Shown in pieces: positions 1 to 64,000 of a stretch of 64,000 bases of DNA. The position numbers and the translations under genes are program-made. The first letter of the stretch is position 1, and each line of letters opens with the position of its first letter. Below the pieces are notes generated by a model. That model worked only from the letters and a program-made list of their open reading frames with translations. It was not told where the DNA came from and made no database searches. This DNA is from Elsinoe ampelina (Eukaryota). The DNA lies in the NCBI GenBank assembly GCA_010093995.1, contig ML992501.1, positions 1,925,320 to 1,989,319 on the forward strand, read 5' to 3'.

Positions 1-295
1 AGTTGCTTTCTCTCTTAAGAATCTAAGTCTTAAGCATTTTTGCTAATCTAGACATAATAATAGTAATTAGCTAAAGGCCTATTAATTTAATTAATATAAT
101 TAGCTTGTTTAAGCCGTTTAAGCCGTTTAATTAAAGGGTTAATATAGGCTACTACAAGTGTTTATCTTAATGTAGCTAGTCTAGAATTTAGTGTAGGCAG
201 CTTAGTAATCCTTTTAATAATAACACGCTTAATTTACTACAGCTTTAAGTGCTTTTATAGAAGCGCCGGGCTTATAACCTGTTATAACTGGCAAA
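1..295. repeat. AT-rich, RIP-like degenerate repeat/transposon relic (runs off left edge)
   Basis: Very AT-rich with dense TpA (taa/tag/tta/cta) and scarce CpA/TpG; no ORF; abrupt return to normal composition near 300. Matches the known RIP CpA->TpA footprint; original element not identifiable. Confidence 0.7.
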
Positions 296-620
296 TTAGA
301 TCGAGAGACGTGTGTTTCATTCAGAGAGTTACAATAACCGATTTATCTACTGTGCGTGCGCTGACTCATCAGTACCAGTTCTTCAGTACCAGAGAAGCTG
401 TACCAGCCTTCCATTACAACAGCAGCGGCTCAACTCCTCGTACCCACTAGTCAAGTAGTTAGCTATCTTCGCCCTTCGGCTCTCCCACTCACCTGCTCCT
501 CACAATTGATAATTCATACTGGGCATACAAGAATTGCAAGATCAGAGACGTTGATCATCTCTGATCTGCTTGACCCGGTAATCATCGGGCTCTGCCAGCA
601 ATCATGCGACAGTGGCGGTA

Positions 621-1682
621 ATGATCGAACCGCCAGTCCGCCTCAGGCGGGCGATACACATGAATGATGCCTTACTGGTCAAACGCATCATCGAAGCACA
701 TGAGGATCTTCTCGAGAACCCAGACTACGAAGATCGAAGCAATTCTAGCCTGCATCTCGCCGCCGAACTCGGACACAAGGACATTGTTGAGGTCCTCCTT
801 GACGCTGGTCATGATCGAGAGGAGATCTCTCAGAACACGAACTGGGACACACCATTGATGCTTGCAGCTGACAAGTGCCATATCGAAGTCGGAGAGATCC
901 TGCTCAGTCGATGCTCGAGAAGTATACTCTGGAAGAACAAGAAAGGCCTAGATGCACTTTCAATAGCTGCATCAAGGCCGGACTCACACCTTCTGATTGC
1001 GCCTCTGCTGAAGCACCCTGTATACCCGGCTTCAGTTTCACATAAAGATAATCAAGGCAATACTCCACTTCATCACGCCTCTGCTGCTGGTGCTCTCAAA
1101 GCTATCCGTATTTTAATGGAGGCGGGAGCCGACTCAAATGCTAAGAACAATGCGTTCTGGCCCCCACTGTCGTACTCGCAAACAGTACAAGCCGAGGTCT
1201 ACTTCAAGGGTATTATCGCAGACTTTGGCCCCGGAAGATCAAGCAGTGGAGCTCCGAGCATCGCATCGAGCAATGCACCCACCCTGCCACCTGTGCCAAA
1301 CATGGGCAGCCTGAGTAGTTTGAGTGGAAGAGAGACGCCAAATCAAAGCACAGGTAGTCTATCCCGCACCGTGACGAACGATGCCGATTCTATCTTGACA
1401 GGCGTCTCATCAGGACCCGGCACTTTCATAGGTAGAGAAAGAGGCGATAGCAGGGAGAGCAACACAAGTCGAGGCGAAGGCATGAGCCGGACTGAGCAGC
1501 TGAAGCGCAAAGGTGGCGGCGTCAGACTGGTCACCGAGGACGGAGACAGACCGAGCACAGCAGGTGAGACAGCACGAGAATGGAGTCCTGCGGCAAACAG
1601 ACGAGCGGGCACGCCAACCACAGGGAGACCACAATGGACAGGATTTGAGGGAGGCCGAATGAGAGCTAGCAGCGGAGATTAG
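621..1682 (+). CDS. AVO2: Ankyrin-repeat protein, TORC2 subunit Avo2-like
   Basis: ATG at 621 (MIEPPVRLRRAI..., resembles yeast Avo2 N-terminus); ankyrin motifs SLHLAA, TPLMLAA, GNTPLHHA; Ser/Gly-rich disordered tail. Confidence 0.75.
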   Translation: MIEPPVRLRRAIHMNDALLVKRIIEAHEDLLENPDYEDRSNSSLHLAAELGHKDIVEVLLDAGHDREEISQNTNWDTPLMLAADKCHIEVGEILLSRCSRSILWKNKKGLDALSIAASRPDSHLLIAPLLKHPVYPASVSHKDNQGNTPLHHASAAGALKAIRILMEAGADSNAKNNAFWPPLSYSQTVQAEVYFKGIIADFGPGRSSSGAPSIASSNAPTLPPVPNMGSLSSLSGRETPNQSTGSLSRTVTNDADSILTGVSSGPGTFIGRERGDSRESNTSRGEGMSRTEQLKRKGGGVRLVTEDGDRPSTAGETAREWSPAANRRAGTPTTGRPQWTGFEGGRMRASSGD

Positions 1683-1822
1683 TCAGAAATCACGCGTAAA
1701 GACAAGCTCATGGAGTACCCACCAGTGGATATGAGCTGGATGCAATCGTAGTTGGTATTGAAGCTGACTGAACGCTGTCGATGTATACATAATAACCCTT
1801 TGACCTGTTCCCAAATTTCTCT

Positions 1823-2653
1823 CTACCGAGCCGCCGGCTTCGGCCGACTTGCAGCACTAATCCTCACCTTCCCGTCATTACTCTTGCCCGCCGTCGAGCT
1901 CGCCTTGTTCGCAGCACCAGCAGCCGGCTTCGCCCCAGCGCCCACCTTACCCGCACCACTACTCCCAGTCTTACTCAACGCGCCCGGTCGACTCGCAGCA
2001 CTGATCTTAACCTTCCCACCCTGGCCCCCAACAGCACTCGGCTTCGTCTCCTTCTTCACCCCATTAGACGCAGGCAACGCCTTCTGCCCTGCCCCAGCGC
2101 CCGTCGCCGTCTTCTTCATACCCCCTATCGCACCCCCGGCAAAACTCCCCGCCGTATCAGTGAAACCCGACACACTCTTCGCCACACCACCCCCGGGTCT
2201 CGACGCCGCAGAAATCGTCTTCATCCCCTGGCCGGCCTTCTTCCCCGCCACACCGGACGCATTCCCCACGACCTTCTGCCCACTGCCCACCGCCCCAGTC
2301 AACGCCTTCGTCCCCTTCTGCCCCGCCCCACCAACAACTTTCTTCGCCCCTCCCGCCGTGGCCGAGATATTCGGCGTGCTATGCGCCGCCGCCGACGGGC
2401 TTTTCGTGACTGTGCTCTTGACTCGTCCGTCTTGTGTCGCCGTGCTGTCCATCATGTACTCGCCCACGCTGTTGATGGCGTTGCCGCCTTTGGCGATGAA
2501 GCCTGCTACTCCATTGCCGACTGCGTTGCCCCCGGATTCGATCAGTTGCCCGACGCCGCCGACTGCGTTGCCTGCTATGCCGCCGGCGTAGGTGATGCCG
2601 GTGGAGACGACGCCGAGGGCTTTGTCTTGGATGTAGTTGCCTATGAAGGCCAT
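1823..2653 (-). CDS. Gly/Ala/Lys-rich hypothetical protein with internal repeats
   Basis: 276 aa ATG-initiated ORF with ACAATGG context; glycine-zipper-like N-terminus (GGIAGNAVGGVGQLIESGG); ISAASRP motif occurs three times. Confidence 0.7.
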   Translation of the reverse strand: MAFIGNYIQDKALGVVSTGITYAGGIAGNAVGGVGQLIESGGNAVGNGVAGFIAKGGNAINSVGEYMMDSTATQDGRVKSTVTKSPSAAAHSTPNISATAGGAKKVVGGAGQKGTKALTGAVGSGQKVVGNASGVAGKKAGQGMKTISAASRPGGGVAKSVSGFTDTAGSFAGGAIGGMKKTATGAGAGQKALPASNGVKKETKPSAVGGQGGKVKISAASRPGALSKTGSSGAGKVGAGAKPAAGAANKASSTAGKSNDGKVRISAASRPKPAAR

Positions 2654-3278
2654 TGTGGTAGGGGTGGGTGAGAGGTGGAGTGGGTGGATGGGCTGTAGTG
2701 TTTGGGGCGTGCTGAAGGAATTGGTGGTGATGCGAGTAGCTCAGATCAGGCTGGGAAGCTGTGTGATGATTGTGGTAGGCTTAGGGCGAAAGTGAGGGTC
2801 CTCATTGAAACGAATTCTTGATCTCGAAGCGTCTGGGGTAAGGTTGTGCAAAGGGCACGGGAGCTCATGCAAGGTGACGTCTACGGTGGGTCGGAGGCAA
2901 ACGAAGAGCGATCGACGGTGAGCAACTCTAGCCGCCGATCAAGAGTGGGAACGCACGTTTGCCTCGTTGGATCCGAGTTGCAAGCTTGGGAGGACACGAA
3001 CGATCATCATTGAGTTCACGAATGTCTCAGAGAAACCCGGTTACGAAAACAGATATGATTATATAGAAGCTTGACTAAGGTATCTCGCTCTCGCTATGCC
3101 GGGTCTGTCATTTGTCGATATTGTGCGTTCTGGTGGTGGAAAGCCGCCCTTTCTGGGATAAGTGTAGTAAAGCATAGCCGTGAATCGTAGAAATACATGA
3201 TATAGGGGCGCTGACGCCTGTGTACGCCGAACCCCGTTGCCTCCCGTTCTGTCCAGGTCCAATCATTATCTCAACCTT

Positions 3279-3906
3279 TTACGCACCCTGTCTCGCTTTC
3301 TCTGCGCAGATCAGAGCGATGATCCGACTGAGCTCGGCGCTTTGTGCAGCGTGTTCGCGAATGACCTTCTCGTCGACACCTCCAGTCTTCGAGATCTCAG
3401 CAGTGCTCTTGAGCATGCGGTTCTGAAGGGCAAGCATCTTCTGAAGGGTGTTGTCGAGGAATGGAGCTGAGAAGCTGACACTATCTGCACCTGAAGTAGG
3501 CAGACGCATCTCAAGCTTGCGAGGGCGCTTGCGCTCCTCGGGCTCTTCGAATGCTTGTCCGTTCGGCTTTGGTCTGTACGCGAATCAGTGTTTGCTCACG
3601 CTTACTAGACTTGATAATCGCTCACCGTTCAACAAATGTGATGCTCTCTGCCATTTCGGCGACTCTGTTTGCAATCCTGTTGGCCATGATGGCATATGCT
3701 GATGTGACGCCTTGCTGAGGGGTTTCGCCGGCCGTCGAGTGTGCCTTTGGTACCGCTGGCTTGCGAACCATCTGGTTCTTTGGGAGAGAAGCTGAACGGA
3801 CGTTTCGTCGTGCTGGAACACCATTTCCGACTGGTCTTGTCATACCATTCGACTGGTGTACACCATTTGTGCGAGGAGCGCCGTTTGTCTGTGGGATAGC
3901 TGCCAT
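3279..3906 (-). CDS. Hypothetical protein (2 exons)
   Basis: ATG 3906; intron 3625-3574 (GTGAGC...CTGAT...ACAG) joins the 94 aa ORF in frame to the frame containing MRLPTSG...; stop at 3279. Confidence 0.55.
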
Positions 3907-4440
3907 TGTGAATTGCGGTGAGGGACGTGTAAAGTGCTACGCGGGGTGAAGGCTTCGTGTAGTGAACAAAGTGTGGCTTTCGTGAATGTAAGAAGGGAAA
4001 CCGAAAGTGGAGAATCGCAGAAACAAGTCGATAATCGGTCACTTCTGGTTCTGCAAGGACTGAAGAGGGAGTGAAAAGGTGGATGTGGCCCGCGTGGACA
4101 TGGCTGGGCTGGATCGAGCTCCATCAGAGGTTGCATGAAGATACGTCATGGTTGAAGGCGGCCCGCACCTGCGGAGGCCCAGTGGGTGACGGTGGATGCC
4201 CAGCGGAGCAGAAGCGGTAGGGATCACACGAATTTCAAGGAATTCGTGGCGTTTCGTGGCTCCTCGCGTTTCCTCTTCAAGCTAGCGATCACGAAGCAAA
4301 TCTTCGATGACAGCCGCATTTTGTGGCACAGACTACGAAACTATCCCCGACCACGGCTGGAGTGGATCAGACACATGTAGCGCCGAACTTCTTCGGATCT
4401 TCTGGCCGGTCAGATATGCAGCCTCATACACATCACAGCA

Positions 4441-6438
4441 ATGGCAGCGAAGAGGAAGCCTTCCAATCTGGGAGCTGGCTTGAGTCTGGACAAACCTCAA
4501 GTCGGCATACATCCCGCGGGTCCTCCAGCTCACAATGCTCTTGGACAAGCCGAACGAGCATTTTCTGCGGCATCAACATTTCTTTCAGGAATTTTGGCAA
4601 TCAGTGCCTCTCAATTCATCGGCGCCCCGCTGAAATTGGTTGATCCCAAGTTTTACGATGGCTACATGGCATGGACGAAGGAGTCCTTTGCGGTTCTGGT
4701 CACGACCATGACACAATGGTGGGCGCCAACAGTGTTCAGAGTTACTGGAGACGACAGCATGAAGGATCAACTTTTCCAGATGCCAGATGGTAGTCTGAGG
4801 TGCAACTTTCCTCATCGCCTGGTCATGATGGCAAATCATCAATTGTACACGGACTGGCTGTATCTATGGTTCGTGGCATACACCAACAAGATGCATGGTC
4901 GCATTTACATCATCCTCAAGGAGTCACTAAAGAACGTGCCAATCTTTGGCTGGGGCGCTCAATTCTACAACTTTATCTTCCTCGCGCGCAAGTGGGAGAC
5001 AGATAAGCCACGCTTCCGGAGACATCTGCAAGCCTTGAGCAATCCCAAAGATCCCATGTGGCTGCTCATCTTTCCAGAAGGCACGAATCTGAGTGCTACC
5101 ACACGTCAGAAGAGTAAGGCCTGGGCTGAAAAGACCGGTGTTCCAGATATGAAGCACCAACTCCTCCCAAGAAGTACCGGCCTGCAATTCTGTTTACAGG
5201 AGCTCAAAGAGACCACGAATTGGCTGTACGATGCAACGATTGCTTATGAAGGAGTTCCCGAAGGACAATTTGGTCAAGACATTTTCACGCTACGCTCGTC
5301 ATTGTTTGAAGGCCGGCCACCGAAGTCTGTCAACATGTACTGGCGCAGATTCCGTATCTCGGACATTCCAATCGATGACTCAGAGAAGTTCTCGCAGTGG
5401 CTTCGTCAGAGATGGGTCGAGAAAGATTATCTTCTCGAATTCTTCCAAAGACATGGCTCATTCCCAGAAGGAGATCCAACTCAAGCAATCAAGCAAGAAA
5501 TCGCTCTGGCCAAGTTCGCAGCAGAGCAGAAGAAGGCAGGTGGCAAGTCAATTGTCAAAGCATCACCCAAGTTGGCAAAATTCATCACAACTGATGTCAG
5601 GGCTGGAGGAATGGAAGAATTCATGGGCATTTTCGCGCCGATAGCTACAGCCGCGACAGCGATATCAAGCGGTGAGCTAACACCTGAGAATGTCGACTTT
5701 GATGCCCTTCTCGCCAAGGTCGCTGCTCAACAGAAAGGTGCGATAAAGAACGGTATGCCACCAATGCCGGCCATGCCTGGATTGCCACCCGGAAACGCTG
5801 CAGCTCTCAATATGACGCAAAAGTCGGCAACCAAACCAACCACAGCAAAACTTACAGCTGGACAGAACCTTGATCCAGAGGTGCGGAGCTTGATTGAGAA
5901 TGCCAATTCAAAGGTCCAACAGCGGCTGCAAAAAGCTGCCACGCCAGCAGCTAGAAAGGCTCCCAATATCAAGAACAGCATTCCAATGACGCCTATGGAG
6001 ACTGTTCTCACTAGGCCAATCAGTACGCTAGCGATGCAACGAGGTGCCGGTGCTCTCGCCAGACTTGGACCTAAGGTCGAACAAGGGCGAAAGGCAGTTG
6101 AAGCCAAGGCACAAGCAACGAGCAAAGGTGTGCCCACGAAAGTAAATGGCACTGCTGGCAGTACATACGGACCTGTTCGCCCACCTGGACCCCAGAGACG
6201 AGGCAGTGTCCACACCATCAGCTCTTCGAGCACCACTAGCACCAACAGAGCCGTGCCGGTCAGACGTACGACAAATGGTACATCTGCCGCAGGCACCACA
6301 CCAAAGACCCCAAACAAGGGCATCACAGTGGAAAACAAGACCAAACATCCTCTAGCAGGAAAGACGATCAGCAAGGAAGCTTGGGAGAAATCGCAGAACC
6401 ACACGACGATTGGGCAGAAGAAAGTAGCTAAAGCATAG
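4441..6438 (+). CDS. Lysophospholipid (1-acylglycerol-3-phosphate family) acyltransferase, Cst26/LCLAT-like, with long C-terminal extension
   Basis: Acyltransferase motifs NHQLYTD (HX4D), FIFLARKW, IFPEGT, LLPRSTG, LYDATIAY; ~300 aa basic low-complexity tail. Confidence 0.88.
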   Translation: MAAKRKPSNLGAGLSLDKPQVGIHPAGPPAHNALGQAERAFSAASTFLSGILAISASQFIGAPLKLVDPKFYDGYMAWTKESFAVLVTTMTQWWAPTVFRVTGDDSMKDQLFQMPDGSLRCNFPHRLVMMANHQLYTDWLYLWFVAYTNKMHGRIYIILKESLKNVPIFGWGAQFYNFIFLARKWETDKPRFRRHLQALSNPKDPMWLLIFPEGTNLSATTRQKSKAWAEKTGVPDMKHQLLPRSTGLQFCLQELKETTNWLYDATIAYEGVPEGQFGQDIFTLRSSLFEGRPPKSVNMYWRRFRISDIPIDDSEKFSQWLRQRWVEKDYLLEFFQRHGSFPEGDPTQAIKQEIALAKFAAEQKKAGGKSIVKASPKLAKFITTDVRAGGMEEFMGIFAPIATAATAISSGELTPENVDFDALLAKVAAQQKGAIKNGMPPMPAMPGLPPGNAAALNMTQKSATKPTTAKLTAGQNLDPEVRSLIENANSKVQQRLQKAATPAARKAPNIKNSIPMTPMETVLTRPISTLAMQRGAGALARLGPKVEQGRKAVEAKAQATSKGVPTKVNGTAGSTYGPVRPPGPQRRGSVHTISSSSTTSTNRAVPVRRTTNGTSAAGTTPKTPNKGITVENKTKHPLAGKTISKEAWEKSQNHTTIGQKKVAKA

Positions 6439-7441
6439 CGGCAGCGAGGATGACTTTACGACAGCATAGCGATACGGAAGCACAGATACCACAGCACAGT
6501 TGGGATGTAATGGATTTGCGAAATGTATATTGTTTTTCGTCCTCACTATGTTGTGGCAGTCTCATAGTCCCTTCGTCACATTGGTCTATTCGGTCGAGTG
6601 GCCAATCATGTTCCTTGTTAATATGAGCACCGTATCTACCTGATGGTACCACTGTTCCTCAAGGCCGACCGGTCACACAAGCATCATCTTTCATTACGCG
6701 GGCTGAACACGAGATCTAATGGCACGGTCGAAGCAATTGATCCCTGCCTAGCGAAGATGCACGGTAGACTGGGTGCCTGATCGCCACGACAGGGGCAGAC
6801 AGAGTGTAATGCCAATGGTATGCCAATGATATATATCTCGACCCGTTGCCCAAACCATCCACTTCCCATCCTCCAGCCATCGACTGCTCATCCGAGACCT
6901 CCTACGCCATGTTTGGGAGGAATTGGGAAGTGTCCTCGACGGAGAGGACGTGAGATGTCCTGAGGTGGCGCGAGTCGACTTGTGAAGGACAGCAGGTGCG
7001 GTGTAACGACAGGAATTTACTGAGGTCTATGCTACTTACGATGTTTGGAGCTATGACTTCGTAAGAAGGAAATGCTCAAACAGAAACAATGATAACTAAA
7101 AAAAATCCCATCATACGTACCCTCCCTAATCCAACTAGACGCCGACTGTTTGACTGCAGATGCTCTGTAATATTTTGCTGTATGATTTCTCTATCGAATG
7201 ATGCGAATTGTGATTTCCGATTGCTACGTTGGTTGTTGAACATTAGGAATCGAGGGTGCATGGCGGGCATTTGATGAGTATGTACATCGCCGAACGTTGC
7301 CCCGGTGACGCAGCCCAAAGCAGCAATATCAAACCATCCACAAATCTTCAAGTCTAGACATTCATTCAAGGTTTGAGTGGCATTTGCGCTGGAGTCTGTC
7401 TGGTAGTGTATTTCTTTGTGCGTCTGGATTCTAAAGTCAAG

Positions 7442-9544
7442 ATGAGCACTGTCAGAGTAGTCGCTCGCATCCGCCCACTGCTCAAGGCCGAATTGGACAA
7501 GGACATCATTGTCGAGAACACTACTGGCACTTCCGTCGTTCGCATACCGAATCCAAGGAACGAATCCGAGGCCTTTAGCTTTCAGTTCGCCTCCGTCTAC
7601 GACCATGATGCGACCCAGCAGCAGCTTTTCGATGAGGAGGTGTCGCCCACTGTCAAGAGCTTGTTCAAAGGGGTAGACGTGACCATCTTCGCATATGGCG
7701 TCACAGGCACCGGCAAGACACATACGATGAGAGGAGGGAAGAGTCTTGCAGACCGCGGTGTCATTCCGAGATTGCTGAGCAGCATATACAGAAGGGCGAA
7801 AAAAATCGAGCGGGACACGGCTGGAGAAACAAAGATCGACGTGTCCATGAGCTATTACGAGATCTACTGCGATCGCGTATATGATCTCTTCGAGTCACCC
7901 GACAAGAGGACACCCGCTGGGCTTCCGATCCGAGACAATGGCGGCAAGACAGTCGTGGTCGGTTTGACAGAACGACCCTGCACGACCTTGAAAGAGTTCG
8001 AGCAACTTTACGACCAGGCCAATGTGAACAGATCCACCTCAGCGACTAAGCTCAATGCCCATTCCTCCAGGTCGCATGCCATCCTGTCGGTGAAGGTTAC
8101 GCAGACGACCGGTGACGAGGTTCGGGTGAGCAGCGTCAGTGCTATCGATCTTGCAGGATCCGAAGACAACAGGCGGACGGACAATGGGAAAGATCGCATG
8201 GTCGAATCCTCTGCGATCAACAAGTCGCTTTTCGTCCTTGCGCAATGTGTCGAAGCCATCAGCAAGAAGCAGTCTCGCATTCCCTATCGCGAATCAAGAA
8301 TGACCAGAATTCTGTCTCTAGGTCAGAACAACGGCGTTACGATCATGATACTCAATCTTGCGCCAGTGCGGAGCTACCACCTGGACACACTGAGCTCGCT
8401 CAATTTCGCGAACCGTACCAAAAAGATTGAGGTCAACGAAGTCGAGAATCAGCCAATGTTCAGAGCGCCAGGCAAAGCGGAGACCTCGTCACTTACTGGG
8501 CCATCGATGAATCGGCAGCCGCTCCGTCCTAAGAATATATCAGCCAACATCGTGCCCCGCGACATGACAACAAAAGCAGACAAACCTGTCAAATCGTTCA
8601 TGGTGTATGCCGAGAAGTCTAAGCCTAGTCTCGCCAGGACCGAGATTGCTAGTCTGAAGCAAGGAAGTAAGAGAAGCAGTAGCGAGGCTCAGAACTTGAT
8701 GAGACCTACAAAGATTGCCAGGACGACAGAGTCGGCTCGTCCCACCTACCAGAATAACGCCTTCACGGCCGAGTCGATCGAAGCCATGATTGAGCGTAAG
8801 GTCAACGAGAAGCTGGCATCAGCAACCATGAATGCGACTGTGTCAGCAGCAAGCACGCATTCAATCTCGAAAGAGGTCCAAGCACGACTCGACGCTCTCG
8901 AGCAACGCGTGGGATCGCAGGAGACTGAGAGGTCAGAGGGACTTCAATACCTACTTATGGCAAAGCAGCATCAGGTGCGGGGTGAAGAGAACAGTGCCCT
9001 GAAGATGTATCAGCTCGCATTGCCATTCTTCCCAGGAAATGAGAAGCTGAACCGGAAGATCCTGTCATTGCAAGATCGCCTGACAAGGAAGACGACAATA
9101 CCAGAGGTGCATGATGAAGAAGAGCCGGCAGAGCGTCCCGAGGCATCGCGACACCATGATGAAGATGCTTCTTTCCACGACGATGATCATGCTGCAGAAG
9201 AGGACGAGGACGACTCGTTCCTCCCCATCAAACGTCAGCCAAAGAAGAAAAAGCTTCAAGTACGGGTCGATCGAGTCTCTGGATCAGAAGACGAGCTTTC
9301 TTTACCCAATGCAGAGACTCCAAGAACTAAAGAGCTCCTGAAAATCATCAATACCAGAGATGTCGGCCAGATTCGATTACTGAAGGGCGTCGGAGCGAAA
9401 AAGGCAGAGATGATTGTCAACTGTCTCTGTGAGATGGAGGAGCATGCAGAATTGCGAGGTCTATCAGAGCTAGGCAAACTGAAAGGCGTGGGTGTCAAGG
9501 GTGTAGAGAAGATGAGGGAGGGCCTGGCTGTCGGCGTGTTCTGA
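7442..9544 (+). CDS. Kinesin-10 (KIF22/Kid-like) motor with C-terminal helix-hairpin-helix
   Basis: ATG 7442 MSTVRVVARIRP; P-loop GVTGTGKT, switch I NAHSSRSH, switch II DLAGSE, IPYRES; C-terminal LKGVGAKKA/LKGVGVKG HhH repeats. Confidence 0.92.
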   Translation: MSTVRVVARIRPLLKAELDKDIIVENTTGTSVVRIPNPRNESEAFSFQFASVYDHDATQQQLFDEEVSPTVKSLFKGVDVTIFAYGVTGTGKTHTMRGGKSLADRGVIPRLLSSIYRRAKKIERDTAGETKIDVSMSYYEIYCDRVYDLFESPDKRTPAGLPIRDNGGKTVVVGLTERPCTTLKEFEQLYDQANVNRSTSATKLNAHSSRSHAILSVKVTQTTGDEVRVSSVSAIDLAGSEDNRRTDNGKDRMVESSAINKSLFVLAQCVEAISKKQSRIPYRESRMTRILSLGQNNGVTIMILNLAPVRSYHLDTLSSLNFANRTKKIEVNEVENQPMFRAPGKAETSSLTGPSMNRQPLRPKNISANIVPRDMTTKADKPVKSFMVYAEKSKPSLARTEIASLKQGSKRSSSEAQNLMRPTKIARTTESARPTYQNNAFTAESIEAMIERKVNEKLASATMNATVSAASTHSISKEVQARLDALEQRVGSQETERSEGLQYLLMAKQHQVRGEENSALKMYQLALPFFPGNEKLNRKILSLQDRLTRKTTIPEVHDEEEPAERPEASRHHDEDASFHDDDHAAEEDEDDSFLPIKRQPKKKKLQVRVDRVSGSEDELSLPNAETPRTKELLKIINTRDVGQIRLLKGVGAKKAEMIVNCLCEMEEHAELRGLSELGKLKGVGVKGVEKMREGLAVGVF

Positions 9545-10137
9545 TTGTGGGCTCGACCGTACGTTCGAGATCAAACCTTGCATAGCGATGGCGGTAGCGT
9601 TTTGTATCACCAGGACATGGACTCGATCTTGACGTGATGATTGCATGTATGTTGAATGAGTGATGGCCGCATTCAGAGCTATGTCAGAGACAGCGTTCGG
9701 CGTGCAGCAAAGTGAATCCGACATGTGATTGGCTGGCTGACCTCATCCCGCAAGAGTCCACGGCCAGCTGTTCACCAAACGTTGTCAGTCCAAAATATAC
9801 AGCTTCGGTCAGGCTGCGATATTACTGCCTGCAGTCGATCCATCTCCTCATCATCTTCCCTACCTCTCGCAGGTCGCAATTGGCTCCTGCAAACAGCGCT
9901 GGCAATCTGTTCCGACCTTGCCGTAGCAGCTTCGTCCCACCTGGTGAGCCGGACGCTCGAGAAGCTAGAGTCGACCTTGATCCATTTAGGATCATCAGCC
10001 AGTCTGCAACCCTTCTCCCAACTCGCCGGCCTCATTCATCAAGTGTAGAAACGTCAAGCTCGATACATACCTCCTCGCGTCCGAGAGCCGGCCAGATAGG
10101 AGCTCACCGCGGTGAAGCCCCTTGATTCATTTGCGAC

Positions 10138-13074
10138 ATGGCAGCGCCGCAGGGCTATCAGGACGGGCAGTACGCACAGGATGGTACCCAGCCATACGAA
10201 GGGCAGCAACCTGCTGGGGCTCCCGTCCCTGCTGGCGGCAAGAAGAAGAGAGCCTACGCAGGACAAGCATATGATTTCGGCGCAAACACAGGAGCAGCAG
10301 CCGCACCGCCTGCGCCAGGCGCACCATACGGAGGAGCTCCCGTAGCGCAGGCAGCACAACCTGCATACGGCGGCTATCCACAACAAGCAGCACAACCAGG
10401 GTTTCCAGCTCAGGGATATGCTGATCCCAATGCTCAGCAACCGGCGGCGGGACAACAGTATGGCCAGCCTCAATATGATGCATCAGCAGGATATCAAGCA
10501 CCACAGGCTGGTTATCCAGGTCCAGGTCAGCCTGCTGCGCCGCAAGGAGGAGTTGCTGGCATGACACAGCAGTTTGGACAGATGGGATTCAACAATCAGC
10601 AGCCAGCGGCGCAACCACAGCAAGCTGGGCAAGCTATGCAAAGACTGAACCCTCTTCAACCCGTGGACATTAGCGTCCAAGGTGCACCATTCCATGTTTC
10701 GGACCTTGATCTTCCTCCACCGCCTCTTATCCTCCCGCCAAACGTGAGTACAACTAGTAGCTGGGACCATGACCAGAACTGACAGATTTCAGTCGAGTGT
10801 GACACCAGCTCCCACCGCCAACTGTCCTCCACGATATGTACGATCTACGCTTAATGCCGTTCCGACCACGAGTTCCCTCCTCAAAAAGTCAAAGCTACCT
10901 TTTGCCCTTATTATTCAGCCGTACGCCGCACTCCACGACTCGGAAGATGACGTTCCAGTCCAGCAAGATCAGGTCATCGCACGGTGCAGGAGGTGTAGGA
11001 CATATATCAATCCGTTTGCGACTTTCCTGGACCACAGCCACAGATGGAGGTGTAATATGTGTAATCTGACCAACGACGTTCCGCAAGCATTCGATTGGGA
11101 TAATGTGCGACAGCAGAGTGTAGACCGATGGCAAAGACCGGAGCTCAACTACTCTGTCATGGAATTCGTTGCACCGCAAGAGTACATGGTGAGAGCTCCA
11201 CAGCCTCTGGTATATCTCTTCCTGCTGGATGTCAGCTATGGTTCCGTTACGAGTGGACTGCTAGCTACTGCAGCCAGATGCATCTTCGAAAGTCTGGATA
11301 GGATTCCGAACGCTGATCACCGGACCCGTCTGGGTTTCATGGCTGTCGACTCTAGCCTGCACTATTTCTCCATCGGACGTGACGGTGCTGAGGTGAAGGA
11401 CGCGAGCATGCTGGTCGTCAGCGATTTGGACGAACCTTTCCTCCCAACTCCTGAAGACCTTCTGGTCAATCTGTCCGATTGCAAAGCCAACATCGAGAAT
11501 TTCCTCAATAAGCTACAAGGTATGTTCGCAAACACTCAGAATGGCGCCTCGGCGATGGGATCGGCATTAAGAGCTGGGCACAAATTGATTTCGCACGTCG
11601 GAGGAAAGATTGTATGCCTGACAGCCACGCTTCCCAATGCAGGCTATGGCAAGCTGGACGTACGAGAGGATAAGAAGCTGCTGGGAACTAGCAAGGAGAG
11701 TGCTTTGTTGCAGACCGCAAATTCATTCTTCAAGGCGTTCGCGGTGGAATGCTCCAAGACCCAGGTATCGATCGATATGTTCTTGTTCTCGGCACAATAC
11801 CAAGATGTGGCGTCATTGAGCAACCTACCACGCTACACCGGCGGACAGACATACTTCTACCCAGCATGGAACGCTGCCCGTACTGAGGACGCGGTCAAGT
11901 TCGCTAGCGAGTTCAGCGACTACCTCTCTGCAGAAATTGGCCTCGAAGCTGTCCTTCGTGTTCGGACAACGACCGGTCTACGACCCAGCTCCTTCTATGG
12001 CAACTTCTTCAACCGCAGCTCCGATCTTTGTGCATTCCCGGCATTCCCTCGCGACCAAGCCTATGTGGTCGAAATTGCCATCGACGAAACTGTCTCGAAA
12101 CCATTCATCTGCTTACAAGCTGGTGTCCTCCACACAACATGCAATGGCGAACGGCGGATTCGTGTACTTACACTCTCGATACCTACGACTCAGATCTTGG
12201 CCGACGTCTACGCAAGTGCGGATCAGCAAGCCATCTCGGTGTACTTCAGTCACAAAGCTGTCGAGCGCGCACTCTCGTCCGGTCTGGACGCGGCTCGCGA
12301 TGCTCTGCAAGCGAAGATCATCGAGCTCTTGCAGACATACAAGAAGGAGCTCGGTGGCGGCAACATGGGTGGGTCAGGACTCCAATTCCCGGTCAACATG
12401 CGAGCCCTCCCCATCTTGTTCCTTGGTCTGATCAAGAACGTAAGTCACCTTGTCCATTGCAAAACTCAATTTACCATACTGACTTATCACAGCTTGGATT
12501 GCGGAAATCCGCCCAAATCCCGTCAGATCTCCGCTCCGCTGCCTTGTGTCTCCTCTCGACACTTCCCCTTCCCTTGCTCATCCAGTACATCTATCCCCGT
12601 CTGTACTCACTACACGACATGCCGGATAACGCCGGCATTCCAGACCCCGACACTGGCGACATCGTCCTGCCCCCGGCCCTCAACCTCACCAGCCAGAATC
12701 TGGTACCCTACGGTCTGTACCTACTCGACGACGGACAGACACAATTCCTGTGGCTCGGCCGCGACGCCGTTCCACAGCTGGTCATGGATGTCTTCGGCAC
12801 AGACGACAAAGCTCAGCTCAAGCAAGGCAAGACCACATTACCTGTCCTCGACACTGAATTCAACGAGCGAGTGCGGGCCGTGGTGGACAAGAGCCGAGAC
12901 CACAAAGGTAAGGGATGCGGTAGCATCACGTACCCAAGCTTGTACCTTGTACGGGAGGATGGTGAGCCAAGTCTTCGCTTATGGGCGCAGACACTGCTTG
13001 TCGAGGACAGGGCGGATCAAGGAGTGAGCGCGGCTCAATTCGTGGGCATGTTGCGGGAGAAGGTGATACAGTAG
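10138..13074 (+). CDS. SEC24: COPII coat cargo adaptor Sec24
   Basis: Q/P/G/Y-rich N-terminus; zinc finger [12 protein letters not shown]...WRCNMC; trunk and gelsolin regions; introns 10744-10792 and 12440-12492 join the three ORFs in frame. Confidence 0.95.
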
Positions 13075-13473
13075 ACGAATCGCATTGGTAGACGGAAAGT
13101 GCAGGGGTTGGCGCCGTGGAGCGGGGCATAGTCTATGATGCAGATGGTGGTCTGGCATGACAGGACAATTGGCAGAGAGAAGCATTTAGTAGAACAGACG
13201 AAGCCATATTCCATCACATGAAGTCCTGCATGTTTGTGGTTTCGAGAACAGCGCGCCCTGGCATATTCCGCGCATCTGCTATCAAACGATCAGACTCGGG
13301 CTTCGAAGATTCGACGTCGCACGAGTCCATCACAGTAGCACCCTTGTTCCCGTCACATCCAAGCCATCACACATACTGACGTGGTGCAAGCTGATCGAAT
13401 CGCCCTACTCCTGCCACAGAAGCTTGATGCCCGAACCACCAACACCGCCCTTTACCGCCCCCATTGATCATCT

Positions 13474-13519
13474 CACCCTCCAACCCTCCAACCCTGCAAC
13501 CCTCCAACCCATCAACCCT
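13474..13519. repeat. Degenerate CAACCCT(C) microrepeat, about 5 copies
   Basis: caccctc caaccctc caaccctg caaccctc caacccat caaccct read directly. Confidence 0.6.
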
Positions 13520-13544
13520 TGCCCTCCCGACTCAACATCTCCCA

Positions 13545-13882
13545 TGCTAACACCACAACACCACTCATCACTAATACCAACCTCGTCATCCAGCACAACC
13601 AATATGACCCCGCCTTCCCAACCCCTCAACCAACCATGGCGCCAACGCAGCGGCGTCCTCGCACAGATCGCAGAAGCGGTCGCGAACCAGCAACACCGCC
13701 ATCCGGAAGGGCAAAGGATGAACCTGTTCCCCGAGGGAGCGTATATCTACAACGGAGGGCAGGGGGCGGGTGACGGCGGTGGGGTGGTGATCTTTGATAC
13801 GGATTGGGATTTGGAAGGGGAGGTGGGTGGTGGTTTTCGCCGTGTGGAGGGGGGAGGCTGTGGTAGTGCTTGTAGACAGTGA
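13545..13882 (+). CDS. Possible small hypothetical protein
   Basis: Open frame with ATG in a strongly skewed segment; no recognisable domain, may be a compositional artefact. Confidence 0.25.
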
Positions 13883-13915
13883 GGCGGTGAGGGTTGTGCC
13901 AGAGAATTAAGATAT

Positions 13916-14155
13916 CTAGGTGTCTGCGTCACTCACATCCGAGTCTGAACCCGAGGGAAGGTCGAGGTGGACGTCCTCTGGTGTGAAGTATCTCGGGAAC
14001 GGGTAGGTCTTGTTTAAAGTATCGACCAGTGGAGCCCAGACTATGTCTTCGTCCATGCCCCATCCGCGCTCGTGGTCGGGGAGGTACTCGTCGTGATTGA
14101 TGAAATACCATGGTGATTCGGTCATCGGATCGAGATAGAAGTCGTCGTTTCCTTG
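13916..14155 (-). pseudogene. Orphan terminal exon / truncated gene remnant at left edge of island
   Basis: Protein-like frame GNDDFYLDPMTESPWYFINHDEYLPDHERGWG...* preceded by branch/acceptor-like TACTGAC...CAAG, with no convincing upstream exon before the S8 stop. Confidence 0.3.
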
Positions 14156-14288
14156 TCGAGTCAGTAAGGTCGTGTGAAATTTATGTCAACGACGGGAGTC
14201 TGGTATGTCACCCGGGCTCTCCAAAGGACTTCGAATGGTAATGTATTCAGACGCTATCATCGGTGGGCTTGCGGACTTTGGAGCAAAC

Positions 14289-16712
14289 CTACAATGCTGA
14301 ATCAATGGCTTCGATGATGAGCGAGTTTCTGACCTGCTCATCCTTAAGGAAGAAGCTTGCCGGCAGCAGATTGTAGCGACGATCATTGGGCAGATGCGAG
14401 ACCTTCTTGAACAGGTTCGTCATCGTAGTCTTCACACACAACCGATTCCGTGACCACAACTTGTTCGAGGCCAAATCTTCTCTACCCTCTCGCATTCCGG
14501 TGTACTCGAGCAATGATGCAGCGAAGCCAGCTGCGATCGCCGTGGCGTACGACGTGCCGGTGCCGACTGTGTAACCTTGCGATACGAGACCAGAACATGG
14601 GACCTCCTCTGCCAGCGTGCCGAAGATGGCCGTCCCATCTCGTTGCATCTGTGGGTTGATGGAGTCCAGGTAGACTCCTTGTGCATTGGTGCCGTGTATC
14701 GGGATCACGAACTCGTTACGAGCGGGGAACATCATGTCCCCTTGGTTGGGACCGTCGTTGCCTGCGGCGGCGAAGAAAAGAATGGACCGGTCGCGATCAA
14801 AGGTCGCTCTCTGGATCGCTCTATCTATCTCTGTGCAGCACGAGGGGGATGAGCGAGAATTGAAGCCGAATGACATGACTATGACATCGACCTTCCATTC
14901 CTCGCTCGCAAACCGAATAGCCTGCTGACATCAGCATAATCGTCGAGAATAGTCTTGCACACTTGCCTCTGCAATATTCGTGGCGGATTGCTCCAGTCCG
15001 GCCGAGTCATTCGCAACCCGTGCGATATATACATCCACAGATGGTGCAGACTTCATGACCAGGGACGCGATCCTCGTACCGTGTCCGTGATAGTCAATGT
15101 ATGACTTTGAACTGTCGAAATAGTCTTTCCAGCCCCTGATATGCTTGCGCCGCTGGTGATTTCGGAAGAACTCCGCGCTCGAGTCAAGCCCCGTATCTAA
15201 GATCGCAATTCGCGTGATACGATGGTTTGTAACACTTCTGTAGTGGGTCTGTTGGAAGACTCGACCGTACGAGTGGAGTAAGAGACTGAACCATGCTTCC
15301 CCCGTCGGCCTGTGACGAGATTAGCTTCCGAAGGAAGTGAAAGACTTCTGACTTACGAAGTTGTCCGCTGGCCTAATGGGGAAGTCGCACCTACTCTATG
15401 GTCACCGACGGGGATTGGCTCGATGCCGACAAGAGCTTCTCGACAAGGTATGGGATCAAGCTCGGGCACATCATGCGCCCATCCTGACACCTTGAGAAGC
15501 TGCCATAACGGTTGCACAATTTCATCGTAAAGAGCACTACGTTTGCAGCGAGGTTCGGCGTCACGGTGATCGGCCTTGGAGTCTTGGAGAAGAGGCGAGC
15601 AGGGATCAAAGCATCGCTTGACGATCGCCCGATACTTCGATCGTAGAATGGATGATTTGTTGACGACCGGGAAATGCGGCCATGCCATATCATTACAAAG
15701 GACTTGGCGGCATCTCGCGGCATCGCCATTGATCAGCTTATCGAATGAGATTCCCGGCGGCGAATCCGAAGGTACGAGTATTCTCTGGTGTCCCAAGTCC
15801 ACTAAGAGCTTTCCCAGAGCCAGAATATAAGGGAATCTGTGGAACACTTGTCCATCGTAGTGTTCTGGGACGATGTCATGCTCGGTGAAGTCGGCTTTGA
15901 AATATGGGCTGTGAGCATAGAGGGTGTAGTCCGATTCTCCGGATACGATACCGGTTGCGACGTGCTTGAAGAAGAGTATCGAGTCGCACGACCACCAGGT
16001 AGTCATCCAAGAGGACGCATAATATTGCCAAAACGAGGCAGCCAGGGAGTACGCAAGGACAAGTCGCATCTTGGTGCTCATATCATAATCGTTGAGAATC
16101 TGATGCAGGGGTACCCCGTCGGTCGGATGAAGTGCGTAACCTTCAATGACACCATCTACAAGTTCGGGTCGAGCATCATCGTCGAGCTGTAGTGTACTCA
16201 CCGCGGGTCCAATATCGCTGTTCAGAATATCGCACATGAGCTGTCCATGAGAATTGACTATTGTCTGGTCACGAGCGTGCTCAGCAGTGGTGTCCCGGTA
16301 ATTCGAAGGGTGAGATCGACTGCAGTTGTCAGCAGTGATAGCGTCTCTCTGTCCACACTTACTCGAGGAGACTCAGAATCATCTCCCTCCAATGAGTCAA
16401 CGCGCGAGTATTCTTGTGTCCATGGCCGGAAAAGAGTATCCTTGGACCGTGAGCGGTTTGTCCAAACAACGAGTACGCTCGGAGGCATAGTCGGACCAAA
16501 TGCCCATGTCTGTGTTGATCGCCCATGTATGCTCCGCAAAGACAGGGTTGGTTTTTCAAGCCTGTATAGATTTGATTGTGTCTTGAAACAGCAAGCAAAG
16601 CTTCCTTGCTTCGGCGCGAGCCTTGTCTCTTCGAAACATGCTTGACTGCGGAACTCCATGCATAAACCAAGATAGACAGGGGAAGGAAATACAGGACTGC
16701 CTGTACAACCAT
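14289..16712 (-). CDS. Multidomain subtilisin-like (S8) serine protease with N-terminal pseudokinase-like/DUF7580-type region (gasdermin-partner type)
   Basis: Spliced model: ATG 16712 (start uncertain); introns 16362-16320 (GTAAGT..CTGAC..TGCAG), 15356-15310 (GTAAGT..CTAAT..ACAG), 14966-14922 (GC-AG). Intact triad IAILDTG (~15195), HGHGT (~15082), GTSYAT (~14551) and oxyanion AAAGN. N-region LAYSLAASFWQYY...LGKLLVDLG...YRAIVKRCF...LYDEIVQPL. Confidence 0.88.
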
Positions 16713-17052
16713 GGCCGCGAGGAGGTGATACTGGACCTTGAACTGCCACGGATGCTGATATTTGTGATCTGGAGGGTCAGGCACCACTTCGAGGGTGGTG
16801 TCGCTTTAGCGCCGCGGCGAGGATGCATTGCACGTGCCGGCAGACGATCGCGATGTGTGCCACGTCAGTCAGCTCGCAAGGAACTGCAGCCAATCACTGC
16901 ACCTATGTCGCCGTAAAGGTGGTCAGCCATCACCAGCTCATCGCGGTCGTCCAAGCAGCAACCTGCATCTCGTCCTCCGAGAGCCAAACACGATGTTTTG
17001 TGCGCGTGAGCCCTCGGACAGCGCTCGATAATTGCGATGCGACGATAGTGTC

Positions 17053-20000
17053 ATGGAAAATAGCAAGGTTGAGCACCTGGTGAGACAGTGTATAGAAGGC
17101 CTTCAGCGACTGCGAACGCGAGTGCCGCCGCAACTGAGGCTCATGCGCGACTGCTTGGACAATCACATCGCTGAACTGCGTCTCTGGTCGTCGGATGATT
17201 CCATCAATGCGAGCCCAGGCCTGGCCTCGTACAAGTCTCAGCAGGGCGCAGGAGACAATATCCACGCGTTGAACGTTCTAGAGACAATAGAGACTCTGTT
17301 GAGCAAATGTCTGGATGACGGTATGGACGAAGAGCGGCAAGTCGAAAGATCATGATGAAGACTGACGGAAGATAGAAAATTTGAGAGGCGCACTAGGTGA
17401 GATCTTCCACTTCCGCCTCAGTCAAACCCAGACTCCCACCCTGAAATTTTGCACACGTTTCGAATAGACGCCGTTTCCACGTAGTCCGCATCCAAGAGCA
17501 TACTGATGAACATACTTTAAGATCATCTTCCGGCTGTCGATGAGTGCTTCGAGGTTTTGTTCTCCGGCAGGATAAGGCTTCCTTTTCATACGTCGTGGTC
17601 AGCTGTCCGTGGAGGCCCTGATACCTTGTCTTCCCTGCCTGCGCCCTCGAATGAAGAGTGGCATTCCTTGGACGAAGTGCAAGAGCGAATATACCAAGCC
17701 AGTGAGAGTCGACTGGCCTGGCTGGGACGACTTCACCCTTTGGTTCAACCGTGTAACAGCCAGTCTGTTCACCACGACGCCGCATGGAAGGCAATCCAGG
17801 AGCCCGGCACGGCGCAGGCCGAGTCACTGAACAATCCCGTGATCCACGAATGGGTAGCGAATGGAAACACTTATAGGCCCACTTTTACGGCGAACGACGA
17901 TATTTGGATGCCGGGAGGATGGACTGTACCTGGAGAAGGGTTGCAGCAACAAAGTCAGCCGGACCTTGTCGAAATAGACACGAATGTTCATGGACCTGGA
18001 CAAAATGGTTCTCGGTATTCCCATGAAGATCAAGCATTGCTCTCCATACTCGCATCATGCCACCCCTACGTATGCATCTTCGAGAACTGTGCAGATCCCG
18101 ACATAGCTTATAATTCCCGAGAAGCCTGGGAGGAGCATATGCAGCTATGTCATCCAGGCCCGCTGTGCTGGGACTGTCCATTGTGCGTCGGCGTTGAGCG
18201 ATTCTACTTCAGCGACACCTTCTTCGACCACATCAGCTTGCTACATCATGACGCCTTCGGTGACATCCAAGTGGCAGTCGACATGCTTGCGAAGCGTGCC
18301 GGTCCGACCCCTCTGACCTGTCCACTTTGCGCTATGCAGTCGTGCTGCACCCTTCAGGAGGACGATACTCTACTGGATCACATTGCACGACATCTGCGTC
18401 AAGTCTCCGCATCGTGTATAACTGCGAGATTGACCATGAACGCCGATGCTCGGCAGGTATCCGCGAGTGGTGCAAATGATATAGAGGGACCGCGTCTGAT
18501 CGTTGGAGCTACGATCGCCAATAAGGCTGCGAACGATCGCCTCTTAGCGAGAAGTTTCTTGACGGCCCAGACTAAAAGCGCACATTCGAGACTCATCGAA
18601 CGCCTACAAGGCCTTGCACATCCAAAGGAGGCAGCACAGCCAAAAGAGACAGCACAGCCAGATCAAAATGGTCTGAATCTTTGCAATTACGAAGCAAGCA
18701 CTGAACCAAGTATGTGGGTGGAAAGGAACTCGAGGAATGATCGCTGACAATTTATAGTTGTCCGTAAATCAAAGGAGCCTTTCAATAAGTCGGTCATAAC
18801 AAAGACGAGAGGAGTGATGTCGGATGACTCCTCTGTCGATAGACCAGGTGCTACCTCAGCCCCAGTCAACTACACGTCGAAGGAGGATCCAGCCATACAC
18901 AGCAAGCCTGTAACTCCGAATGGAACTTCCAGCTTGACAAGGGTGTTGAGGCCGGCCTTTCCAAACCAGGACACAAGGCCGCGAGAATGTACTTGTTCCC
19001 GTTCGGAAGCAGGCTCTCGTCTCGGAGCCACTCCTGAGAGCTATGTCGCCTCTATCAGAGATCAAGTACGACATCAGCGATCCAGCTCACCCCTTCTGGG
19101 CGAGATCTTCCAAATCCTGTCTGAACGGTTGAACAAAGAGAACATGACAAACGGGGTTGATGAAATTGCAACAGATGCCGAGCTGTACTTTCTCTCGGGC
19201 AACGGACAACTCGATCATCGTCCGCTTTTGAGCGTTCGGGAATGGGATGCTCTTGACGTATATCGCGACCCGGCGTGCTGTATGGATCAAACGTTGGACT
19301 CCATCCCGAAGATTGTGATTCTTCGAGGCAATCAGCCTGCTCAATGCCTCCCACGCGTGGGTGCCAAATTCAATGTGGATCCCCAAGTATTTCTTCGCCA
19401 TCTACAGCATCTCTGGGGCGGCAAAGATTTTAGACTGTTCGCCTCACTAGCTCTACCCTCTACTTCTGTCGATGTCATCAGTCTATCGGTGATGACTTTA
19501 GGGAAGCACGGATACTCCGGATTGTCACTACCGCTGCTCAGGGATAGAGGGCAAATGGAGATGAATAAGTATTTGCATGAGGTGACTACAGACCGTCGCA
19601 TGCAGGCAGGAGACTCACTTGTCCGGCGATATTGGATTCATAGTCTGGATTACTTCTCAGTAGAGCAGGAGATTACAGTCTCTCTACAGCGTATGGATCG
19701 AGGATGGACTCGTAAGTATTGTAACCACCTTTTTGGACCCACGCTGACTCGAGTGAAAGTACTCATATGGACTGACATCGCTCGTCCGCTCCATCAAGGG
19801 CCGCTTGGACCATGGTACAAGCAGCTGAAACCCAGCGGTCTCTTCACCAATACGTTTGTGCGTCAGATCCGGCTTCCTGGTATAACGCTGGACAGGGAAC
19901 CCGCCGTTACTACCTCGCCTTTTGCCGGGCCCAAGTCGGATGACCTGTCTCGGCCAAGACTGCGTCATTCCCTTGTTTATGGAGTCAAAAACGATCCGAT

Positions 20001-20619
20001 TTTGATGGCTGTCGACCCTTTTTACTGTGTGCTCGAGCTTTTCGAGCTGTCAGCGTCCTCACTTGATCAACTGCTCAAGCTAATAGGAGGGCTCATGCAA
20101 GAGCGGTTGGGCTACGGCCATGTGGGCGGATCTCCAATGCAAGATCACGCCGATCTCCTCTTCCAACAGGACGTTCTGAACAGAGTGAGAGAACGAATCG
20201 TCAGCAGTCTCGCCGATATCAGACACTACAGCAACACTTGGCCCAGCACGGCTTACGAGGAACAAAAAGAACAGATCGACCGTGCCAGAGATAACATCCT
20301 ACATGACTTTGAAGATCTCAGGCAGCGTACAGATCGCCTTCTCCTTCGTTGTCATGAAGGCATGGCCATGTGTACAAGTCGTGCTGCTATTGACGAAGCC
20401 GGAAAGTCAATGGATCAAGCCAAGAAAGTTGCCCAGCTGACTTGGCTCGCCTTTCTATTCATGCCTTTGTCCTTCGCGGCATCGATTTTCGGCATGAACA
20501 ACTCCTTCCTCATGGAGTATGATACTGTGTCTATGGTGTGTTGGATCACACTTGCGATAGGAATGGGAACGACGTCGTATGCAGTGTTGTTCGCAGCTGG
20601 ACAGCGCTCCAAGTCTTGA
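17053..20619 (+). CDS. Fusion: helical HeLo-like N-terminus + C2H2 zinc-finger cluster + CorA-like (GMN) transmembrane channel domain
   Basis: ATG 17053 (MENSKVEHLVRQC...LRLWS); introns 17321-17375, 17397-17521, 18710-18757, 19712-19759 give a continuous frame. Zn-finger motifs PYVCIFENC...WEEHMQLCH, WDCPLC...FFDHISLLH, CPLC...LLDHIARHL. C-terminal stalk/TM AKKVAQLTWLAFLFMPLSFAASIFGMN plus a second hydrophobic helix. First two exons are less certain. Confidence 0.75.
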
Positions 20620-22327
20620 TGGCTGCTGACTGGCCCAACACTCTAATCTTGTCATGCTGAGATTCTTAGACTCACCATTGTGGCCGACCAGATATTACGA
20701 CACTTTTGACACTTCTTGGTACGGTGACTTTCTGCTCGCAACTGCTGCAGCTCTGGGACCGAATACTCGCCCCCTTGCAATGGCAACAAATACACCCGCC
20801 GCTTGTTTGGAAGCTCAGAGAGCGACCTGGCCGACGAGGGGGGCTGGATTCAACGCTAAACCGGGATGGGAATAGTTGTACACGACTGGAACAAATGGCA
20901 AGTACAGACAGACGAAGAGGGGCCATATGAGCAACTATTATCAGCATCGACACCAAGTCCGGACGGGTTTTACATGTAGTGCGGAAGGAGAGATTGTGAT
21001 GTCTGTCTATCAGAGGAGGACGCATGTCCCATCGAAGCCTGACTCGTTCCATGCTTTACCATGCATAGGGAGAAGGAACACCAGTATCTTTCCCACTAGC
21101 GTCATGCTGGCGCCGTATTGGCCGGTGGCTAGGCATTGCCTTGTCGCCGTGTCTTCTTAGGATGCAAAGGCAAGATAGCTTATTGGTTTGATAACAAGGC
21201 AAAGCGCCACTTAGCCGGACTGATCCGCACCAACGATTCACCTCAGGCATCACAAGATTCATGCGCTTGTGTAACGTGTGTCGATTGACTCCGCATTGAC
21301 AGGAGCCCCTCGCTGTGTAACGTACATCCTGCGAGGTTCAATAGCGATTGTGATTAACCCACGTGGCAGTCCTACGTTGGGCGCCACAATCGTGGGCAGT
21401 TCTTGTGTAATCTGCTAGACCTACTGCGTTTGTTACATGCACCAACTCATGTATGTAGTCGCATGCGTAGAAAACAGCCATCTGTTGTTGCGTTTGGTCA
21501 TGCCGGTCGTCGTCTGCGCACATTTTGGTGCGTGCCAGCGAGACGGTGTCGAGCACTTGTGCCGGCCGTGGCCTTCATAGACTTGCACGCTGGCCAGATG
21601 TCGAATCTTGCGGTCTAGGTTGGATGTGTCCGGCATTGACTTTGGTGGCTCACATAGTGCTGTTATACGGCAAGCAATGAAATTCGCCCTCTCGCACTTG
21701 TAGCTATGGCAATGCATATAGCCACCGGCGTCTATCTCACGCATTCAGCGAAAGGTACCCTACGACCGACCGCGGTTTCTGCGATGATAGACAAGCAAAC
21801 AGTGCTTCTCGAGCTTCCCTTCATCATCCATATCCTTCGGACCCATCTATACGAGATCGACCTTGCAGGCATGAATATCACGACTCTCTGTTGATCACGT
21901 CTGCCTTTGAGTTGTGGACGCTTTGTCGCTCGCAAGATGTCAATTCTCATGGTCATTGGCATCATTTCAGAGATACTGGCGACACCGATGTTTGACCTGG
22001 AGAGATCGATCTTTAAAGGAAAGAATTCTCGAAGAGGTCGACGGTCGGCAAATCACGAGATCCTGTCCGTGGAGGCCGAGGTCTTCGCGTCGCATCGGGA
22101 GCTGATTCTTTTCTTCGTCAATACGTACCTCTCCGCGCCGCATTGCATGCGATAGCTCAGCTCCAATGACAGGCTACGGCTAGCCAGCGCATCGCCGCTG
22201 ATGATGTGCATTAAGGCGCGTACTGATACATTGATCGCCAGCGACTTGGGCCGCCCATACGCCCAAAATGTGGGCGCTTGGAGGGGCACAGAGGGTAGAA
22301 GAGCTCAGGCTTGCCCTGAACACAATC

Positions 22328-25300
22328 ATGATCCTCCCTACCGACACGCGCCAACTACAGTTGGTCAAGGATGAGGATTTCCCACGATCAATGTGAGCGG
22401 AACAAACGCCAACATTGCAACTTCCGCACAACTGACTGAGCGTAGCTTTATCAGCGTGGCGGGGATTGGCACTCTGCCCGCGAGTGAATGGTCGGCGACT
22501 TCCAATCTTGGTGTTTCAACAGCATTTCCAGGCGACTTACTACAAACACCTGTCTGCTACGGTTTCCGCCATGGACTCACCCTTGAAGACGACCGCAGCG
22601 TGTGGAGCCTCTTGGACAACAAGGGGGACGATTTGCTTGAGGAGGTGGCTGCTTTGCTCAAGGACCGGCCAGAAGTATGTCAACTCGTTCCCGCGTAATA
22701 AGCAAAGACTGATTCTCAAGCTACAATACTGTCCAATCGTATTCTGTGCCCACAGTCTGGGCGGACTAATCGTCAAAAAGGTCAGACTTCATTAAAGTAC
22801 TCAGGGATTTGGCTGAGATCGCCTCGCAGTGCATTGTTGAAGCTCTCAGCCGCCAGATGGACTTCCCGGAACTTACTCGATTGATGGCTTGTTTTATCCA
22901 CATGGCCGTGCCGCATTCTCTATCGCCGGATCGGCATGTCTGGAATCAGCATGCGTTGATTGTAGCTTCACAAAGAGTCGCAAAAGTCTCGCGGAAGACG
23001 ACTGCGGACGAGGCCTTGAACTTGTCGAAGCTATGTGCTAAGTATGAGCAAGTTGCGACAATTCTACCATGTGTCGTTCTGCAGGAGACTCAACCCGTTT
23101 TGGTCAAGAATGGATTATTCAAGACCAACATGACCATGGCAAGCTGAATGACCCCCAGTACAGTATCATACGCTGATGACTTAGATTGTCCAATCTGACT
23201 CACGTGGTCTCCCAAGCGCCCATCGCACGCTTGATGTTGGGGCGACGCACTTCGATATCTGCACCAGAATCCCCTTCCAGGAGCTGCGACCCGTGGTGGA
23301 CGAGACTGTTGGGTTCGCCAGAGGTCGAATCGATCGAGAGTCAAGCCCTTGTAGGTCTCGTGCTACTATGTCTCGACGATCGTGCCTTAACCTAGCTAAT
23401 CCTGGATGCCTGCAGCACTGACTCGGTCTACGTTGGCAAGATCCACTATTCGTGCAAATTCGGAGAGCGGAGATGATGGTTCCTCAGGTGAGTCTTGGGA
23501 CCGGTCCTGAGCGCGAACATTGACCATGAAAGCGTACGATACTATCTACACGAGTACAGGTCGCAGTAGTCGAAGTACACAAGCTTCTACTTCTACGAGC
23601 GGCAGTGGACTGAGCGCATCATTCCGTTCGCTCGACTTCACTCCACAACGAAGCGACATCATTCTCCCGTGCCATATGCTCGCTGAAAATGACAAAGACG
23701 CAAAGTTCGTTGGTCGTACGGATGTGCTCAATCAGATAGAGCAGTATCTCTTGGGCGACCGATCCGGAGATAGCGCACCTCACGATCTCAGGTCTTTCGG
23801 CATATGTGGGCCAGGAGGCATTGGTAAAAGTCAAGTGGCGATGGAATTTGGTCGTACTCACACCGATGTCTTCGACGCGATTTTCTGGCTCGACGCTGAG
23901 CAGCTTACGACACTGTTGGACGGTTTCAGCCGTATCGCTGTAGCACTCGGTCTTATTCGGGAGAATTCAGCCGATGCACGGGATCAAGTGCTCGTACGCG
24001 AGCTCGTTCAAGGATGGCTTGCCAATCCGGTCAGGTCACGCAGCACTGCGGACACCACTGCCCAATCGCTGGCCAGATGGCTACTAGTATTTGATAACGT
24101 GGAGAGCCAAGATACACTCATGGAATTCTGGCCTTCAGCAAGCAGCACTGGTGCCATACTGGTCACGAGTCGAGACACTCGAGCAACAAAAATGGGCATC
24201 TATCCCATAAAGCAAGGCTCGATGTTACCTCCGCTCGCGAATGAGGAAGCTGCCGACCTTCTCTTGACCTTGGCCTGGAGAAAGGATGATGCTGACGAGG
24301 TTGTACCAAGTCAAGAGCTTGCGCAACAGCTAGGTGGCATGCCTCTTGCTGTGGTACGCATGGCGGGAGTTGCTATGGCCCAGGATCTGTCATTCACCGA
24401 ACTTCGGCAGCGGGTTGAGGAAGAATCAACGCATGACGACTTGTTCGAGCTATCGGACCATCCGCTAGCAAGTCAGAACAATTACGACTATTCGCTGTCC
24501 TCGGTCTGGAAGTTTGAGAAATTGCAGCATTCGACGACGATGCTGAATGTGATCTCATTCGTCGATCCCAGCAGTATTCCGGAAGCAATGATTACCGGCA
24601 GCTTTGAGAAAATTCAGATACCAGGCTTCCCTGCCTCACGCATGAGCTATCAAAAGTCCACATCCGAGCTGCAAAGACATTCGCTCGTCAAAGTCGACAA
24701 AACGGCCAAGAGCTTGTCCATGCATCGCTTGATACAGGACAATGCGCGGGCTAAACTACTCAAGGATCCAACGACTATGACAGCCGTGTTCCGCGCTGCT
24801 GTGACTATGGTGAAGCAATTCTGGCCGTACTCCGACAATGGTGTTCGTCATTCAACTTCGCGATGGAGGCAATGCGCAGCCATAGCACCGCATATCGAGA
24901 GGTTACATGAACATTGCAGCAAAGCGGTCCCAACTCTGCGGGCTGAATGGGAGGAGAATATTGACCTTGCAGATCTGCTGGTGGAGCTCGGCTGGTTTGT
25001 CTACAGAGAGTTATGCAGAGATTGATTTACTGATCAACCCAGGTTTTTGCTGGAAACGGGTCTATCCTCTGAAGCGCTGAGCTTCTTCAAGCTGGTAGAG
25101 AGCCGACTGGAGCGGATGCTCCTGAGCACCATAGCACCGTCTGACACGGAGACTCTGAGACTTCGACACGTACTTGGCGAGGTCTACAACAGCGTTGGCG
25201 GTATCGCAGAGGAAACCAATGATGCAGAGACTGCAATCCATTACATGCTCAAATACCACGAAATGCTTGGTCACGACCCGGTACTGCCTGGTGGTACTGA

Positions 25301-26103
25301 TCAGAGGCTCGTTGTATGCTATTATGATCTGGCATTGGCTTACGCCATGCATGGAAATTACGGCGAAGCACTTGTCTGGTGTGCGAAGTCTACCGAGGCA
25401 GCCAGCTTCTTGCGGGACCCAATGACTGTCAAAAGAGCGAGGTCGCTGGCTCTTGTCAACCGGGGAATGACATACTGGCTGATGGGAGACAATGACAATG
25501 CTTTGCAAACGCTGAATCAAGCACTGCGCGAAAGGGAGGAGCTTTACGGACCGAACGACCGCGAATCCATGATGTAAGTCCTGGATGCCTGTTTCGCGCA
25601 AAGTATGAGCTGATAGCATGTTCCAGCACCGGCCGAATTCTTCACAGTCTCGGGAATGTAATGCGGTCCATCGACGAGAGCCCTCTCAGTTTCGATTATC
25701 ATCAAAGGGCGCTGGAGCACTTCCGCGAGACTGTAGGGGACCGGCACCATCGTACCGGAAACTCGTGCTATAAAGTTGCCGAACACTTGCTCGAGGCAGG
25801 CATGGCAGCAGAGGCAAAGTAGGATACTTTCGAGACACTGCACTGGTGCATGAGCTAAAACCTCCCAGGCCGTTGCTGGATCAAGCAGTCAAAATCTTCC
25901 AGGGCCGCGTTCAGCTCAGGGCTGATCTGGGACGTGTAGTCATGCTACAGAGCGAAGCGCTGGTCCAACTTGGAGAACATGTTGCAGCAGCTGGCGCCCA
26001 GAAACAAGCTACTGAGCTCTACAAGAGCTTGCGTGGGGGTCTGATCAAGGCAAGCGTGGATCGGTCAGCTTTCGACGAGTACGTACATGTTTGGAGTCGT
26101 TAG
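22328..26103 (+). CDS. Fungal NLR: SesB-like alpha/beta hydrolase + NB-ARC + TPR
   Basis: ATG 22328; introns about 22393-22445, 22675-22720, 22781-22829, 23139(or 23103)-23184, 23351-23415, 23488-23532, 24995-25042, 25574-25627, 25819-25868. Hydrolase elbow IVFCAHSLGGLIVKK and His motif ATHFDIC; Walker A GPGGIGKS, Walker B WLLVFDNVE, ILVTSR, LGGMPLA, MHRLIQ; TPR helices ending FDEYVHVWSR*. Confidence 0.9.
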
Positions 26104-26505
26104 CCGCAGATTGTGCCGCAGCACCCGCCGTTTTCGGCGCGAATCAAAATTTCTTGGAGCGCTTCCCTTTTTCCGTCATCCATCCTGTTTGTGTAACCAA
26201 CCAACCCACATTGAAAGTGCTTTTCATCTTGATCCATCTCGAAGACGCGTAACTACGAGCACTTGCGTCCCCCCTGAAAGTGACGATCATGCACTCGGGT
26301 CGAGTGAGTCGAGAGCAGCCACTCTGCGAGATGCAGGGCGAACGCCATTCTCTCATTTGGCGCCAGTCAATGTTTAGTGCATCTGCACAAGCCATGGCGC
26401 ACGTCTAGGCGAAGAGCTGTGCCGCCATGTAGCCTTACACCTGTGCAACGAGCTGGTACTGATTGCCATGCTCGCTCTATCTCTGGCCTTCATTGAGGTC
26501 ACACC

Positions 26506-28205
26506 ATGGCCAGCGTGTCTGATCGGACGGAGACCAACAGTGGTCATAACATACGATCTGGCAACGGACACACAGCATCTACAGTAGCGTCTGAGTATGC
26601 ACTCTACGTCGAGTCGCGCAAGAATGAGTCGTTCGCCACCACTCCATGTTCTGGAGAAGTCTTGCACACTTTGAACAGCTACTTGATTAAAGATCTGCAA
26701 CCAGCGGCTCATGGGATCCTTAGTTGCTCCAAGGCGGATCTATCTTTCCACACATTCGATGGCGATGCATCACTTGTCAGTAGGAAACTGACCAGCACCG
26801 ATGAGCTCGAGCAATATGAGGTTGAGTTGACGAATTCATCCAGAACCGGCGCGACCAGCGACCGACCCAGCATTGTCATCCTTCGAGGACACCAGCAGGC
26901 TCACTGTCTGAACCTGATAGGAGGTTTGTTCGAGATCGACCCTCATTTCTTCAACGCGCATTTGTCGTACCAATGGCCGCAATGGTCATCGAATCTTTTC
27001 GCACAACCTAGCCTACCTTCAGTGGTTGCGGATCAAGTGACTTTCTGCATCGCCACTCTGGGGACACATGGACAAGTGGGCAAAGACATCGCCGCCGAGC
27101 GACATTTGGCAGCTGTAGACATGTACGGATACCAACACGTTCTGACAACGGGAGAGCAAAAGTCTGGCGAATCGGTGGTTCGGATGTTCAATCTGCACAC
27201 CCTCAGGCACTTTTCCATTGAACAGCATATCACAGCAAGCTTGATCAGACATGGTGATCAGTGGAGGAGTGAGCCATGTATCGCAGTATTCCGAAACCTC
27301 ACTAATTGTCTGCAGTGATTATCTGGTCCGACATAGCTGGACTTCTCGACAGTGGTCTGCCAGGCCCACGGTCACCGATGAAAGGCACGTCACTGCTTCC
27401 GACCGTCCGCAGATGGACGCCAGCAGCTTCGGAGACGTTCGCTAGACTCGGTCGCAATCATAAATTTCCATTGCCAGGGATGCATCAGACAGCCCGCCAT
27501 TCCATAACGGACTTCGGCGCGACCCTAGATCCACTCCTCGCTTCCGAAGACCCTCTATACGCACTCTCAGATATCGTCTCCCTATCCGCAGACTCCCTGA
27601 ACCAACTCCTCAACATCTGCGCCTGCGTACTAGACACCGAGGCCGCCCGCGACCCCGACGAACACCAGGAACACCAGGAAGCCGAGATCATCTACCACCA
27701 ACGAATCCTCAAGCGCCTCAGCACCCACATCACCCAAACCCTCTCCCAACTCGACCACTTCCGCCAAACCTGGCCCCACTCCTCCAATCCCACCAGGCAC
27801 TCCCTCTCCACCACCACCCTGACCCTCATCACCACCGACTTCTCCACCCTCCAGACCCGCACCGACGCCCTCCTCCTCCGCTGCCGCGAAAGCATGGCCA
27901 TGTGCATGCACGCGGCCCAAATCGAGGAGGCGAGGAAGAACATTGAGCAGGCGAGGAAGGTGACGCAGCTCACGTTCCTCGCGTTCTTTTACATCCCGTT
28001 GTCGTTCACCACGTCGTTTTTCGGGATGAATGTCACGTCGCTGGGCCAGGCGGATGGGTTGCCGCTCTGGCCGTGGCTGGTCATGTCCGCGTGTCTGCTT
28101 CTCGTGTCGTTGGGGATTTTGGGCTTGGTGGAGAGGTTGGGACCGCTGTTAAGGGGGCAGAGGGGGGAGAAGGCGGGGCGGTGGCTGAGGGGTTGGTGGA
28201 AGTGA
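26506..28205 (+). CDS. CorA-like (GMN) transmembrane channel protein, paralog of the upstream CorA domain
   Basis: ATG 26506; intron 27269-27315 joins the 270 aa and 299 aa ORFs; IVILRGHQ...IDPHFFNAHL; ARKVTQLTFLAFFYIPLSFTTSFFGMNV followed by a second TM helix. Confidence 0.85.
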
Positions 28206-28359
28206 GGTCTTGTGTTGAAGTGGCTGCTCGGAACGGCAATGCCGTCTCTGCTTGTAACTCATGTACACGTTGACAACGACTACGAGAAACGCTTGACAGG
28301 AATGTGAAATGCAACGCTACCTGAATGCTGATAGGTCATACCCGGGTATATCATGACTT

Positions 28360-31077
28360 TCATCTCATCCTTCCCCCCTTCCTAACGCCCCCATTCCCAT
28401 GCGCCTTCGAATACTCCATCAACAGTCCCAGAACGCCCGCGTCCCCATCCGCCTTGGCCTCCATCTCCTTCCCACCCTGCCTCTGCACCTTCTTCCCCCG
28501 GCCCCTCCCCACATCCCCGACTTCCGTCTCCTCGTCATCGCTCCGGTCAAACTTCCACGACTCCGCTAGCGAGTCATCTACTTCGATCAACTTGCTCGTT
28601 GTCAGATCCCTTACGTCTTCCCGCTCTGGTGTCCTCCTCGCTTCGGATCTGGGGCTGAAGGGATTGCCTCTTCGAGGTGCAGGACCAGTTTGCCCACGGC
28701 GTTTGTCTCGGTTCACAATCGATCGGCCTTGGAGATCGAGAAGCATGCTCGCTTCTGGGCCCGGGCTGCGAATACTTTTGCCTATATCTTTCCGGCCGGC
28801 GGCGGTCTCGCGCAGAGGGCTCAAGGCGGGAAAGGTGGGTGGCATTTGTGCGCCTTGGAGGCGTCGGTGATAGCGTTCTGCTTGGCTGCGGTCGTATCGG
28901 CCGAGTCTTTGCATGAAGTAGTACTGGCTTTGCGCCATCTTGTTGTCGCCTTTGACGCCGCCACCACCTGTGCCGCCGAAATACTCCTCCCTGAGATCGC
29001 CAACCTCACCGTCTGCGTCGTCGTCCTCGGGCCGATTACGTTTGCGGAATTCGAACACAGCATGGTTGCAGAGACCGCCTAGGCCGTCGACATGGACGGT
29101 GTTCTGCCGAAAGAAATCGATGACAGCGGCTGAGGGCTTGCCGGCGTTCTTCCAGAGGATGAATGGGGCCGCGACGAGCGACAGGATTTCTTCGAGAAAG
29201 ACGAGGACCTTGACTTGATACATGGCTGCAAACTCATCTCGGACAGCGGGTGTGTGGTATTTGTTCCGCCATCGCTGAGGTGCGTAGTGAGTGTACTCAA
29301 TCACTTCGAACAGGTGCAGAACTGGTTCATGCACTTCGGCGTCATCGGGTACAGCGCCTCTGGCTGCGGCGAAGATGGCCATTGAGACGGAAAGGTAGAA
29401 GACCGCGGTCCTGTTCGAAGTGACCTCGAAGCCAAGGAAGAGTTCAGGATCGAGGAGTGTAGCTATACCGAGGACTGCAGCGACTGTGCCAGCTACGAGC
29501 GAGACAAATTGCAGGAACTGAATGGTCTTGTCGCGAGGAAACTGTGCCAAGTAGCGGTCGGCGAACGGGTACGACATCTTGCAGCGTCGGCGAAAGTCGT
29601 GCTCAAGCTCGTTGAACTCTCGCATGCGCCATTCAGCGTGAGGTGTGAACGCTCGAGCACCAAGCTGAGCAGGCGAATTGCGAAATTCTGCATAGTAGCG
29701 CGAGAAGAAGTAGATGCATTGCGCGGTAATGTTGAACGGTGCCATGATGATGGAGATGATGGCAGCGAAGCGGAAGCGGCGACGGAGCGTCTCAATCATG
29801 CGGAGGCGTAGCTTAGCGTCCAGAATGTGTGGCTGGACGTGACCATGCGAATCGAAGACAAAGTTCTCGAAGCAGAAGGAGAGACACCACTCCAGAGACT
29901 TGGAATAAAAGGATCGCTGGCCTACGAATGGTATCGTCAGCTGAAGATCAAGAATCTCCTTGTTGATTAGCGCGATGTAGTAGTTGTCCCGTCGCATTAG
30001 GCGATTGGCGATGTCATGAGCATCCATTCTTTGCTTTGATTGTGCTGTTCTGGCGACCTTGCGCACATAGCCAGGTACGTTCGAAGCCGTCTCGGGATTG
30101 GAGTCTCTCAGATTCATCAAGCCTTCGACCACTCTCTCCCATGCTATGGTCTGAATGTCGGAGTCGGGAATACCAAGGAGATAATGGTAGAAGTCATGCA
30201 GGTGCCATAATCGACGAATGTCTGTGATGTAGCGGAAGACCATCCACGACCACCAGAAGACGAAGTTCCAGAGCAAGAGGTTCTTCCAGAACGTTGTCTT
30301 CGCCATGCACTTTGGTATCAGGATCTCTGCTGTCGATTTGCTGTGCGGAACCTTGCTGTAGTCTATGCAAGTTGAAAGAAACATGTAAGCGCTAAATAGG
30401 AATGCAGTTGAGAGCACATAAATAATTCGTGCCAGTATGATCGACCAGATTCCGTGGTCTGTGTAGTATTGGTAGACCTCGAGGAGGAACCCGTCAACGT
30501 TCTCGACGTTAGCCCATCTCCAGAGAGCCTGCTCTTTCCGATCTATTCGCGAGCCCAGTGCCCCCGGTTGTTGTTGCTGCTGCTGTCTTGCATACGCAGT
30601 AGCGGGCACAGACGGCTGATCGAAGAAGAGCCTCTGCTGCTCTTGTGTCTGCTTCCACTGCTGTCGCATCTTATCCGACTGGCGTGCTTCCGAGACATCG
30701 TGGTAATGCTGCTCCGGCGATTCTCGACCAGGCTTCCGGATCTCCATGAGCAGAGATGCTGGGACGTCGTTGTGATCTTGTGGTGAGTTCGACCTTGCAG
30801 ACTTCCCACTCGGCTGGCGTTTCTCTCGTGTCGGTCTTGCCGGTTGTCTGGAGGGTCCTGCCGTTGGTCTTTGTACGTCTTTGGGTCTTTGCTCTGGTGA
30901 TGGTTGTTCGAGTAGCATGTTGTCAAGCTCCTGTTCGTCGACAAAGTCCGGGAAATGATCCTCGAGTTCACCGCCATTCTCGAGCATCCTTTGTGACTCT
31001 TCATTCCCGCGTTCTCCGCTGTCGAAAGTGCTCTCAGCTCCGGGCAAAAATCGCGAGAGGACCTTCGACGCCATCAT
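28360..31077 (-). CDS. ATG9: Autophagy-related protein 9 (lipid scramblase)
   Basis: ALWRWANVENVDGFL, MDAHDIANRLMRRDNY, REFNELEH, VFLEEILS, IDFFRQNTVHVDGLG motifs. Confidence 0.95.
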   Translation of the reverse strand: MMASKVLSRFLPGAESTFDSGERGNEESQRMLENGGELEDHFPDFVDEQELDNMLLEQPSPEQRPKDVQRPTAGPSRQPARPTREKRQPSGKSARSNSPQDHNDVPASLLMEIRKPGRESPEQHYHDVSEARQSDKMRQQWKQTQEQQRLFFDQPSVPATAYARQQQQQQPGALGSRIDRKEQALWRWANVENVDGFLLEVYQYYTDHGIWSIILARIIYVLSTAFLFSAYMFLSTCIDYSKVPHSKSTAEILIPKCMAKTTFWKNLLLWNFVFWWSWMVFRYITDIRRLWHLHDFYHYLLGIPDSDIQTIAWERVVEGLMNLRDSNPETASNVPGYVRKVARTAQSKQRMDAHDIANRLMRRDNYYIALINKEILDLQLTIPFVGQRSFYSKSLEWCLSFCFENFVFDSHGHVQPHILDAKLRLRMIETLRRRFRFAAIISIIMAPFNITAQCIYFFSRYYAEFRNSPAQLGARAFTPHAEWRMREFNELEHDFRRRCKMSYPFADRYLAQFPRDKTIQFLQFVSLVAGTVAAVLGIATLLDPELFLGFEVTSNRTAVFYLSVSMAIFAAARGAVPDDAEVHEPVLHLFEVIEYTHYAPQRWRNKYHTPAVRDEFAAMYQVKVLVFLEEILSLVAAPFILWKNAGKPSAAVIDFFRQNTVHVDGLGGLCNHAVFEFRKRNRPEDDDADGEVGDLREEYFGGTGGGGVKGDNKMAQSQYYFMQRLGRYDRSQAERYHRRLQGAQMPPTFPALSPLRETAAGRKDIGKSIRSPGPEASMLLDLQGRSIVNRDKRRGQTGPAPRRGNPFSPRSEARRTPEREDVRDLTTSKLIEVDDSLAESWKFDRSDDEETEVGDVGRGRGKKVQRQGGKEMEAKADGDAGVLGLLMEYSKAHGNGGVRKGGRMR

Positions 31078-31667
31078 GGCCAGCCAAAGGTCGTGTCTGC
31101 TGCCTGGACGAGATCTCCTTGTGGCTGTGGCCGTTGGTTGGGCTTCTCGTTACGGTTGACATGTATTGTAGTGATTCATGAGTGCTGCTTCAGGATTGCA
31201 GACACTTGAGCAGTTGGGTCGAGCATGATGAACGAGTAGTGGAAGGTCACACCTTCACATGACAGGCAATCACGCGCCAAGCATTCATGATCATCACGGT
31301 TCGCGCCGGCCTAGCTCTCCCCACATTTTTGTAGAGCCGCATCCCACTTTGACCCCTCCATCTCTTTTCATGCCGAAGCTAAAGATTTCAAGGATTCGCT
31401 CAAATCTATGTCATTTTGCCATCTTGTCGTTATGATGCTTCGTAGTGCAATCAAGTAGATTTGACATGTTCGTGACCCGCATGTTCAGCCCTGCACGTCC
31501 CCCAATATCTGGCAAATCAATCTGAACAAACTCATATCGGAGGTCGCCGACAACAGCCAGTACCACTTCCATCCCTCTCTATATCTTCGACATCCACTCT
31601 CTACCTCTCCCCTCTCCATCTATATAACACCCATCAACTACCCTCCTCCTCTCCCTTCCATCTCATC

Positions 31668-33422
31668 ATGGACCCTCCCCCCGACAAGTCCCTCCCCATC
31701 CTCGACCTCGCGGAGCAATGGCTCTCCCAAGACCGCGACCCCACCACCCGGCAACAAATCGCCTCCCTCCTCGCCAAAGAAGACTACTCCAAACTCGCCC
31801 TTCTCCTCAACCCCCGCATCGCTTTCGGCACCGCCGGTCTCCGCGCCCGCATGTCCGCCGGCTACGCCCGCATGAACTGCCTCACCGTACTACAAGCCTC
31901 GCAAGGTCTCGCGGCGTACTTGCTCTCGTCAAGTACCTCCCAAGCCGGTCCATCTGGTCAACTAAGTATCGTCGTGGGACATGACGCGCGCCACAACTCG
32001 GCTCGCTTCGCGCGGCTGGCGGCGGGGGCGTTCGTGGCGAAAGGATTGAAGGTTTTCTGGCTGGGCCAGTGTCATACGCCGCTTGTGCCGTATGCTGTGG
32101 GGAGGCAGGGGGCAGGGGCAGGGGTGATGGTCACGGCGAGTCATAATCCGAAGGACGACAATGGGTATAAGGTGTATTGGGGGAATGGGTGTCAGATTAT
32201 TCCGCCTGTGGATCGGGGGATTGCGGAGAGTATCGATGCGAATTTGGAAGTGGAGGTTTGGGACGAAGGGGTGGTGGAAGCTGGGAAGGTGGAGAGGTTG
32301 GAGGGGTTGCAGGGGGAGTATGTGGAGAAGGTAGTCGGGGCGGTCAAGTGGGATGGTGGGGAGGGAGAGGTGCCAGGGTTCACGTATACGGCGATGCATG
32401 GTGTGGGAATGGAGGTTGTGGAGAAGGTGTTGGCGAGGATGGGGTTGCGAAACAAGGTGCATGTCGTGAAGAGTCAAGCTCAGCCGGATCCAGAATTTCC
32501 TACTGTCAAGTTCCCAAACCCGGAGGAGAAGGGCGCCTTGGATGAGGCTATCAGGACTGCCACCGAGGCAGGTGATCGATTAATTGTGGCAAACGATCCA
32601 GATGCAGATCGATTCGCGGTTGCGGAGCTTGTGGGTGAGAAATGGACGCAGCTCACCGGGAACCAGTTGGGTGTATTATTGGGCGCGTATGTGCTGGAGT
32701 CCATGGTGACACAAAATGGGGACAAGTATGCGATGCTTGCTTCAGCAGTTTCGTCAAGGATGTTGGCAAAGATGGCTGAAGTGAGTGGCAAGTTCAGATT
32801 CGAAGAAACGTTGACGGGTTTCAAATGGTTGGGCAACAAAGCGCAAGACCTGAACAAGCAGGGTTACAAGGCGCTGTATGCTTACGAGGAGGCTATTGGA
32901 TTCATGCTATCTGACGTCGTATATGACAAAGACGGTGTCGCGGCGCTCGTGTTGTTCCTGACAGCAGTGAGGAAGTGGCAAGCAGAGGGTCTGACGCCCT
33001 GGACCAAGTTGCAGCAGCTGTACGAAACATACGGTCATTTCGCAGAAGCCAACACGTATCTTGTATCGCCATCGCCGGATACAACGAGGGCTGTTTTCCA
33101 GGCTGTGCGGAGTGCGCGCCCGAAGACTGTTGGCAATCGCAAGATACTGCGATGGCGAGATCTGACCGAGGGACACGACACGGCCACCAGCGACAACATT
33201 CCAACTCTTCCGGTCGATAAATCTGCGCAGATGATCACATGTGAGCTGGAGCGGGGTGTCGTTTTCACGGTGAGAGGATCTGGTACAGAGCCCAAGATCA
33301 AGCTGTATGTCGAAGGAACAGCATCGAGTGCAGAAGATGCCAGAGCCGCGGCGCACGAGGTGTGCCAACAGTTGATCCAAGAATGGTTCAAGCCCGAAGT
33401 CAATAACCTCAGATTGGCGTGA
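31668..33422 (+). CDS. Phosphoglucomutase/phosphopentomutase (PGM2/Pgm3 type alpha-D-phosphohexomutase)
   Basis: FGTAGLR, catalytic TASHNP, metal loop DPDADR, TLTGFKW, YEEAIG, RGSGTEPKIK. Confidence 0.92.
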   Translation: MDPPPDKSLPILDLAEQWLSQDRDPTTRQQIASLLAKEDYSKLALLLNPRIAFGTAGLRARMSAGYARMNCLTVLQASQGLAAYLLSSSTSQAGPSGQLSIVVGHDARHNSARFARLAAGAFVAKGLKVFWLGQCHTPLVPYAVGRQGAGAGVMVTASHNPKDDNGYKVYWGNGCQIIPPVDRGIAESIDANLEVEVWDEGVVEAGKVERLEGLQGEYVEKVVGAVKWDGGEGEVPGFTYTAMHGVGMEVVEKVLARMGLRNKVHVVKSQAQPDPEFPTVKFPNPEEKGALDEAIRTATEAGDRLIVANDPDADRFAVAELVGEKWTQLTGNQLGVLLGAYVLESMVTQNGDKYAMLASAVSSRMLAKMAEVSGKFRFEETLTGFKWLGNKAQDLNKQGYKALYAYEEAIGFMLSDVVYDKDGVAALVLFLTAVRKWQAEGLTPWTKLQQLYETYGHFAEANTYLVSPSPDTTRAVFQAVRSARPKTVGNRKILRWRDLTEGHDTATSDNIPTLPVDKSAQMITCELERGVVFTVRGSGTEPKIKLYVEGTASSAEDARAAAHEVCQQLIQEWFKPEVNNLRLA

Positions 33423-33445
33423 GCGATGATTGCGAAGAGCATAGA

Positions 33446-34365
33446 TCAGACATCATCAGAGTAGGCTTCTCGGGCTGTGTTAGGTCCTTCACCCTCCTGG
33501 GTAGACTGTGCGCCACGCTGCTCGGCGTCGAGAATATCGGCAGCCCAAAGTCCAGTGCCGACCGCAGTGGTCAAGAGGAATAGAAGTGAGGCAACAGGAA
33601 TTAGCTGTAGAAGTAGACCCACGGTACCGAACCAGGTCAACTGCCATCTTGTTGACTTGTTCTTGATGTATGCCCTTCTTTGCTTCCTATCAAAGCCTTT
33701 GAGCTTATAAAATCTCCATTGCTGAAGCGGACCAGCTCGATAACCAGTGGCAAGAAGGAACATTGGTACGCCTACATAGGGTACCAAGTTCAGGGGTAGC
33801 AGAATGACCAGCTCGATGATCTGTCGGAGAGAGAATGGATAGTACTCAGCGCCCTTGTCTCTTGGACCTAGACATTTAACACAGTCAGTCTCCTCGGCGT
33901 CGACTGGACGGGTGTTTGCAACAAAGTCGCGGTGGCCACGAGCGACGAGGACGGCATCGACGATATCGACCTGAGTCTTGTCGACGAAGAAGGCCTCGAA
34001 GAAGAGGGAAACGATCAGGCTTGCTTCACTGAGGACGAGGAAGGTGCCGTTGACCCAAGCTGATCCTGCCCTGTGGAACACGGCCAGTAAGGCGACCTGG
34101 GGAAGATAGGCGAAAAGGAACAATATCAGGGTCACGAACAGTGACAGTATGGCCAGTGGAATAAGCTTGGCCTGCAGCAGTGGCCATAGAGATCGGTTGA
34201 AGGCAAAATGATAGATCCCCTGTAGCCAAGTCAGGATTGTTCGATTGAAGAATGAAGAAGCAACACGCGGCAAAACTGTACCTTCAACGGATACGTCCAG
34301 GATAGGGTGAAATTCTGTTGTATGGTTCGCCGAAGAGGCACACGGCCCTGCCGTTGTTCCGCCAT
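33446..34365 (-). CDS. EI24-domain membrane protein (Rrt8/Lds-like)
   Basis: ATG 34365, intron about 34281-34220 gives ...WTYPLK|GIYHF...LWP; LPLNLVPYVG and LLQLIPV motifs; several TM helices. Confidence 0.75.
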
Positions 34366-36530
34366 GCGAAAGAGTGATCAGAAAGAGAACCACACTCGAA
34401 GCGATCGCGAACTGTTGATAGCAGTCGGTAGAGGTCTAGACCTGGCGTTGAACCGACGGAGAGTTGCTGTGGTATTTTTGGAGGTGTTTCTCGGATATCG
34501 AACCGGCCAGGTGGCGTAGATGTCACGATCCGATGCGGATATCAGCGGCGAAGAAGTATCTGACCGGTTTTCTTCTCTTTGTGGTCGGAGGTATCGTGGG
34601 AGTGAGGACGATGAAAGACTACAGTTGAAGCTAGCCGGAGGTCAACAAGCTGGAGCCTGGAAAGTCCGACACTGCCACAGCTCACGCTCCACCTCCACTC
34701 CGCCACTGTGGCTGTAAGTTCTGTGGTTGGCCTGACCGTTGTGGTCATCTCGGCGCTGACCATTATCAGTTGCAAACGGACGTTGGATTTTAAAGATTTG
34801 TAAAAGCTCAAAATATGATTCTCGTTTGAGTCGATTTGAACACCCTCTACGGACATGTACCATGTGGTTGCCTTAGTAGTGTAGCCTATGACGCGCGGCC
34901 TACATAGTCGGCCAACACTTGTCCGCGCGTGGAGAGAAAAGTTGTGTGCAACGCCAGGCTTCTGTCTGGCATGCACGATTAGACTTGGTGGCGTACCTGA
35001 GAAACGCCTGCTCGAACACACATGAAGTCGGCCATGGCTTGAAAGCTTTGCGATGAGAGCCGTCCCTTTCTATCGAACCAAGATTGTGTACCTTGACTAC
35101 AGAATCGGAGAAGAACATGTTCATCCATGAGACAAAATTCGGCAGTACCAGCAATGATGTACGAATTTGTGATTCGAGGGCTTGAAATCTCGAAGAGAGG
35201 TTGTTGAGCACTAAAAAGGGGAACAGCTGCAAGCCAGCCTTTCCTGCATGAAGTCTACATTTGGAAAACGTCGCGCAGATCGGATGGAGCAACGATGCTG
35301 GACTCACTGGAGATGTGCACGGGCGTGCCACTCGAGTCTTGCTGCGGGTGATCAACAAGAAGCCAGTGAGCTGGTAACTTTTAGCTGTGGCCAGCAGGAC
35401 AACGCAGCAAAATCTTGCCATGATCGCAAACATCATCCTTCGATGTCCATGCCATTCAGAAGAATCGCAAATCCACTCCAGGTGGACCAGGTCGGATGTG
35501 ATGAAGCCTACCATTTGTGTGGTACTTGACTCGTTTTCGATGGCTTTGTGTAACGATGGTGGTTGATGAATTTCACCAGCGACCAAGCCGCTGGAATCGC
35601 CGGGACCAATTTCTGGTAGCCGTGGCTTGCTCCACTCGTTGACGATTGCTTCATGTCGCCTTCATCCGGGCACCTCGTCACCGCCTCTTTGGTCCGGCGC
35701 AATGTCCGTCCCTCCTTCACGTGTCTGCTCCCCGCTCGTGCAGCATGCATGCCCTCATCCTTGATTGAGGTACATTGCATGTACCATGGCGTGTCCGTGA
35801 TCGGGCGGAGTCGCATGGCCGATTAGACGAAGGGGGTGCGAATCAAAGTTGGAGCGACAAGCCGTTGACGACAAGCGCTATCCCGTTAGTGCAATCCGTG
35901 CAGCTGAACAGAGTTAATGAAGCTGCAAATCCATCCTCGTCCTGCAACGATCGGGTAAGAGAGCCTGCGCCGAATTGACCAAATTGAGAACCCATGCTGC
36001 CGTGACACTCAAGGCTTCACCGCAAGCTTTAGGGGGGTCCTCCGTTTGCCTCCTCCCTCCTGCTTGGAAATTCCTCATACCTCCTCCCGCCCTCGTGCAT
36101 CCTGATTGAGATAGCATACCACGAGGTGCCCAAACGCCTATCATTTCATCATACTGTTGTTGTGTCCCCCATCCTCGGATTCCTCGTTCGCCAAGCTCGA
36201 TCATCTTGCACATCACTTCCTTCCCTGGACGGCACCGAAAAAGCGAACTCGCATTCACCCCATCCTGCTCGCCCACTTCTCCGTCACAGGAGCATTGACT
36301 TGTTCCATCACTTCTTCTCGCCAGTCCAGACCCGTTTCCCTGTCGCCCGTCAAAGAGCATCGATCGCACCAATTCGATACACAGCTTGGTATAGAGGGTA
36401 TGCTTGAAGCTTTCCACCCGAGTTAGTGTGCGCCTACTCTGTGGAGGCCGCGAACGACGTAGGTGGCTAGCCGCTGCCTGTACCAATCTCAACCACCACC
36501 ACCGCCAGCTGTTCCACCTCCACCGCTACA

Positions 36531-38664
36531 ATGGACAATCAGGCGGGTTCTAACAATTCCAGCGACTTTGTAAGTACATCGCAAAGGAACTCCGACAAGC
36601 TGGAATGATAGCTGACGTCAAGCCAATCAGGTTCGCAAGCTGTACAAGTGAGCTCAGCGTCCGGGAACAAATGTAGAGCAAGGGCTGATCTCAACAGGAT
36701 GCTGGAGAACCCGCAAGACGAGAGTGTAGTCAGATGGGGCGACCAAGGCGACAGTTTTGTCGTGCTAGAGGTTTACAACATTCTTCCCCCTCATCAAGCA
36801 ACTTAACTGACCAGCGCCTGCAGAACGAAAAATTCACAAAACACATCCTCCCCAAGCACTTTAAGCATTCCAATTTTGCCAGCTTTGTCCGACAACTCAA
36901 TAAATACGATTTTCACAAAGTACGACACAACAACGAAGACAACAACTCAAGTCCATACGGGCCAGGGGTAAGCGAAGTCATGGAAGAGCTCGACATACAG
37001 ACCTAATATGTTCAGGCCTGGGAATTCAAGCATCCCGACTTCAGAGCTAACAACAAGGATGCTCTCGACAACATTCGACGCAAGGCGCCGGCGCCTCGAA
37101 AGCCAGGACCATTGGGCGAGGACATTTTGCCCACACAACAGATGGATATGTTCAACACACAGCTTGTCGCTACGCAGCAGCAACTGCAGCAGCTTCAAGA
37201 AAGATACAGTGAGCTGAGCATGCATCACTCGCTACTGCTGCAAGAGTTGATCGGGGTACAAAAGACGGTCATTAATCACGAACATGTCATGCAATATGTC
37301 ATGAACTTCCTACAAACCATAGACGCGCAACGGAGACGGGAGTCAAGAGTAGCGAATCCATTCGCACCACCAACAGCAAATGGCGCCGCACCTGTCGCAG
37401 CAGCTCCAGCCCCTCCTCCTCCCGAAGACGATATTCCTGCGTCGCCTCTACAGAATGCTGCCAAACTTCTTGGCGAAGTCAATGCTGAGCATATGCTAAA
37501 CACACGAAATCTCGAGCAGATGAATGAGATGTCTCTGCGCATGAACTCTGCGCTCACCACACCGCCTCCAGACATGGGTTTCCGGAACGGCCGAGCTGGA
37601 AAGGCTGGTGGTCCGCACTCGGCGTCTTCATCGACCATATCTTACGGTGATATTGAGACAATGGTATACCCTGTCGGACAAACGCAAGGCATCGATCCTA
37701 TGTACAGCGAGCACATCCACAACATCCCCTATGCTCTTCCGCCAAAAGCTCCCGAGCCACCTACTGTAGTGGGTGTCCCAGAGCCGCGCAAGAAGAGCGC
37801 AGCCATGGACCCTGGATGGGCGCGTCCACCTCAAGTTTTGCTTGTTGAAGACGATCCGACCTGCAGAAGAATTGGAAGCAAATTCTTGTATGCTTTCCAT
37901 TGTAACATTGATAGTGCAGTAAGTTTGTCGAGGATTTAATTTCAGTCCACTACTAATCATACTAGTTTGATGGACTTGAAGCTGTCAACAAGATGAACGC
38001 TGGCGCAAAGTACGATCTTGTCCTCATGGACATCATTATGCCTAACCTCGATGGTGTCTCGGCTACGCACTTGATACGGCAATTCGACACTACCCCGATC
38101 ATTGCTATGACGTCGAACATCCGTAGCGACGACATTTCGATGTATTTCCAACACGGTATGAACGATGTTCTGCCGAAGCCGTTCACAAAAGAAGGCCTCC
38201 TCAGCATGCTTGAGAAGCATTTGGGACACCTGAAGAAGGGAGCGCCAGGTCTCGAGATGGGACCGCCCAGCGGCGCGCAATCCGGCAAGCAATCATTGAA
38301 GAGCGACGAATCGCCAGCTACGTCACCTGCCACAGTGACGACCTGGAATTCACCCGGTCACGTCCCTGGTATATCGCCAGCCAGTGGGGAGGGAGAATAC
38401 ACTGCCGCCCAAGCCGGAGGTTACCAGCTGCAACCGACAGCGATGAATCCGGGTCTCTCGCCTCAAGCCATGACCTTCGCCAGCTCTCCACAGGGCCTCC
38501 GACAGCAATTGCCAGGACAGCAGCCGCATCGAAGGCATATTTCGGAAATATCGGGTGGACCTGGTGATATGGGAGGAGATGTGAAGCGGCAACAGATGTA
38601 TGGCCAACCTGGACCGCCCATGGCTCAACCAATGGCCAATCCAATGTTGCAACAGCGACGATGA
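36531..38664 (+). CDS. SKN7: Stress response regulator Skn7/SrrA/Prr1 (HSF DNA-binding + receiver domain)
   Basis: [24 protein letters not shown]...[20 protein letters not shown]; coiled coil; receiver LLVEDD...LMDIIMP...LPKPF; several short introns including a 17-nt microexon at 36631-36647. Confidence 0.95.
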
Positions 38665-39807
38665 TGATCGGCGAGACTACCCAATCACGACGATACCCAC
38701 CCGCGACCAGGTTAATCGGACCTTTGACTGAACACGACCAAACGATTTCTGTACATATACCACCTTTGTTTTTGGGCGGCGGCATTTCTACAGTTCGATG
38801 CGGACATCTGGAAGGATAGAACAGCGACAGGAGGGGAGTGCGACAGGGTTCTTTGTTGCAACAGCGGGCATCTCAATAGATGACAAGGTCATATTAGTGA
38901 CTTTATGGGCATTCTAGACGGCGCAACAGGTCGACGGGTCTAGCTATCACGATTTCCTCATTCATGCTGGCCATGGCCAACAACGACAATGCAATGCGTG
39001 ACTACAATTACATTCTCAGAAGAGAGAATACTGCAAACGGATTGACGAACCTCGAGAGCTGTGACAAAGACCCTTTCCCCAGTCCAGTTCAGGCTAGAGA
39101 TGAGATTTCGGATCACAGATTCCTCGCCCAAGATTTGGGATGCGAAAGTGCGTGATCCTGGCCGTGACTCCGTGAGCAGCCTTTGATCTTCCCGCTGCCG
39201 CTTTCGTCAAGGTCTTTTGGGTGCCCCGACCCCCCGCGTCCGTCATCTTTTCCTCCGTTTCCCCCTCGCCTGCTGGACAACAAAACAATCCCAGCTGCAA
39301 CCTCGCCGTCACCACCATACTGCGCGTTTCCTCTGAACATTCGGTGACATCCTGCGAAAACGTACGTACTCTGATTTCCTTTGGCCCCCATTAACCTGTA
39401 TGCTGCGTATCTCCCGTCCCTGGTCCTTTCCCAGACGCTGCCACAACCCGACGCGCTTTTCCGCTTCTCGATATGAGGCCATAGCTCCTTTTGCCTCGAC
39501 TGTATACCACTACATCTTGACGGGACACGTCGGACATAGCATACACTGCATCGCATACCCTTTCTGAACACACTTCCATCCTCTGAAAGCTGTTCCTGCA
39601 CGATCTCGGCACCCTGCAACTTCCGGCGCATACAGCTTTTGTGACGTCGCGCCTTGTGTCCCTACCTTATCCAACACTTCTCACGCGCCTCGAAGCAATA
39701 CTACCACCACACCCTTTCAGCTCGACTATACTGTCTCGTTACCGTCTTCTGACACAATACTCTAGCCTACAAGGTCCTACTTGAAGCATCTCACATCCAC
39801 TACCGCA

Positions 39808-41040
39808 ATGGCAGCCACACGCGGTGCACGCGCGACCACGAGCGCCAAAGCCGCACCGAAGAGCAAAGACACTGCCACCGCTGCAGCCCCGAAAGCGACC
39901 AAGGCAAAGGCCGCTCCCAAAGCAAAGACACCCAAGCCTGCAGCCGAAGCCAAAGCGAAGGTGACCAAGAAGACATCTGCGCCCAAGAAGACACCAGCCG
40001 CCAAAGCCGAGCCTGTCACTGCAAAGGCAGCCAAAGCCGCCGAGAAGGTAGCAGAGGAAGTCGAGAAGACAGCAAAGGTGGTCAAGAGCAAGGCGAAGAA
40101 GGTGGAGAAAAACAGCAAGGCCGCGGCAGCCAAAGAAGCGAAACCAAAGACAGCCGCAGCTAAAGAAGCGAAACCAAAGACAGCAGCAGCCAAAGAAGCG
40201 AAACCAAAGACAGCAGCGGCCAAAGAAGCGAAACCAAAGGCACCAGCAAAGAAAGCCACTGCCGCTACAAAAGCGAAAGAACCCAAGCCCAAGACCGCCA
40301 AAGCAAAGCCAGTCAAGAGTGAGGCAGCAGAGAAGGAGAAGAAACCCCGCGCGAAGAAAGCCAGCAAGGCCTCGCCCGCAGCAAAAGAGAAGTCCCCGGA
40401 CGTGGTCGAGACAGTAGAGCAAGTCTTTGTAGAAGTCGCCGAGAAAGCAGCAGCAGAAGCAGAGAAGCTCCCCAACGGCGAGATCACCAGCCCGGAGACC
40501 CGAAGCGGCTCCCACCCACCCACCGCGGCCCCTGCAGCAGTAACAAAGGGCACAGGAAAACGCACCTCATCCGCCACCACCGACGAGCCCAGAGCCAAGA
40601 AGCCCCGCGCCTCCAACACCTCTGCCACGAGCGAGAAGAAGCCCGGCCGACCCACAAAGGCCGCTAAGCCTGCTCTCGCAAAGAAAGACAAGACCGTCGC
40701 GGTAGAAAAGAAATCCGAGACCAAGAAACGCGTGTCAAAGACGAAGAAGGAGGTGATGATCGACGACGGCACCACGCCTGAGCCGGTCAGTCCTCGTGCT
40801 GAGATCGAGGATGTCGACGCGCCAGTGAATGATGTCAAGCCCGATGAGGAGGACACAGTGGCTGCAACGGGACCGAGTCTGCTTGAGCAGGCCAAGGAGG
40901 CGGTCGGTGGGGTATTGGGTGGGTTGAAGGAGATTGTGGGTGTAGGGAATGGACAGGTGAGTGCTTGCTCGACGTAAGGATCATGGATGATTGCTGATCA
41001 GAGACAGGGGAAGAAGAAGGGAAGGAAGGAGTTGCGCTAA
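39808..41040 (+). CDS. Lys/Ala-rich histone-H1-tail-like protein
   Basis: ATG 39808 MAATRGAR; AKE/PK-rich; AT-hook-like KKPGRPTK; intron from 40957 (GTGAGT) to about 41007, last exon GKKKGRKELR*. Confidence 0.7.
40121..40240 (+). repeat. Coding minisatellite, 4 x 30 bp (AAAKEAKPKT)
   Basis: gcagc(c/t)aaagaagcgaaaccaaaga recurs with a 30-nt period. Confidence 0.9.
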
Positions 41041-41298
41041 AGGTACAGGGAAAGAGACACGCACATGACGGCAGGCTGTTGCCTGACTTGCCTCGATGAG
41101 AAGGACGCGATATGAAGTCCCAGCTTCCGGGGATGAAGTGTGCGAGGACGCACACGACGGCAGAACGTCAGAGGGATTGGGTCGCGAGGGTGTACCGGTC
41201 TGGGAGAGCTTGTTCGATACCATGTTTGTTCTTGGGTTTAGGCGACAATGTTCGAGTAATGCCATGTTTCCACGCTCCGCGTCCACTAACCCGACACA

Positions 41299-43947
41299 CT
41301 AACCCGCTCCCTCCCCCTCCTCCCTCATCTTCCTCCCATAAAACCCCTCCATCTCCCTGACCACCTCCCCGACCCCCTTCTCCGTCCCCCCCTTGAGTCC
41401 CCCCCTAATCCACCCCGGCAACTTCCCCCTCACCCCCTCCCTCCCGTACCTTCGATCAACAAGCACAATCCCCGCCCAATCCCCCCTATGCCTGATCACC
41501 CTCCCAATCGCCTGATTCACCGCCCGCATACACGTATTCTCCGCAAACTCCCTCGCCGCTTGTCCGGGCACGTACTTCTGCCCAGTCTGCCCAGTCTCGC
41601 CACGGGAGGAATCAGCCCCCTCCCTCGCTCGCTCCTCAATGTACCCCATCCTCGCCTTCCACTCCGCGGTATTGGGATTGGGCCACGGCATCCCGACGAC
41701 GATGACGCACCGGCCGAGGCGGTCGGAGAAGTTGATGCCCTCGGACAACTTGCCGCCTATGACGGAGAAGAGGAGGGCGCCGCGGTCGGGCGTCGCGGGT
41801 GGGGCGATGGCGGCGGCGTAGTCGCGGAGGAGAACGTCGGTGTTGGCGCCGCGGGAGTCGATGAAGGTGGGTTTGAGGGATTGGAGTCGGGAGAGGTGGG
41901 AGGTGTGGCGCCAGGTGGTGAGGACCGTGTCGAGGTAGGAGTAGGAGGGGAAGAAGAGGATGACGCCGTCGGGGATGTGGGGAAGGAGGTGGAGGAGGGT
42001 GGTGGCGAGAGCGGAGAGGAGGGTGGGGGAGGTGCGGTTGGTGAAGGAGAAGTCGAAGGGGGTGGAGGAGGGGCCGGTGGAGAGGGTGGTGACGTAGAGG
42101 TTGGATGGGGGGATGACGTGGGCGTAGGAGAGGGTGGTGATCTTTGTGGGAGGGAGATAGGGGAAGAGTTGAGAGAGATAGTCCGACATGGGCGACATGG
42201 TTCCTCCGCAGAGGATGACGGAGCGGGCGGAGGTGACGATGTCGCGGAAGTGCTGGGAGGGGTCCAGGAGGAGGTATTTCAGCTTAGTCGAGGTGGAATC
42301 GGAGCCCTTGCGGTAGAAGAAGCGACCCTCTTTGGCTGGGTTGGTGAGAGCCATGATGAAGTTCTGGAAGATGTTGAGGACGGGAGTCTGATCTGAGCCT
42401 GGAAGCGTGGGTAACAATGCACTAGGTCTGCTGGTCTGTGGCTGGCTGTGCTTATGTTGTGTGTATCCTTGTACCTTTCGAGCAAGCTTACTCTCTTGCA
42501 GATACTGAGTCAATTTGTAGAGGTTGATCTGGTCAACACCCTTGCCAGCCAGCAGTGAGCCACTGTCCAGCTCTCCATCATCGGATTCATGTATTCGACC
42601 AAGCGCTGCTCTCAGGGAATCGAGTAAACGAACAGTCTGCGTGACGTACACTCGATTCTTTCCAGCCAACCTGTTCCGAAACTTCTGCAGGTAGTTCATC
42701 AATTGTTCTTTCGCAGCTTCCAAATCGGCAAGTGATATCTCCGCAGTGTGGATACCAAGAATAGCGTCCATAAGATTGTGAGCCTCATCAATGATGACGA
42801 CTTGATCCTTGACGGATAGTGCCAGAGCTTCTCGAGCTGTCTTCTGCAAAAGAAGTGGATATGGCAACATGACCAGCTCGGCCGGATTGATGGCTGACCT
42901 CGATGCGTAGTATGGGCAGATGCCAATCTTCGTTCCTAGTACCGCAAGATCTTCGATGTCTCGTACTTTGGACAAAGCGTAGTGCTTGAAGTCCAGCGCC
43001 ACAGCCTCATTTTCCTTGCTAGGAAGGAATTGGCACTTTGAGTCTGCAGGGGTCTTGGTTTCCTGAAGTTCCAAGCATCGCTCGTTGATCCTCGATAGGC
43101 TGTCCAAGCAATTGACTTTCTTGTTGATGCACAGATTCTTGCGGGACCCTAGGGATAGCTGCTTGATCTGCTCGACGGGATACTCGGCAGGCTCCTGATC
43201 TACGTTTGCAGGATAAGCAGAAGGAAACTCGATCCGCTGGAGTTCCCCAACCATTTGTGAAAGTTGAGAATGTGTTCTAGAGCATATGAAGATCTTTGGT
43301 TCGTCCTCCACGTCATCGGCATCCTCTGCTTGATGCGATCCCAGGCCTAGCTTCTGTAGAAGAGCCTTGGTCTCGCTGGAGAGATCATCTCCGTGCTTGT
43401 CCTTGCCTCTAGTCCTTCTAGCGTCGTCGCTATCATAGTCATCCAGAATAAAGTTTGCTTCCTCGTCTGGCAACGCTGACTCACGATCTAGCTTGACACG
43501 TTTACCGGGTGGCGGGCCTCGCTCTGCTTGCTCCCGGATTTTCCGCTCCTTTCGCCTAATAGCCTCGAGTCTGGATTCCAAGTCATCTCTTCGATGTAGT
43601 AGCTCCTGTCTTCTGGTTCTTTGCGCATGTTCTCGCATCCATGACGGTTCGTCCTCTTGTATCTCTCAGCAGGGGGCTACAAGGAAATTACCGACCTCTT
43701 CTTTACCTGTGTCTGCTGTGGCCGTTTGACTTGAAAACGACGATCGCTTGTGATTGCGCAGCCACGTCAACGATGCGCATAGCAGACTCAAGGATTTTCC
43801 TGTGCCTGTTGGTGACTCGAAAATTCCGACTTTGCCTTGATCAATGCATTGGTAAAGTGCCAGCATCAGATCCTTCTGGATCTGGTACGGTGTATAAGGA
43901 TGGTGGAATTCGATCTCCGTTGGCTCATCAATCTGACGGCTGGACAT
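41299..43947 (-). CDS. CHL1: ATP-dependent Fe-S DNA helicase Chl1/DDX11
   Basis: [68 protein letters not shown]; one intron near 43706-43657. Confidence 0.95.
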
Positions 43948-44114
43948 GTCGCTTGGTCAAGGTGTACAGGCATTGTTGGTAAGATACGTGTAATTACGAG
44001 GGTCTGAAGGTGGGATGTAAAATGTCAAGTTGTTCGGGTGGCAAGAGCCGCAACATCGGCCTTGGCATAATAAAGCAATCCATTGACCATTTAGCACGGC
44101 TAATTAGACCGATA

Positions 44115-44945
44115 CTATCTATGCTTGCCCTTCCTATGTCTCATTGTCTGATCCCGCATGCTGAAACTCGATTTCGTGCCCGGCTTGCCGTCGATTACCC
44201 AAGTATCCACTATTTGTTTCGACTCGGTCTGTTGGACCGCTTTTGTCTTGGCATCTGATACTCTTTTGATATAGCCAAAGTATATGGCGACTTCGGCAAC
44301 GCCAATGACAGTGCTTCCGCCCAGACTCAAGGCTAATCTCGTGGGTGTTGGCCAATGCCACGCTATGACCCAGATCCCGACGCTGCAGGCGATTACCGTA
44401 ACCAAGACATTGATGATCAGCGTGATCTGACGATTGACGTCAGCAAAAGTCACATCGTCGACTTCTTGAGCGACTGGAGCCTTGAGAATGTCTGCGCCAA
44501 AGGCTTTTGTTCCTGGGGAACGATGCCCAAATGTTTCGGCAGGTGGTGGAGGGTTGATCATGCGCTCATAAGCACGTTGCTCTTCTTCCTCGCGCAACCT
44601 TGCCATCAAGGCTACATATTCGGGAGTCTATGATAAGTCAGTATACCGACACCCACTGGTTGACATGTTGTTGACCTTCTCCGCCTTTGGCTTCGGTGGC
44701 GCTACATGGATCCTTGCGCCTTTGAGAAGCGACTCTAGGTCGGAAGTTGTTGGCGGAGTAGAGTCGGCAGATGTTCGTTCCCTCAGTCTGTCGCTGATTT
44801 GGATGAGCTGATGATGAGATACAGGACTTCCCACCGCTGTATTGGTCAAGTCTGGCTCATCATCCGACCATTTGGTGTCTTTAAAGAGCTCATGATAGAC
44901 CTTTATGGCTTCACAAGCTGTCTCTGTAACTGACAAGAGCACCAT
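44115..44945 (-). CDS. VMA12: V-ATPase assembly factor Vma12/Vph2 (TMEM199)
   Basis: MVLLSVT...LLKGARIHVAPPKPK|TPEYVALMARLREEEEQRAYERM; two C-terminal TM helices ending AEVAIY; intron 44675-44628. Confidence 0.85.
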
Positions 44946-45268
44946 GCCCGACGAAAGTTGCCGGTTTTAGATCGACATGTTGTTTGGAGGGAAAGACAAA
45001 CCATGAGGCAACAAGAATCTCCAAATTGTCCCTGAGGCCTTCAGCCGCAGATCTCTTGATCTTGACCCGGACGGGCCGAAGAAGCACTGACCACGTTTTT
45101 GCTGTAGATTCATTGAGAGATCACCCGAAAAAAATCCAAGTCCAAAGTCCGACTTCACTTCACATTGCGATTCATACCCGGGGTAGAAAACAGGAAGAGG
45201 GGGCACAAGTTGATCGCCGGAACCTCGAGAGTACACCATTACAACCACGATTTCTGTCCTCGGCCCTC

Positions 45269-46688
45269 ATGTCAGTCTCTCGGGCACGAGCTTCTACGCT
45301 CGTCGCCTCCATCGCCGCACGTCGACCTCAACCTCGAAGTCCGCTAAGATGTCCTGGATGTAGCCAACCACTGGCTCTTGCTTCGCCTCAATCACCTTCC
45401 ACATCACTATACCATCCTCCACGGCGGCGGCATCAATCTGCTGTAGCAGCTGCAGTGTCCGCAGCCAAAACGCTCTTTAGCAATGATGCTCCTCCACCAC
45501 CCATGGGCATCGACCCATTACGAGGGGTAGCGAAAGAGCTCAAGTCTCTGGCAGGCAATCTCAAGCAATTACTCGGCTCGGGTCATCCCATGCTTGATAC
45601 GGTAGCAAAATACTATACCTCCAGCGAGGGCAAATATGTTCGACCAATGCTTGTACTTCTCATGTCGCAAGCCACAGCCCTCACTCCACAAGCTCCACGT
45701 CACACCTACGATACAAGAAAAGAAGGCGTCAATACCCCATTCACATCTGCGTCCATCCTCTCCGACACCAATCCCACCTCACCCCTCACCGCGCCTCTCG
45801 ACAACACGCCCGACCCGGCTAATCCAGACATCCTCCCTTCTCAACGACGACTAGCAGAGATCACCGAACTCATCCACACCGCTTCTCTCCTTCATGACGA
45901 CGTGATAGACCACTCCACCTCTCGCCGTGGCTTCCCCTCGGCCAACACCGAGTTCGGCAACAAGATGGCCGTGCTTGCAGGAGACTTCCTCCTTGGCCGG
46001 GCTTCAGTTGCCCTTGCCCGCTTGCGCGATCCAGAAGTCACCGAGCTGCTGGCTACCGTTATTGCAAACCTAGTGGAGGGAGAATTCATGCAACTCCGCA
46101 ACACGGCACAAGATGAGAAGCACCCGACCTATTCGGAAGAGACATTGGGCTACTATCTTCAAAAGACATACCTCAAATCAGCGAGCTTGATTTCGAAATC
46201 CTGTCGCGCCGCGGCGCTCTTGGGAGGCAGGAGCGAAGAAACAGTCGAGGCTGCGTACCAATACGGGAAAAACCTCGGGCTTGCTTTCCAGCTCGTGGAC
46301 GACATGCTGGATTACACGGTGGATCAAGGCGAGCTCGGGAAGCCCGCGGGAGCAGATCTGAAGCTCGGTCTCGCGACGGCCCCCTTACTTTTCGCGTGGC
46401 GGGAGAATAGAGCGCTTGGAGAGCTGGTTGGCCGGAAGTTTAGTCGGGAAGGGGACGTGGAGAAGGTAAGATCTTATTTTGTATACGCTTCGCCGATCAG
46501 AAGAGTCGCTGACCTGGGATATCTAGGCACGTCAAATCGTCCTCAACAGCGACGGCCTCGCGCAAACGCGGGCGCTGGCGCAGGATTTCGTGGAGCGAGC
46601 AAAGGCAGCGATAGCGCATTTCCCGGACAGCGACGCGAAGACGGGACTCGTCGACATGTGCAGCAAGGTGATGAATAGACGGAAGTGA
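45269..46688 (+). CDS. COQ1: Mitochondrial polyprenyl (hexaprenyl) diphosphate synthase
   Basis: Arg/Ser-rich presequence; GKYVRP, IHTASLLHDDVID, FQLVDDMLD, GKPAGADL; intron 46466-46526, last exon ends VMNRRK*. Confidence 0.93.
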
Positions 46689-47082
46689 TACATCTCATCT
46701 CAGGAGAAACAGGGACAACGGCTTGATAGACGGAAAGGAGAGCATGGATCGGTCTGTGAAAGTAGTCCGCCGCCTAGGACCAGGGGCAATTCTGTACAAA
46801 ACAACGCAATATAGAAGGAGCGAGTTTTTGACATAGTCACATAATAGTGTTCTTTCGGACTGCAGATGCAGACAGTGCGGAGCGGTGGCAAAGGGCGAAC
46901 GGAGAAGCAGAAGAAGCCGAAAGATCCAATGACCATTGATCACATTACCCATGCAGACAGAGCTAGACGCTTTTCCGATATCCTTCCCATCGTGATTCGA
47001 CCCGCGACGCCTTTGACCAACCAGTGCCACCAACCCATCCCGCCTCCAGCAGTGCCCTTTAGTGCCACCGATGCATACACTC

Positions 47083-50000
47083 CTACTTCTTAACCCTCTG
47101 CATCCTCTCGCTCATAAAGCTAAAGAAAGCAAACTGACTAGCATTAATCCCCTTCTCGTAAATAAACCTGCTGCTGAGATAACTCCCAAAAATCGCCCTG
47201 AGATAATTCTCCGGAACCTGTACACAGTCAGCCTCATATTGCCCCTCAATTCATCTCCTCCCAGGCCTCTCTCAAAGGACCTGACAAGAAATAGCCAAAG
47301 AATCACTCACTCTCTCAAGCAAAACCCCCAACCCCACCTTCTCCAACAACAGTCCAGGCAACGCCTCCCCCAGCACCCCCTCCCTCAAAGCCTTATCGTC
47401 CCACAACTCCCTCTGCATCTGCAACTCCTCATCCAACTTCGTGATGGCCAGACTCAACCTATCGCTCAACACACTCCTGCTCTCGCCCGTCCGCTCACTC
47501 TCCCGCCAAATCGCCTCGAATTCCAACCTGGCATTGTTCTGGATAATCCTCTGCACCTCCTTGACGTACGCGTCGTAGAACGGGGGCGCGGTCCCGTCCG
47601 GCCTCACGCACATGTTTTCCACGAAACCCTGCTCGTCGAACGAGAGGGAGGCGAGGACCTCGAGGGACGAGGACGTCACGCCGCCTTTGTTGGCCGAGGC
47701 GTCTTTGAAGAGGATGCAGCCTGCTTTTTCGAGGCGGAGTTTGGCGTCTTGCGTGATGAAGAGGTTGGCGCCCTCGACGATGTAAGGGATTGTGGACTTG
47801 CCGTCGACGATGAGGCGGGTGGCGGTGGAGAGGTCGATGGATTCCGGGCGGCCGCCGCAGGGGACGAAGAGGTCGTAGGAGTCCGGGCGGAGGTGGAAGG
47901 TGTTGCGGAAGGTGGTGCCGTTGTTGACGAATTCGCCGGAGGGTAGGGTGATGGAGTTTTCTTCGACGAGGACGCGGTAGCCGGTTTTGCTGAGTTTGGT
48001 GATGTCGAAGGCGGAGATCATGGAGCGGGATTTGGCGAGGCGGAGGAGTTCGGTGCGGTCGATTCCTGAGGGATCGACGAGGACGCCGGATCCGTCAACG
48101 ATGGCGGTGTAGGATTCGCGGCCGAGGAGGATCTCGTTAGAGCCGAGGTCGCCGTCGGGTCCACCGGTCTGGAGCTTGCGGACTTTGGTCTCGTCGAGTT
48201 GCAGCTTGCGGTAGATGCCGAGGACGTACTCGCGGACAGATAAGGTGGTCATGCCGTAGCGGTCGTGGGGGATACCTCCCAGTTTGGGTGACTTGCCAGT
48301 GAAGAAGGACTTCCACCAAGGCGCACCACGTGCTCGAGCATGTTCTGTCGCCCAATCGACAAGATCAGCGGTGTTCTCGTCGGGACCCATGAACAGGATC
48401 TCGGGTTTGCCGTGAAGGTCCACGATGGGATCTTTGATACCTGGACTGGTCGGTGGAAGCAGTAAGTCCAGAATACTGTCAATGTACTTCTCGAACGCAA
48501 CGCGGGTCTTGTCCTGGTGATCTACGTCAAGTAGAATGACACCCTTTGAGCCACCTTCTGGGATATCCTTGTTCTTCCTTTGCTGAGTGTTGGCAAGGTT
48601 GTAGTTTTCGTCAAACAGCGATCGAGCATTGATGGCATAAGCCTCTTGCGATCTCGACTTGACAATGCGGATGCCACCACGAGCAATGTCCCTGAAACGA
48701 AGATGGAAGCCACGGAATTCCGAGCTGATGATCAGGAACATGCCGTAGAGGGGTTGCGGATACTCCTCCGCCGGGAGGAAAGTTGGCGCTAGACGAAACG
48801 ACAGGGCAACCTTTGTAGGTGTGTAGAAGTTGGTCTTGAGCACCGAGGCGTTGAAGACACGGAAAGCAGTCATGACCATATCGTGATGCTCATTCACGAC
48901 ATTTTTCGAGATCAGCTCTTTCAGTTCCGGGTCTGTCAAGACCTTGTCTACCTTCAGCCGCAAGTAACTCAGCGTCGGTAGAAAGTCGTCTCGCTCGCCT
49001 CGCGTCTGTACGTAATGTGCATTGGCGAATGTGAGGTACAACTGCTTAACCAGGTCTGGGTACTGCAGGATGATCTCTCGAATGTAGTCGGCGGTAAAGG
49101 TCTCGGTACGCAGTCGACGCTTCAACCTGGACAGGAGTTCTGCGTGGATGCTGTTGCCGCTGTCGAGTAGTGAAAGAAGGGTGGTATACTCGTTACCAAG
49201 GCGATTGAGGAAGTGACCGGTGTAGACCCAGACGCAGTGAGCATAGATAGTCTCTTGCAGACTCAGGCGACCAGAGGCGAAATGCGACTGGAACTGGTTC
49301 TGCGGGATGCAGTAAAGAAGTGACACCTCCTTTGTAATTTGGTGTATGCTGGCTTCGATTGGTGGATAGCGCTGGGAAGCCTCTGAGCCAGGAACGTGAC
49401 CGAGGTAAAGAGACATGATCGTGAAGCCGTTCGAGAACTGCTCGACATACTTTCTTGAGCTGGTGAGGCCATAGTAATGGTAGAGGTCGCTCAGGGCGCT
49501 GAAGAGACCCAGAGCACTACCCTGCTTGTATGCAATGACCAATCTCTTCTCACGAGAGCCTTCAATGTCGAACAGCTCGATCACTGGACCTGTCCGTCCC
49601 ACTGCGGCGCTCAGAATCTCCTGGTAGATCTCCTTTGTGTTCTTGGTAGCTTTGGACAGGAATCTCGACTCGCCGACGACTTCCAGCCTCGTCTCGTTCG
49701 GGTCGGGGTTCGGGTTGTTGAAATGTGCTTGGTAGACAAAGTAGCAACGTAGTTGCTGGTCTGTGTCCCCTGGAAGCTTGGAGGATGATCGGAAGGTCTC
49801 CACCCGGTAGGATGTGGAACCTTTGCTGATGTTGAGGTACTTCTCGTCGATTCTCTTCTCGTAAGCAGGACCGGTGGATGTGGTGATTCCCGGCTTGCTA
49901 GTGTCAATGTATACCGCATGATCCGACTCTTCCTTGTCTAGACGAATCTCCAGCTGCTTGTCGTCGCGGGCATATGCTGCCACCTTTGCTGCGTAGAGGG

Positions 50001-50391
50001 AATGGACATGAGAGACGATCCTGCAGATGGTCAGCTGGAGCTAGCTTCTCCAAGATATCACCTACGCTTGCACAGTCTCTGTGGAAAAGTACATGTCGTC
50101 AATGCCGAGCTCGTTGTAGAACCATTTTGTCTCTGTCTCGACAAATTCCGAAGGGATGAAGCCCTTGTCTTCTACCTGGTCCATGACCTCTTCCATCTGT
50201 GCCTCTTTGCCCTCGAACTTGGGGGCAACATATCCAGATCCCTTCTCGTGTAATACTCGCGGTGTGTGGCCACCCGGCACACTGAGGTGTATGGGTTGTG
50301 GTGATGGCATCCTGTCAGGGGAACGGATGACGGTGTTGAGGAGCTTGTTTTGGACACCATTCTGAGTGCCATTGGGTGCTGTGGAAGCCAT
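47083..50391 (-). CDS. GDH2: NAD-specific glutamate dehydrogenase
   Basis: MASTAPNG...GSGYVAPKFEGK; RDIARGGIR, KDIPEGGSKG, GPDENT, GGPDGDLGSN, VEGANLF, DASANKGGVTSSS; introns near 50063-50021 and 47310-47218; last exon VPENYLRAIFGSYLSSRF. Confidence 0.95.
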
Positions 50392-51190
50392 GCTTGCAAG
50401 CTGACGGTCTGTAAGTATGACAGAAGCAAGGAGAGGACAGCAAAGAAAACGATCGAGAGAGCTCTCGTTATGACCAACAGTGCAGGGAGCTCGGTGTGTG
50501 TTGGGGAGGGAGAAACGTGAGTGACGTTGGGCAGGATCTGTGCTCACGACAGAGGCAGTGCAACAAGTATTTGAAGTGCAGAAGCGTGATTTACGGCAAG
50601 CTGAAGAGATTTCCGACACACGCATGCATGTGTACGAGGTCTATTTTCTCGTAATTAGAGTGAAGCAGCTGCACAAACAAAGAGTAAACTCCCATGGTGA
50701 TTGGACTGGTCGCCCGCATCTAGCCGGGCAACAATAGCTCCGACACGTCAAATCCGTACCTGACGAGCCTCGTGATGGATGCCGTTACCAAATAAATCCA
50801 CCCTGAGCAGCCCATCGAGGTCCGGATCACGCGGTGAGAGGCACGTCATGCGGCCATGAGGTAACAGTAATTCCCACCACGGTAAAGACACCGAGATGGT
50901 GCACAATGGCGTTTTTACTGCGCATGCTAATTGTACAAACTCTCAACCCTCTTGAGGACCTGGTGCCCCGCCATTTCCGCCATATCCCCTGGATCCCCCG
51001 CAATTCGTCGTGGCTTGCTCGCGCTAGAAAAATGCTACCATTCAGTGAACTCCGATGGCGGGACCCGCCAACTCCGATGCCGTGCGAGACCGTGTGCAAA
51101 GACTGAGGTAAGGAACTTCATAATGACGGTGGATGAGGAACGTGATGGTGTTGTGTGTGTTATTAGGATAGGCCGTCAGTCGTGTGATCA

Positions 51191-52883
51191 TCACAGTTCG
51201 ACGTTGAACTGCCAGTTGCCTGTCACCGGTCAGCAAGTCACACATCATCCAAGAAGTCAAGAACACGTACCCTGTTTGAGGTTCTCGGCCGTGTCGTCGA
51301 GCAGAATGACCCTCCGCTTGGTGCAGTACGATGTCTTGTCCATCATCTCCACCTTGAGTCCAGCAAGCTGGTCCGTTGGCTTCTCGAACATCTCGGACAG
51401 GTTCTCAACCGCCATCTCCAAATCCTTCTGGTTGTCTTCGAAGATCTCAGTCAAGTTGTTCCGCGCAAGATAGTATGCAAATGCGTAGGTCCACTTGAGA
51501 GTCTGGCGGCACTGCTGCAGAGCCTGAGAAGCGCTCTCGAGGAATTGCACCTCGATCCATGACAAGCCCGAGCTGGACTGCAGATGTGTCATCTTCTTTT
51601 CCGTCTTCAGGTAGATGTCCTTGTCGAGCCTGGCAGATTGCTCGTGGTTGGCGTAGCGATTGTAGTAGTGAAGGTAGCGCTCGAGCTGCACTCTTGACTT
51701 TGCCTGAGCATCTCTCGCATCCAGCCCGCTCTTCTCCTCGAATCTGTTGCAGTTGTACCAGCTATTGCCATGTTCCGACCACAGGCCCATGCACATCCAG
51801 CAGAATTCGTGCTTACATTTCCTACATGTCATGTGGTTGCAGCCACCATTCTTTTCTATCGTAGAGTGACACCTTGGGCACTCTTTCGTGTTTGCCGAGA
51901 TCCAGTTTGCTGTTTCCGAGTCGTCTTCGCACTTCTTCATCCACTTCTTGACCAAGACGCACGGCGTTGGCTGGTGATCCGCGAGGGTGCATCCGAAGCA
52001 GAAATTATGCGAGCACTTGCAATGTACTGTGGGGACAATTCGACTCAGATCGCGCTGCTTGACTCCGCATTCGAGGGCATAGACGCAATTCGGGGCGGGA
52101 CACCACTTGAGGTTATCCTTGTCGTCCACGTATGACCGGATGAGGAGTTCGTGGTATCTGCGATATGATCAGCTTCAATCTTCCTCATTTCGCTTAGGAA
52201 CATACCTGTCTTTAAGATCTTCCGACACCAGCAGTTCCAAGCTCTTAGAATCAATGATCTGGTTGCAGTCCTGACCTGGACATCGGATCCTTGCAGCCTC
52301 ACCCTCCTCTTTGATCTTCTGGGCCAGGTAGTGTCTCCAGCAATCAATGCAGAACCGGTGTTGACACTTGAGAGCGAACGTCGCGGTGTCGGCTGAGTCG
52401 GTGTAGCAGATTTCGCAAACGAATCCGGGTACCTGCTCGATGCGGGTCCTCACGTCTTCGTCCTGTCCCAGTCCTGCTTTCTCGAGTGTTTCTTCCTGCT
52501 TGTCCATGTACTGCTCGATCAGCCGTTCCTTGTTCCATTTTGAATACCGTAACAAGATTGTGGCTGCTTCTGGTGACTGGCCGATAATATTCGATACCTC
52601 TGTCGCTTGTCCATTTTGCGCTGCTTGAATCTCCTCTGGGCTGTGAGCTTTGAAATCCACCTCGAACGCACGCTTCTTGGGCTTGAGATCCTTATCCTGA
52701 GTGTCGAAGCCAATATCGCCATCATCATCAATGTCAATCTCGTTGTCTGAGCCTTGAACTTGTTAGCCTTGTTGCGAAACGTACGTGATTCTGCTTACCA
52801 AAGTCGACACTGCTATCCTGATCCTCCCCGAATCCGTCCTCACTGCCCGAAGCTACGCTAATCATTTCGTCGTCAGAGTCCAT
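51191..52883 (-). CDS. HEL1: RBR-type E3 ubiquitin ligase, Ariadne/Hel1
   Basis: Acidic MDSDDE start; RING1 CEICY...HRFCIDC, IBR WCPAPNC, RING2 TKECPRC...KNGGCNHMTC, Ariadne domain LERYLHYY; 3 introns, last exon GNWQFNVEL*. Confidence 0.93.
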
Positions 52884-53656
52884 GATGAGAGGATCGGCTT
52901 CTGAGTGGAGTGTCTGAGGTGTTGCGGGTAGCACAGCCGCAGTTGTCGTCTCCGCCGAACGAGGCGGGAGGGGTAACTTGTGCTCCCGCTTGACTTGCTT
53001 ATCCTTGACAGGCGAAGAAGCGGTTGGAGTAAATGCCTCTAGCTTCCTTTTCCTCGTAATGGGAGGCGTGGTGGAAGCGTGCAATCACCGGCTCCGCCCT
53101 TATGACGAAGCCGACGAGATCTGGGATAATTGCTGAGGGACGAAGCAAAGACCGGCCAAAACGGGGGGACAGAGTGTGGTTGCAGCGGGCTACAACTGTT
53201 CCCGGGCGTGTGAAACGCTTTGCGTGGTGGAGGAAAAGGTTGTTAAACTGTTTCTATAGGTGAAGAGGGGGTCGAGAACCGTCCGTGGGAGTTTTTGTGA
53301 AGAGTGACTAATCCAAGGTCAAGGCATTCACCTGCAGGAGTTGGGCTTCTCGATGCCTGCAGTCAGTCACATTCAGGCTCGGGGAGTGATGATGAGGCGA
53401 GGCATGCGCCGCCAGCAGATTTCGGCCTGATCCGGCAATCGCCCGTGCCCAAATTCGGCTTTGCGGGCCAGATCGAATCTTGTTTATTAATGAATAAGAT
53501 TTGCACTTCATTGAGAACTCGCTGCGTAGGAGTACAGTATGATGACACAGGCACGCGAGCCATCAACCGTCACGCGTCACGTTCAGCGTTTATTACAGGA
53601 CTATTCTGGCATATCAGACTTGGCACATCTCTATTCGTTTGACTGGCCTTGGGTAT

Positions 53657-55810
53657 CTAGTCCTCATCATCATCGTCATCCTCTTCACTCTCCTCCTCAC
53701 TGTCCGCGGCAATAGCATCCATGAAAGGCTGCATTTGACTCCTCACATGCAGCATCTCCTCTCCATCTTTGCTCCTTTCATCCGCCCACCACTGCTCAAA
53801 TCCTTCAGTGTCCAGCACATCCTGCATGACCAGCTCATTGCTGGCATGAAGCATGATCTTCTCTCCTTCCACTCTATGCCTCAAATCTGATTGCATGAGC
53901 AGCAGAAAATCAACTTGATCGGGCTTCTCCTCTGTGCTGTCACCATGATCGAACATGGTCCGACTAAGCAGCTCTGTGTATGGCCCAACAGTCTGCTTCA
54001 CCGCTTGAGCTGCCGTGGTCCCAGTCTCCATGACCGCTGCTATACGCTTCATGAAAGCTACTGTGACTGCTCGTCGTACCGAGTGTGGACTGGCATCGGC
54101 GGACATGCGAAGCGCAGTAAGTTCGAGTTGTACATTTGCCGAGTCGTCGCCCTTTTGTAAAGAATCGTATATTGATAAAGAGGCTTCGTGGTGGAAGTCA
54201 TGAGCTGCCCGTCCACCTCCTTGAGAATCGTCCGAGGCGATAGATCCGAAACTGGCAGTCCTCGAATCGGCTGTTCGTGGTTTGAGATCTTCTGAGGATA
54301 GGTCGTGCGAGTGAATGGTCGAGATTGAGTCCTGAGATATGGACAGATGTTGAAGCGAGTAAAGACTCTTGGGTCCAAGACCAAGTATCTCCTCTTCCTC
54401 ATCCTCTTCGTCTTCATCCACGAACAGGAAGCCCTCGCCACCTTGTCCCACAATCTTGACGTCTGGGTCTCCTCTCACGATCTCTTCATCGCCCAACCCT
54501 CCTGTCTTCTTCATCCTCGTGATCCTGCTCTTTTCTGATACCGTCGTCCCATCTGCAATGTGACAGCCAAACGACACGATCGATCCAGCCTTGATCGTAC
54601 ACTTCTTTCCGATACTAGCCTCGCTCGCCACAATCGCATCCGTGACCACACTGCCATCTCCGATCATGACATCGTCCCAGATGTAGCTCCCTGTGACCCT
54701 CGCATTCTTCCCGATGATACACCTCCGCCCAATCACGCAGTTCTCCAGTACACTGCCGTCCCCCACAGCTGTTGCTCTCCCAATGACCGTCTTCTTCCCA
54801 ACCTCGCAACTGCCCGCCAAAACCACTCCTTCTTCCCGACAGCTCCCACCCTTGAACATCCTGTATGTCTGATCCTTCACCAGATTCGAGTCTGGACACA
54901 GCGGATACGCCCATCTCCCTAATATATCCTCGCTCACAGCCCCATACGCCCTCACATCCCTCGCCCTCGCCGCGTACCCCTCCTCCTCGACATGCAAATA
55001 CACCTTCTTCCCATTCAACTCGTAATCCTTCAACACACTATGCAAAAACCCCATCCTCGGCACCTCATAATCAAAATTATCACTCCACAACGCCAACACA
55101 TCCGGCGTACAAATATCAATCCCAGCATCCACCAAATCACACCTCACCACCACCCCCGTCTCCCCACCCAACACCTCCTCATCCAACGTCACCCGTCCCC
55201 CCCTGGCCCCCATCTGCTCATACCCCAACACCCTCCCCTCCCCCTCCTCCAAAACCCACACCCCCTCCCCACCCCCACTCTTACTCCTATGCCCCATCCC
55301 CACCTCCCTCCCCACAACCGTCATGATCGCATTCTTATCCCTTCCTTTCCTCTCCTTATGCCCCTCCAACGCCGGCGCCAACGACAGATTACTCACCACA
55401 TCCCCGTACACCAAGACAAAATCCCCCCCGAACAACCCCCTCTTGTCCAAATCCCGCATCGCGTCCCCCACGCTCGTCGCGGTGGACCGCAGCACCTCGA
55501 CGACGTCAAACGGCGACGTCGGGCCGGACCATTTCGACGCGCCGATCCAGGCTTCGATCTGTGCCGTGTGCGACGTGGACGAGGAGCAGTAGAGGTAGAC
55601 TTCTTGGATGCCGGACGCGGCGAGGAATTCGAGCGTGTAGTAGAGGAGGGGTGTGTTGGCGAGGGGGAGGAGGCAGTGGGGTTGGGAGAGGGTGAGGGGG
55701 GAGAAGCGCGTGGTGAAGTCCGAGGTGAGGATGAGGGCTTGGAGGGGTTCGTCGACCTCTTCGGTTTCTCGTGCGGAGGAGGAGGGTTTGGAGCGGGGTT
55801 TGGGTGGCAT
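53657..55810 (-). CDS. GCD6: Translation initiation factor eIF2B epsilon subunit
   Basis: LQALIL...FSPLT...LLPLANTPL, GIDICTPDVLALWSDNFDY, hexapeptide beta-helix, C-terminal W2 domain with acidic tail. Confidence 0.95.
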   Translation of the reverse strand: MPPKPRSKPSSSARETEEVDEPLQALILTSDFTTRFSPLTLSQPHCLLPLANTPLLYYTLEFLAASGIQEVYLYCSSSTSHTAQIEAWIGASKWSGPTSPFDVVEVLRSTATSVGDAMRDLDKRGLFGGDFVLVYGDVVSNLSLAPALEGHKERKGRDKNAIMTVVGREVGMGHRSKSGGGEGVWVLEEGEGRVLGYEQMGARGGRVTLDEEVLGGETGVVVRCDLVDAGIDICTPDVLALWSDNFDYEVPRMGFLHSVLKDYELNGKKVYLHVEEEGYAARARDVRAYGAVSEDILGRWAYPLCPDSNLVKDQTYRMFKGGSCREEGVVLAGSCEVGKKTVIGRATAVGDGSVLENCVIGRRCIIGKNARVTGSYIWDDVMIGDGSVVTDAIVASEASIGKKCTIKAGSIVSFGCHIADGTTVSEKSRITRMKKTGGLGDEEIVRGDPDVKIVGQGGEGFLFVDEDEEDEEEEILGLGPKSLYSLQHLSISQDSISTIHSHDLSSEDLKPRTADSRTASFGSIASDDSQGGGRAAHDFHHEASLSIYDSLQKGDDSANVQLELTALRMSADASPHSVRRAVTVAFMKRIAAVMETGTTAAQAVKQTVGPYTELLSRTMFDHGDSTEEKPDQVDFLLLMQSDLRHRVEGEKIMLHASNELVMQDVLDTEGFEQWWADERSKDGEEMLHVRSQMQPFMDAIAADSEEESEEDDDDDED

Positions 55811-56096
55811 GGTGGCTGTGGTTTGTGCTGGGGAGTCATGGATGGGGGGTGGTGGGAAATTTTGAAGCTGGAGGTTCGGGGGGTGGATGCCCCACAGTTC
55901 TCAGATGCAAGGAGTTCACGAAGAAGGCATTGAAGATTGGAAAGTGGTGAAATTTGTGAATGAATATATTCGTTTAGATCATCTTGCAGGAATATTTAAT
56001 CCAAGGGGTATCGTGCCAAACATCGTATCTCCAACAACGCCTATGAACAATCGTCGTCTGTCCAACGTGACTGACTGTGGTATTACCTCCGCCGCC

Positions 56097-58045
56097 TCAC
56101 GTCCCCTTGTTGAACCAGCCCATCCAGCTGGCTCGGTTCGCAGCCTTCTTAGCTGCGTCCTCGTCTGCGCTCTGATTCACAAGCCGTAATGGCCGCATCT
56201 TACTGCCGACCATAACACTTCCTGTCCCCTTGTCGCTGTTGCCGCCGATCGTGCTTGGTGGTGGACTTCCGGACTGATCCGTGTCGCTGGCGATACTGTT
56301 CCTACCGCTGCTGATCTTGCTGTCTCTTTGGTATCGATGGACGTACTCTGACTTTTCGCTTTCGCTGATGGTCGGTACAGTGGAGCCGGACGCAACTCGT
56401 GATGAGCCACTTGGTCTCGACCCGAGGAAGGAGTTGCGGGGACTAGTAATGCCTGGACTGAGCTGGCCAGACCTGGTTGGCGAGGGACCGCGATACATGT
56501 TGTTGACGAGAGCTGCGGAAGACCAGTCGGCCGTATTCCGCCGTGGCTGACTTCCACTTCCTGTCCGTTGTGCTTGTCCTCGCCCGATGGGTATGCTAGG
56601 AGCAGTCTCTGGGTTCTCATGTGGTGTTGGTGGAAGCGCAGAGTCCGGCATAGCGATACTCTGTGGACGCGGCTTGCGACCGCCCATGACCGACAACGTC
56701 CGTGAGAGGAACCCCTCTTGTCCTCCAGCCTCAGTGTTTGGCGGAAGTGGGAGCTCTTTCTCTGCAGGTCGAGCAGGTTTGGGTTGGGAAGCTGGATCTG
56801 CGTCCTTGTCGAGGATGAAGTCGAAATCGTTGGCGAGTAATCGAGAGATGATGCTGTTGATGTAGAGGGTGAGAGCCTTATTCTCGTCTGTGAGCGAAGC
56901 GATGCGAGTCTTGTACTCTCGTACAGTCTCGTCATCATTCTCCCAGTCGGCATTGTCGAGCTCATCTGCCAGAGTTGAGCCTGTGGTGCCATCGTGAGGA
57001 CTGTGTCCTGCGAGTAGAGTGCTGTGAGTGAGGTCTCCATTGAGGGTCTTTTCGCTGAGCAGAAGCTGGAAGCTTTCATTCTCCTCCATGAGTCGGGCGT
57101 TGGCCATGCGGGTTTCCATGAGTTTATTTTCAAGCTCCTGTGTTTGTGGACCACCTCTATTCTCCATCTCCACAATTCTTATTTGTGCCTCTGCCAGTTC
57201 GATTCTAAGCCCTTCAATGATCTTGTCCTTCTGTAGGACTAGGCGAGAAGAACTTCGAGAGTCGCTACGATGTAGAGAAGAAGATGGCGCAAAGTGCCCG
57301 CCTTCGACTTGAGGTGATGAACCGCTTAGAAAGCTCGCTGGTGAACGTTAGAAAAGCGAAACAACATTGTCCGCGGAGGGTACATACAGGTCCTTGATAT
57401 ACCGGGCTTGCGATCTTCTTCCGGTGGCGGCCTCTGCGCAAGAGTGTCCTTCAGACGTTGAATTGTCTCTAACAGTTGGTCTTCCCTTGCCTGCGACTCC
57501 TCCCTGAATTTGACTGAAGCAGCCCGGTCAGACTCGTAGATGGCTTCGAGCTCTCGTCGCGACCTGAGACTGTCTCTCTTGTGGTTCTCCAACTCTTCTA
57601 TCCGTTCGTTGGACTCTTGTATTGTTTCTTCGAGTTTCCCCTGATCCTCGGTAGAGGCTTGAAGATGTGTCTCGAGCAAAGTGATTTGCCTCTGGTAGTT
57701 CTCTGCGGCTTCCTCTGCTTGACGAAGACGATCCTGCAGATCTTCAATGGCTGCGGCTGTTGACGCCTTGGAATCGTCGTCCGTAGTACCGTCACCGTCT
57801 TGACCGTTCCTGACGTTGGTCGCATTGGACGACCCGTTTGCGGGCTTCTTCACTGCTGACCTTGCTGAAATTGGCGTCCCCGCACCAGGTGTTCGCGTTG
57901 ATCTTGAACGGGCGGTACTGTTGGAGGACGGTGTGGTTTGCTTCCCGATTACCTTTTGGGGAGTAGAGTCCGTGGTGGGAACATCCCGCTGTGGCCGCCG
58001 ACCAGCGGCGGCCGTTGATGATTGAGATTTGGCTGGTGTAGACAT
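56097..58045 (-). CDS. Conserved fungal coiled-coil protein
   Basis: Two ORFs joined in frame by intron 57387-57338; coiled coils; NARLMEENESFQLLL, NKALTLYINSIISRLL, MRPLRLV, ANRASWMGWF. Confidence 0.75.
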
Positions 58046-58827
58046 GCTATGCTAATATGGTTCTCGTACAGATAATTCCGACATTGGCGCACTGAAGAAG
58101 TGATGTAGAAGGAAGAGTTGATGTTGCGGTGGGTAGAAGCTTGGTAGGTCTCCTCGGTTGTGGAATGGTGTTTAATTTCCGCATGAAACTATGCACCCCA
58201 GTGAACCGAAGAATGACATGGCAAAGAAGGATACTGGAAGACAATTGACGGCGGCTACTAATGATTCATTTGAAGAGCCGGGTCTCTTTTTTTAATGGAT
58301 CGCAATTATCTGGTTGCGCGTCGGCGCACTCGTCATGGATACACGGTCAACAAGCAGGAGACAGGGAACCAGGTCTCCGCTACCAGCGATCACATGCTTC
58401 AGACTTGCAGAGTCGATGATCGAGCGCTGAGCATGAATGCGAGTCGATCCGACGACATGCTTTCTCACGACCGCTTGAAGTCATTTCTGCTGCTCCACCG
58501 CATCGTTCGCACTTCATCTTGGATATCGAGAAGGCCAGATAGTCGTTTGTATGGCGGGGCTAGATTGTAATGTGGCCGTTTGGGCGACGGGTCGTGTGAT
58601 GTGCATCCTGGCTTGATCCTCTTTTTGCCCTGCTTCGTTGGCACGATTTTGGCGCCTCGCACAGACCACCAAAGTGGGTTGAGTAGATTGGGTTTAGCGT
58701 GTCGTTTGTGCAACTTCCGCCCACCGTCGCACATCCAAAATCTCGAATTCGGAGCTTCAATCTTTGGAAAGTTCGACCGGAGAGCACATATTCACACAGG
58801 ACTATACACATATTCCTGCGCTTCGAG

Positions 58828-59331
58828 ATGGCCCCAAAGAAGAGCAAGAAGACCGCCGACAGCATCAACTCGCGCCTTGCGCTTGTGATGAAGTCCGGCA
58901 AGGGTATGGACTCGTTCTCTTATATCGACTGTAGCATCTCTTTAACATATGGCAGTCACCCTCGGATACAAGTCTACCCTCAAGTCGCTCCGCTCTGGCA
59001 AGGCCAAGCTCATCATCATCGCCGGCAACACTCCTCCTCTCCGCAAGTCTGAGCTCGAGTACTACAGCATGTTGGCAAAGACCGCTGTCCACCATTTCTC
59101 TGGCAACAACGTAAGCATATACATTTCCTACCCAGCGACTGGCGATTCTGTCAGTAGGGTACCAAGCCCTGCGAAGAAGCCGTGTAGTCTGGCTTTGGAG
59201 GGCAAGACCGTGACTGACTGTGACTTGCGTAGATTGAGCTCGGTACCGCCTGCGGAAAGCTCTACAGATGTTCCACCATGGCCATCCTCGATGCCGGTGA
59301 CTCGGACATTCTCAGCACCACTGCTGCATAA
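58828..59331 (+). CDS. RPL30: 60S ribosomal protein L30 (eL30)
   Basis: [35 protein letters not shown]...[34 protein letters not shown]; introns 58904-58955 and 59111-59232. Confidence 0.97.
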
Positions 59332-59723
59332 GCGACTGGAAGATCAAAAGGATTTTCGGGCAGGACAAGGCGAGGACAGGGAGGAACATGACGCTGTAGA
59401 TTCAGCGACAGATACCCAGCAATGCAACCTTGCACTTCTACCAACATTGTCAATAGCTCTTGTCTCATGGGATGCCTTGAAATCTCGGACAGTGTATTCC
59501 TCCTTCTCCGTCTGTGACTCATGCTGTTTCTCTTCATGATCCCCAGATTTCCCTGTATCGAATTCGATAGCCATATTTTCTGTGTGGCGGAAACAGCCGA
59601 AGTTCTTCCGGCCACCAACGGTGCTTTGAAATCAAGCCTGCCCGCCAGTGACATCTTCTTCGAACCGACGACATCTCTCCTTCACCACACCCACCCATCA
59701 CAACCCCAGCAACTACCGTCAAG

Positions 59724-60506
59724 ATGGCACGCCGTCCAGCTCGTTGCTACCGCTACTGCAAGAAGTGAGTCCCTCCACCACCATCAGCACGCCCTCACGA
59801 AAAATCTCATCTCGCACCACAACTCCCCTCTTCAAGAAACGCATCAATCCTCGAAACCCCACCACTAACCCCCCCTCCCAGCAAGCCATACCCCAAATCC
59901 CGCTTCAACCGCGGTGTGCCCGACCCCAAGATCCGCATCTTCGACCTGGGCCGCAAGCGCGCCAACGTCGACGAATTCCCGTGCTGCGTGCACCTGGTGT
60001 CCAACGAATACGAACAAGTGTCGTCCGAAGCGCTCGAAGCCGCCCGCATCTGCGCCAACAAATACCTCGTCAAGATCGCCGGCAAAGAAGGCTTCCACAT
60101 GCGCGTGCGCGCCCACCCGTACCACGTCGTGCGCATCAACAAGATGTTGTCGTGCGCCGGCGCCGATAGGCTGCAGACGGGCATGCGTGGTGCTTTCGGC
60201 AAGCCCAACGGCACCGTCGCTCGCGTCAACATCGGTCAGATTATCCTGTCGGTGCGCACGAGGGACTCCCACCGCGCTACGGCCATCGAGGCCTTGAGGA
60301 GGAGTCAGTACAAGTTCCCCGGCAGGCAGAAGATTATCGTCAGCAAGAACTGGGGGTTCACGCCGTTGAGGAGGGAGGAGTATGTCCAGAAGAGGCAGGA
60401 GGGCAAGGTCAGGGTGGATGGTGCCTATGTTCAGTTCTTGAGCAACCATGGGCCGATCGAGTACAACATGAAGAGGTTCCCGGAGGCTTTTGAGAGTGAG
60501 GCATAG
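59724..60506 (+). CDS. RPL10: 60S ribosomal protein L10 (uL16)
   Basis: [37 protein letters not shown]...[19 protein letters not shown]; intron 59765-59881. Confidence 0.98.
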
Positions 60507-61053
60507 ATGGGGGTTAGGGGGGAGTGGGGGGAGAAATGATGAGAGTGGATGCATGTGCTGAGGCTCTGAGATGAGTCGAGGATGGCAGAGATAGATGGTG
60601 CATCATGGAGTATACGTCTTTCATTCTCGTGCATAAACTCCTCGTGTCAGGTGCGACGAAAACGTGCCCGTCCAGAACTGTTGTCTGTACTCATATTTCT
60701 CTGATTCATGAACGAGGAATGCAGAGCATGACCAAATCCATTTTGGCATGACAATGACATTGATTATTCACACGATTATATCAGCAGTCAACATGTTCAC
60801 AACCTTGACAAGATCTATCAAATGCTTCATTCTCAGCCGTATATGACCCTTCTGACAAAGCAGACCCAGTCCGCTCTCGATGCATGCCTCGTCTAATCGT
60901 TACTGATGATGTCTAATGTTACACCGCCATGCGTGCCCAAAAACAAAAATCTACTGCCGTGTCACCGCAAAGGTCATGACACAAAATAAAGAGATGAGAG
61001 AAGATAGCGTACACCCTCCCGACCACCACCGTGGACATGTCCTCAGACGGCAA

Positions 61054-62793
61054 TCACACCTCTCCCCAACCCCCTGCTGCACCACCGGCACCTCCTGCGC
61101 TGGTCACTACGCTTCCTCCCTCGCTGGCACCGGGAAAGTCCCAGTACTTCCTGCTTTGACCCGTGCCGCTGCTTCGTCTGCTGCGTTTGGTGCTCTGGCT
61201 AGCACAACTGCTGCTCCCTTGCCGGCGGTGGAGGACGCCGAGGAGCTCGTTGCGGTGTCTTCGAATCAATGCGCTTTCTCGTCGTCGATCATTCGCTCTG
61301 GACACGAGTGGATGATTTCGTCGGATGAGGTCGGCGCGGCGCTGAGATTCAGGTGAGGTACCGAGAGCAGAGGCTGTGCCATTTGGTGCTGATGACCACG
61401 AGGCAGGAAGCGGACCGGTGGAGGCATTGGGTGATGCGGGAGGTGATGCGAGGAGACGGCGGCGGAGGTATGAGAAGATCATGAATACGGAAGGATTGCT
61501 TTCCCAATATGCAGGATCGTTTGTGGCAGTGGTTTGGGGTTCCTCTTCGATGCCCCACAGGGAGGCGTCACCAGAGATGGGTGATGTGCGGTTCAAGGTC
61601 GGACGAAAGATCGAGGGCAAGGCAGTCTCAAGATCTGCCGGTAGAGGCTCTGGATGCGGTCGTATACCTGAGCTGGCACGTCGGAGTGGTGGTAATTGTT
61701 GGGGATGCCGTGAGGTGTAGGTGCTGAATGCAGATTCCAGCTCCGAAAGCTGGTAGACCAGAATGCCGAGTTCGCGTGCTACTCTCTCAAGAAGCCGTTC
61801 CTCCCAAGTCCTGTCTTGAGCGTCACGGCCAGCATCGGATGCGGCGACTTCGGCAATGGGAGAGTCTTGTGTCGGAGTGTTTGACAATTCTTCCGGAAGA
61901 TCCTCGCCGAATATGACAGACAGAGTGTTCTGGTCCAGACCCATAAGATCACGAATGACCTTGCGAGTGATCCGCTGCCAGAACGACTCTGACTCGACCT
62001 TGGTTTCAGTGTCGCCGACCTCTGTTGCATCGCTTGCATGGCCGGTCATGACTGAAGCAGTCGAGCGTCCCACAACAGCTTCGCGCACATCTGGTGCCGA
62101 TGCGCTTCCTTTGTTCATGCGTCGATATCTGCGCCTCGTCTCACGCTCGATCTCTTCCAAGACTGCCTTGCTCTGCTCTGTCCTCCATCGCTCTACCCGT
62201 AATCTGCGCTCTTCTTGAGGGTCGATCTCGGTGGACTCTCCATTCTCTTCCAGTGCGTCCAGCCTTCGCTGAACACTACTTAATCGGCGGTGTATATGCC
62301 GTCGTTGAGGGTTGTATCTTTCGTGCTGCCACAGCTGTTCTTGAAGAGCATCGTGGTTGCCATTGAAAGTGGCTGGGAAGGCGCCGAGACCGTCATGAGT
62401 CGGCAGTACAGTCCCTCCACTTTGATCTAAATGTGGTGATGGTGGTAATTGAAAGGCATGCAAACCGTCATCGAGACTGTCAAGTTCGGTGCCGTCGTCA
62501 TCGTTGGGGTTGGATATGGTGACTTGGCGAACGATGTGGTCATCACTCTCCAACAGGTCGGAACGAACACCAGTTTCTAATGAACCAAAGTAGGACGCTC
62601 TGGACAAATCTGCTGTTCGAGGTGTTTGTGAAGTGTTTGTCTGCGATGGCGGAGAGAACAAGATCCAGTCTTGTTGTGACTCTTCGAGAGTGCGCTTTCG
62701 CTGTTGGGCCTGTGGTGGGCCTGCTGCGGGGTCTTGTTGATAAGACGGACGACGTTGAGCCTGAGGCCTCTGTTGAGGTTGGCGGAACGCCAT
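61054..62793 (-). CDS. Hypothetical fungal protein, largely disordered
   Basis: 579 aa ATG ORF with ordered-looking islands (DWILFSP, LDSLDDGLHAF, LPTHDGLG, FWQRITRKVIRDLMGLD, WEERLLERVARELG). Confidence 0.8.
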   Translation of the reverse strand: MAFRQPQQRPQAQRRPSYQQDPAAGPPQAQQRKRTLEESQQDWILFSPPSQTNTSQTPRTADLSRASYFGSLETGVRSDLLESDDHIVRQVTISNPNDDDGTELDSLDDGLHAFQLPPSPHLDQSGGTVLPTHDGLGAFPATFNGNHDALQEQLWQHERYNPQRRHIHRRLSSVQRRLDALEENGESTEIDPQEERRLRVERWRTEQSKAVLEEIERETRRRYRRMNKGSASAPDVREAVVGRSTASVMTGHASDATEVGDTETKVESESFWQRITRKVIRDLMGLDQNTLSVIFGEDLPEELSNTPTQDSPIAEVAASDAGRDAQDRTWEERLLERVARELGILVYQLSELESAFSTYTSRHPQQLPPLRRASSGIRPHPEPLPADLETALPSIFRPTLNRTSPISGDASLWGIEEEPQTTATNDPAYWESNPSVFMIFSYLRRRLLASPPASPNASTGPLPASWSSAPNGTASALGTSPESQRRADLIRRNHPLVSRANDRRRESALIRRHRNELLGVLHRRQGSSSCASQSTKRSRRSSGTGQSRKYWDFPGASEGGSVVTSAGGAGGAAGGWGEV

Positions 62794-63135
62794 GATTGAT
62801 GGTAGGAGTCAGACAAGGTCTGGAGTGATGAATGGTATAATATCAGGCGGACGCGGCCAGAAGTCGAGGCTTTGGCAGGGTGCAGTGTGTCAGTTGATGC
62901 TGCGACTCTCGTCACGATGATCGACCAGGAATGACCTTTGTCGGAATGTGGAGATGGCGGTGAGACTGTTGCTCACAACACCTTTTCCACAGTGATGGAT
63001 GTGAAGGAGAGACTCTAGCTTGTCGGACACTCAGGAGAAGACGAGAAGGCGCATCAAAAGGAAGGTGCAGGTGCAGGTGCAGGTGTAGTGTCGTTGTAGA
63101 TCAGGCGATCAAGGGTGTTTCTTCTCTCATTCGGT

Positions 63136-64000
63136 TTAGCCTGGGCTTGCGACAGCGGAGTGGTCTTTGGGCCTCTCTCTCCACCTCCAGAGATTATTCG
63201 CCGGGAACCGTTCTATAAATGCCCCAAGACCCGGACAAACTCGCGATCTTTGCCAGGATGAAGGAATTCTCTGCTCTGTGACTGTGTCGATAGATTGTGT
63301 ACATACTAGTTGTTGTCGTTTTCGCGATATTCCCGAGAGTCTTGGACGACGAATAGCTGGTGTCGTTGTCGCGTCATCGGAGGACAAAGGCACCTCAGGG
63401 CTGTTCTGTTCTTTTACCAATAACTAAATGGAAAGATGTTCCTTTTGCGGAAGGTCACGCTCACGACACGAAACAATCACATTGACAAACAGCTTGAATA
63501 TGCTGGACAAACGCATCTGTTACTCCCGCTTTACCTGGCCCAACATATACATGATTTTAAGCTCCATATGTCCAGTGCTTGCAGGAGCCGGACCGGCATC
63601 GTGGATTGCTATATCGAGATAAGGGGCGTTTCTTGCCAGATACGCGAGCTCGGCGATCCACCTTTATTAGACTTTGGCGACCTTATTTGGGTGATCCGGA
63701 TAACAACTTTTGATACTGACAAGTTCCGAGGATACGTCCATGACAATTCAGTCCTTACAAAAAACACTGTTGTACGTCCATGACAATTCAGTACTCACGA
63801 GAAACACTGTTGTGCGATCCATTCTTCAAGGACATTGTCTGCGCGAGGTATTGCATGGCACATTGTCATTTCTTATTTTTCCTGGTCCCGGCATAATTCC
63901 CAGTCGTCTACTTAGTCATATACTCATTACAGACGTACGCCAACAGTGTATTTGTTGCACGTATCTCTTTCCTCTTTCCTAGCCTCCACGATAGAAAAAG
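63136..64000 (-). pseudogene. Degraded gene relic with RIP-like nonsense changes and a 40-bp frameshifting duplication
   Basis: Minus frame reads ...EYMTK*TTGNY...KK*QCAMQYL...REY*IVMDV[dup]SSELVSIK...KVAKV**RWIAELAYLARNAPYLDIAIH...KRE*QMRL...LSI*LLVKEQ; all stops are compatible with CAA/CAG/CGA C->T changes. Confidence 0.45.
63733..63812. repeat. Imperfect tandem duplication, 2 x 40 bp
   Basis: tacgtccatgacaattcagtccttacaaaaaacactgttg / tacgtccatgacaattcagtactcacgagaaacactgttg. Confidence 0.9.

Follow-up and report, generated by a model that had tools for sequence, protein, structure and literature searches.

Fungal genomes encode dozens to hundreds of NLRs, and to our knowledge very few of these have a known output. 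The outputs that have been described are HeLo/HELL pores, gasdermins, and patatin-like lipases. Fungal NLRs are often encoded beside membrane-targeting effectors, and the NLR/effector two-gene clusters include NWD2/HET-S, PNT1/HELLP, and het-eN/sesA/sesB. In bacteria, CorA-family proteins serve as membrane effectors of type III CRISPR systems. We analyzed the interval between SEC24 and ATG9 in a 64,000-nucleotide stretch from Elsinoe ampelina, a grapevine-pathogenic fungus (GCA_010093995.1 ML992501.1:1925320-1989319; this whole stretch is referred to as the window, and positions are counted from its first letter). At this locus the conserved unit comprises two genes, an NLR and a CorA-like gene, and not an island of four. 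Models of g1 to g4 were rebuilt by means of contigs that lack the introns, taken from four public runs belonging to three studies. All four genes were transcribed and spliced, with spliced contigs for each present in runs from three studies. An earlier note on this DNA had placed four genes between these flanks, and transcripts together with the Pfam-identified flanks located them as follows.

10748..13074, plus strand: SEC24 (flank), with Pfam Sec23/Sec24 trunk, beta-sandwich, helical, and zinc-finger domains
14289..16237, minus strand: g1, DUF7580-Peptidase_S8 protein, 618 aa; spliced contigs in X3, X4, X5, and X7, and Pfam
17053..20619, plus strand: g2, zinc-finger-like/CorA-like protein, 1096 aa, five exons; contig joints and frame check
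20620..22267, no strand: g2-g3 spacer, no recognisable gene
22268..26103, plus strand: g3, NLR, 1126 aa, ten exons and nine introns; nine joints, in up to four runs; sequence identical to P0171
26506..28205, plus strand: g4, CorA-like protein, 550 aa; joint 27268/27316 in X3, X4, and X7; identical to P0001
28360..31149, minus strand: ATG9 (flank), Pfam ATG9, E 2.8e-180

The description of g3 as a hydrolase-NB-ARC-TPR NLR was confirmed, as its motifs, Pfam domains, and predicted hydrolase fold agreed. The hydrolase motif AHSLGG lies at residues 128-133 (22748-22765), the Walker A motif GPGGIGKS at residues 413-420 (23808-23831), and LLVFDN (Walker B) at residues 504-509. Both Walker motifs were invariant in 13 relatives, and the hydrolase domain keeps GxSxG (HSLGG) plus conserved PHS and H..C motifs. 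Pfam detected NB-ARC (E 1.4e-10) and DUF7779 (E 1.4e-21), with TPR_12, TPR_1, TPR_2, and TPR_10 all over their cut-offs, and the g3-family profile matched kinesin light chain and consensus TPR chains. For the AF2 model of residues 1-336 (pLDDT 74), the best Foldseek matches were monoacylglycerol lipases (E 1e-8), thioesterases, and D14/KAI2, and all of the approximately 40 matches listed were alpha/beta-hydrolase-fold entries. The few strains compared showed no sequence differences within the NLR, and thus no sign of allelic diversification.

The g4 gene (exons 26506-27268 and 27316-28205) starts 402 bp past the g3 stop codon. It had been called a second CorA-like GMN protein, and three observations agreed with this. 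FFGMN occupies residues 489-493, with GMN at 491-493 (28023-28031), where the first transmembrane helix ends; the Pfam CorA score (PF01544) was 28-29 bits against a gathering cut-off of 27 bits; and the AF2 model (pLDDT 84, helices 413-491 and 506-549) had a predicted CorA fold, with a cytoplasmic alpha/beta domain, a long stalk helix, and two C-terminal transmembrane helices. In Foldseek, this model matched full-length Thermotoga maritima CorA chains best, at probability 1.00 and E 1e-7, over 450-475 aligned columns and with a TM by target of 0.47-0.57. Among 40 members of the CorA-like family, M492 was invariant and G491 and N493 were at least 90% conserved; 39 of the 40 matched Pfam CorA (E <=0.001) and none was fused to an NLR domain. 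The family comprises 1780 representatives at E <=0.001, the best non-self one being 46% identical, and its named relatives are all annotated "hypothetical". The N-termini share the helix motif ..EYA..V....LYPG.NY..LA. The family profile matched solved CorA chains over the transmembrane region only, and no Mrs2-type chain was present among its 17 PDB matches at E <=1.

The second gene, g2, is an old CorA-like paralogue upstream of the NLR with an extra zinc-finger-like N-terminal module. Its CorA-like part (residues 574-1087; GMN at 1055-1057, 20491-20499) shared 32% identity with g4 across 520 aa and scored 23-24 bits with PF01544, under the 27-bit gathering cut-off. It follows a helical N-terminal part and a C2H2-like Cys/His region (approximately residues 272-369). 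The proposed helical-C2H2-CorA fusion held in part: a single frame is open through the five exons (17053-17320, 17376-17396, 17522-18709, 18758-19711, and 19760-20619), and contig joints were found at 17320/17375, 18709/18758, and 19711/19760, but the second intron was defined by one contig end (X7, at 17520) and was retained in another run, and the NCBI model P0010 (695 aa) begins at an internal Met. The Cys/His region matched the N-terminus of a CorA-linked NLR at a related locus, L035 (E 1e-10), in which this g2-type region fills the N-terminal (effector) position. None of the 51 other loci carried a second CorA-like gene.

The g1 gene is oriented head-to-head with g2 and has exons 16237-15357, 15309-14967, and 14921-14289, separated by introns 15310-15356 (GT-AG) and 14922-14966 (GC-AG). 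The S8 protease with a D/H/S triad reported for it was recovered: Pfam detected Peptidase_S8 as well as DUF7580 (profile positions 143-317 of 319), and the triad motifs were LDTGLD (15200-15185), HGHGT (15089-15077), and GTSYA (14558-14546). Its partner domain is DUF7580; neither repeats nor a NOD domain, which the proteases of HET-Q2/HET-Q1-type clusters often carry, are present. The database model P0170 equals g1 over 618 aa, then extends to 691 aa through one more predicted intron. In the g2-g3 spacer, 13 ORFs of at least 78 aa gave no meaningful Pfam match, and contig cover was low at 21.0-22.0 kb. One GenBank accession, KAF2227802, is numbered between g2 and g3. In the SEC24-g1 gap, a small expressed stretch at approximately 13.5-14.2 kb had deeper contig cover. 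The absence of a gasdermin was likewise borne out, in that none of the 18 intergenic ORFs had a meaningful match to Pfam, which may not recognise fungal gasdermins; g1 to g4 occupy the rest of the island sequence.

Related loci were collected as metagenome contigs picked by the CorA-like family profile/peptide pattern alone. Of the 15 unique strong loci flanked by 8 kb or more, 14 had a g3-like NB-ARC/DUF7779/TPR NLR no further than 10 kb from the CorA-like gene; when the requirement was a longest flank of at least 6 kb, the figure was 15 of 16. By Pfam, DUF7779/NB-ARC/TPR ORFs were detected in 15 of 18 long loci; a Pfam-detected NLR was missing in L009, L017, and L023, and L017 had a partial NB-ARC match at the contig end. 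The only other NLR type among these 18 loci was a NACHT-type NLR in L029. The NLR was usually the immediate neighbour of the CorA-like gene, and the tblastn matches were at most approximately 2.1 kb apart in 15 of the 20 loci holding both. Control loci had no g3-like NLR, either around weak, transmembrane-only CorA matches flanked by 8 kb or more (0/4) or around bacterial CorA genes (0/12), where the profile match was restricted to the transmembrane region. Some loci are closely related (L013/L014, 76% identical; L008/L026, 59%; L036/L037 are also close relatives), so the locus count overstates the number of independent events.

The two families diverge together. On comparing 10 pairs, the divergence of the CorA-like proteins followed that of the NLRs (Mantel r = 0.78; 2 of 5000 permutations gave a value as high), with median identities of 34% and 37%, respectively. 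The two genes remain linked even where identity has dropped to 26-40% and where gene order and the surrounding genes are different, and four arrangements were seen (tandem either way, convergent, and divergent). At L024, the SEC24 protein shares 87% identity with that of the window across 552 aa, and a different CorA-like/NLR pair stands beside it, the CorA-like gene at most 42% and the NLR approximately 30% identical. The g3 and g4 accessions are consecutive in E. ampelina, and Bisporella sp. carries an NLR (KAH8587276) and a CorA-like protein (KAH8587279) on one 147-kb contig. The expected recurrence of this CorA clade with NB-ARC genes was thus found at the flanked loci, by Pfam, and in Bisporella. 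Its expected recurrence with S8 genes failed, as none was detected by Pfam at 18 related loci or by tblastn with g1 at 59. Because S8 was absent at every related locus examined, the subtilase lies outside the conserved unit, which corrects the earlier four-gene reading; the two-gene unit follows from this absence and from that of a gasdermin. We found no report of the NLR/CorA-like pairing in the literature searched.

That receptor and channel recur together in many other fungi suggests a pathway of receptor-linked ion channels that has yet to be described. We consider it somewhat short of even odds (approximately 45%) that the functional core is the NLR (g3) together with the adjacent divergent CorA-superfamily cation channel (g4), the channel acting as the proposed NLR output. 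A cue would be sensed by the TPR domain, after which the NB-ARC domain would oligomerise and the N-terminal hydrolase might be switched on by proximity. The signal could then reach the cytoplasmic domain of a CorA-like pentamer, directly or via a product of the hydrolase. The GMN pore would open or be re-regulated, and the resulting cation flux may lead to membrane or ionic collapse, or act as an ionic signal; the CorA-like protein would thereby fill the executioner slot. This reading draws on the linkage and its controls, the co-divergence, the predicted CorA fold of g4 and the conserved GMN of its family, the g2-type module in the L035 NLR, the expression of all four genes, and the analogy with CRISPR CorA effectors and with the membrane-targeting neighbours of other fungal NLRs. 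A wider claim is a little more tentative, namely that the Pezizomycotina have a kind of executioner or signalling device under NLR control that has gone unrecognised, in which a divergent pentameric CorA-type cation channel co-evolves with a dedicated adjacent hydrolase-NB-ARC-TPR receptor that gates it, possibly via a small molecule made by the hydrolase. Against the channel as membrane output, we note that binding, gating, ion flux, and cell death are all postulated steps. The strictly kept GMN fits ordinary Mg2+ transport equally well. No amyloid-type motif common to the NLR and CorA-like termini was seen on inspection by eye of 13 NLRs and approximately 50 CorA-like proteins, which leaves no sign of the best-known relay from fungal NLRs to their effectors. 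The same side of the balance holds the three long loci that lack a Pfam-detected NLR, the single CorA-like gene at each of the 51 other loci, the uniform NLR sequence among the strains compared, and the absence of NLR fusions among the 40 family members.

The NLR needs no second effector, since g3 already carries an effector-type enzyme. This complete alpha/beta-hydrolase, with HSLGG, PHS, and H..C kept, suits an arrangement in which the NLR watches the CorA-like channel as a guard or co-receptor. Here the TPR domain would bind the cytoplasmic domain of the channel, a disturbance of the channel or of Mg2+ (for example, by a toxin of a competitor) would free the NLR, and its own hydrolase would be the effector. 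Co-divergence is expected of a binding pair, and the conserved GMN suits a channel still doing its normal job. TPR-channel binding is a supposition, however, and a guarded housekeeping protein is expected to be conserved, whereas the CorA-like family has diverged at the pace of the NLR (median identity 34%, and no more than 42% next to the SEC24 that is 87% identical). We regard this arrangement as unlikely, with roughly one chance in five of being correct in our judgement.

Slightly less probable still is a regulatory pair outside immunity, in which a STAND ATPase with TPRs controls an accessory metal-ion channel, or is controlled by it, with no cell death, as in a stress or metal-homeostasis switch. 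A CorA-superfamily fold with a conserved GMN would be suitable for this, all the genes were expressed in ordinary cultures or samples across the three studies, the island sits within a core housekeeping region, and bacterial NB-ARC/DUF7779/TPR relatives include regulators (AfsR and SARP-type matches). It is harder to reconcile with genes that diverge fast, are patchily distributed, and change their order, which is typical of defence-type loci and not of homeostasis genes, and the hydrolase/NB-ARC/TPR type is among the commonest fungal NLR types called immune-like in excerpts of PMC4986451.

The four-gene island is already disfavoured and, in our view, improbable. It would make the g1 protease a signal step that processes the CorA-like protein, as HET-Q2 acts on the gasdermin HET-Q1. 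The gene is expressed, has three subtilase triad motifs, and stands head-to-head with g2, and genes for fungal gasdermins mostly lie in clusters with proteases of the S8 or CHAT type (PMC8851545, in excerpts). Its absence from the 18 and 59 related loci, the lack of a repeat or NOD domain, and the failure to find a gasdermin argue against a shared function, and DUF7580-S8 is a widespread Ascomycota architecture forming clusters of its own (93, 52, and 154 members); g1 most probably belongs to a separate and widespread fungal family and has no relation to the genes beside it. That two lineage-expanded families lie together by chance or through passive synteny, with no tie in function, is very unlikely, for although both families are large and patchy (1780 CorA-like representatives) and in some fungi the NLR genes tend to be clustered (PMC12258605, in excerpts, which also give 1141 NB-ARC NLRs in 82 Sordariales genomes), linkage at 14 of 15 loci against none in either control far departs from the approximately 1% per 20 kb expected from approximately 14 NB-ARC NLRs per genome and an assumed genome size, and the pairing survives deep divergence and shifting neighbours.

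If the channel is indeed the output of its paired NLR, one NLR clade together with a CorA-type channel would give a concrete output to the common hydrolase/NB-ARC/TPR architecture. Fungal immunity-like signalling would be tied to ion-channel effectors, comparable to plant resistosomes and bacterial CRISPR-CorA, and the large unannotated fungal CorA-like family would gain a role. The pair would be a eukaryotic counterpart of the bacterial CRISPR CorA effectors and a third route besides HeLo/HELL pores and gasdermins.

Among described systems, the HET-Q2/HET-Q1 clusters (PMC8851545, in excerpts) resemble the locus in having a subtilisin-family protease gene near immune-type genes, but they differ in their gasdermin and in the domains and conservation of the protease. 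The sesB-like/NB-ARC/TPR NLRs of Pezizomycotina, such as Podospora Pa_2_10340, have the same three-part architecture as g3 according to excerpts of PMC4986451; the likeness is one of architecture and of a predicted alpha/beta-hydrolase fold with GxSxG, which makes g3 a candidate member of this subfamily, and a linked CorA-like gene was not mentioned for them in the literature searched, those excerpts included. In the NWD2/HET-S-type clusters, as here, an NLR gene adjoins a gene for a presumed membrane-acting protein, the pair is kept across distant fungi though fast-evolving, and N-terminal modules are shuffled between the NLR and its partner (g2 versus the L035 NLR). Unlike in those clusters, the partner is a putative two-transmembrane GMN CorA-superfamily channel and not a HeLo/HELL or lipase domain protein, no shared amyloid signalling motif was seen, and the NLR retains an enzymatic N-terminal domain. 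The type III CRISPR CorA effectors likewise place a CorA-fold membrane protein beside an immune sensor, with a presumed output of ion or membrane disruption, but they belong to another kingdom; here the sensor is a STAND NLR and not Cas10, a nucleotide-signal synthase is absent, and the sequence link found is that of the shared superfamily. With T. maritima CorA, g4 shares the predicted full-length fold, the GMN, and a basic C-terminus, at an identity of approximately 10%. The GMN is also common to the housekeeping transporters Alr1, Mnr2, and Mrs2, in contrast to which the CorA-like family is fast-evolving, multi-copy, and linked to NLRs.

Contigs of four public sequencing runs from three studies, presumed to be RNA, were aligned to positions 13500-28500 of the window. 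Fifteen joints of 45-65 bases each were listed, mostly with GT..AG ends, and these excised precisely the stretches that break the reading frames of the four genes between SEC24 and ATG9. Contigs without the intron stretches are best explained as cDNA, and we therefore infer that all four genes are transcribed and spliced. The gene models are as follows.

Gene models between SEC24 and ATG9
g1, minus strand, three exons, 618 aa: DUF7580-Peptidase_S8 (subtilase) gene
g2, plus strand, five exons, 1096 aa: zinc-finger-like/CorA-like gene
g3, plus strand, ten exons, 1126 aa: alpha/beta-hydrolase-NB-ARC-TPR NLR gene
g4, plus strand, two exons, 550 aa: CorA-like gene

The models of g3 and g4 were letter-for-letter identical to the database proteins P0171 and P0001, respectively. 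P0170, the NCBI model of g1, matched our model over all 618 aa and then ran on via one more predicted intron, and the NCBI model of g2 (P0010, 695 aa) begins at an internal Met of the 1096-aa protein. The database source name of P0001, P0170, and P0171 is Elsinoe ampelina. Two contig-supported introns, 14922-14966 in g1 and 23139-23184 in g3, had GC-AG ends instead of GT-AG. Pfam analysis indicated that the window outside 14-28 kb is a core housekeeping region, with kinesin, SEC24, ATG9, phosphoglucomutase, DEAD_2 helicase, Vma12, polyprenyl synthetase, GDH2, Ariadne ligase, eIF2B-epsilon, and ribosomal protein genes. Between SEC24 and g1, the stretch 13100-14250 reached a depth of 307 in run X3, compared to about 20 for g1, and held 10 of the 17 listed strain differences; its ORFs had no Pfam match, and P0170 extends into it beyond the stop codon at 14289, by way of the additional predicted intron. 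The spacer between g2 and g3 (20620-22267) contained no ORF with a family match and had low contig cover, and the accession numbers KAF2227801 (g2) and KAF2227803 (g3) imply one further annotated protein between the two genes.

JGI and other metagenome contigs were scanned with a profile of the CorA-like family, which yielded 59 loci. The scan pattern lies in the region of GMN, the conserved motif of CorA channels, so the loci were picked blind to their neighbours. Pfam was run on 288 stop-to-stop ORFs (at least 110 aa, after overlap removal) from 18 of the 59 loci (at least 7 kb, strong matches). ORFs with DUF7779 and/or NB-ARC plus TPR were present in 15 of the 18, by an ORF-based detection that overlooks short exons. 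For tblastn, the window's gene models served as queries, and collapsing CorA regions that shared at least 90% DNA identity left 50 unique loci. A CorA match at E up to 1e-5 was obtained in 42 of these, and 20 of the 42 also carried a g3-like NLR. Among loci with strong CorA matches (E up to 1e-15), the NLR was found in 17/30, and the rate climbed with the flank, from 1/8 where the longest flank was under 2 kb to 15/16 where it was at least 6 kb. The earlier note had proposed a search for recurrent linkage of this CorA clade with S8 or NB-ARC genes, and for the NLR such linkage was observed: the g3-like NLR was present in 14 of 15 strong loci with a total flank of at least 8 kb (the exception being L023), compared to 0/4 control loci with weak, transmembrane-only CorA matches and at least 8 kb of flank, although some metagenome loci are close kin and independent events are fewer than the counts. 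In a genome-contig scan for a bacterial counterpart of the pair, a g3-like neighbour was found at 0/12 bacterial CorA loci, all weak, transmembrane-only matches.

In 15 of the 20 two-gene loci, no more than about 2.1 kb separated the CorA-like and NLR matches. The pair occurred in all four relative orientations, and the remaining neighbours varied by locus. The linked NLRs were homologues of g3 (30-36% identity over about 430 aa), and their single-ORF N-termini carried the same hydrolase motifs in L006 and L033 and partially in L013, L014, and L024. The conserved unit is thus an NLR plus a CorA-like gene, represented in the window by g3 and g4; 402 bp separate the g3 stop codon from the start of g4.

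The CorA-like and NB-ARC distances over 10 pairs, namely those with long enough matches, were correlated at r = 0.78, to which two close pairs of loci contribute a part; this r was reached in 2 of 5000 permutations. The median identities were 34% and 37% for CorA-like and NB-ARC, respectively. Bisporella sp. PMI_857 encodes an NLR (KAH8587276) and a CorA-like protein (KAH8587279) on one 147-kb contig, three accession numbers apart, a numbering which suggests that the two genes are adjacent. In the metagenome locus L024, SEC24 (14153-17199) was 87% identical to that of the window, and a divergently arranged pair (CorA-like 8562-10402, NLR 3835-6709) was located about 4 kb from it, with no S8 gene and no ATG9 alongside. 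Identity to the window was up to 42% for the CorA-like gene and about 30% for the NLR. Two readings fit this: much faster evolution of the pair than of the adjacent housekeeping gene, or the arrival of a different pair at this site.

Other genes were also observed in the flanks. The sole other NLR type was an NPHP3_N NACHT-like plus DUF7791 gene, seen in L029 (13098-15923) at a distance of about 5 kb from the CorA-like/NLR pair. Five loci had amidase signature family (PF01425) ORFs within 10 kb of the pairs.

PF01425 ORFs near CorA-like/NLR pairs
L013, 8787-9296
L014, 13403-14278
L016, 7343-7708
L022, 440-1030
L035, 1645-2094

In P0176 and P0177, gene models from lichen MAGs, an amidase is fused to the N-terminus of a g3-like NLR; none was seen in the window.

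Pfam matches of g3 comprised NB-ARC, DUF7779, and TPR. The N-terminal motifs AHSLGG, PHS, and H..C were kept in relatives, and relatives with these hydrolase motifs span Dothideomycetes, Leotiomycetes, Lecanoromycetes, Sordariomycetes, and Eurotiomycetes. Sequence searches of the PDB, with g3 itself and with the family profile, missed the hydrolase. It emerged from fold comparison: an AlphaFold2 model covering residues 1-336 (pLDDT 74) had its best PDB matches among monoacylglycerol lipases, thioesterase domains, and D14/KAI2 hydrolase-receptors. By these matches, the N-terminal hydrolase predicted in the earlier note holds at the level of the modelled fold. In the linked NLR of L014 (18241-20382, minus strand), IGVGG replaces HSLGG, a change that removes the serine from an otherwise retained hydrolase domain. 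The closest non-fungal relatives of the NB-ARC/DUF7779/TPR part were actinobacterial proteins with 23-28% identity, which are named 'FxSxx-COOH system tetratricopeptide repeat protein' (P0188, P0191, P0192, P0197, P0201, and P0204).

The g4 protein passed the Pfam CorA cut-off over its C-terminal part only. Its model, built on an alignment of 40 relatives (pLDDT 84), aligned in a fold search with full-length T. maritima CorA over 450-475 columns at about 10% identity. The CorA-like family is large; at E up to 0.001 it counted 1780 representatives. Within the GMN motif (residues 491-493 of g4), M492 was invariant and G491 and N493 were at least 90% conserved; G128, R199, Q240, D260, and Y336 were the conserved positions of the N-terminal domain. 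Against solved chains, the family profile matched CorA and ZntB over the transmembrane region only, and no Mrs2-type chain was among the matches at E up to 1. No fusion of a CorA-like domain to an NLR was found among 40 full-length relatives, and seven of the longest had no domain match other than CorA.

The g2 and g4 proteins were 32% identical over 520 aa and have one intron position in common, and the ORF was broken at the same point in most related loci. Judged from sequence, the two genes are old paralogues. Two CorA-like genes at one locus were found in none of 51 other loci; g2 is an additional, divergent member of the family. Pfam found nothing at E up to 1 in the N-terminal exons of either g2 or g4, and Atlas suggested zf-C2H2_AcuF clusters (score 0.95), which we take as a lead only. 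The earlier note described g2 as a zinc-finger/CorA fusion, and the 1096-aa frame was indeed open over every exon. However, the second intron (17397-17520, 124 bases) was spliced in one contig end of run X7 and retained in a long contig of run X3, where retention introduces an in-frame stop codon. Since the spliced form alone encodes the 1096-aa protein, the zinc-finger-like/CorA-like fusion is probable.

The Cys/His-rich region of g2 had a homologue (E 1e-10) at the N-terminus of the NLR that is linked to CorA in L035. Fungal NLR systems typically exchange modules between the NLR's effector position and a neighbouring gene, and this shuffling strengthens the connection of the CorA-like proteins with NLR signalling. 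The L035 NLR (4447-7541, minus strand) has a helical plus C2H2-like N-terminus, as in g2, replacing the hydrolase. The CorA-like gene of L035 (1263-2594) was seen as a 105-aa C-terminal piece behind an amidase fragment, and it may be degraded or many-introned.

We read the CorA-like channel as the membrane output of the NLR, with a probability of roughly 45%; what was observed is the fold of each protein, the conservation of GMN, expression, linkage, and co-divergence. The activated NLR would gate the channel, either itself or by means of a hydrolase-domain product, and the cation flux would then act as a death or alarm signal. Gly/Asn/Gln-rich N-termini had suggested that the termini of g3 and g4 might relay a signal by an amyloid motif, an idea rejected on inspection. 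There are two main rivals. The NLR may instead guard the channel, with the hydrolase as the killing component, an arrangement which we consider rather unlikely. Slightly less likely still, the NLR and the channel would form a regulator/channel pair with no role in immunity.

The earlier note had placed the subtilase in the module, with the hydrolase or protease as the signal step, which amounts to a protease relay if the protease is meant. All three subtilase triad motifs were present in g1, which matched Pfam DUF7580 (the C-terminal half of that family) and Peptidase_S8, and Atlas contained several Ascomycota clusters of DUF7580-S8 architecture with 52-154 members each. Peptidase_S8 was found in 0/18 CorA-like loci by Pfam on ORFs, and parts of g1 matched 0/59 by tblastn, so g1 does not appear, on these comparisons, to belong to the conserved unit. 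The relay is accordingly disfavoured as improbable. As the earlier note stated, no gasdermin was found at the locus. Chance association of the NLR and CorA-like genes, set beside their linkage, is the least credible explanation and is likewise disfavoured. Two minus-strand ORFs upstream of g1 (16258-16776 and 16359-16805) were considered as the missing N-terminal half of DUF7580, and Pfam found nothing in them; a frameshifted g1 N-terminus was dropped because DUF7580-S8 clusters of 608 aa exist. The DUF7580 part of g1, used as a query for longer homologous proteins, returned the g1 protein alone, and no mention of DUF7580 was found in the papers searched.

The literature search, over main texts and text passages, found no paper tying CorA-type proteins to fungal NLRs; supplementary tables might list such neighbours. 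Neither of the two surveys closest to the subject (PMC9815663 and PMC10197012) mentions CorA in its main text. In PMC4986451 and PMC12881547, the string 'cora' was part of 'coral' at each occurrence shown. The passages searched in PMC12258605 and PMC8851545 made no connection between CorA and fungal NLRs, and PMC12258605 contains the string 'cora' once, outside those passages. Within this scope, the pairing of an NLR with a CorA-like gene is apparently unreported, and it falls within the known pattern of a fungal NLR with an adjacent effector gene.

What the first reader, a model, noticed from the sequence alone, without database searches (positions are those of the whole stretch)
14289..20619. 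Head-to-head S8 protease / CorA-fusion pair: possible proteolytically gated channel
Seen: predicted starts at 16712 (-) and 17053 (+) are only about 340 bp apart, implying a shared bidirectional promoter. The CorA domain is joined to its N-terminal domains by a long low-complexity linker (about 18450-19050). Inference: this mirrors gasdermin-protease gene pairs, and the protease may cut the linker to release inhibitory N-terminal domains or a helical effector.
Basis: partly seen in the sequence, partly recalled or inferred. Interest (0 to 1): 0.75.

Follow-up and report, generated by a model that had tools for sequence, protein, structure and literature searches.

The report
CorA-like channel genes beside fungal NLR
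In the grapevine fungus Elsinoe ampelina a gasdermin-type protease gene does sit head-to-head with a zinc-finger/CorA-channel fusion gene, but relatives of that channel gene are regularly found next to an NLR immune-type receptor gene and not next to a protease, which points to a so far undescribed receptor-plus-channel gene pair.

Summary
The window is fungal: Elsinoe ampelina, with spliced genes. The head-to-head pair is real and transcribed.

- **Protease** (14289-16712, minus strand): an intact subtilase of the DUF7580+S8 kind. Its closest relatives outside Elsinoe are listed by Clave et al. 2022 as HET-Q2-like neighbours of gasdermin genes.
- **Fusion gene** (17053-20619, plus strand): a C2H2 zinc-finger module, a disordered linker of about 115 residues (18619-19011), and a complete CorA-fold core with the GMN motif.

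No S8/DUF7580 gene lies beside any of 36 distinct relatives of the CorA-like gene in metagenome contigs. The best Elsinoe homologues of the two genes are also unlinked.

These relatives sit next to an NB-ARC/TPR NLR instead. This holds for 9 of 9 loci with a full-length match and at least 6 kb of flank. In the window the same kind of NLR (22268-26103) is flanked by the fusion gene and a second CorA-like paralogue (26506-28205).

My best reading is an NLR plus CorA-like channel module. The protease is probably a gasdermin protease that has lost its gasdermin neighbour. Cleavage of the linker stays possible but has no support.

The parts
14289..16712 (-). HET-Q2-like subtilase gene (NCBI KAF2227800.1 = P0004, annotated from ATG 16237). 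My model gives 762 aa. Exons: 16712-16363, 16319-15356, 15308-14965, 14919-14289. Intron ends are ambiguous by 1-4 nt.
   Evidence: Pfam Peptidase_S8 and DUF7580. P0004 is 100% identical. RNA joints and the X4 loose end. In-frame splice model. Weak homology of the 5' exon to P0007. The C-terminus at stop 14289 matches the family end, and the NCBI C-terminal extension is unique among 24 sequences and scores badly on codon usage.
14550..15197 (-). Catalytic residues of the S8 domain: Asp 15195-15197, His 15081-15083, oxyanion Asn 14757-14759, Ser 14550-14552 (P0004 D332, H370, N463, S532).
   Evidence: These columns are invariant or nearly invariant in the 24-sequence alignment A3. Coordinates were mapped.
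15353..16372 (-). DUF7580 region of the protease (matches profile positions 143-317 of 319). About 145 N-terminal residues seen in relatives of about 880 aa are missing here.
16713..17052 (.). 340-bp stretch between the two proposed start codons. It is covered without a gap by an unstranded RNA contig.
   Evidence: X1 record 2, piece 15356-17319. No frame has a positive codon-usage score.
17053..20619 (+). Zinc-finger::CorA-like fusion gene, called CorA1 here (NCBI KAF2227801.1 = P0001, annotated only from ATG 18436). It is 1116 aa if the hypothetical intron 17457-17521 is removed. Otherwise the long ORF starts at ATG 17908.
   Evidence: P0001 maps exactly to 18436-18709, 18758-19711 and 19760-20619.
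18058..18393 (+). C2H2-type zinc-finger motifs (CxxC / HxxxH pairs) of the N-terminal module. It resembles the ascomycete zf-C2H2_AcuF family.
   Evidence: Motif positions. ESM Atlas nearest clusters carry PF26082 in 41-64% of members, score 0.95 (a lead only). 29% identity over 102 aa to the N-terminus of the NLR in L030, E 9e-11.
18619..19011 (+). Disordered low-complexity linker (P0001 residues 62-176). It spans intron 18710-18757.
   Evidence: AlphaFold2 pLDDT below 50. Mapping.
19021..20619 (+). Complete CorA-fold core: N-terminal alpha/beta domain, stalk helix and two transmembrane helices. GMN motif at 20491-20499. Intron at 19712-19759.
   Evidence: AlphaFold2 with 79 sequences gave mean pLDDT 76.4, and most 10-residue blocks of the core are above 90. 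The Foldseek top hits are T. maritima CorA: E 8e-8, probability 1.00, about 470-496 aligned columns. GMN is nearly invariant in A2.
22268..26103 (+). NLR gene, 1126 aa from 10 RNA-supported exons: alpha/beta-hydrolase (sesB-like / DUF676-like) N-terminus, NB-ARC, DUF7779 and TPR repeats.
   Evidence: Pfam NB-ARC E 1.4e-10, DUF7779 E 1.4e-21 and TPR. Weak DUF676, E 0.17. Joints. ORF models.
26506..28205 (+). Second CorA-like paralogue, called CorA2 here (KAF2227804.1 = P0067, 550 aa). Intron at 27269-27315. It has no N-terminal extension.
   Evidence: Pfam CorA 29.3 bits, above the cut-off. 34% identical to the CorA1 core, E 1e-42..

Best explanation
**What the locus is.** It is a 14-kb island of fungal immune-type genes set among housekeeping genes (Sec24, kinesin, ATG9, phosphoglucomutase). 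In order it holds a HET-Q2-like subtilase (minus strand), then on the plus strand a zinc-finger::CorA-like fusion gene, a sesB-like/NB-ARC/TPR NLR, and a second CorA-like gene.

**What is shown.**
- The CorA-like genes belong to a large Pezizomycotina family with a full CorA fold.
- The recurrent genomic partner of that family is an NB-ARC/TPR NLR. It is not a protease.

**What is inferred.**
- The CorA-like proteins act with the neighbouring NLR. Most likely they are pentameric cation channels in a membrane that serve as the NLR's output: ion flux leading to cell death or signalling.
- The zinc-finger module is an accessory N-terminal domain of the kind that moves between NLRs and their partners. 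In locus L030 it sits on the NLR itself.
- The subtilase is a gasdermin-activating type of enzyme that has no gasdermin neighbour in Elsinoe ampelina. Its likeliest substrate is the unlinked single het-Q1 homologue, KAF2227151.1.
- Whether it also cuts the CorA1 linker is open.
For: **NLR beside relatives of the CorA-like gene.** A scan of metagenome contigs used only CorA-like sequences as the query and gave 42 loci, of which 36 are distinct. tblastn with the window's NB-ARC exon hit the flanks at E 1e-34 to 7e-86, 30-35% identity over about 450 aa.
- 13 of the 36 distinct loci hold a piece of the NLR.
- 12 of the 16 with at least 6 kb of total flank hold one.
- 9 of the 9 with a full-length family match and at least 6 kb of flank hold one.
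- The gap from the NB-ARC exon to the CorA match is 1.25-3.2 kb in 10 loci and 6.2 kb in one.
- None of the 13 loci that hold the NLR is among the redundant pairs found at 80% DNA identity or more.
- Unsupervised ORF clustering recovered the same NLR parts as the only widely recurrent neighbours.

**The same arrangement in the window.** CorA1 ends at 20619, the NLR runs 22268-26103, and CorA2 starts at 26506. The accession numbers run KAF2227800, 801 and 804.

**Fused gene models elsewhere.**
- P0207 (Fusarium sp. AF-6) joins an NB-ARC half to a CorA-like part. The NB-ARC half is 40% identical to the window's NLR, E 3e-42.
- P0140 has CorA-like + GPIID_WHD + ankyrin repeats.

**Zinc-finger module on an NLR.** In L030 one 738-aa ORF carries a homologous zinc-finger region directly upstream of NB-ARC.

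**CorA fold.**

**Protease family and its lack of a gasdermin neighbour.**

**Literature hint.** In Morchella importuna a polymorphic CorA-domain gene is one of two candidates linked to vegetative incompatibility by bulk-segregant analysis (PMC8940278, passages). I did not test whether it belongs to this subfamily.
Against: - Adjacency does not give a mechanism, and no functional data exist for any family member.
- No short motif is shared between the window's NLR and CorA1 or CorA2 (best E 0.037). The amyloid-type signalling known for other fungal NLR-effector pairs is therefore not seen.
- Four loci with long flanks lack the NLR (L026, L032, L038, L042). Their CorA matches cover only the C-terminal transmembrane region.
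- Twenty distinct loci are too short to judge.
- Several loci come from the same metagenome and could be paralogues in one genome.
- The metagenome contigs are taken to be fungal only from their homology.
- The protease really is head-to-head with CorA1, 340 bp between the proposed start codons, and both are transcribed. A local functional link cannot be excluded.
- Two family representatives carry a full set of trypsin-like catalytic motifs at the N-terminus, and a third carries a degenerate set. Proteolysis may therefore matter in this family.
- CorA1's Pfam score (23.0 bits) is below the curated cut-off.
Confidence: 0.55

Rival explanations
1. **First reader's model.** The subtilase cuts the disordered linker of the zinc-finger::CorA fusion. 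This releases an inhibitory N-terminal module or a helical effector and opens a CorA-like pore, in the way HET-Q2 activates the gasdermin HET-Q1.
For: - The protease belongs to the family documented to activate a neighbour-encoded pore former.
- Its catalytic residues are intact.
- The two genes are head to head and the stretch between them is transcribed without a gap.
- The linker of about 115 residues is disordered.
- The N-terminal extension was not found in any of the 148 other family representatives tested.
- Three representatives carry an N-terminal trypsin-like domain by motifs and an Atlas lead; one of them is degenerate.
Against: - The linkage is not conserved: 0 of 36 distinct loci hold an S8/DUF7580 gene.
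- CorA2 and most relatives have no N-terminal module to remove. Release of such a module therefore cannot be how the family in general is controlled.
- The recurrent partner is an NLR.
- Both 5' exons need introns that the main RNA contig retains.
Confidence: 0.12
2. **Chance neighbour.** The protease's only substrate is the single gasdermin (het-Q1 homologue KAF2227151.1) encoded elsewhere in the genome. A rearrangement separated the pair, and the protease's position next to CorA1 has no functional meaning. This is compatible with the best explanation.
For: - Dataset S1 of Clave et al. 2022 lists one E. ampelina het-Q1 homologue with no protease within 10 kb. The same is true for E. fawcettii. 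E. australis has two HET-Q2-like S8 proteases listed in Dataset S2.
- KAF2227800 and its E. fawcettii homologue KAF4550642 are absent from those datasets. Each species therefore has a gasdermin without a protease neighbour and a protease without a gasdermin neighbour.
- The paper reports that about 80% of fungal gasdermin genes have a protease gene within 10 kb.
Against: - Action on an unlinked gasdermin has not been shown for this family. The paper's tests showed that HET-Q2 did not process two distant het-Q1 homologues.
- The protease lacks about 145 N-terminal residues present in its relatives and may be decaying.
- I could not obtain the gasdermin sequence to look for a cleavage site.
Confidence: 0.45
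3. **Ordinary transporters.** The CorA-like genes encode metal-ion (Mg2+/Co2+/Zn2+) transporters. Their closeness to NLR genes reflects shared location in fast-evolving gene-family regions and not joint function.
For: - The protein has the full CorA fold and the GMN motif.
- One genome paper treated CorA-family expansion as a transport trait (PMC3897900, passages).
Against: - 9 of 9 informative loci have the NLR within 6.2 kb, in varied orientations, and at 27-34% protein identity to the query. That is hard to get without selection for linkage.
- The cytosolic domain specific to this family is conserved across 1332 representatives.
- Fused NLR/CorA-like gene models exist.
Confidence: 0.15
4. 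**Guarded target.** The CorA-like protein is not the output of the NLR but what the NLR watches (a guardee or decoy). The NLR's own hydrolase domain is the effector.
For: - The NLR already carries an enzymatic N-terminal domain (sesB-like/DUF676-like) in the window, in L014 by Pfam, and weakly by tblastn in L006 and L012.
- Dyrka et al. 2014 list sesB-like domains as N-terminal effector domains of fungal NLRs (PMC4986451, passages).
Against: No direct evidence either way. Two CorA-like genes flank one NLR in the window.
Confidence: 0.15

Closest known systems
het-Q1/het-Q2 and het-Q2-like gene pairs of filamentous fungi: a gasdermin plus an S8 or CHAT protease (Clave et al. 2022, PMC8851545; passages and Datasets S1/S2 seen)
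   Same: The window's protease is homologous to listed HET-Q2-like S8 proteases: 34% identity to PYH72818.1, E 4.6e-81. Most relatives found share the DUF7580+S8 architecture, and the catalytic residues are intact. It sits directly beside a gene for a membrane-inserting protein.
   Different: The neighbour is a CorA-fold protein and not a gasdermin. The only het-Q1 homologue of the species is listed without a nearby protease. The pairing with CorA does not recur in 36 distinct related loci. Cleavage is untested.
Fungal NLR plus adjacent effector gene clusters, for example NWD2/HET-S and other amyloid-signalling pairs (named from memory; general description in PMC9815663 and PMC12881547, passages)
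   Same: An NB-ARC/TPR NLR lies immediately next to a gene for a membrane protein. The linkage is kept across divergent lineages. Domains shuffle between the NLR N-terminus and the partner: the zinc-finger module is on CorA1 here and on the NLR in L030.
   Different: The partner has a CorA fold, which is not mentioned in the main text of the two fungal NLR surveys I searched. No shared amyloid-type motif was found. The NLR has its own hydrolase domain.
CorA/Mrs2/Alr1 magnesium channels (PF01544; T. maritima CorA structures 2bbj, 3jcf, 4i0u)
   Same: Full-length fold match (Foldseek E 8e-8, probability 1.00). Two C-terminal transmembrane helices and the GMN motif are present.
   Different: Sequence identity is only 10-14%. 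The cytosolic domain carries family-specific conserved motifs. The family is strongly expanded in Pezizomycotina, with 1332 representatives at 50% clustering. Genomic linkage to NLRs is not a trait of housekeeping magnesium channels. Ion selectivity is unknown.
CorA-type membrane effectors of bacterial type III CRISPR systems, and the calcium-channel resistosomes of plant NLRs (both recalled from memory, no call)
   Same: What it may work like: an immune sensor coupled to an ion channel that kills or arrests the cell.
   Different: No homology or membership is claimed. The activation route here is unknown, and no second-messenger enzyme was seen in the locus.

Membership tests
HET-Q2-like gasdermin-associated S8 proteases (Clave et al. 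2022) | Subtilase (S8) domain with the Asp/His/Ser catalytic triad | tested here: met
   Pfam PF00082. D332, H370, N463 and S532 of P0004 fall in invariant or nearly invariant columns of A3. Mapped to the window.
HET-Q2-like gasdermin-associated S8 proteases (Clave et al. 2022) | Homology to proteases catalogued as HET-Q2-like | tested here: met
   Of 6 homologue clusters looked up, 4 have accessions in Datasets S1/S2 (PYH72818.1, OJZ84313.1 and RAK85635.1 for P0007's cluster; RGP78854.1; KIW24023.1; CZR61671.1). KAF4550642 and KUJ09274 are not listed.
HET-Q2-like gasdermin-associated S8 proteases (Clave et al. 2022) | A het-Q1 gasdermin homologue within 10 kb | tested here: not met
   KAF2227800 is absent from the datasets. 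The one E. ampelina het-Q1 homologue (KAF2227151.1) is marked n/f, meaning no protease nearby. No gasdermin family was found by Pfam among ORFs of at least 110 aa across the window. That is a weak negative, because I never saw this Pfam copy detect a fungal gasdermin.
HET-Q2-like gasdermin-associated S8 proteases (Clave et al. 2022) | Cleaves and activates its partner | not testable with these tools
   This needs co-expression and blotting.
CorA metal-ion transporter superfamily (PF01544) | Pfam score above the curated cut-off (27 bits) | tested here: inconclusive
   CorA1 scores 23.0 bits, below the cut-off. CorA2 scores 29.3 bits, above it. Six of the 10 relatives scanned score above the cut-off, up to 47.2 bits.
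CorA metal-ion transporter superfamily (PF01544) | Two C-terminal transmembrane helices with GMN at the end of the first | tested here: met
   G654, M655 and N656 are nearly invariant in 79 sequences. The model has helices 576-654 and 666-694.
CorA metal-ion transporter superfamily (PF01544) | Whole-chain CorA fold (alpha/beta N-domain, long stalk helix, transmembrane hairpin) | tested here: met
   All Foldseek PDB hits listed (ranks 1-44) are T. maritima CorA chains: E 8e-8 to 2e-6, probability 1.00, 463-496 aligned columns against targets of 316-352 residues.
CorA metal-ion transporter superfamily (PF01544) | Pentamer that conducts Mg2+ or other divalent cations | not testable with these tools
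   The complex tool takes at most 4 copies.
Fungal NLR plus adjacent effector gene clusters | NLR and partner genes are immediate neighbours in many lineages | tested here: met
   In the window, and in 9 of 9 informative metagenome loci (13 of 36 distinct loci overall).
Fungal NLR plus adjacent effector gene clusters | A short signalling motif shared by the NLR N-terminus and the partner (amyloid signalling type) | tested here: not met
   blastp with word size 2 of the NLR (1126 aa) against CorA1, CorA2 and the protease gave a best E of 0.037. Tested only in the window.
sesB-like/NB-ARC/TPR NLRs (Dyrka et al. 2014, PMC4986451) | Alpha/beta-hydrolase N-domain, NB-ARC NOD and TPR repeats in one protein | tested here: met
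   NB-ARC, DUF7779 and TPR by Pfam. One 1126-aa ORF from RNA joints. The hydrolase part is supported only weakly: DUF676 E 0.17, with a GxSxG-type motif.
zf-C2H2_AcuF (PF26082) | Match to the family profile | tested here: inconclusive
   The local Pfam copy gave no hit at E up to 10. The ESM Atlas nearest clusters carry PF26082 in 41-64% of members, score 0.95 (a lead only).

The most novel reading that the evidence does not exclude
CorA-fold channels are a so far undescribed class of partners of fungal NB-ARC/TPR NLRs, most likely the cell-death or ion-flux output. They would form a widespread two-gene immune-type module in Pezizomycotina. This would parallel the plant resistosome channels and the bacterial CRISPR-linked CorA effectors (both recalled from memory). 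In the boldest version, the Elsinoe ampelina copy with the zinc-finger module and disordered linker is also licensed by a cut from the neighbouring gasdermin-type protease. I put that extra step alone at about 0.1.
Probability: 0.4. Interest if true: 0.85.

Novelty: new variant of a known kind. Interest (0 to 1): 0.62.

Why it matters
Fungal NLRs number in the dozens to hundreds per genome, yet only a few output mechanisms are known (HeLo/HELL pore formers, gasdermins, patatin, amyloid relays).

A recurrent NLR plus CorA-channel pairing would add an ion-channel executioner to that list. It would give a function to a large family of "CorA-like Mg2+ transporter" genes of unknown role. It would also make a cross-kingdom parallel, immune sensor plus cation channel, testable in genetically tractable fungi.

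For genome annotation, the work shows that three NCBI gene models at this locus are probably truncated or extended wrongly.

For the original question, a gasdermin-family protease without a gasdermin neighbour is not by itself evidence that the gene next door is its substrate.

Tried and rejected
- **Whole genome:** none is held for this window, so I could not search for the gasdermin or for other CorA-like or S8 copies.
- **Sequencing runs:** no listed holder is on record as RNA. The contigs turned out to be spliced, but they cannot rank expression or show co-regulation.
- **Complex prediction** (protease 1-625 with P0001 1-200): no verdict, score 0.00. This is not evidence either way.
- **AlphaFold2 of P0117** (a trypsin-like::CorA-like relative) with 3 sequences failed, mean pLDDT 32.1. 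The protease nature of that domain therefore rests on His/Asp/Ser motifs read and on an Atlas lead: Peptidase_S64 in 15% of one cluster and Nal1_C/Trypsin in others, scores 0.89-0.93. Pfam at E up to 10 and a PDB sequence search found nothing for it.
- **Codon-usage scoring** of doubtful exons was only weakly informative, and one of six training ORFs was in the wrong frame.
- **Exon 1 of CorA1** against the upstream ORF of L030: E 0.62, no support.
- **Shared motif** between the NLR and the CorA proteins: none.
- **MFS transporter** next to the protease in black Aspergilli: a true MFS gene merged into one mis-fused gene model. I judged it coincidental, because the gasdermin lies on the protease's other side in the accession order.
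- **C-terminal extension of P0036:** it looked gasdermin-like by eye, but Pfam, the PDB sequence search and tblastn against the window did not confirm it.
- **Earlier findings of this scan:** nothing on this genome or these sequences.
- **Literature:**
  - 0 papers for "DUF7580".
  - Searches combining CorA with NLR, NB-ARC, heterokaryon incompatibility or cell death found no paper linking CorA-like genes to fungal NLRs.
  - "CorA" is absent from the main text of PMC9815663 and occurs only as "coral" in the 12 of 20 passages of PMC4986451 that I saw.
  - Supplements of those two papers were not read.
  - The supplementary PDF of Clave et al. could not be read.
A 12-sequence alignment worked.

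Full report
**Organism and gene structure**

The ORFs in the finding are broken into pieces in the way intron-bearing genes are. The plus-strand ORF 18748-20619 is 97% identical to an Elsinoe ampelina protein (P0001, KAF2227801.1). The minus-strand ORF 15353-16372 is 100% identical to the neighbouring accession (P0004, KAF2227800.1). No whole genome is held for this window.

Logan contigs from four runs of two studies were laid on 12500-28500. They carry GT..AG joints of 43-65 nt, so they derive from spliced RNA.

**The protease gene**

- Pfam finds Peptidase_S8 and the C-terminal 175 positions of DUF7580.
- RNA joints give two introns, at about 15309-15355 and 14920-14964. The second probably has GC-AG ends.
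- An X4 loose end at 16363 matches 16304-16319. That defines a third intron, 16362-16320, which the main X1 contig retains.
- Homologue P0007 (residues 146-235) aligns weakly to that 5' exon in the same frame (E 0.37).
- Relatives are about 800-910 aa. The E. ampelina protein lacks roughly their first 145 residues.
- All 22 relatives that align there end within about 20 residues of the in-window stop at 14289. The 70-residue C-terminal extension in the NCBI model is unique among the 24 sequences and has a poor codon-usage score.
- The catalytic Asp, His, Asn and Ser are in place.

**Which protease family it is**

A word-indexed search with P0004 returned 47 proteins. Thirty-five of the 37 best hits other than P0004 itself are named fungal records, and most carry DUF7580+S8.

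I looked up accession numbers for 10 of them and searched for those of 6 clusters in the supplements of Clave et al. 2022 (PMC8851545).
- Four clusters are listed in Dataset S1 as the S8 protease next to a het-Q1 gasdermin homologue: PYH72818.1 with OJZ84313.1 and RAK85635.1, RGP78854.1, KIW24023.1 and CZR61671.1.
- KAF4550642 (E. fawcettii) and KUJ09274 are not listed, and neither is the window's own KAF2227800.
- The same dataset lists a single het-Q1 homologue for E. ampelina (KAF2227151.1) and marks it "n/f", meaning no protease within 10 kb. E. fawcettii is marked the same way.
- From passages of the paper: 80% of 1,884 fungal gasdermin genes have a protease gene within 10 kb, 63% of them of S8 type, and HET-Q2 cleaves HET-Q1 near F238.

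So the window's enzyme belongs to the gasdermin-activating type, but it has no gasdermin neighbour.

**The CorA fusion gene**

- Exon 1 (17053-17320) is transcribed and spliced to 17376 (X1, plus an X4 loose end).
- Introns 18710-18757 and 19712-19759 are seen in all four runs.
- P0001 maps exactly onto 18436-18709, 18758-19711 and 19760-20619. Its start is simply an internal methionine of a 408-codon ORF that is open from 17521.
- With only the RNA-supported introns, the frame from ATG 17053 ends after 119 codons. A further 65-nt intron (17457-17521, GTTTCG...CTGAT...AAG) would give one 1116-aa ORF, but the contigs shown retain that stretch. Otherwise the first ATG of the long ORF is at 17908.
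- In either case the zinc-finger motifs (18058-18393), the linker and the CorA core lie in one ORF on one spliced transcript. The fusion is therefore real.
- The ESM Atlas places the zinc-finger ORF next to ascomycete clusters carrying zf-C2H2_AcuF (score 0.95, a lead only). The local Pfam copy finds nothing.

**The CorA core**

- An exhaustive HMMER search with the 623-aa ORF found 1332 representatives at E up to 1e-3. They are typically 500-600 aa.
- An AlphaFold2 model of P0001 built with 79 of them has mean pLDDT 76.4. Most of residues 180-695 is above 90, and residues 62-176 are below 50.
- All Foldseek hits listed against the PDB are Thermotoga maritima CorA chains (E from 8e-8, probability 1.00), aligned over nearly the whole target.
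- GMN is nearly invariant.
- None of the 148 other listed representatives matches the window's zinc-finger module.

**Is the protease-CorA linkage conserved?**

- In E. fawcettii the protease homologue and the best CorA-like homologue lie on contigs of different length. In E. australis the accession numbers are thousands apart.
- I scanned metagenome contigs with a 12-sequence CorA-like alignment and obtained 42 loci, 320,844 bp in all. Six are near-duplicates of others, which leaves 36 distinct loci.
- No S8/DUF7580 sequence is present in any of them. I checked by tblastn with three proteases at E up to 1e-3 and with an HMM of alignment A3 run over all ORFs of at least 90 aa. The HMM hit only the window's own exons.

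**What is conserved instead**

The window holds more than the pair.
- A 1126-aa NLR lies at 22268-26103 on the plus strand. It has an alpha/beta-hydrolase-like N-terminus, NB-ARC, DUF7779 and TPR repeats, in ten RNA-supported exons.
- A second CorA-like paralogue lies at 26506-28205 (KAF2227804.1). It is 34% identical to the CorA1 core.
- All other Pfam-assigned ORFs in the window are housekeeping-type or general families.

tblastn with the window's NB-ARC exon hit the flanks of the CorA-like gene in 11 loci at E 1e-34 to 7e-86. One more hit lies at a contig end (L011), and L003 has a hit to the TPR part only.

| Set of loci | With an NLR piece |
|---|---|
| All distinct loci | 13 of 36 |
| At least 6 kb of total flank | 12 of 16 |
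| Full-length family match and at least 6 kb of flank | 9 of 9 |

- The four long-flank loci without the NLR (L026, L032, L038, L042) match only the C-terminal transmembrane region of the query.
- The other 20 distinct loci are too short to judge.
- Orientation varies: same strand, divergent and convergent. The genes are nevertheless next to each other. The gap from the NB-ARC exon to the CorA match is 1.25-3.2 kb in 10 loci, which the NLR's own remaining exons mostly fill. It is 6.2 kb in L017.
- Unsupervised clustering of all ORFs recovers the NLR parts as the only neighbours that recur in more than 7 loci.
- Two gene models point the same way. P0207 (Fusarium sp. AF-6) is an NB-ARC half, 40% identical to the window's NLR, joined to a CorA-like part. 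P0140 is CorA-like + GPIID_WHD + ankyrin repeats.
- In L030 a single 738-aa ORF carries a zinc-finger region homologous to the window's module (E 9e-11) directly in front of NB-ARC. The same accessory module is therefore on the NLR in one lineage and on the CorA-like partner in E. ampelina.

**Proteases elsewhere in the family**

Three of the 150 best representatives (P0117, P0178, P0196) have N-terminal extensions of several hundred residues (the CorA-like match starts at residue 574 or later). Two of them carry His, Asp and Ser motifs in the order typical of trypsin-like proteases. The third is degenerate.

The Atlas places P0117 residues 1-470 near clusters with Peptidase_S64 or Nal1_C/Trypsin in 13-19% of members. 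Pfam, the PDB sequence search and a 3-sequence AlphaFold2 run did not confirm the fold.

This is the one family-level hint that proteolysis may matter. It concerns a different protease clan.

**Interpretation**

*Shown:*
- The gene pair, its transcription and its splicing.
- The protease's family.
- The fusion and its disordered linker.
- The CorA fold.
- The lack of recurrent S8 linkage.
- The strong NLR linkage.

*Inferred:*
- The CorA-like proteins work with the NLR. Most likely they are a channel-type output. Less likely they are a guarded target.
- The protease most probably serves the unlinked gasdermin, or is decaying.

No motif is shared by the NLR and the CorA proteins in the window, so the coupling mechanism is unknown.

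One paper offers circumstantial support. In Morchella importuna a polymorphic CorA-domain gene is one of two candidates linked to vegetative incompatibility (PMC8940278, passages). I did not test whether it belongs to this subfamily.

**Novelty**

My searches of the held library found no paper that links CorA-like genes with fungal NLRs. The main text of PMC9815663 does not mention CorA, and the 12 of 20 passages of PMC4986451 that I saw show the string only as "coral". Their supplements were not read.

The sesB-like/NB-ARC/TPR architecture itself is known (PMC4986451). I therefore rate the finding as a new variant of a known kind, namely an NLR plus an adjacent partner gene.

Noticed in passing
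window 13916-14185 (-) and 13929-14180 (-): The NCBI protease model P0004 splices past the stop at 14289 into frame 13929-14180. That frame has a poor codon-usage score (-0.23), and no relative has such a tail. The overlapping frame 13916-14185 scores well (+0.17 to +0.19) and lies near an RNA contig that also covers the Sec24 3' end (to 14151). It may be a separate small gene. No Pfam hit.
   Followed up: partly
window 14920-14966 (-): The third protease intron appears to use GC-AG ends (GCAAGT...CAG). The joint is ambiguous by 4 nt in the RNA contigs.
   Followed up: partly
L006 2707-3688, L008 5394-6008, L012 9041-10055, L013 2296-3247, L018 12741-14856, L024 227-2616, L027 17449-18015: A third gene family with no Pfam hit recurs near the CorA-like/NLR pair in 7 of 36 distinct loci, sometimes in two copies. 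From memory its motifs resemble CmcJ/NvfI-type oxidoreductases; this was not tested. It is absent from the window. The fused model P0211 (DIOX_N + CorA-like) may be a related hint.
   Followed up: partly
L030 4447-6663 (-) and 2277-2594 (+): An NLR whose N-terminal domain is an AcuF-like C2H2 zinc-finger region, in one 738-aa ORF with NB-ARC. Next to it is only a C-terminal fragment of a CorA-like gene, possibly a remnant.
   Followed up: partly
proteins P0117, P0178, P0196 (no window coordinates): CorA-like family members with long N-terminal extensions carrying trypsin-like His/Asp/Ser motifs (degenerate in P0196). P0117 comes from an unnamed ENA record on an 8.7-kb contig. Whether these are true fusions or merged gene models was not tested.
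   Followed up: partly
protein P0036 (Mollisia scopiformis), residues about 820-1128: A DUF7580-S8 protease model with a 300-residue C-terminal extension. By eye it looked like a merged neighbouring gasdermin. Pfam, a PDB sequence search and tblastn against the window gave no confirmation.
   Followed up: yes
protein cluster of P0007 (black Aspergilli): The 90% cluster mixes the protease with MFS transporters, because one A. niger gene model (GAQ42970.1, 1348 aa) fuses the two neighbouring genes.
   Followed up: yes
window 20620-22267: The RNA contig of the pair runs on to 21194, about 575 nt past the CorA1 stop. Two accession numbers (KAF2227802 and 803) lie between CorA1 and CorA2, so a further annotated gene or a split NLR model may lie here. 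ORF 20672-21055 (-) has no Pfam hit.
   Followed up: no
window 12627-13719, 14328, 15092, 16637, 26359-26908: Runs X2-X4 differ from the window at scattered single bases, while X1 is identical. They probably come from another strain. No indel was seen inside the two genes of the finding.
   Followed up: no
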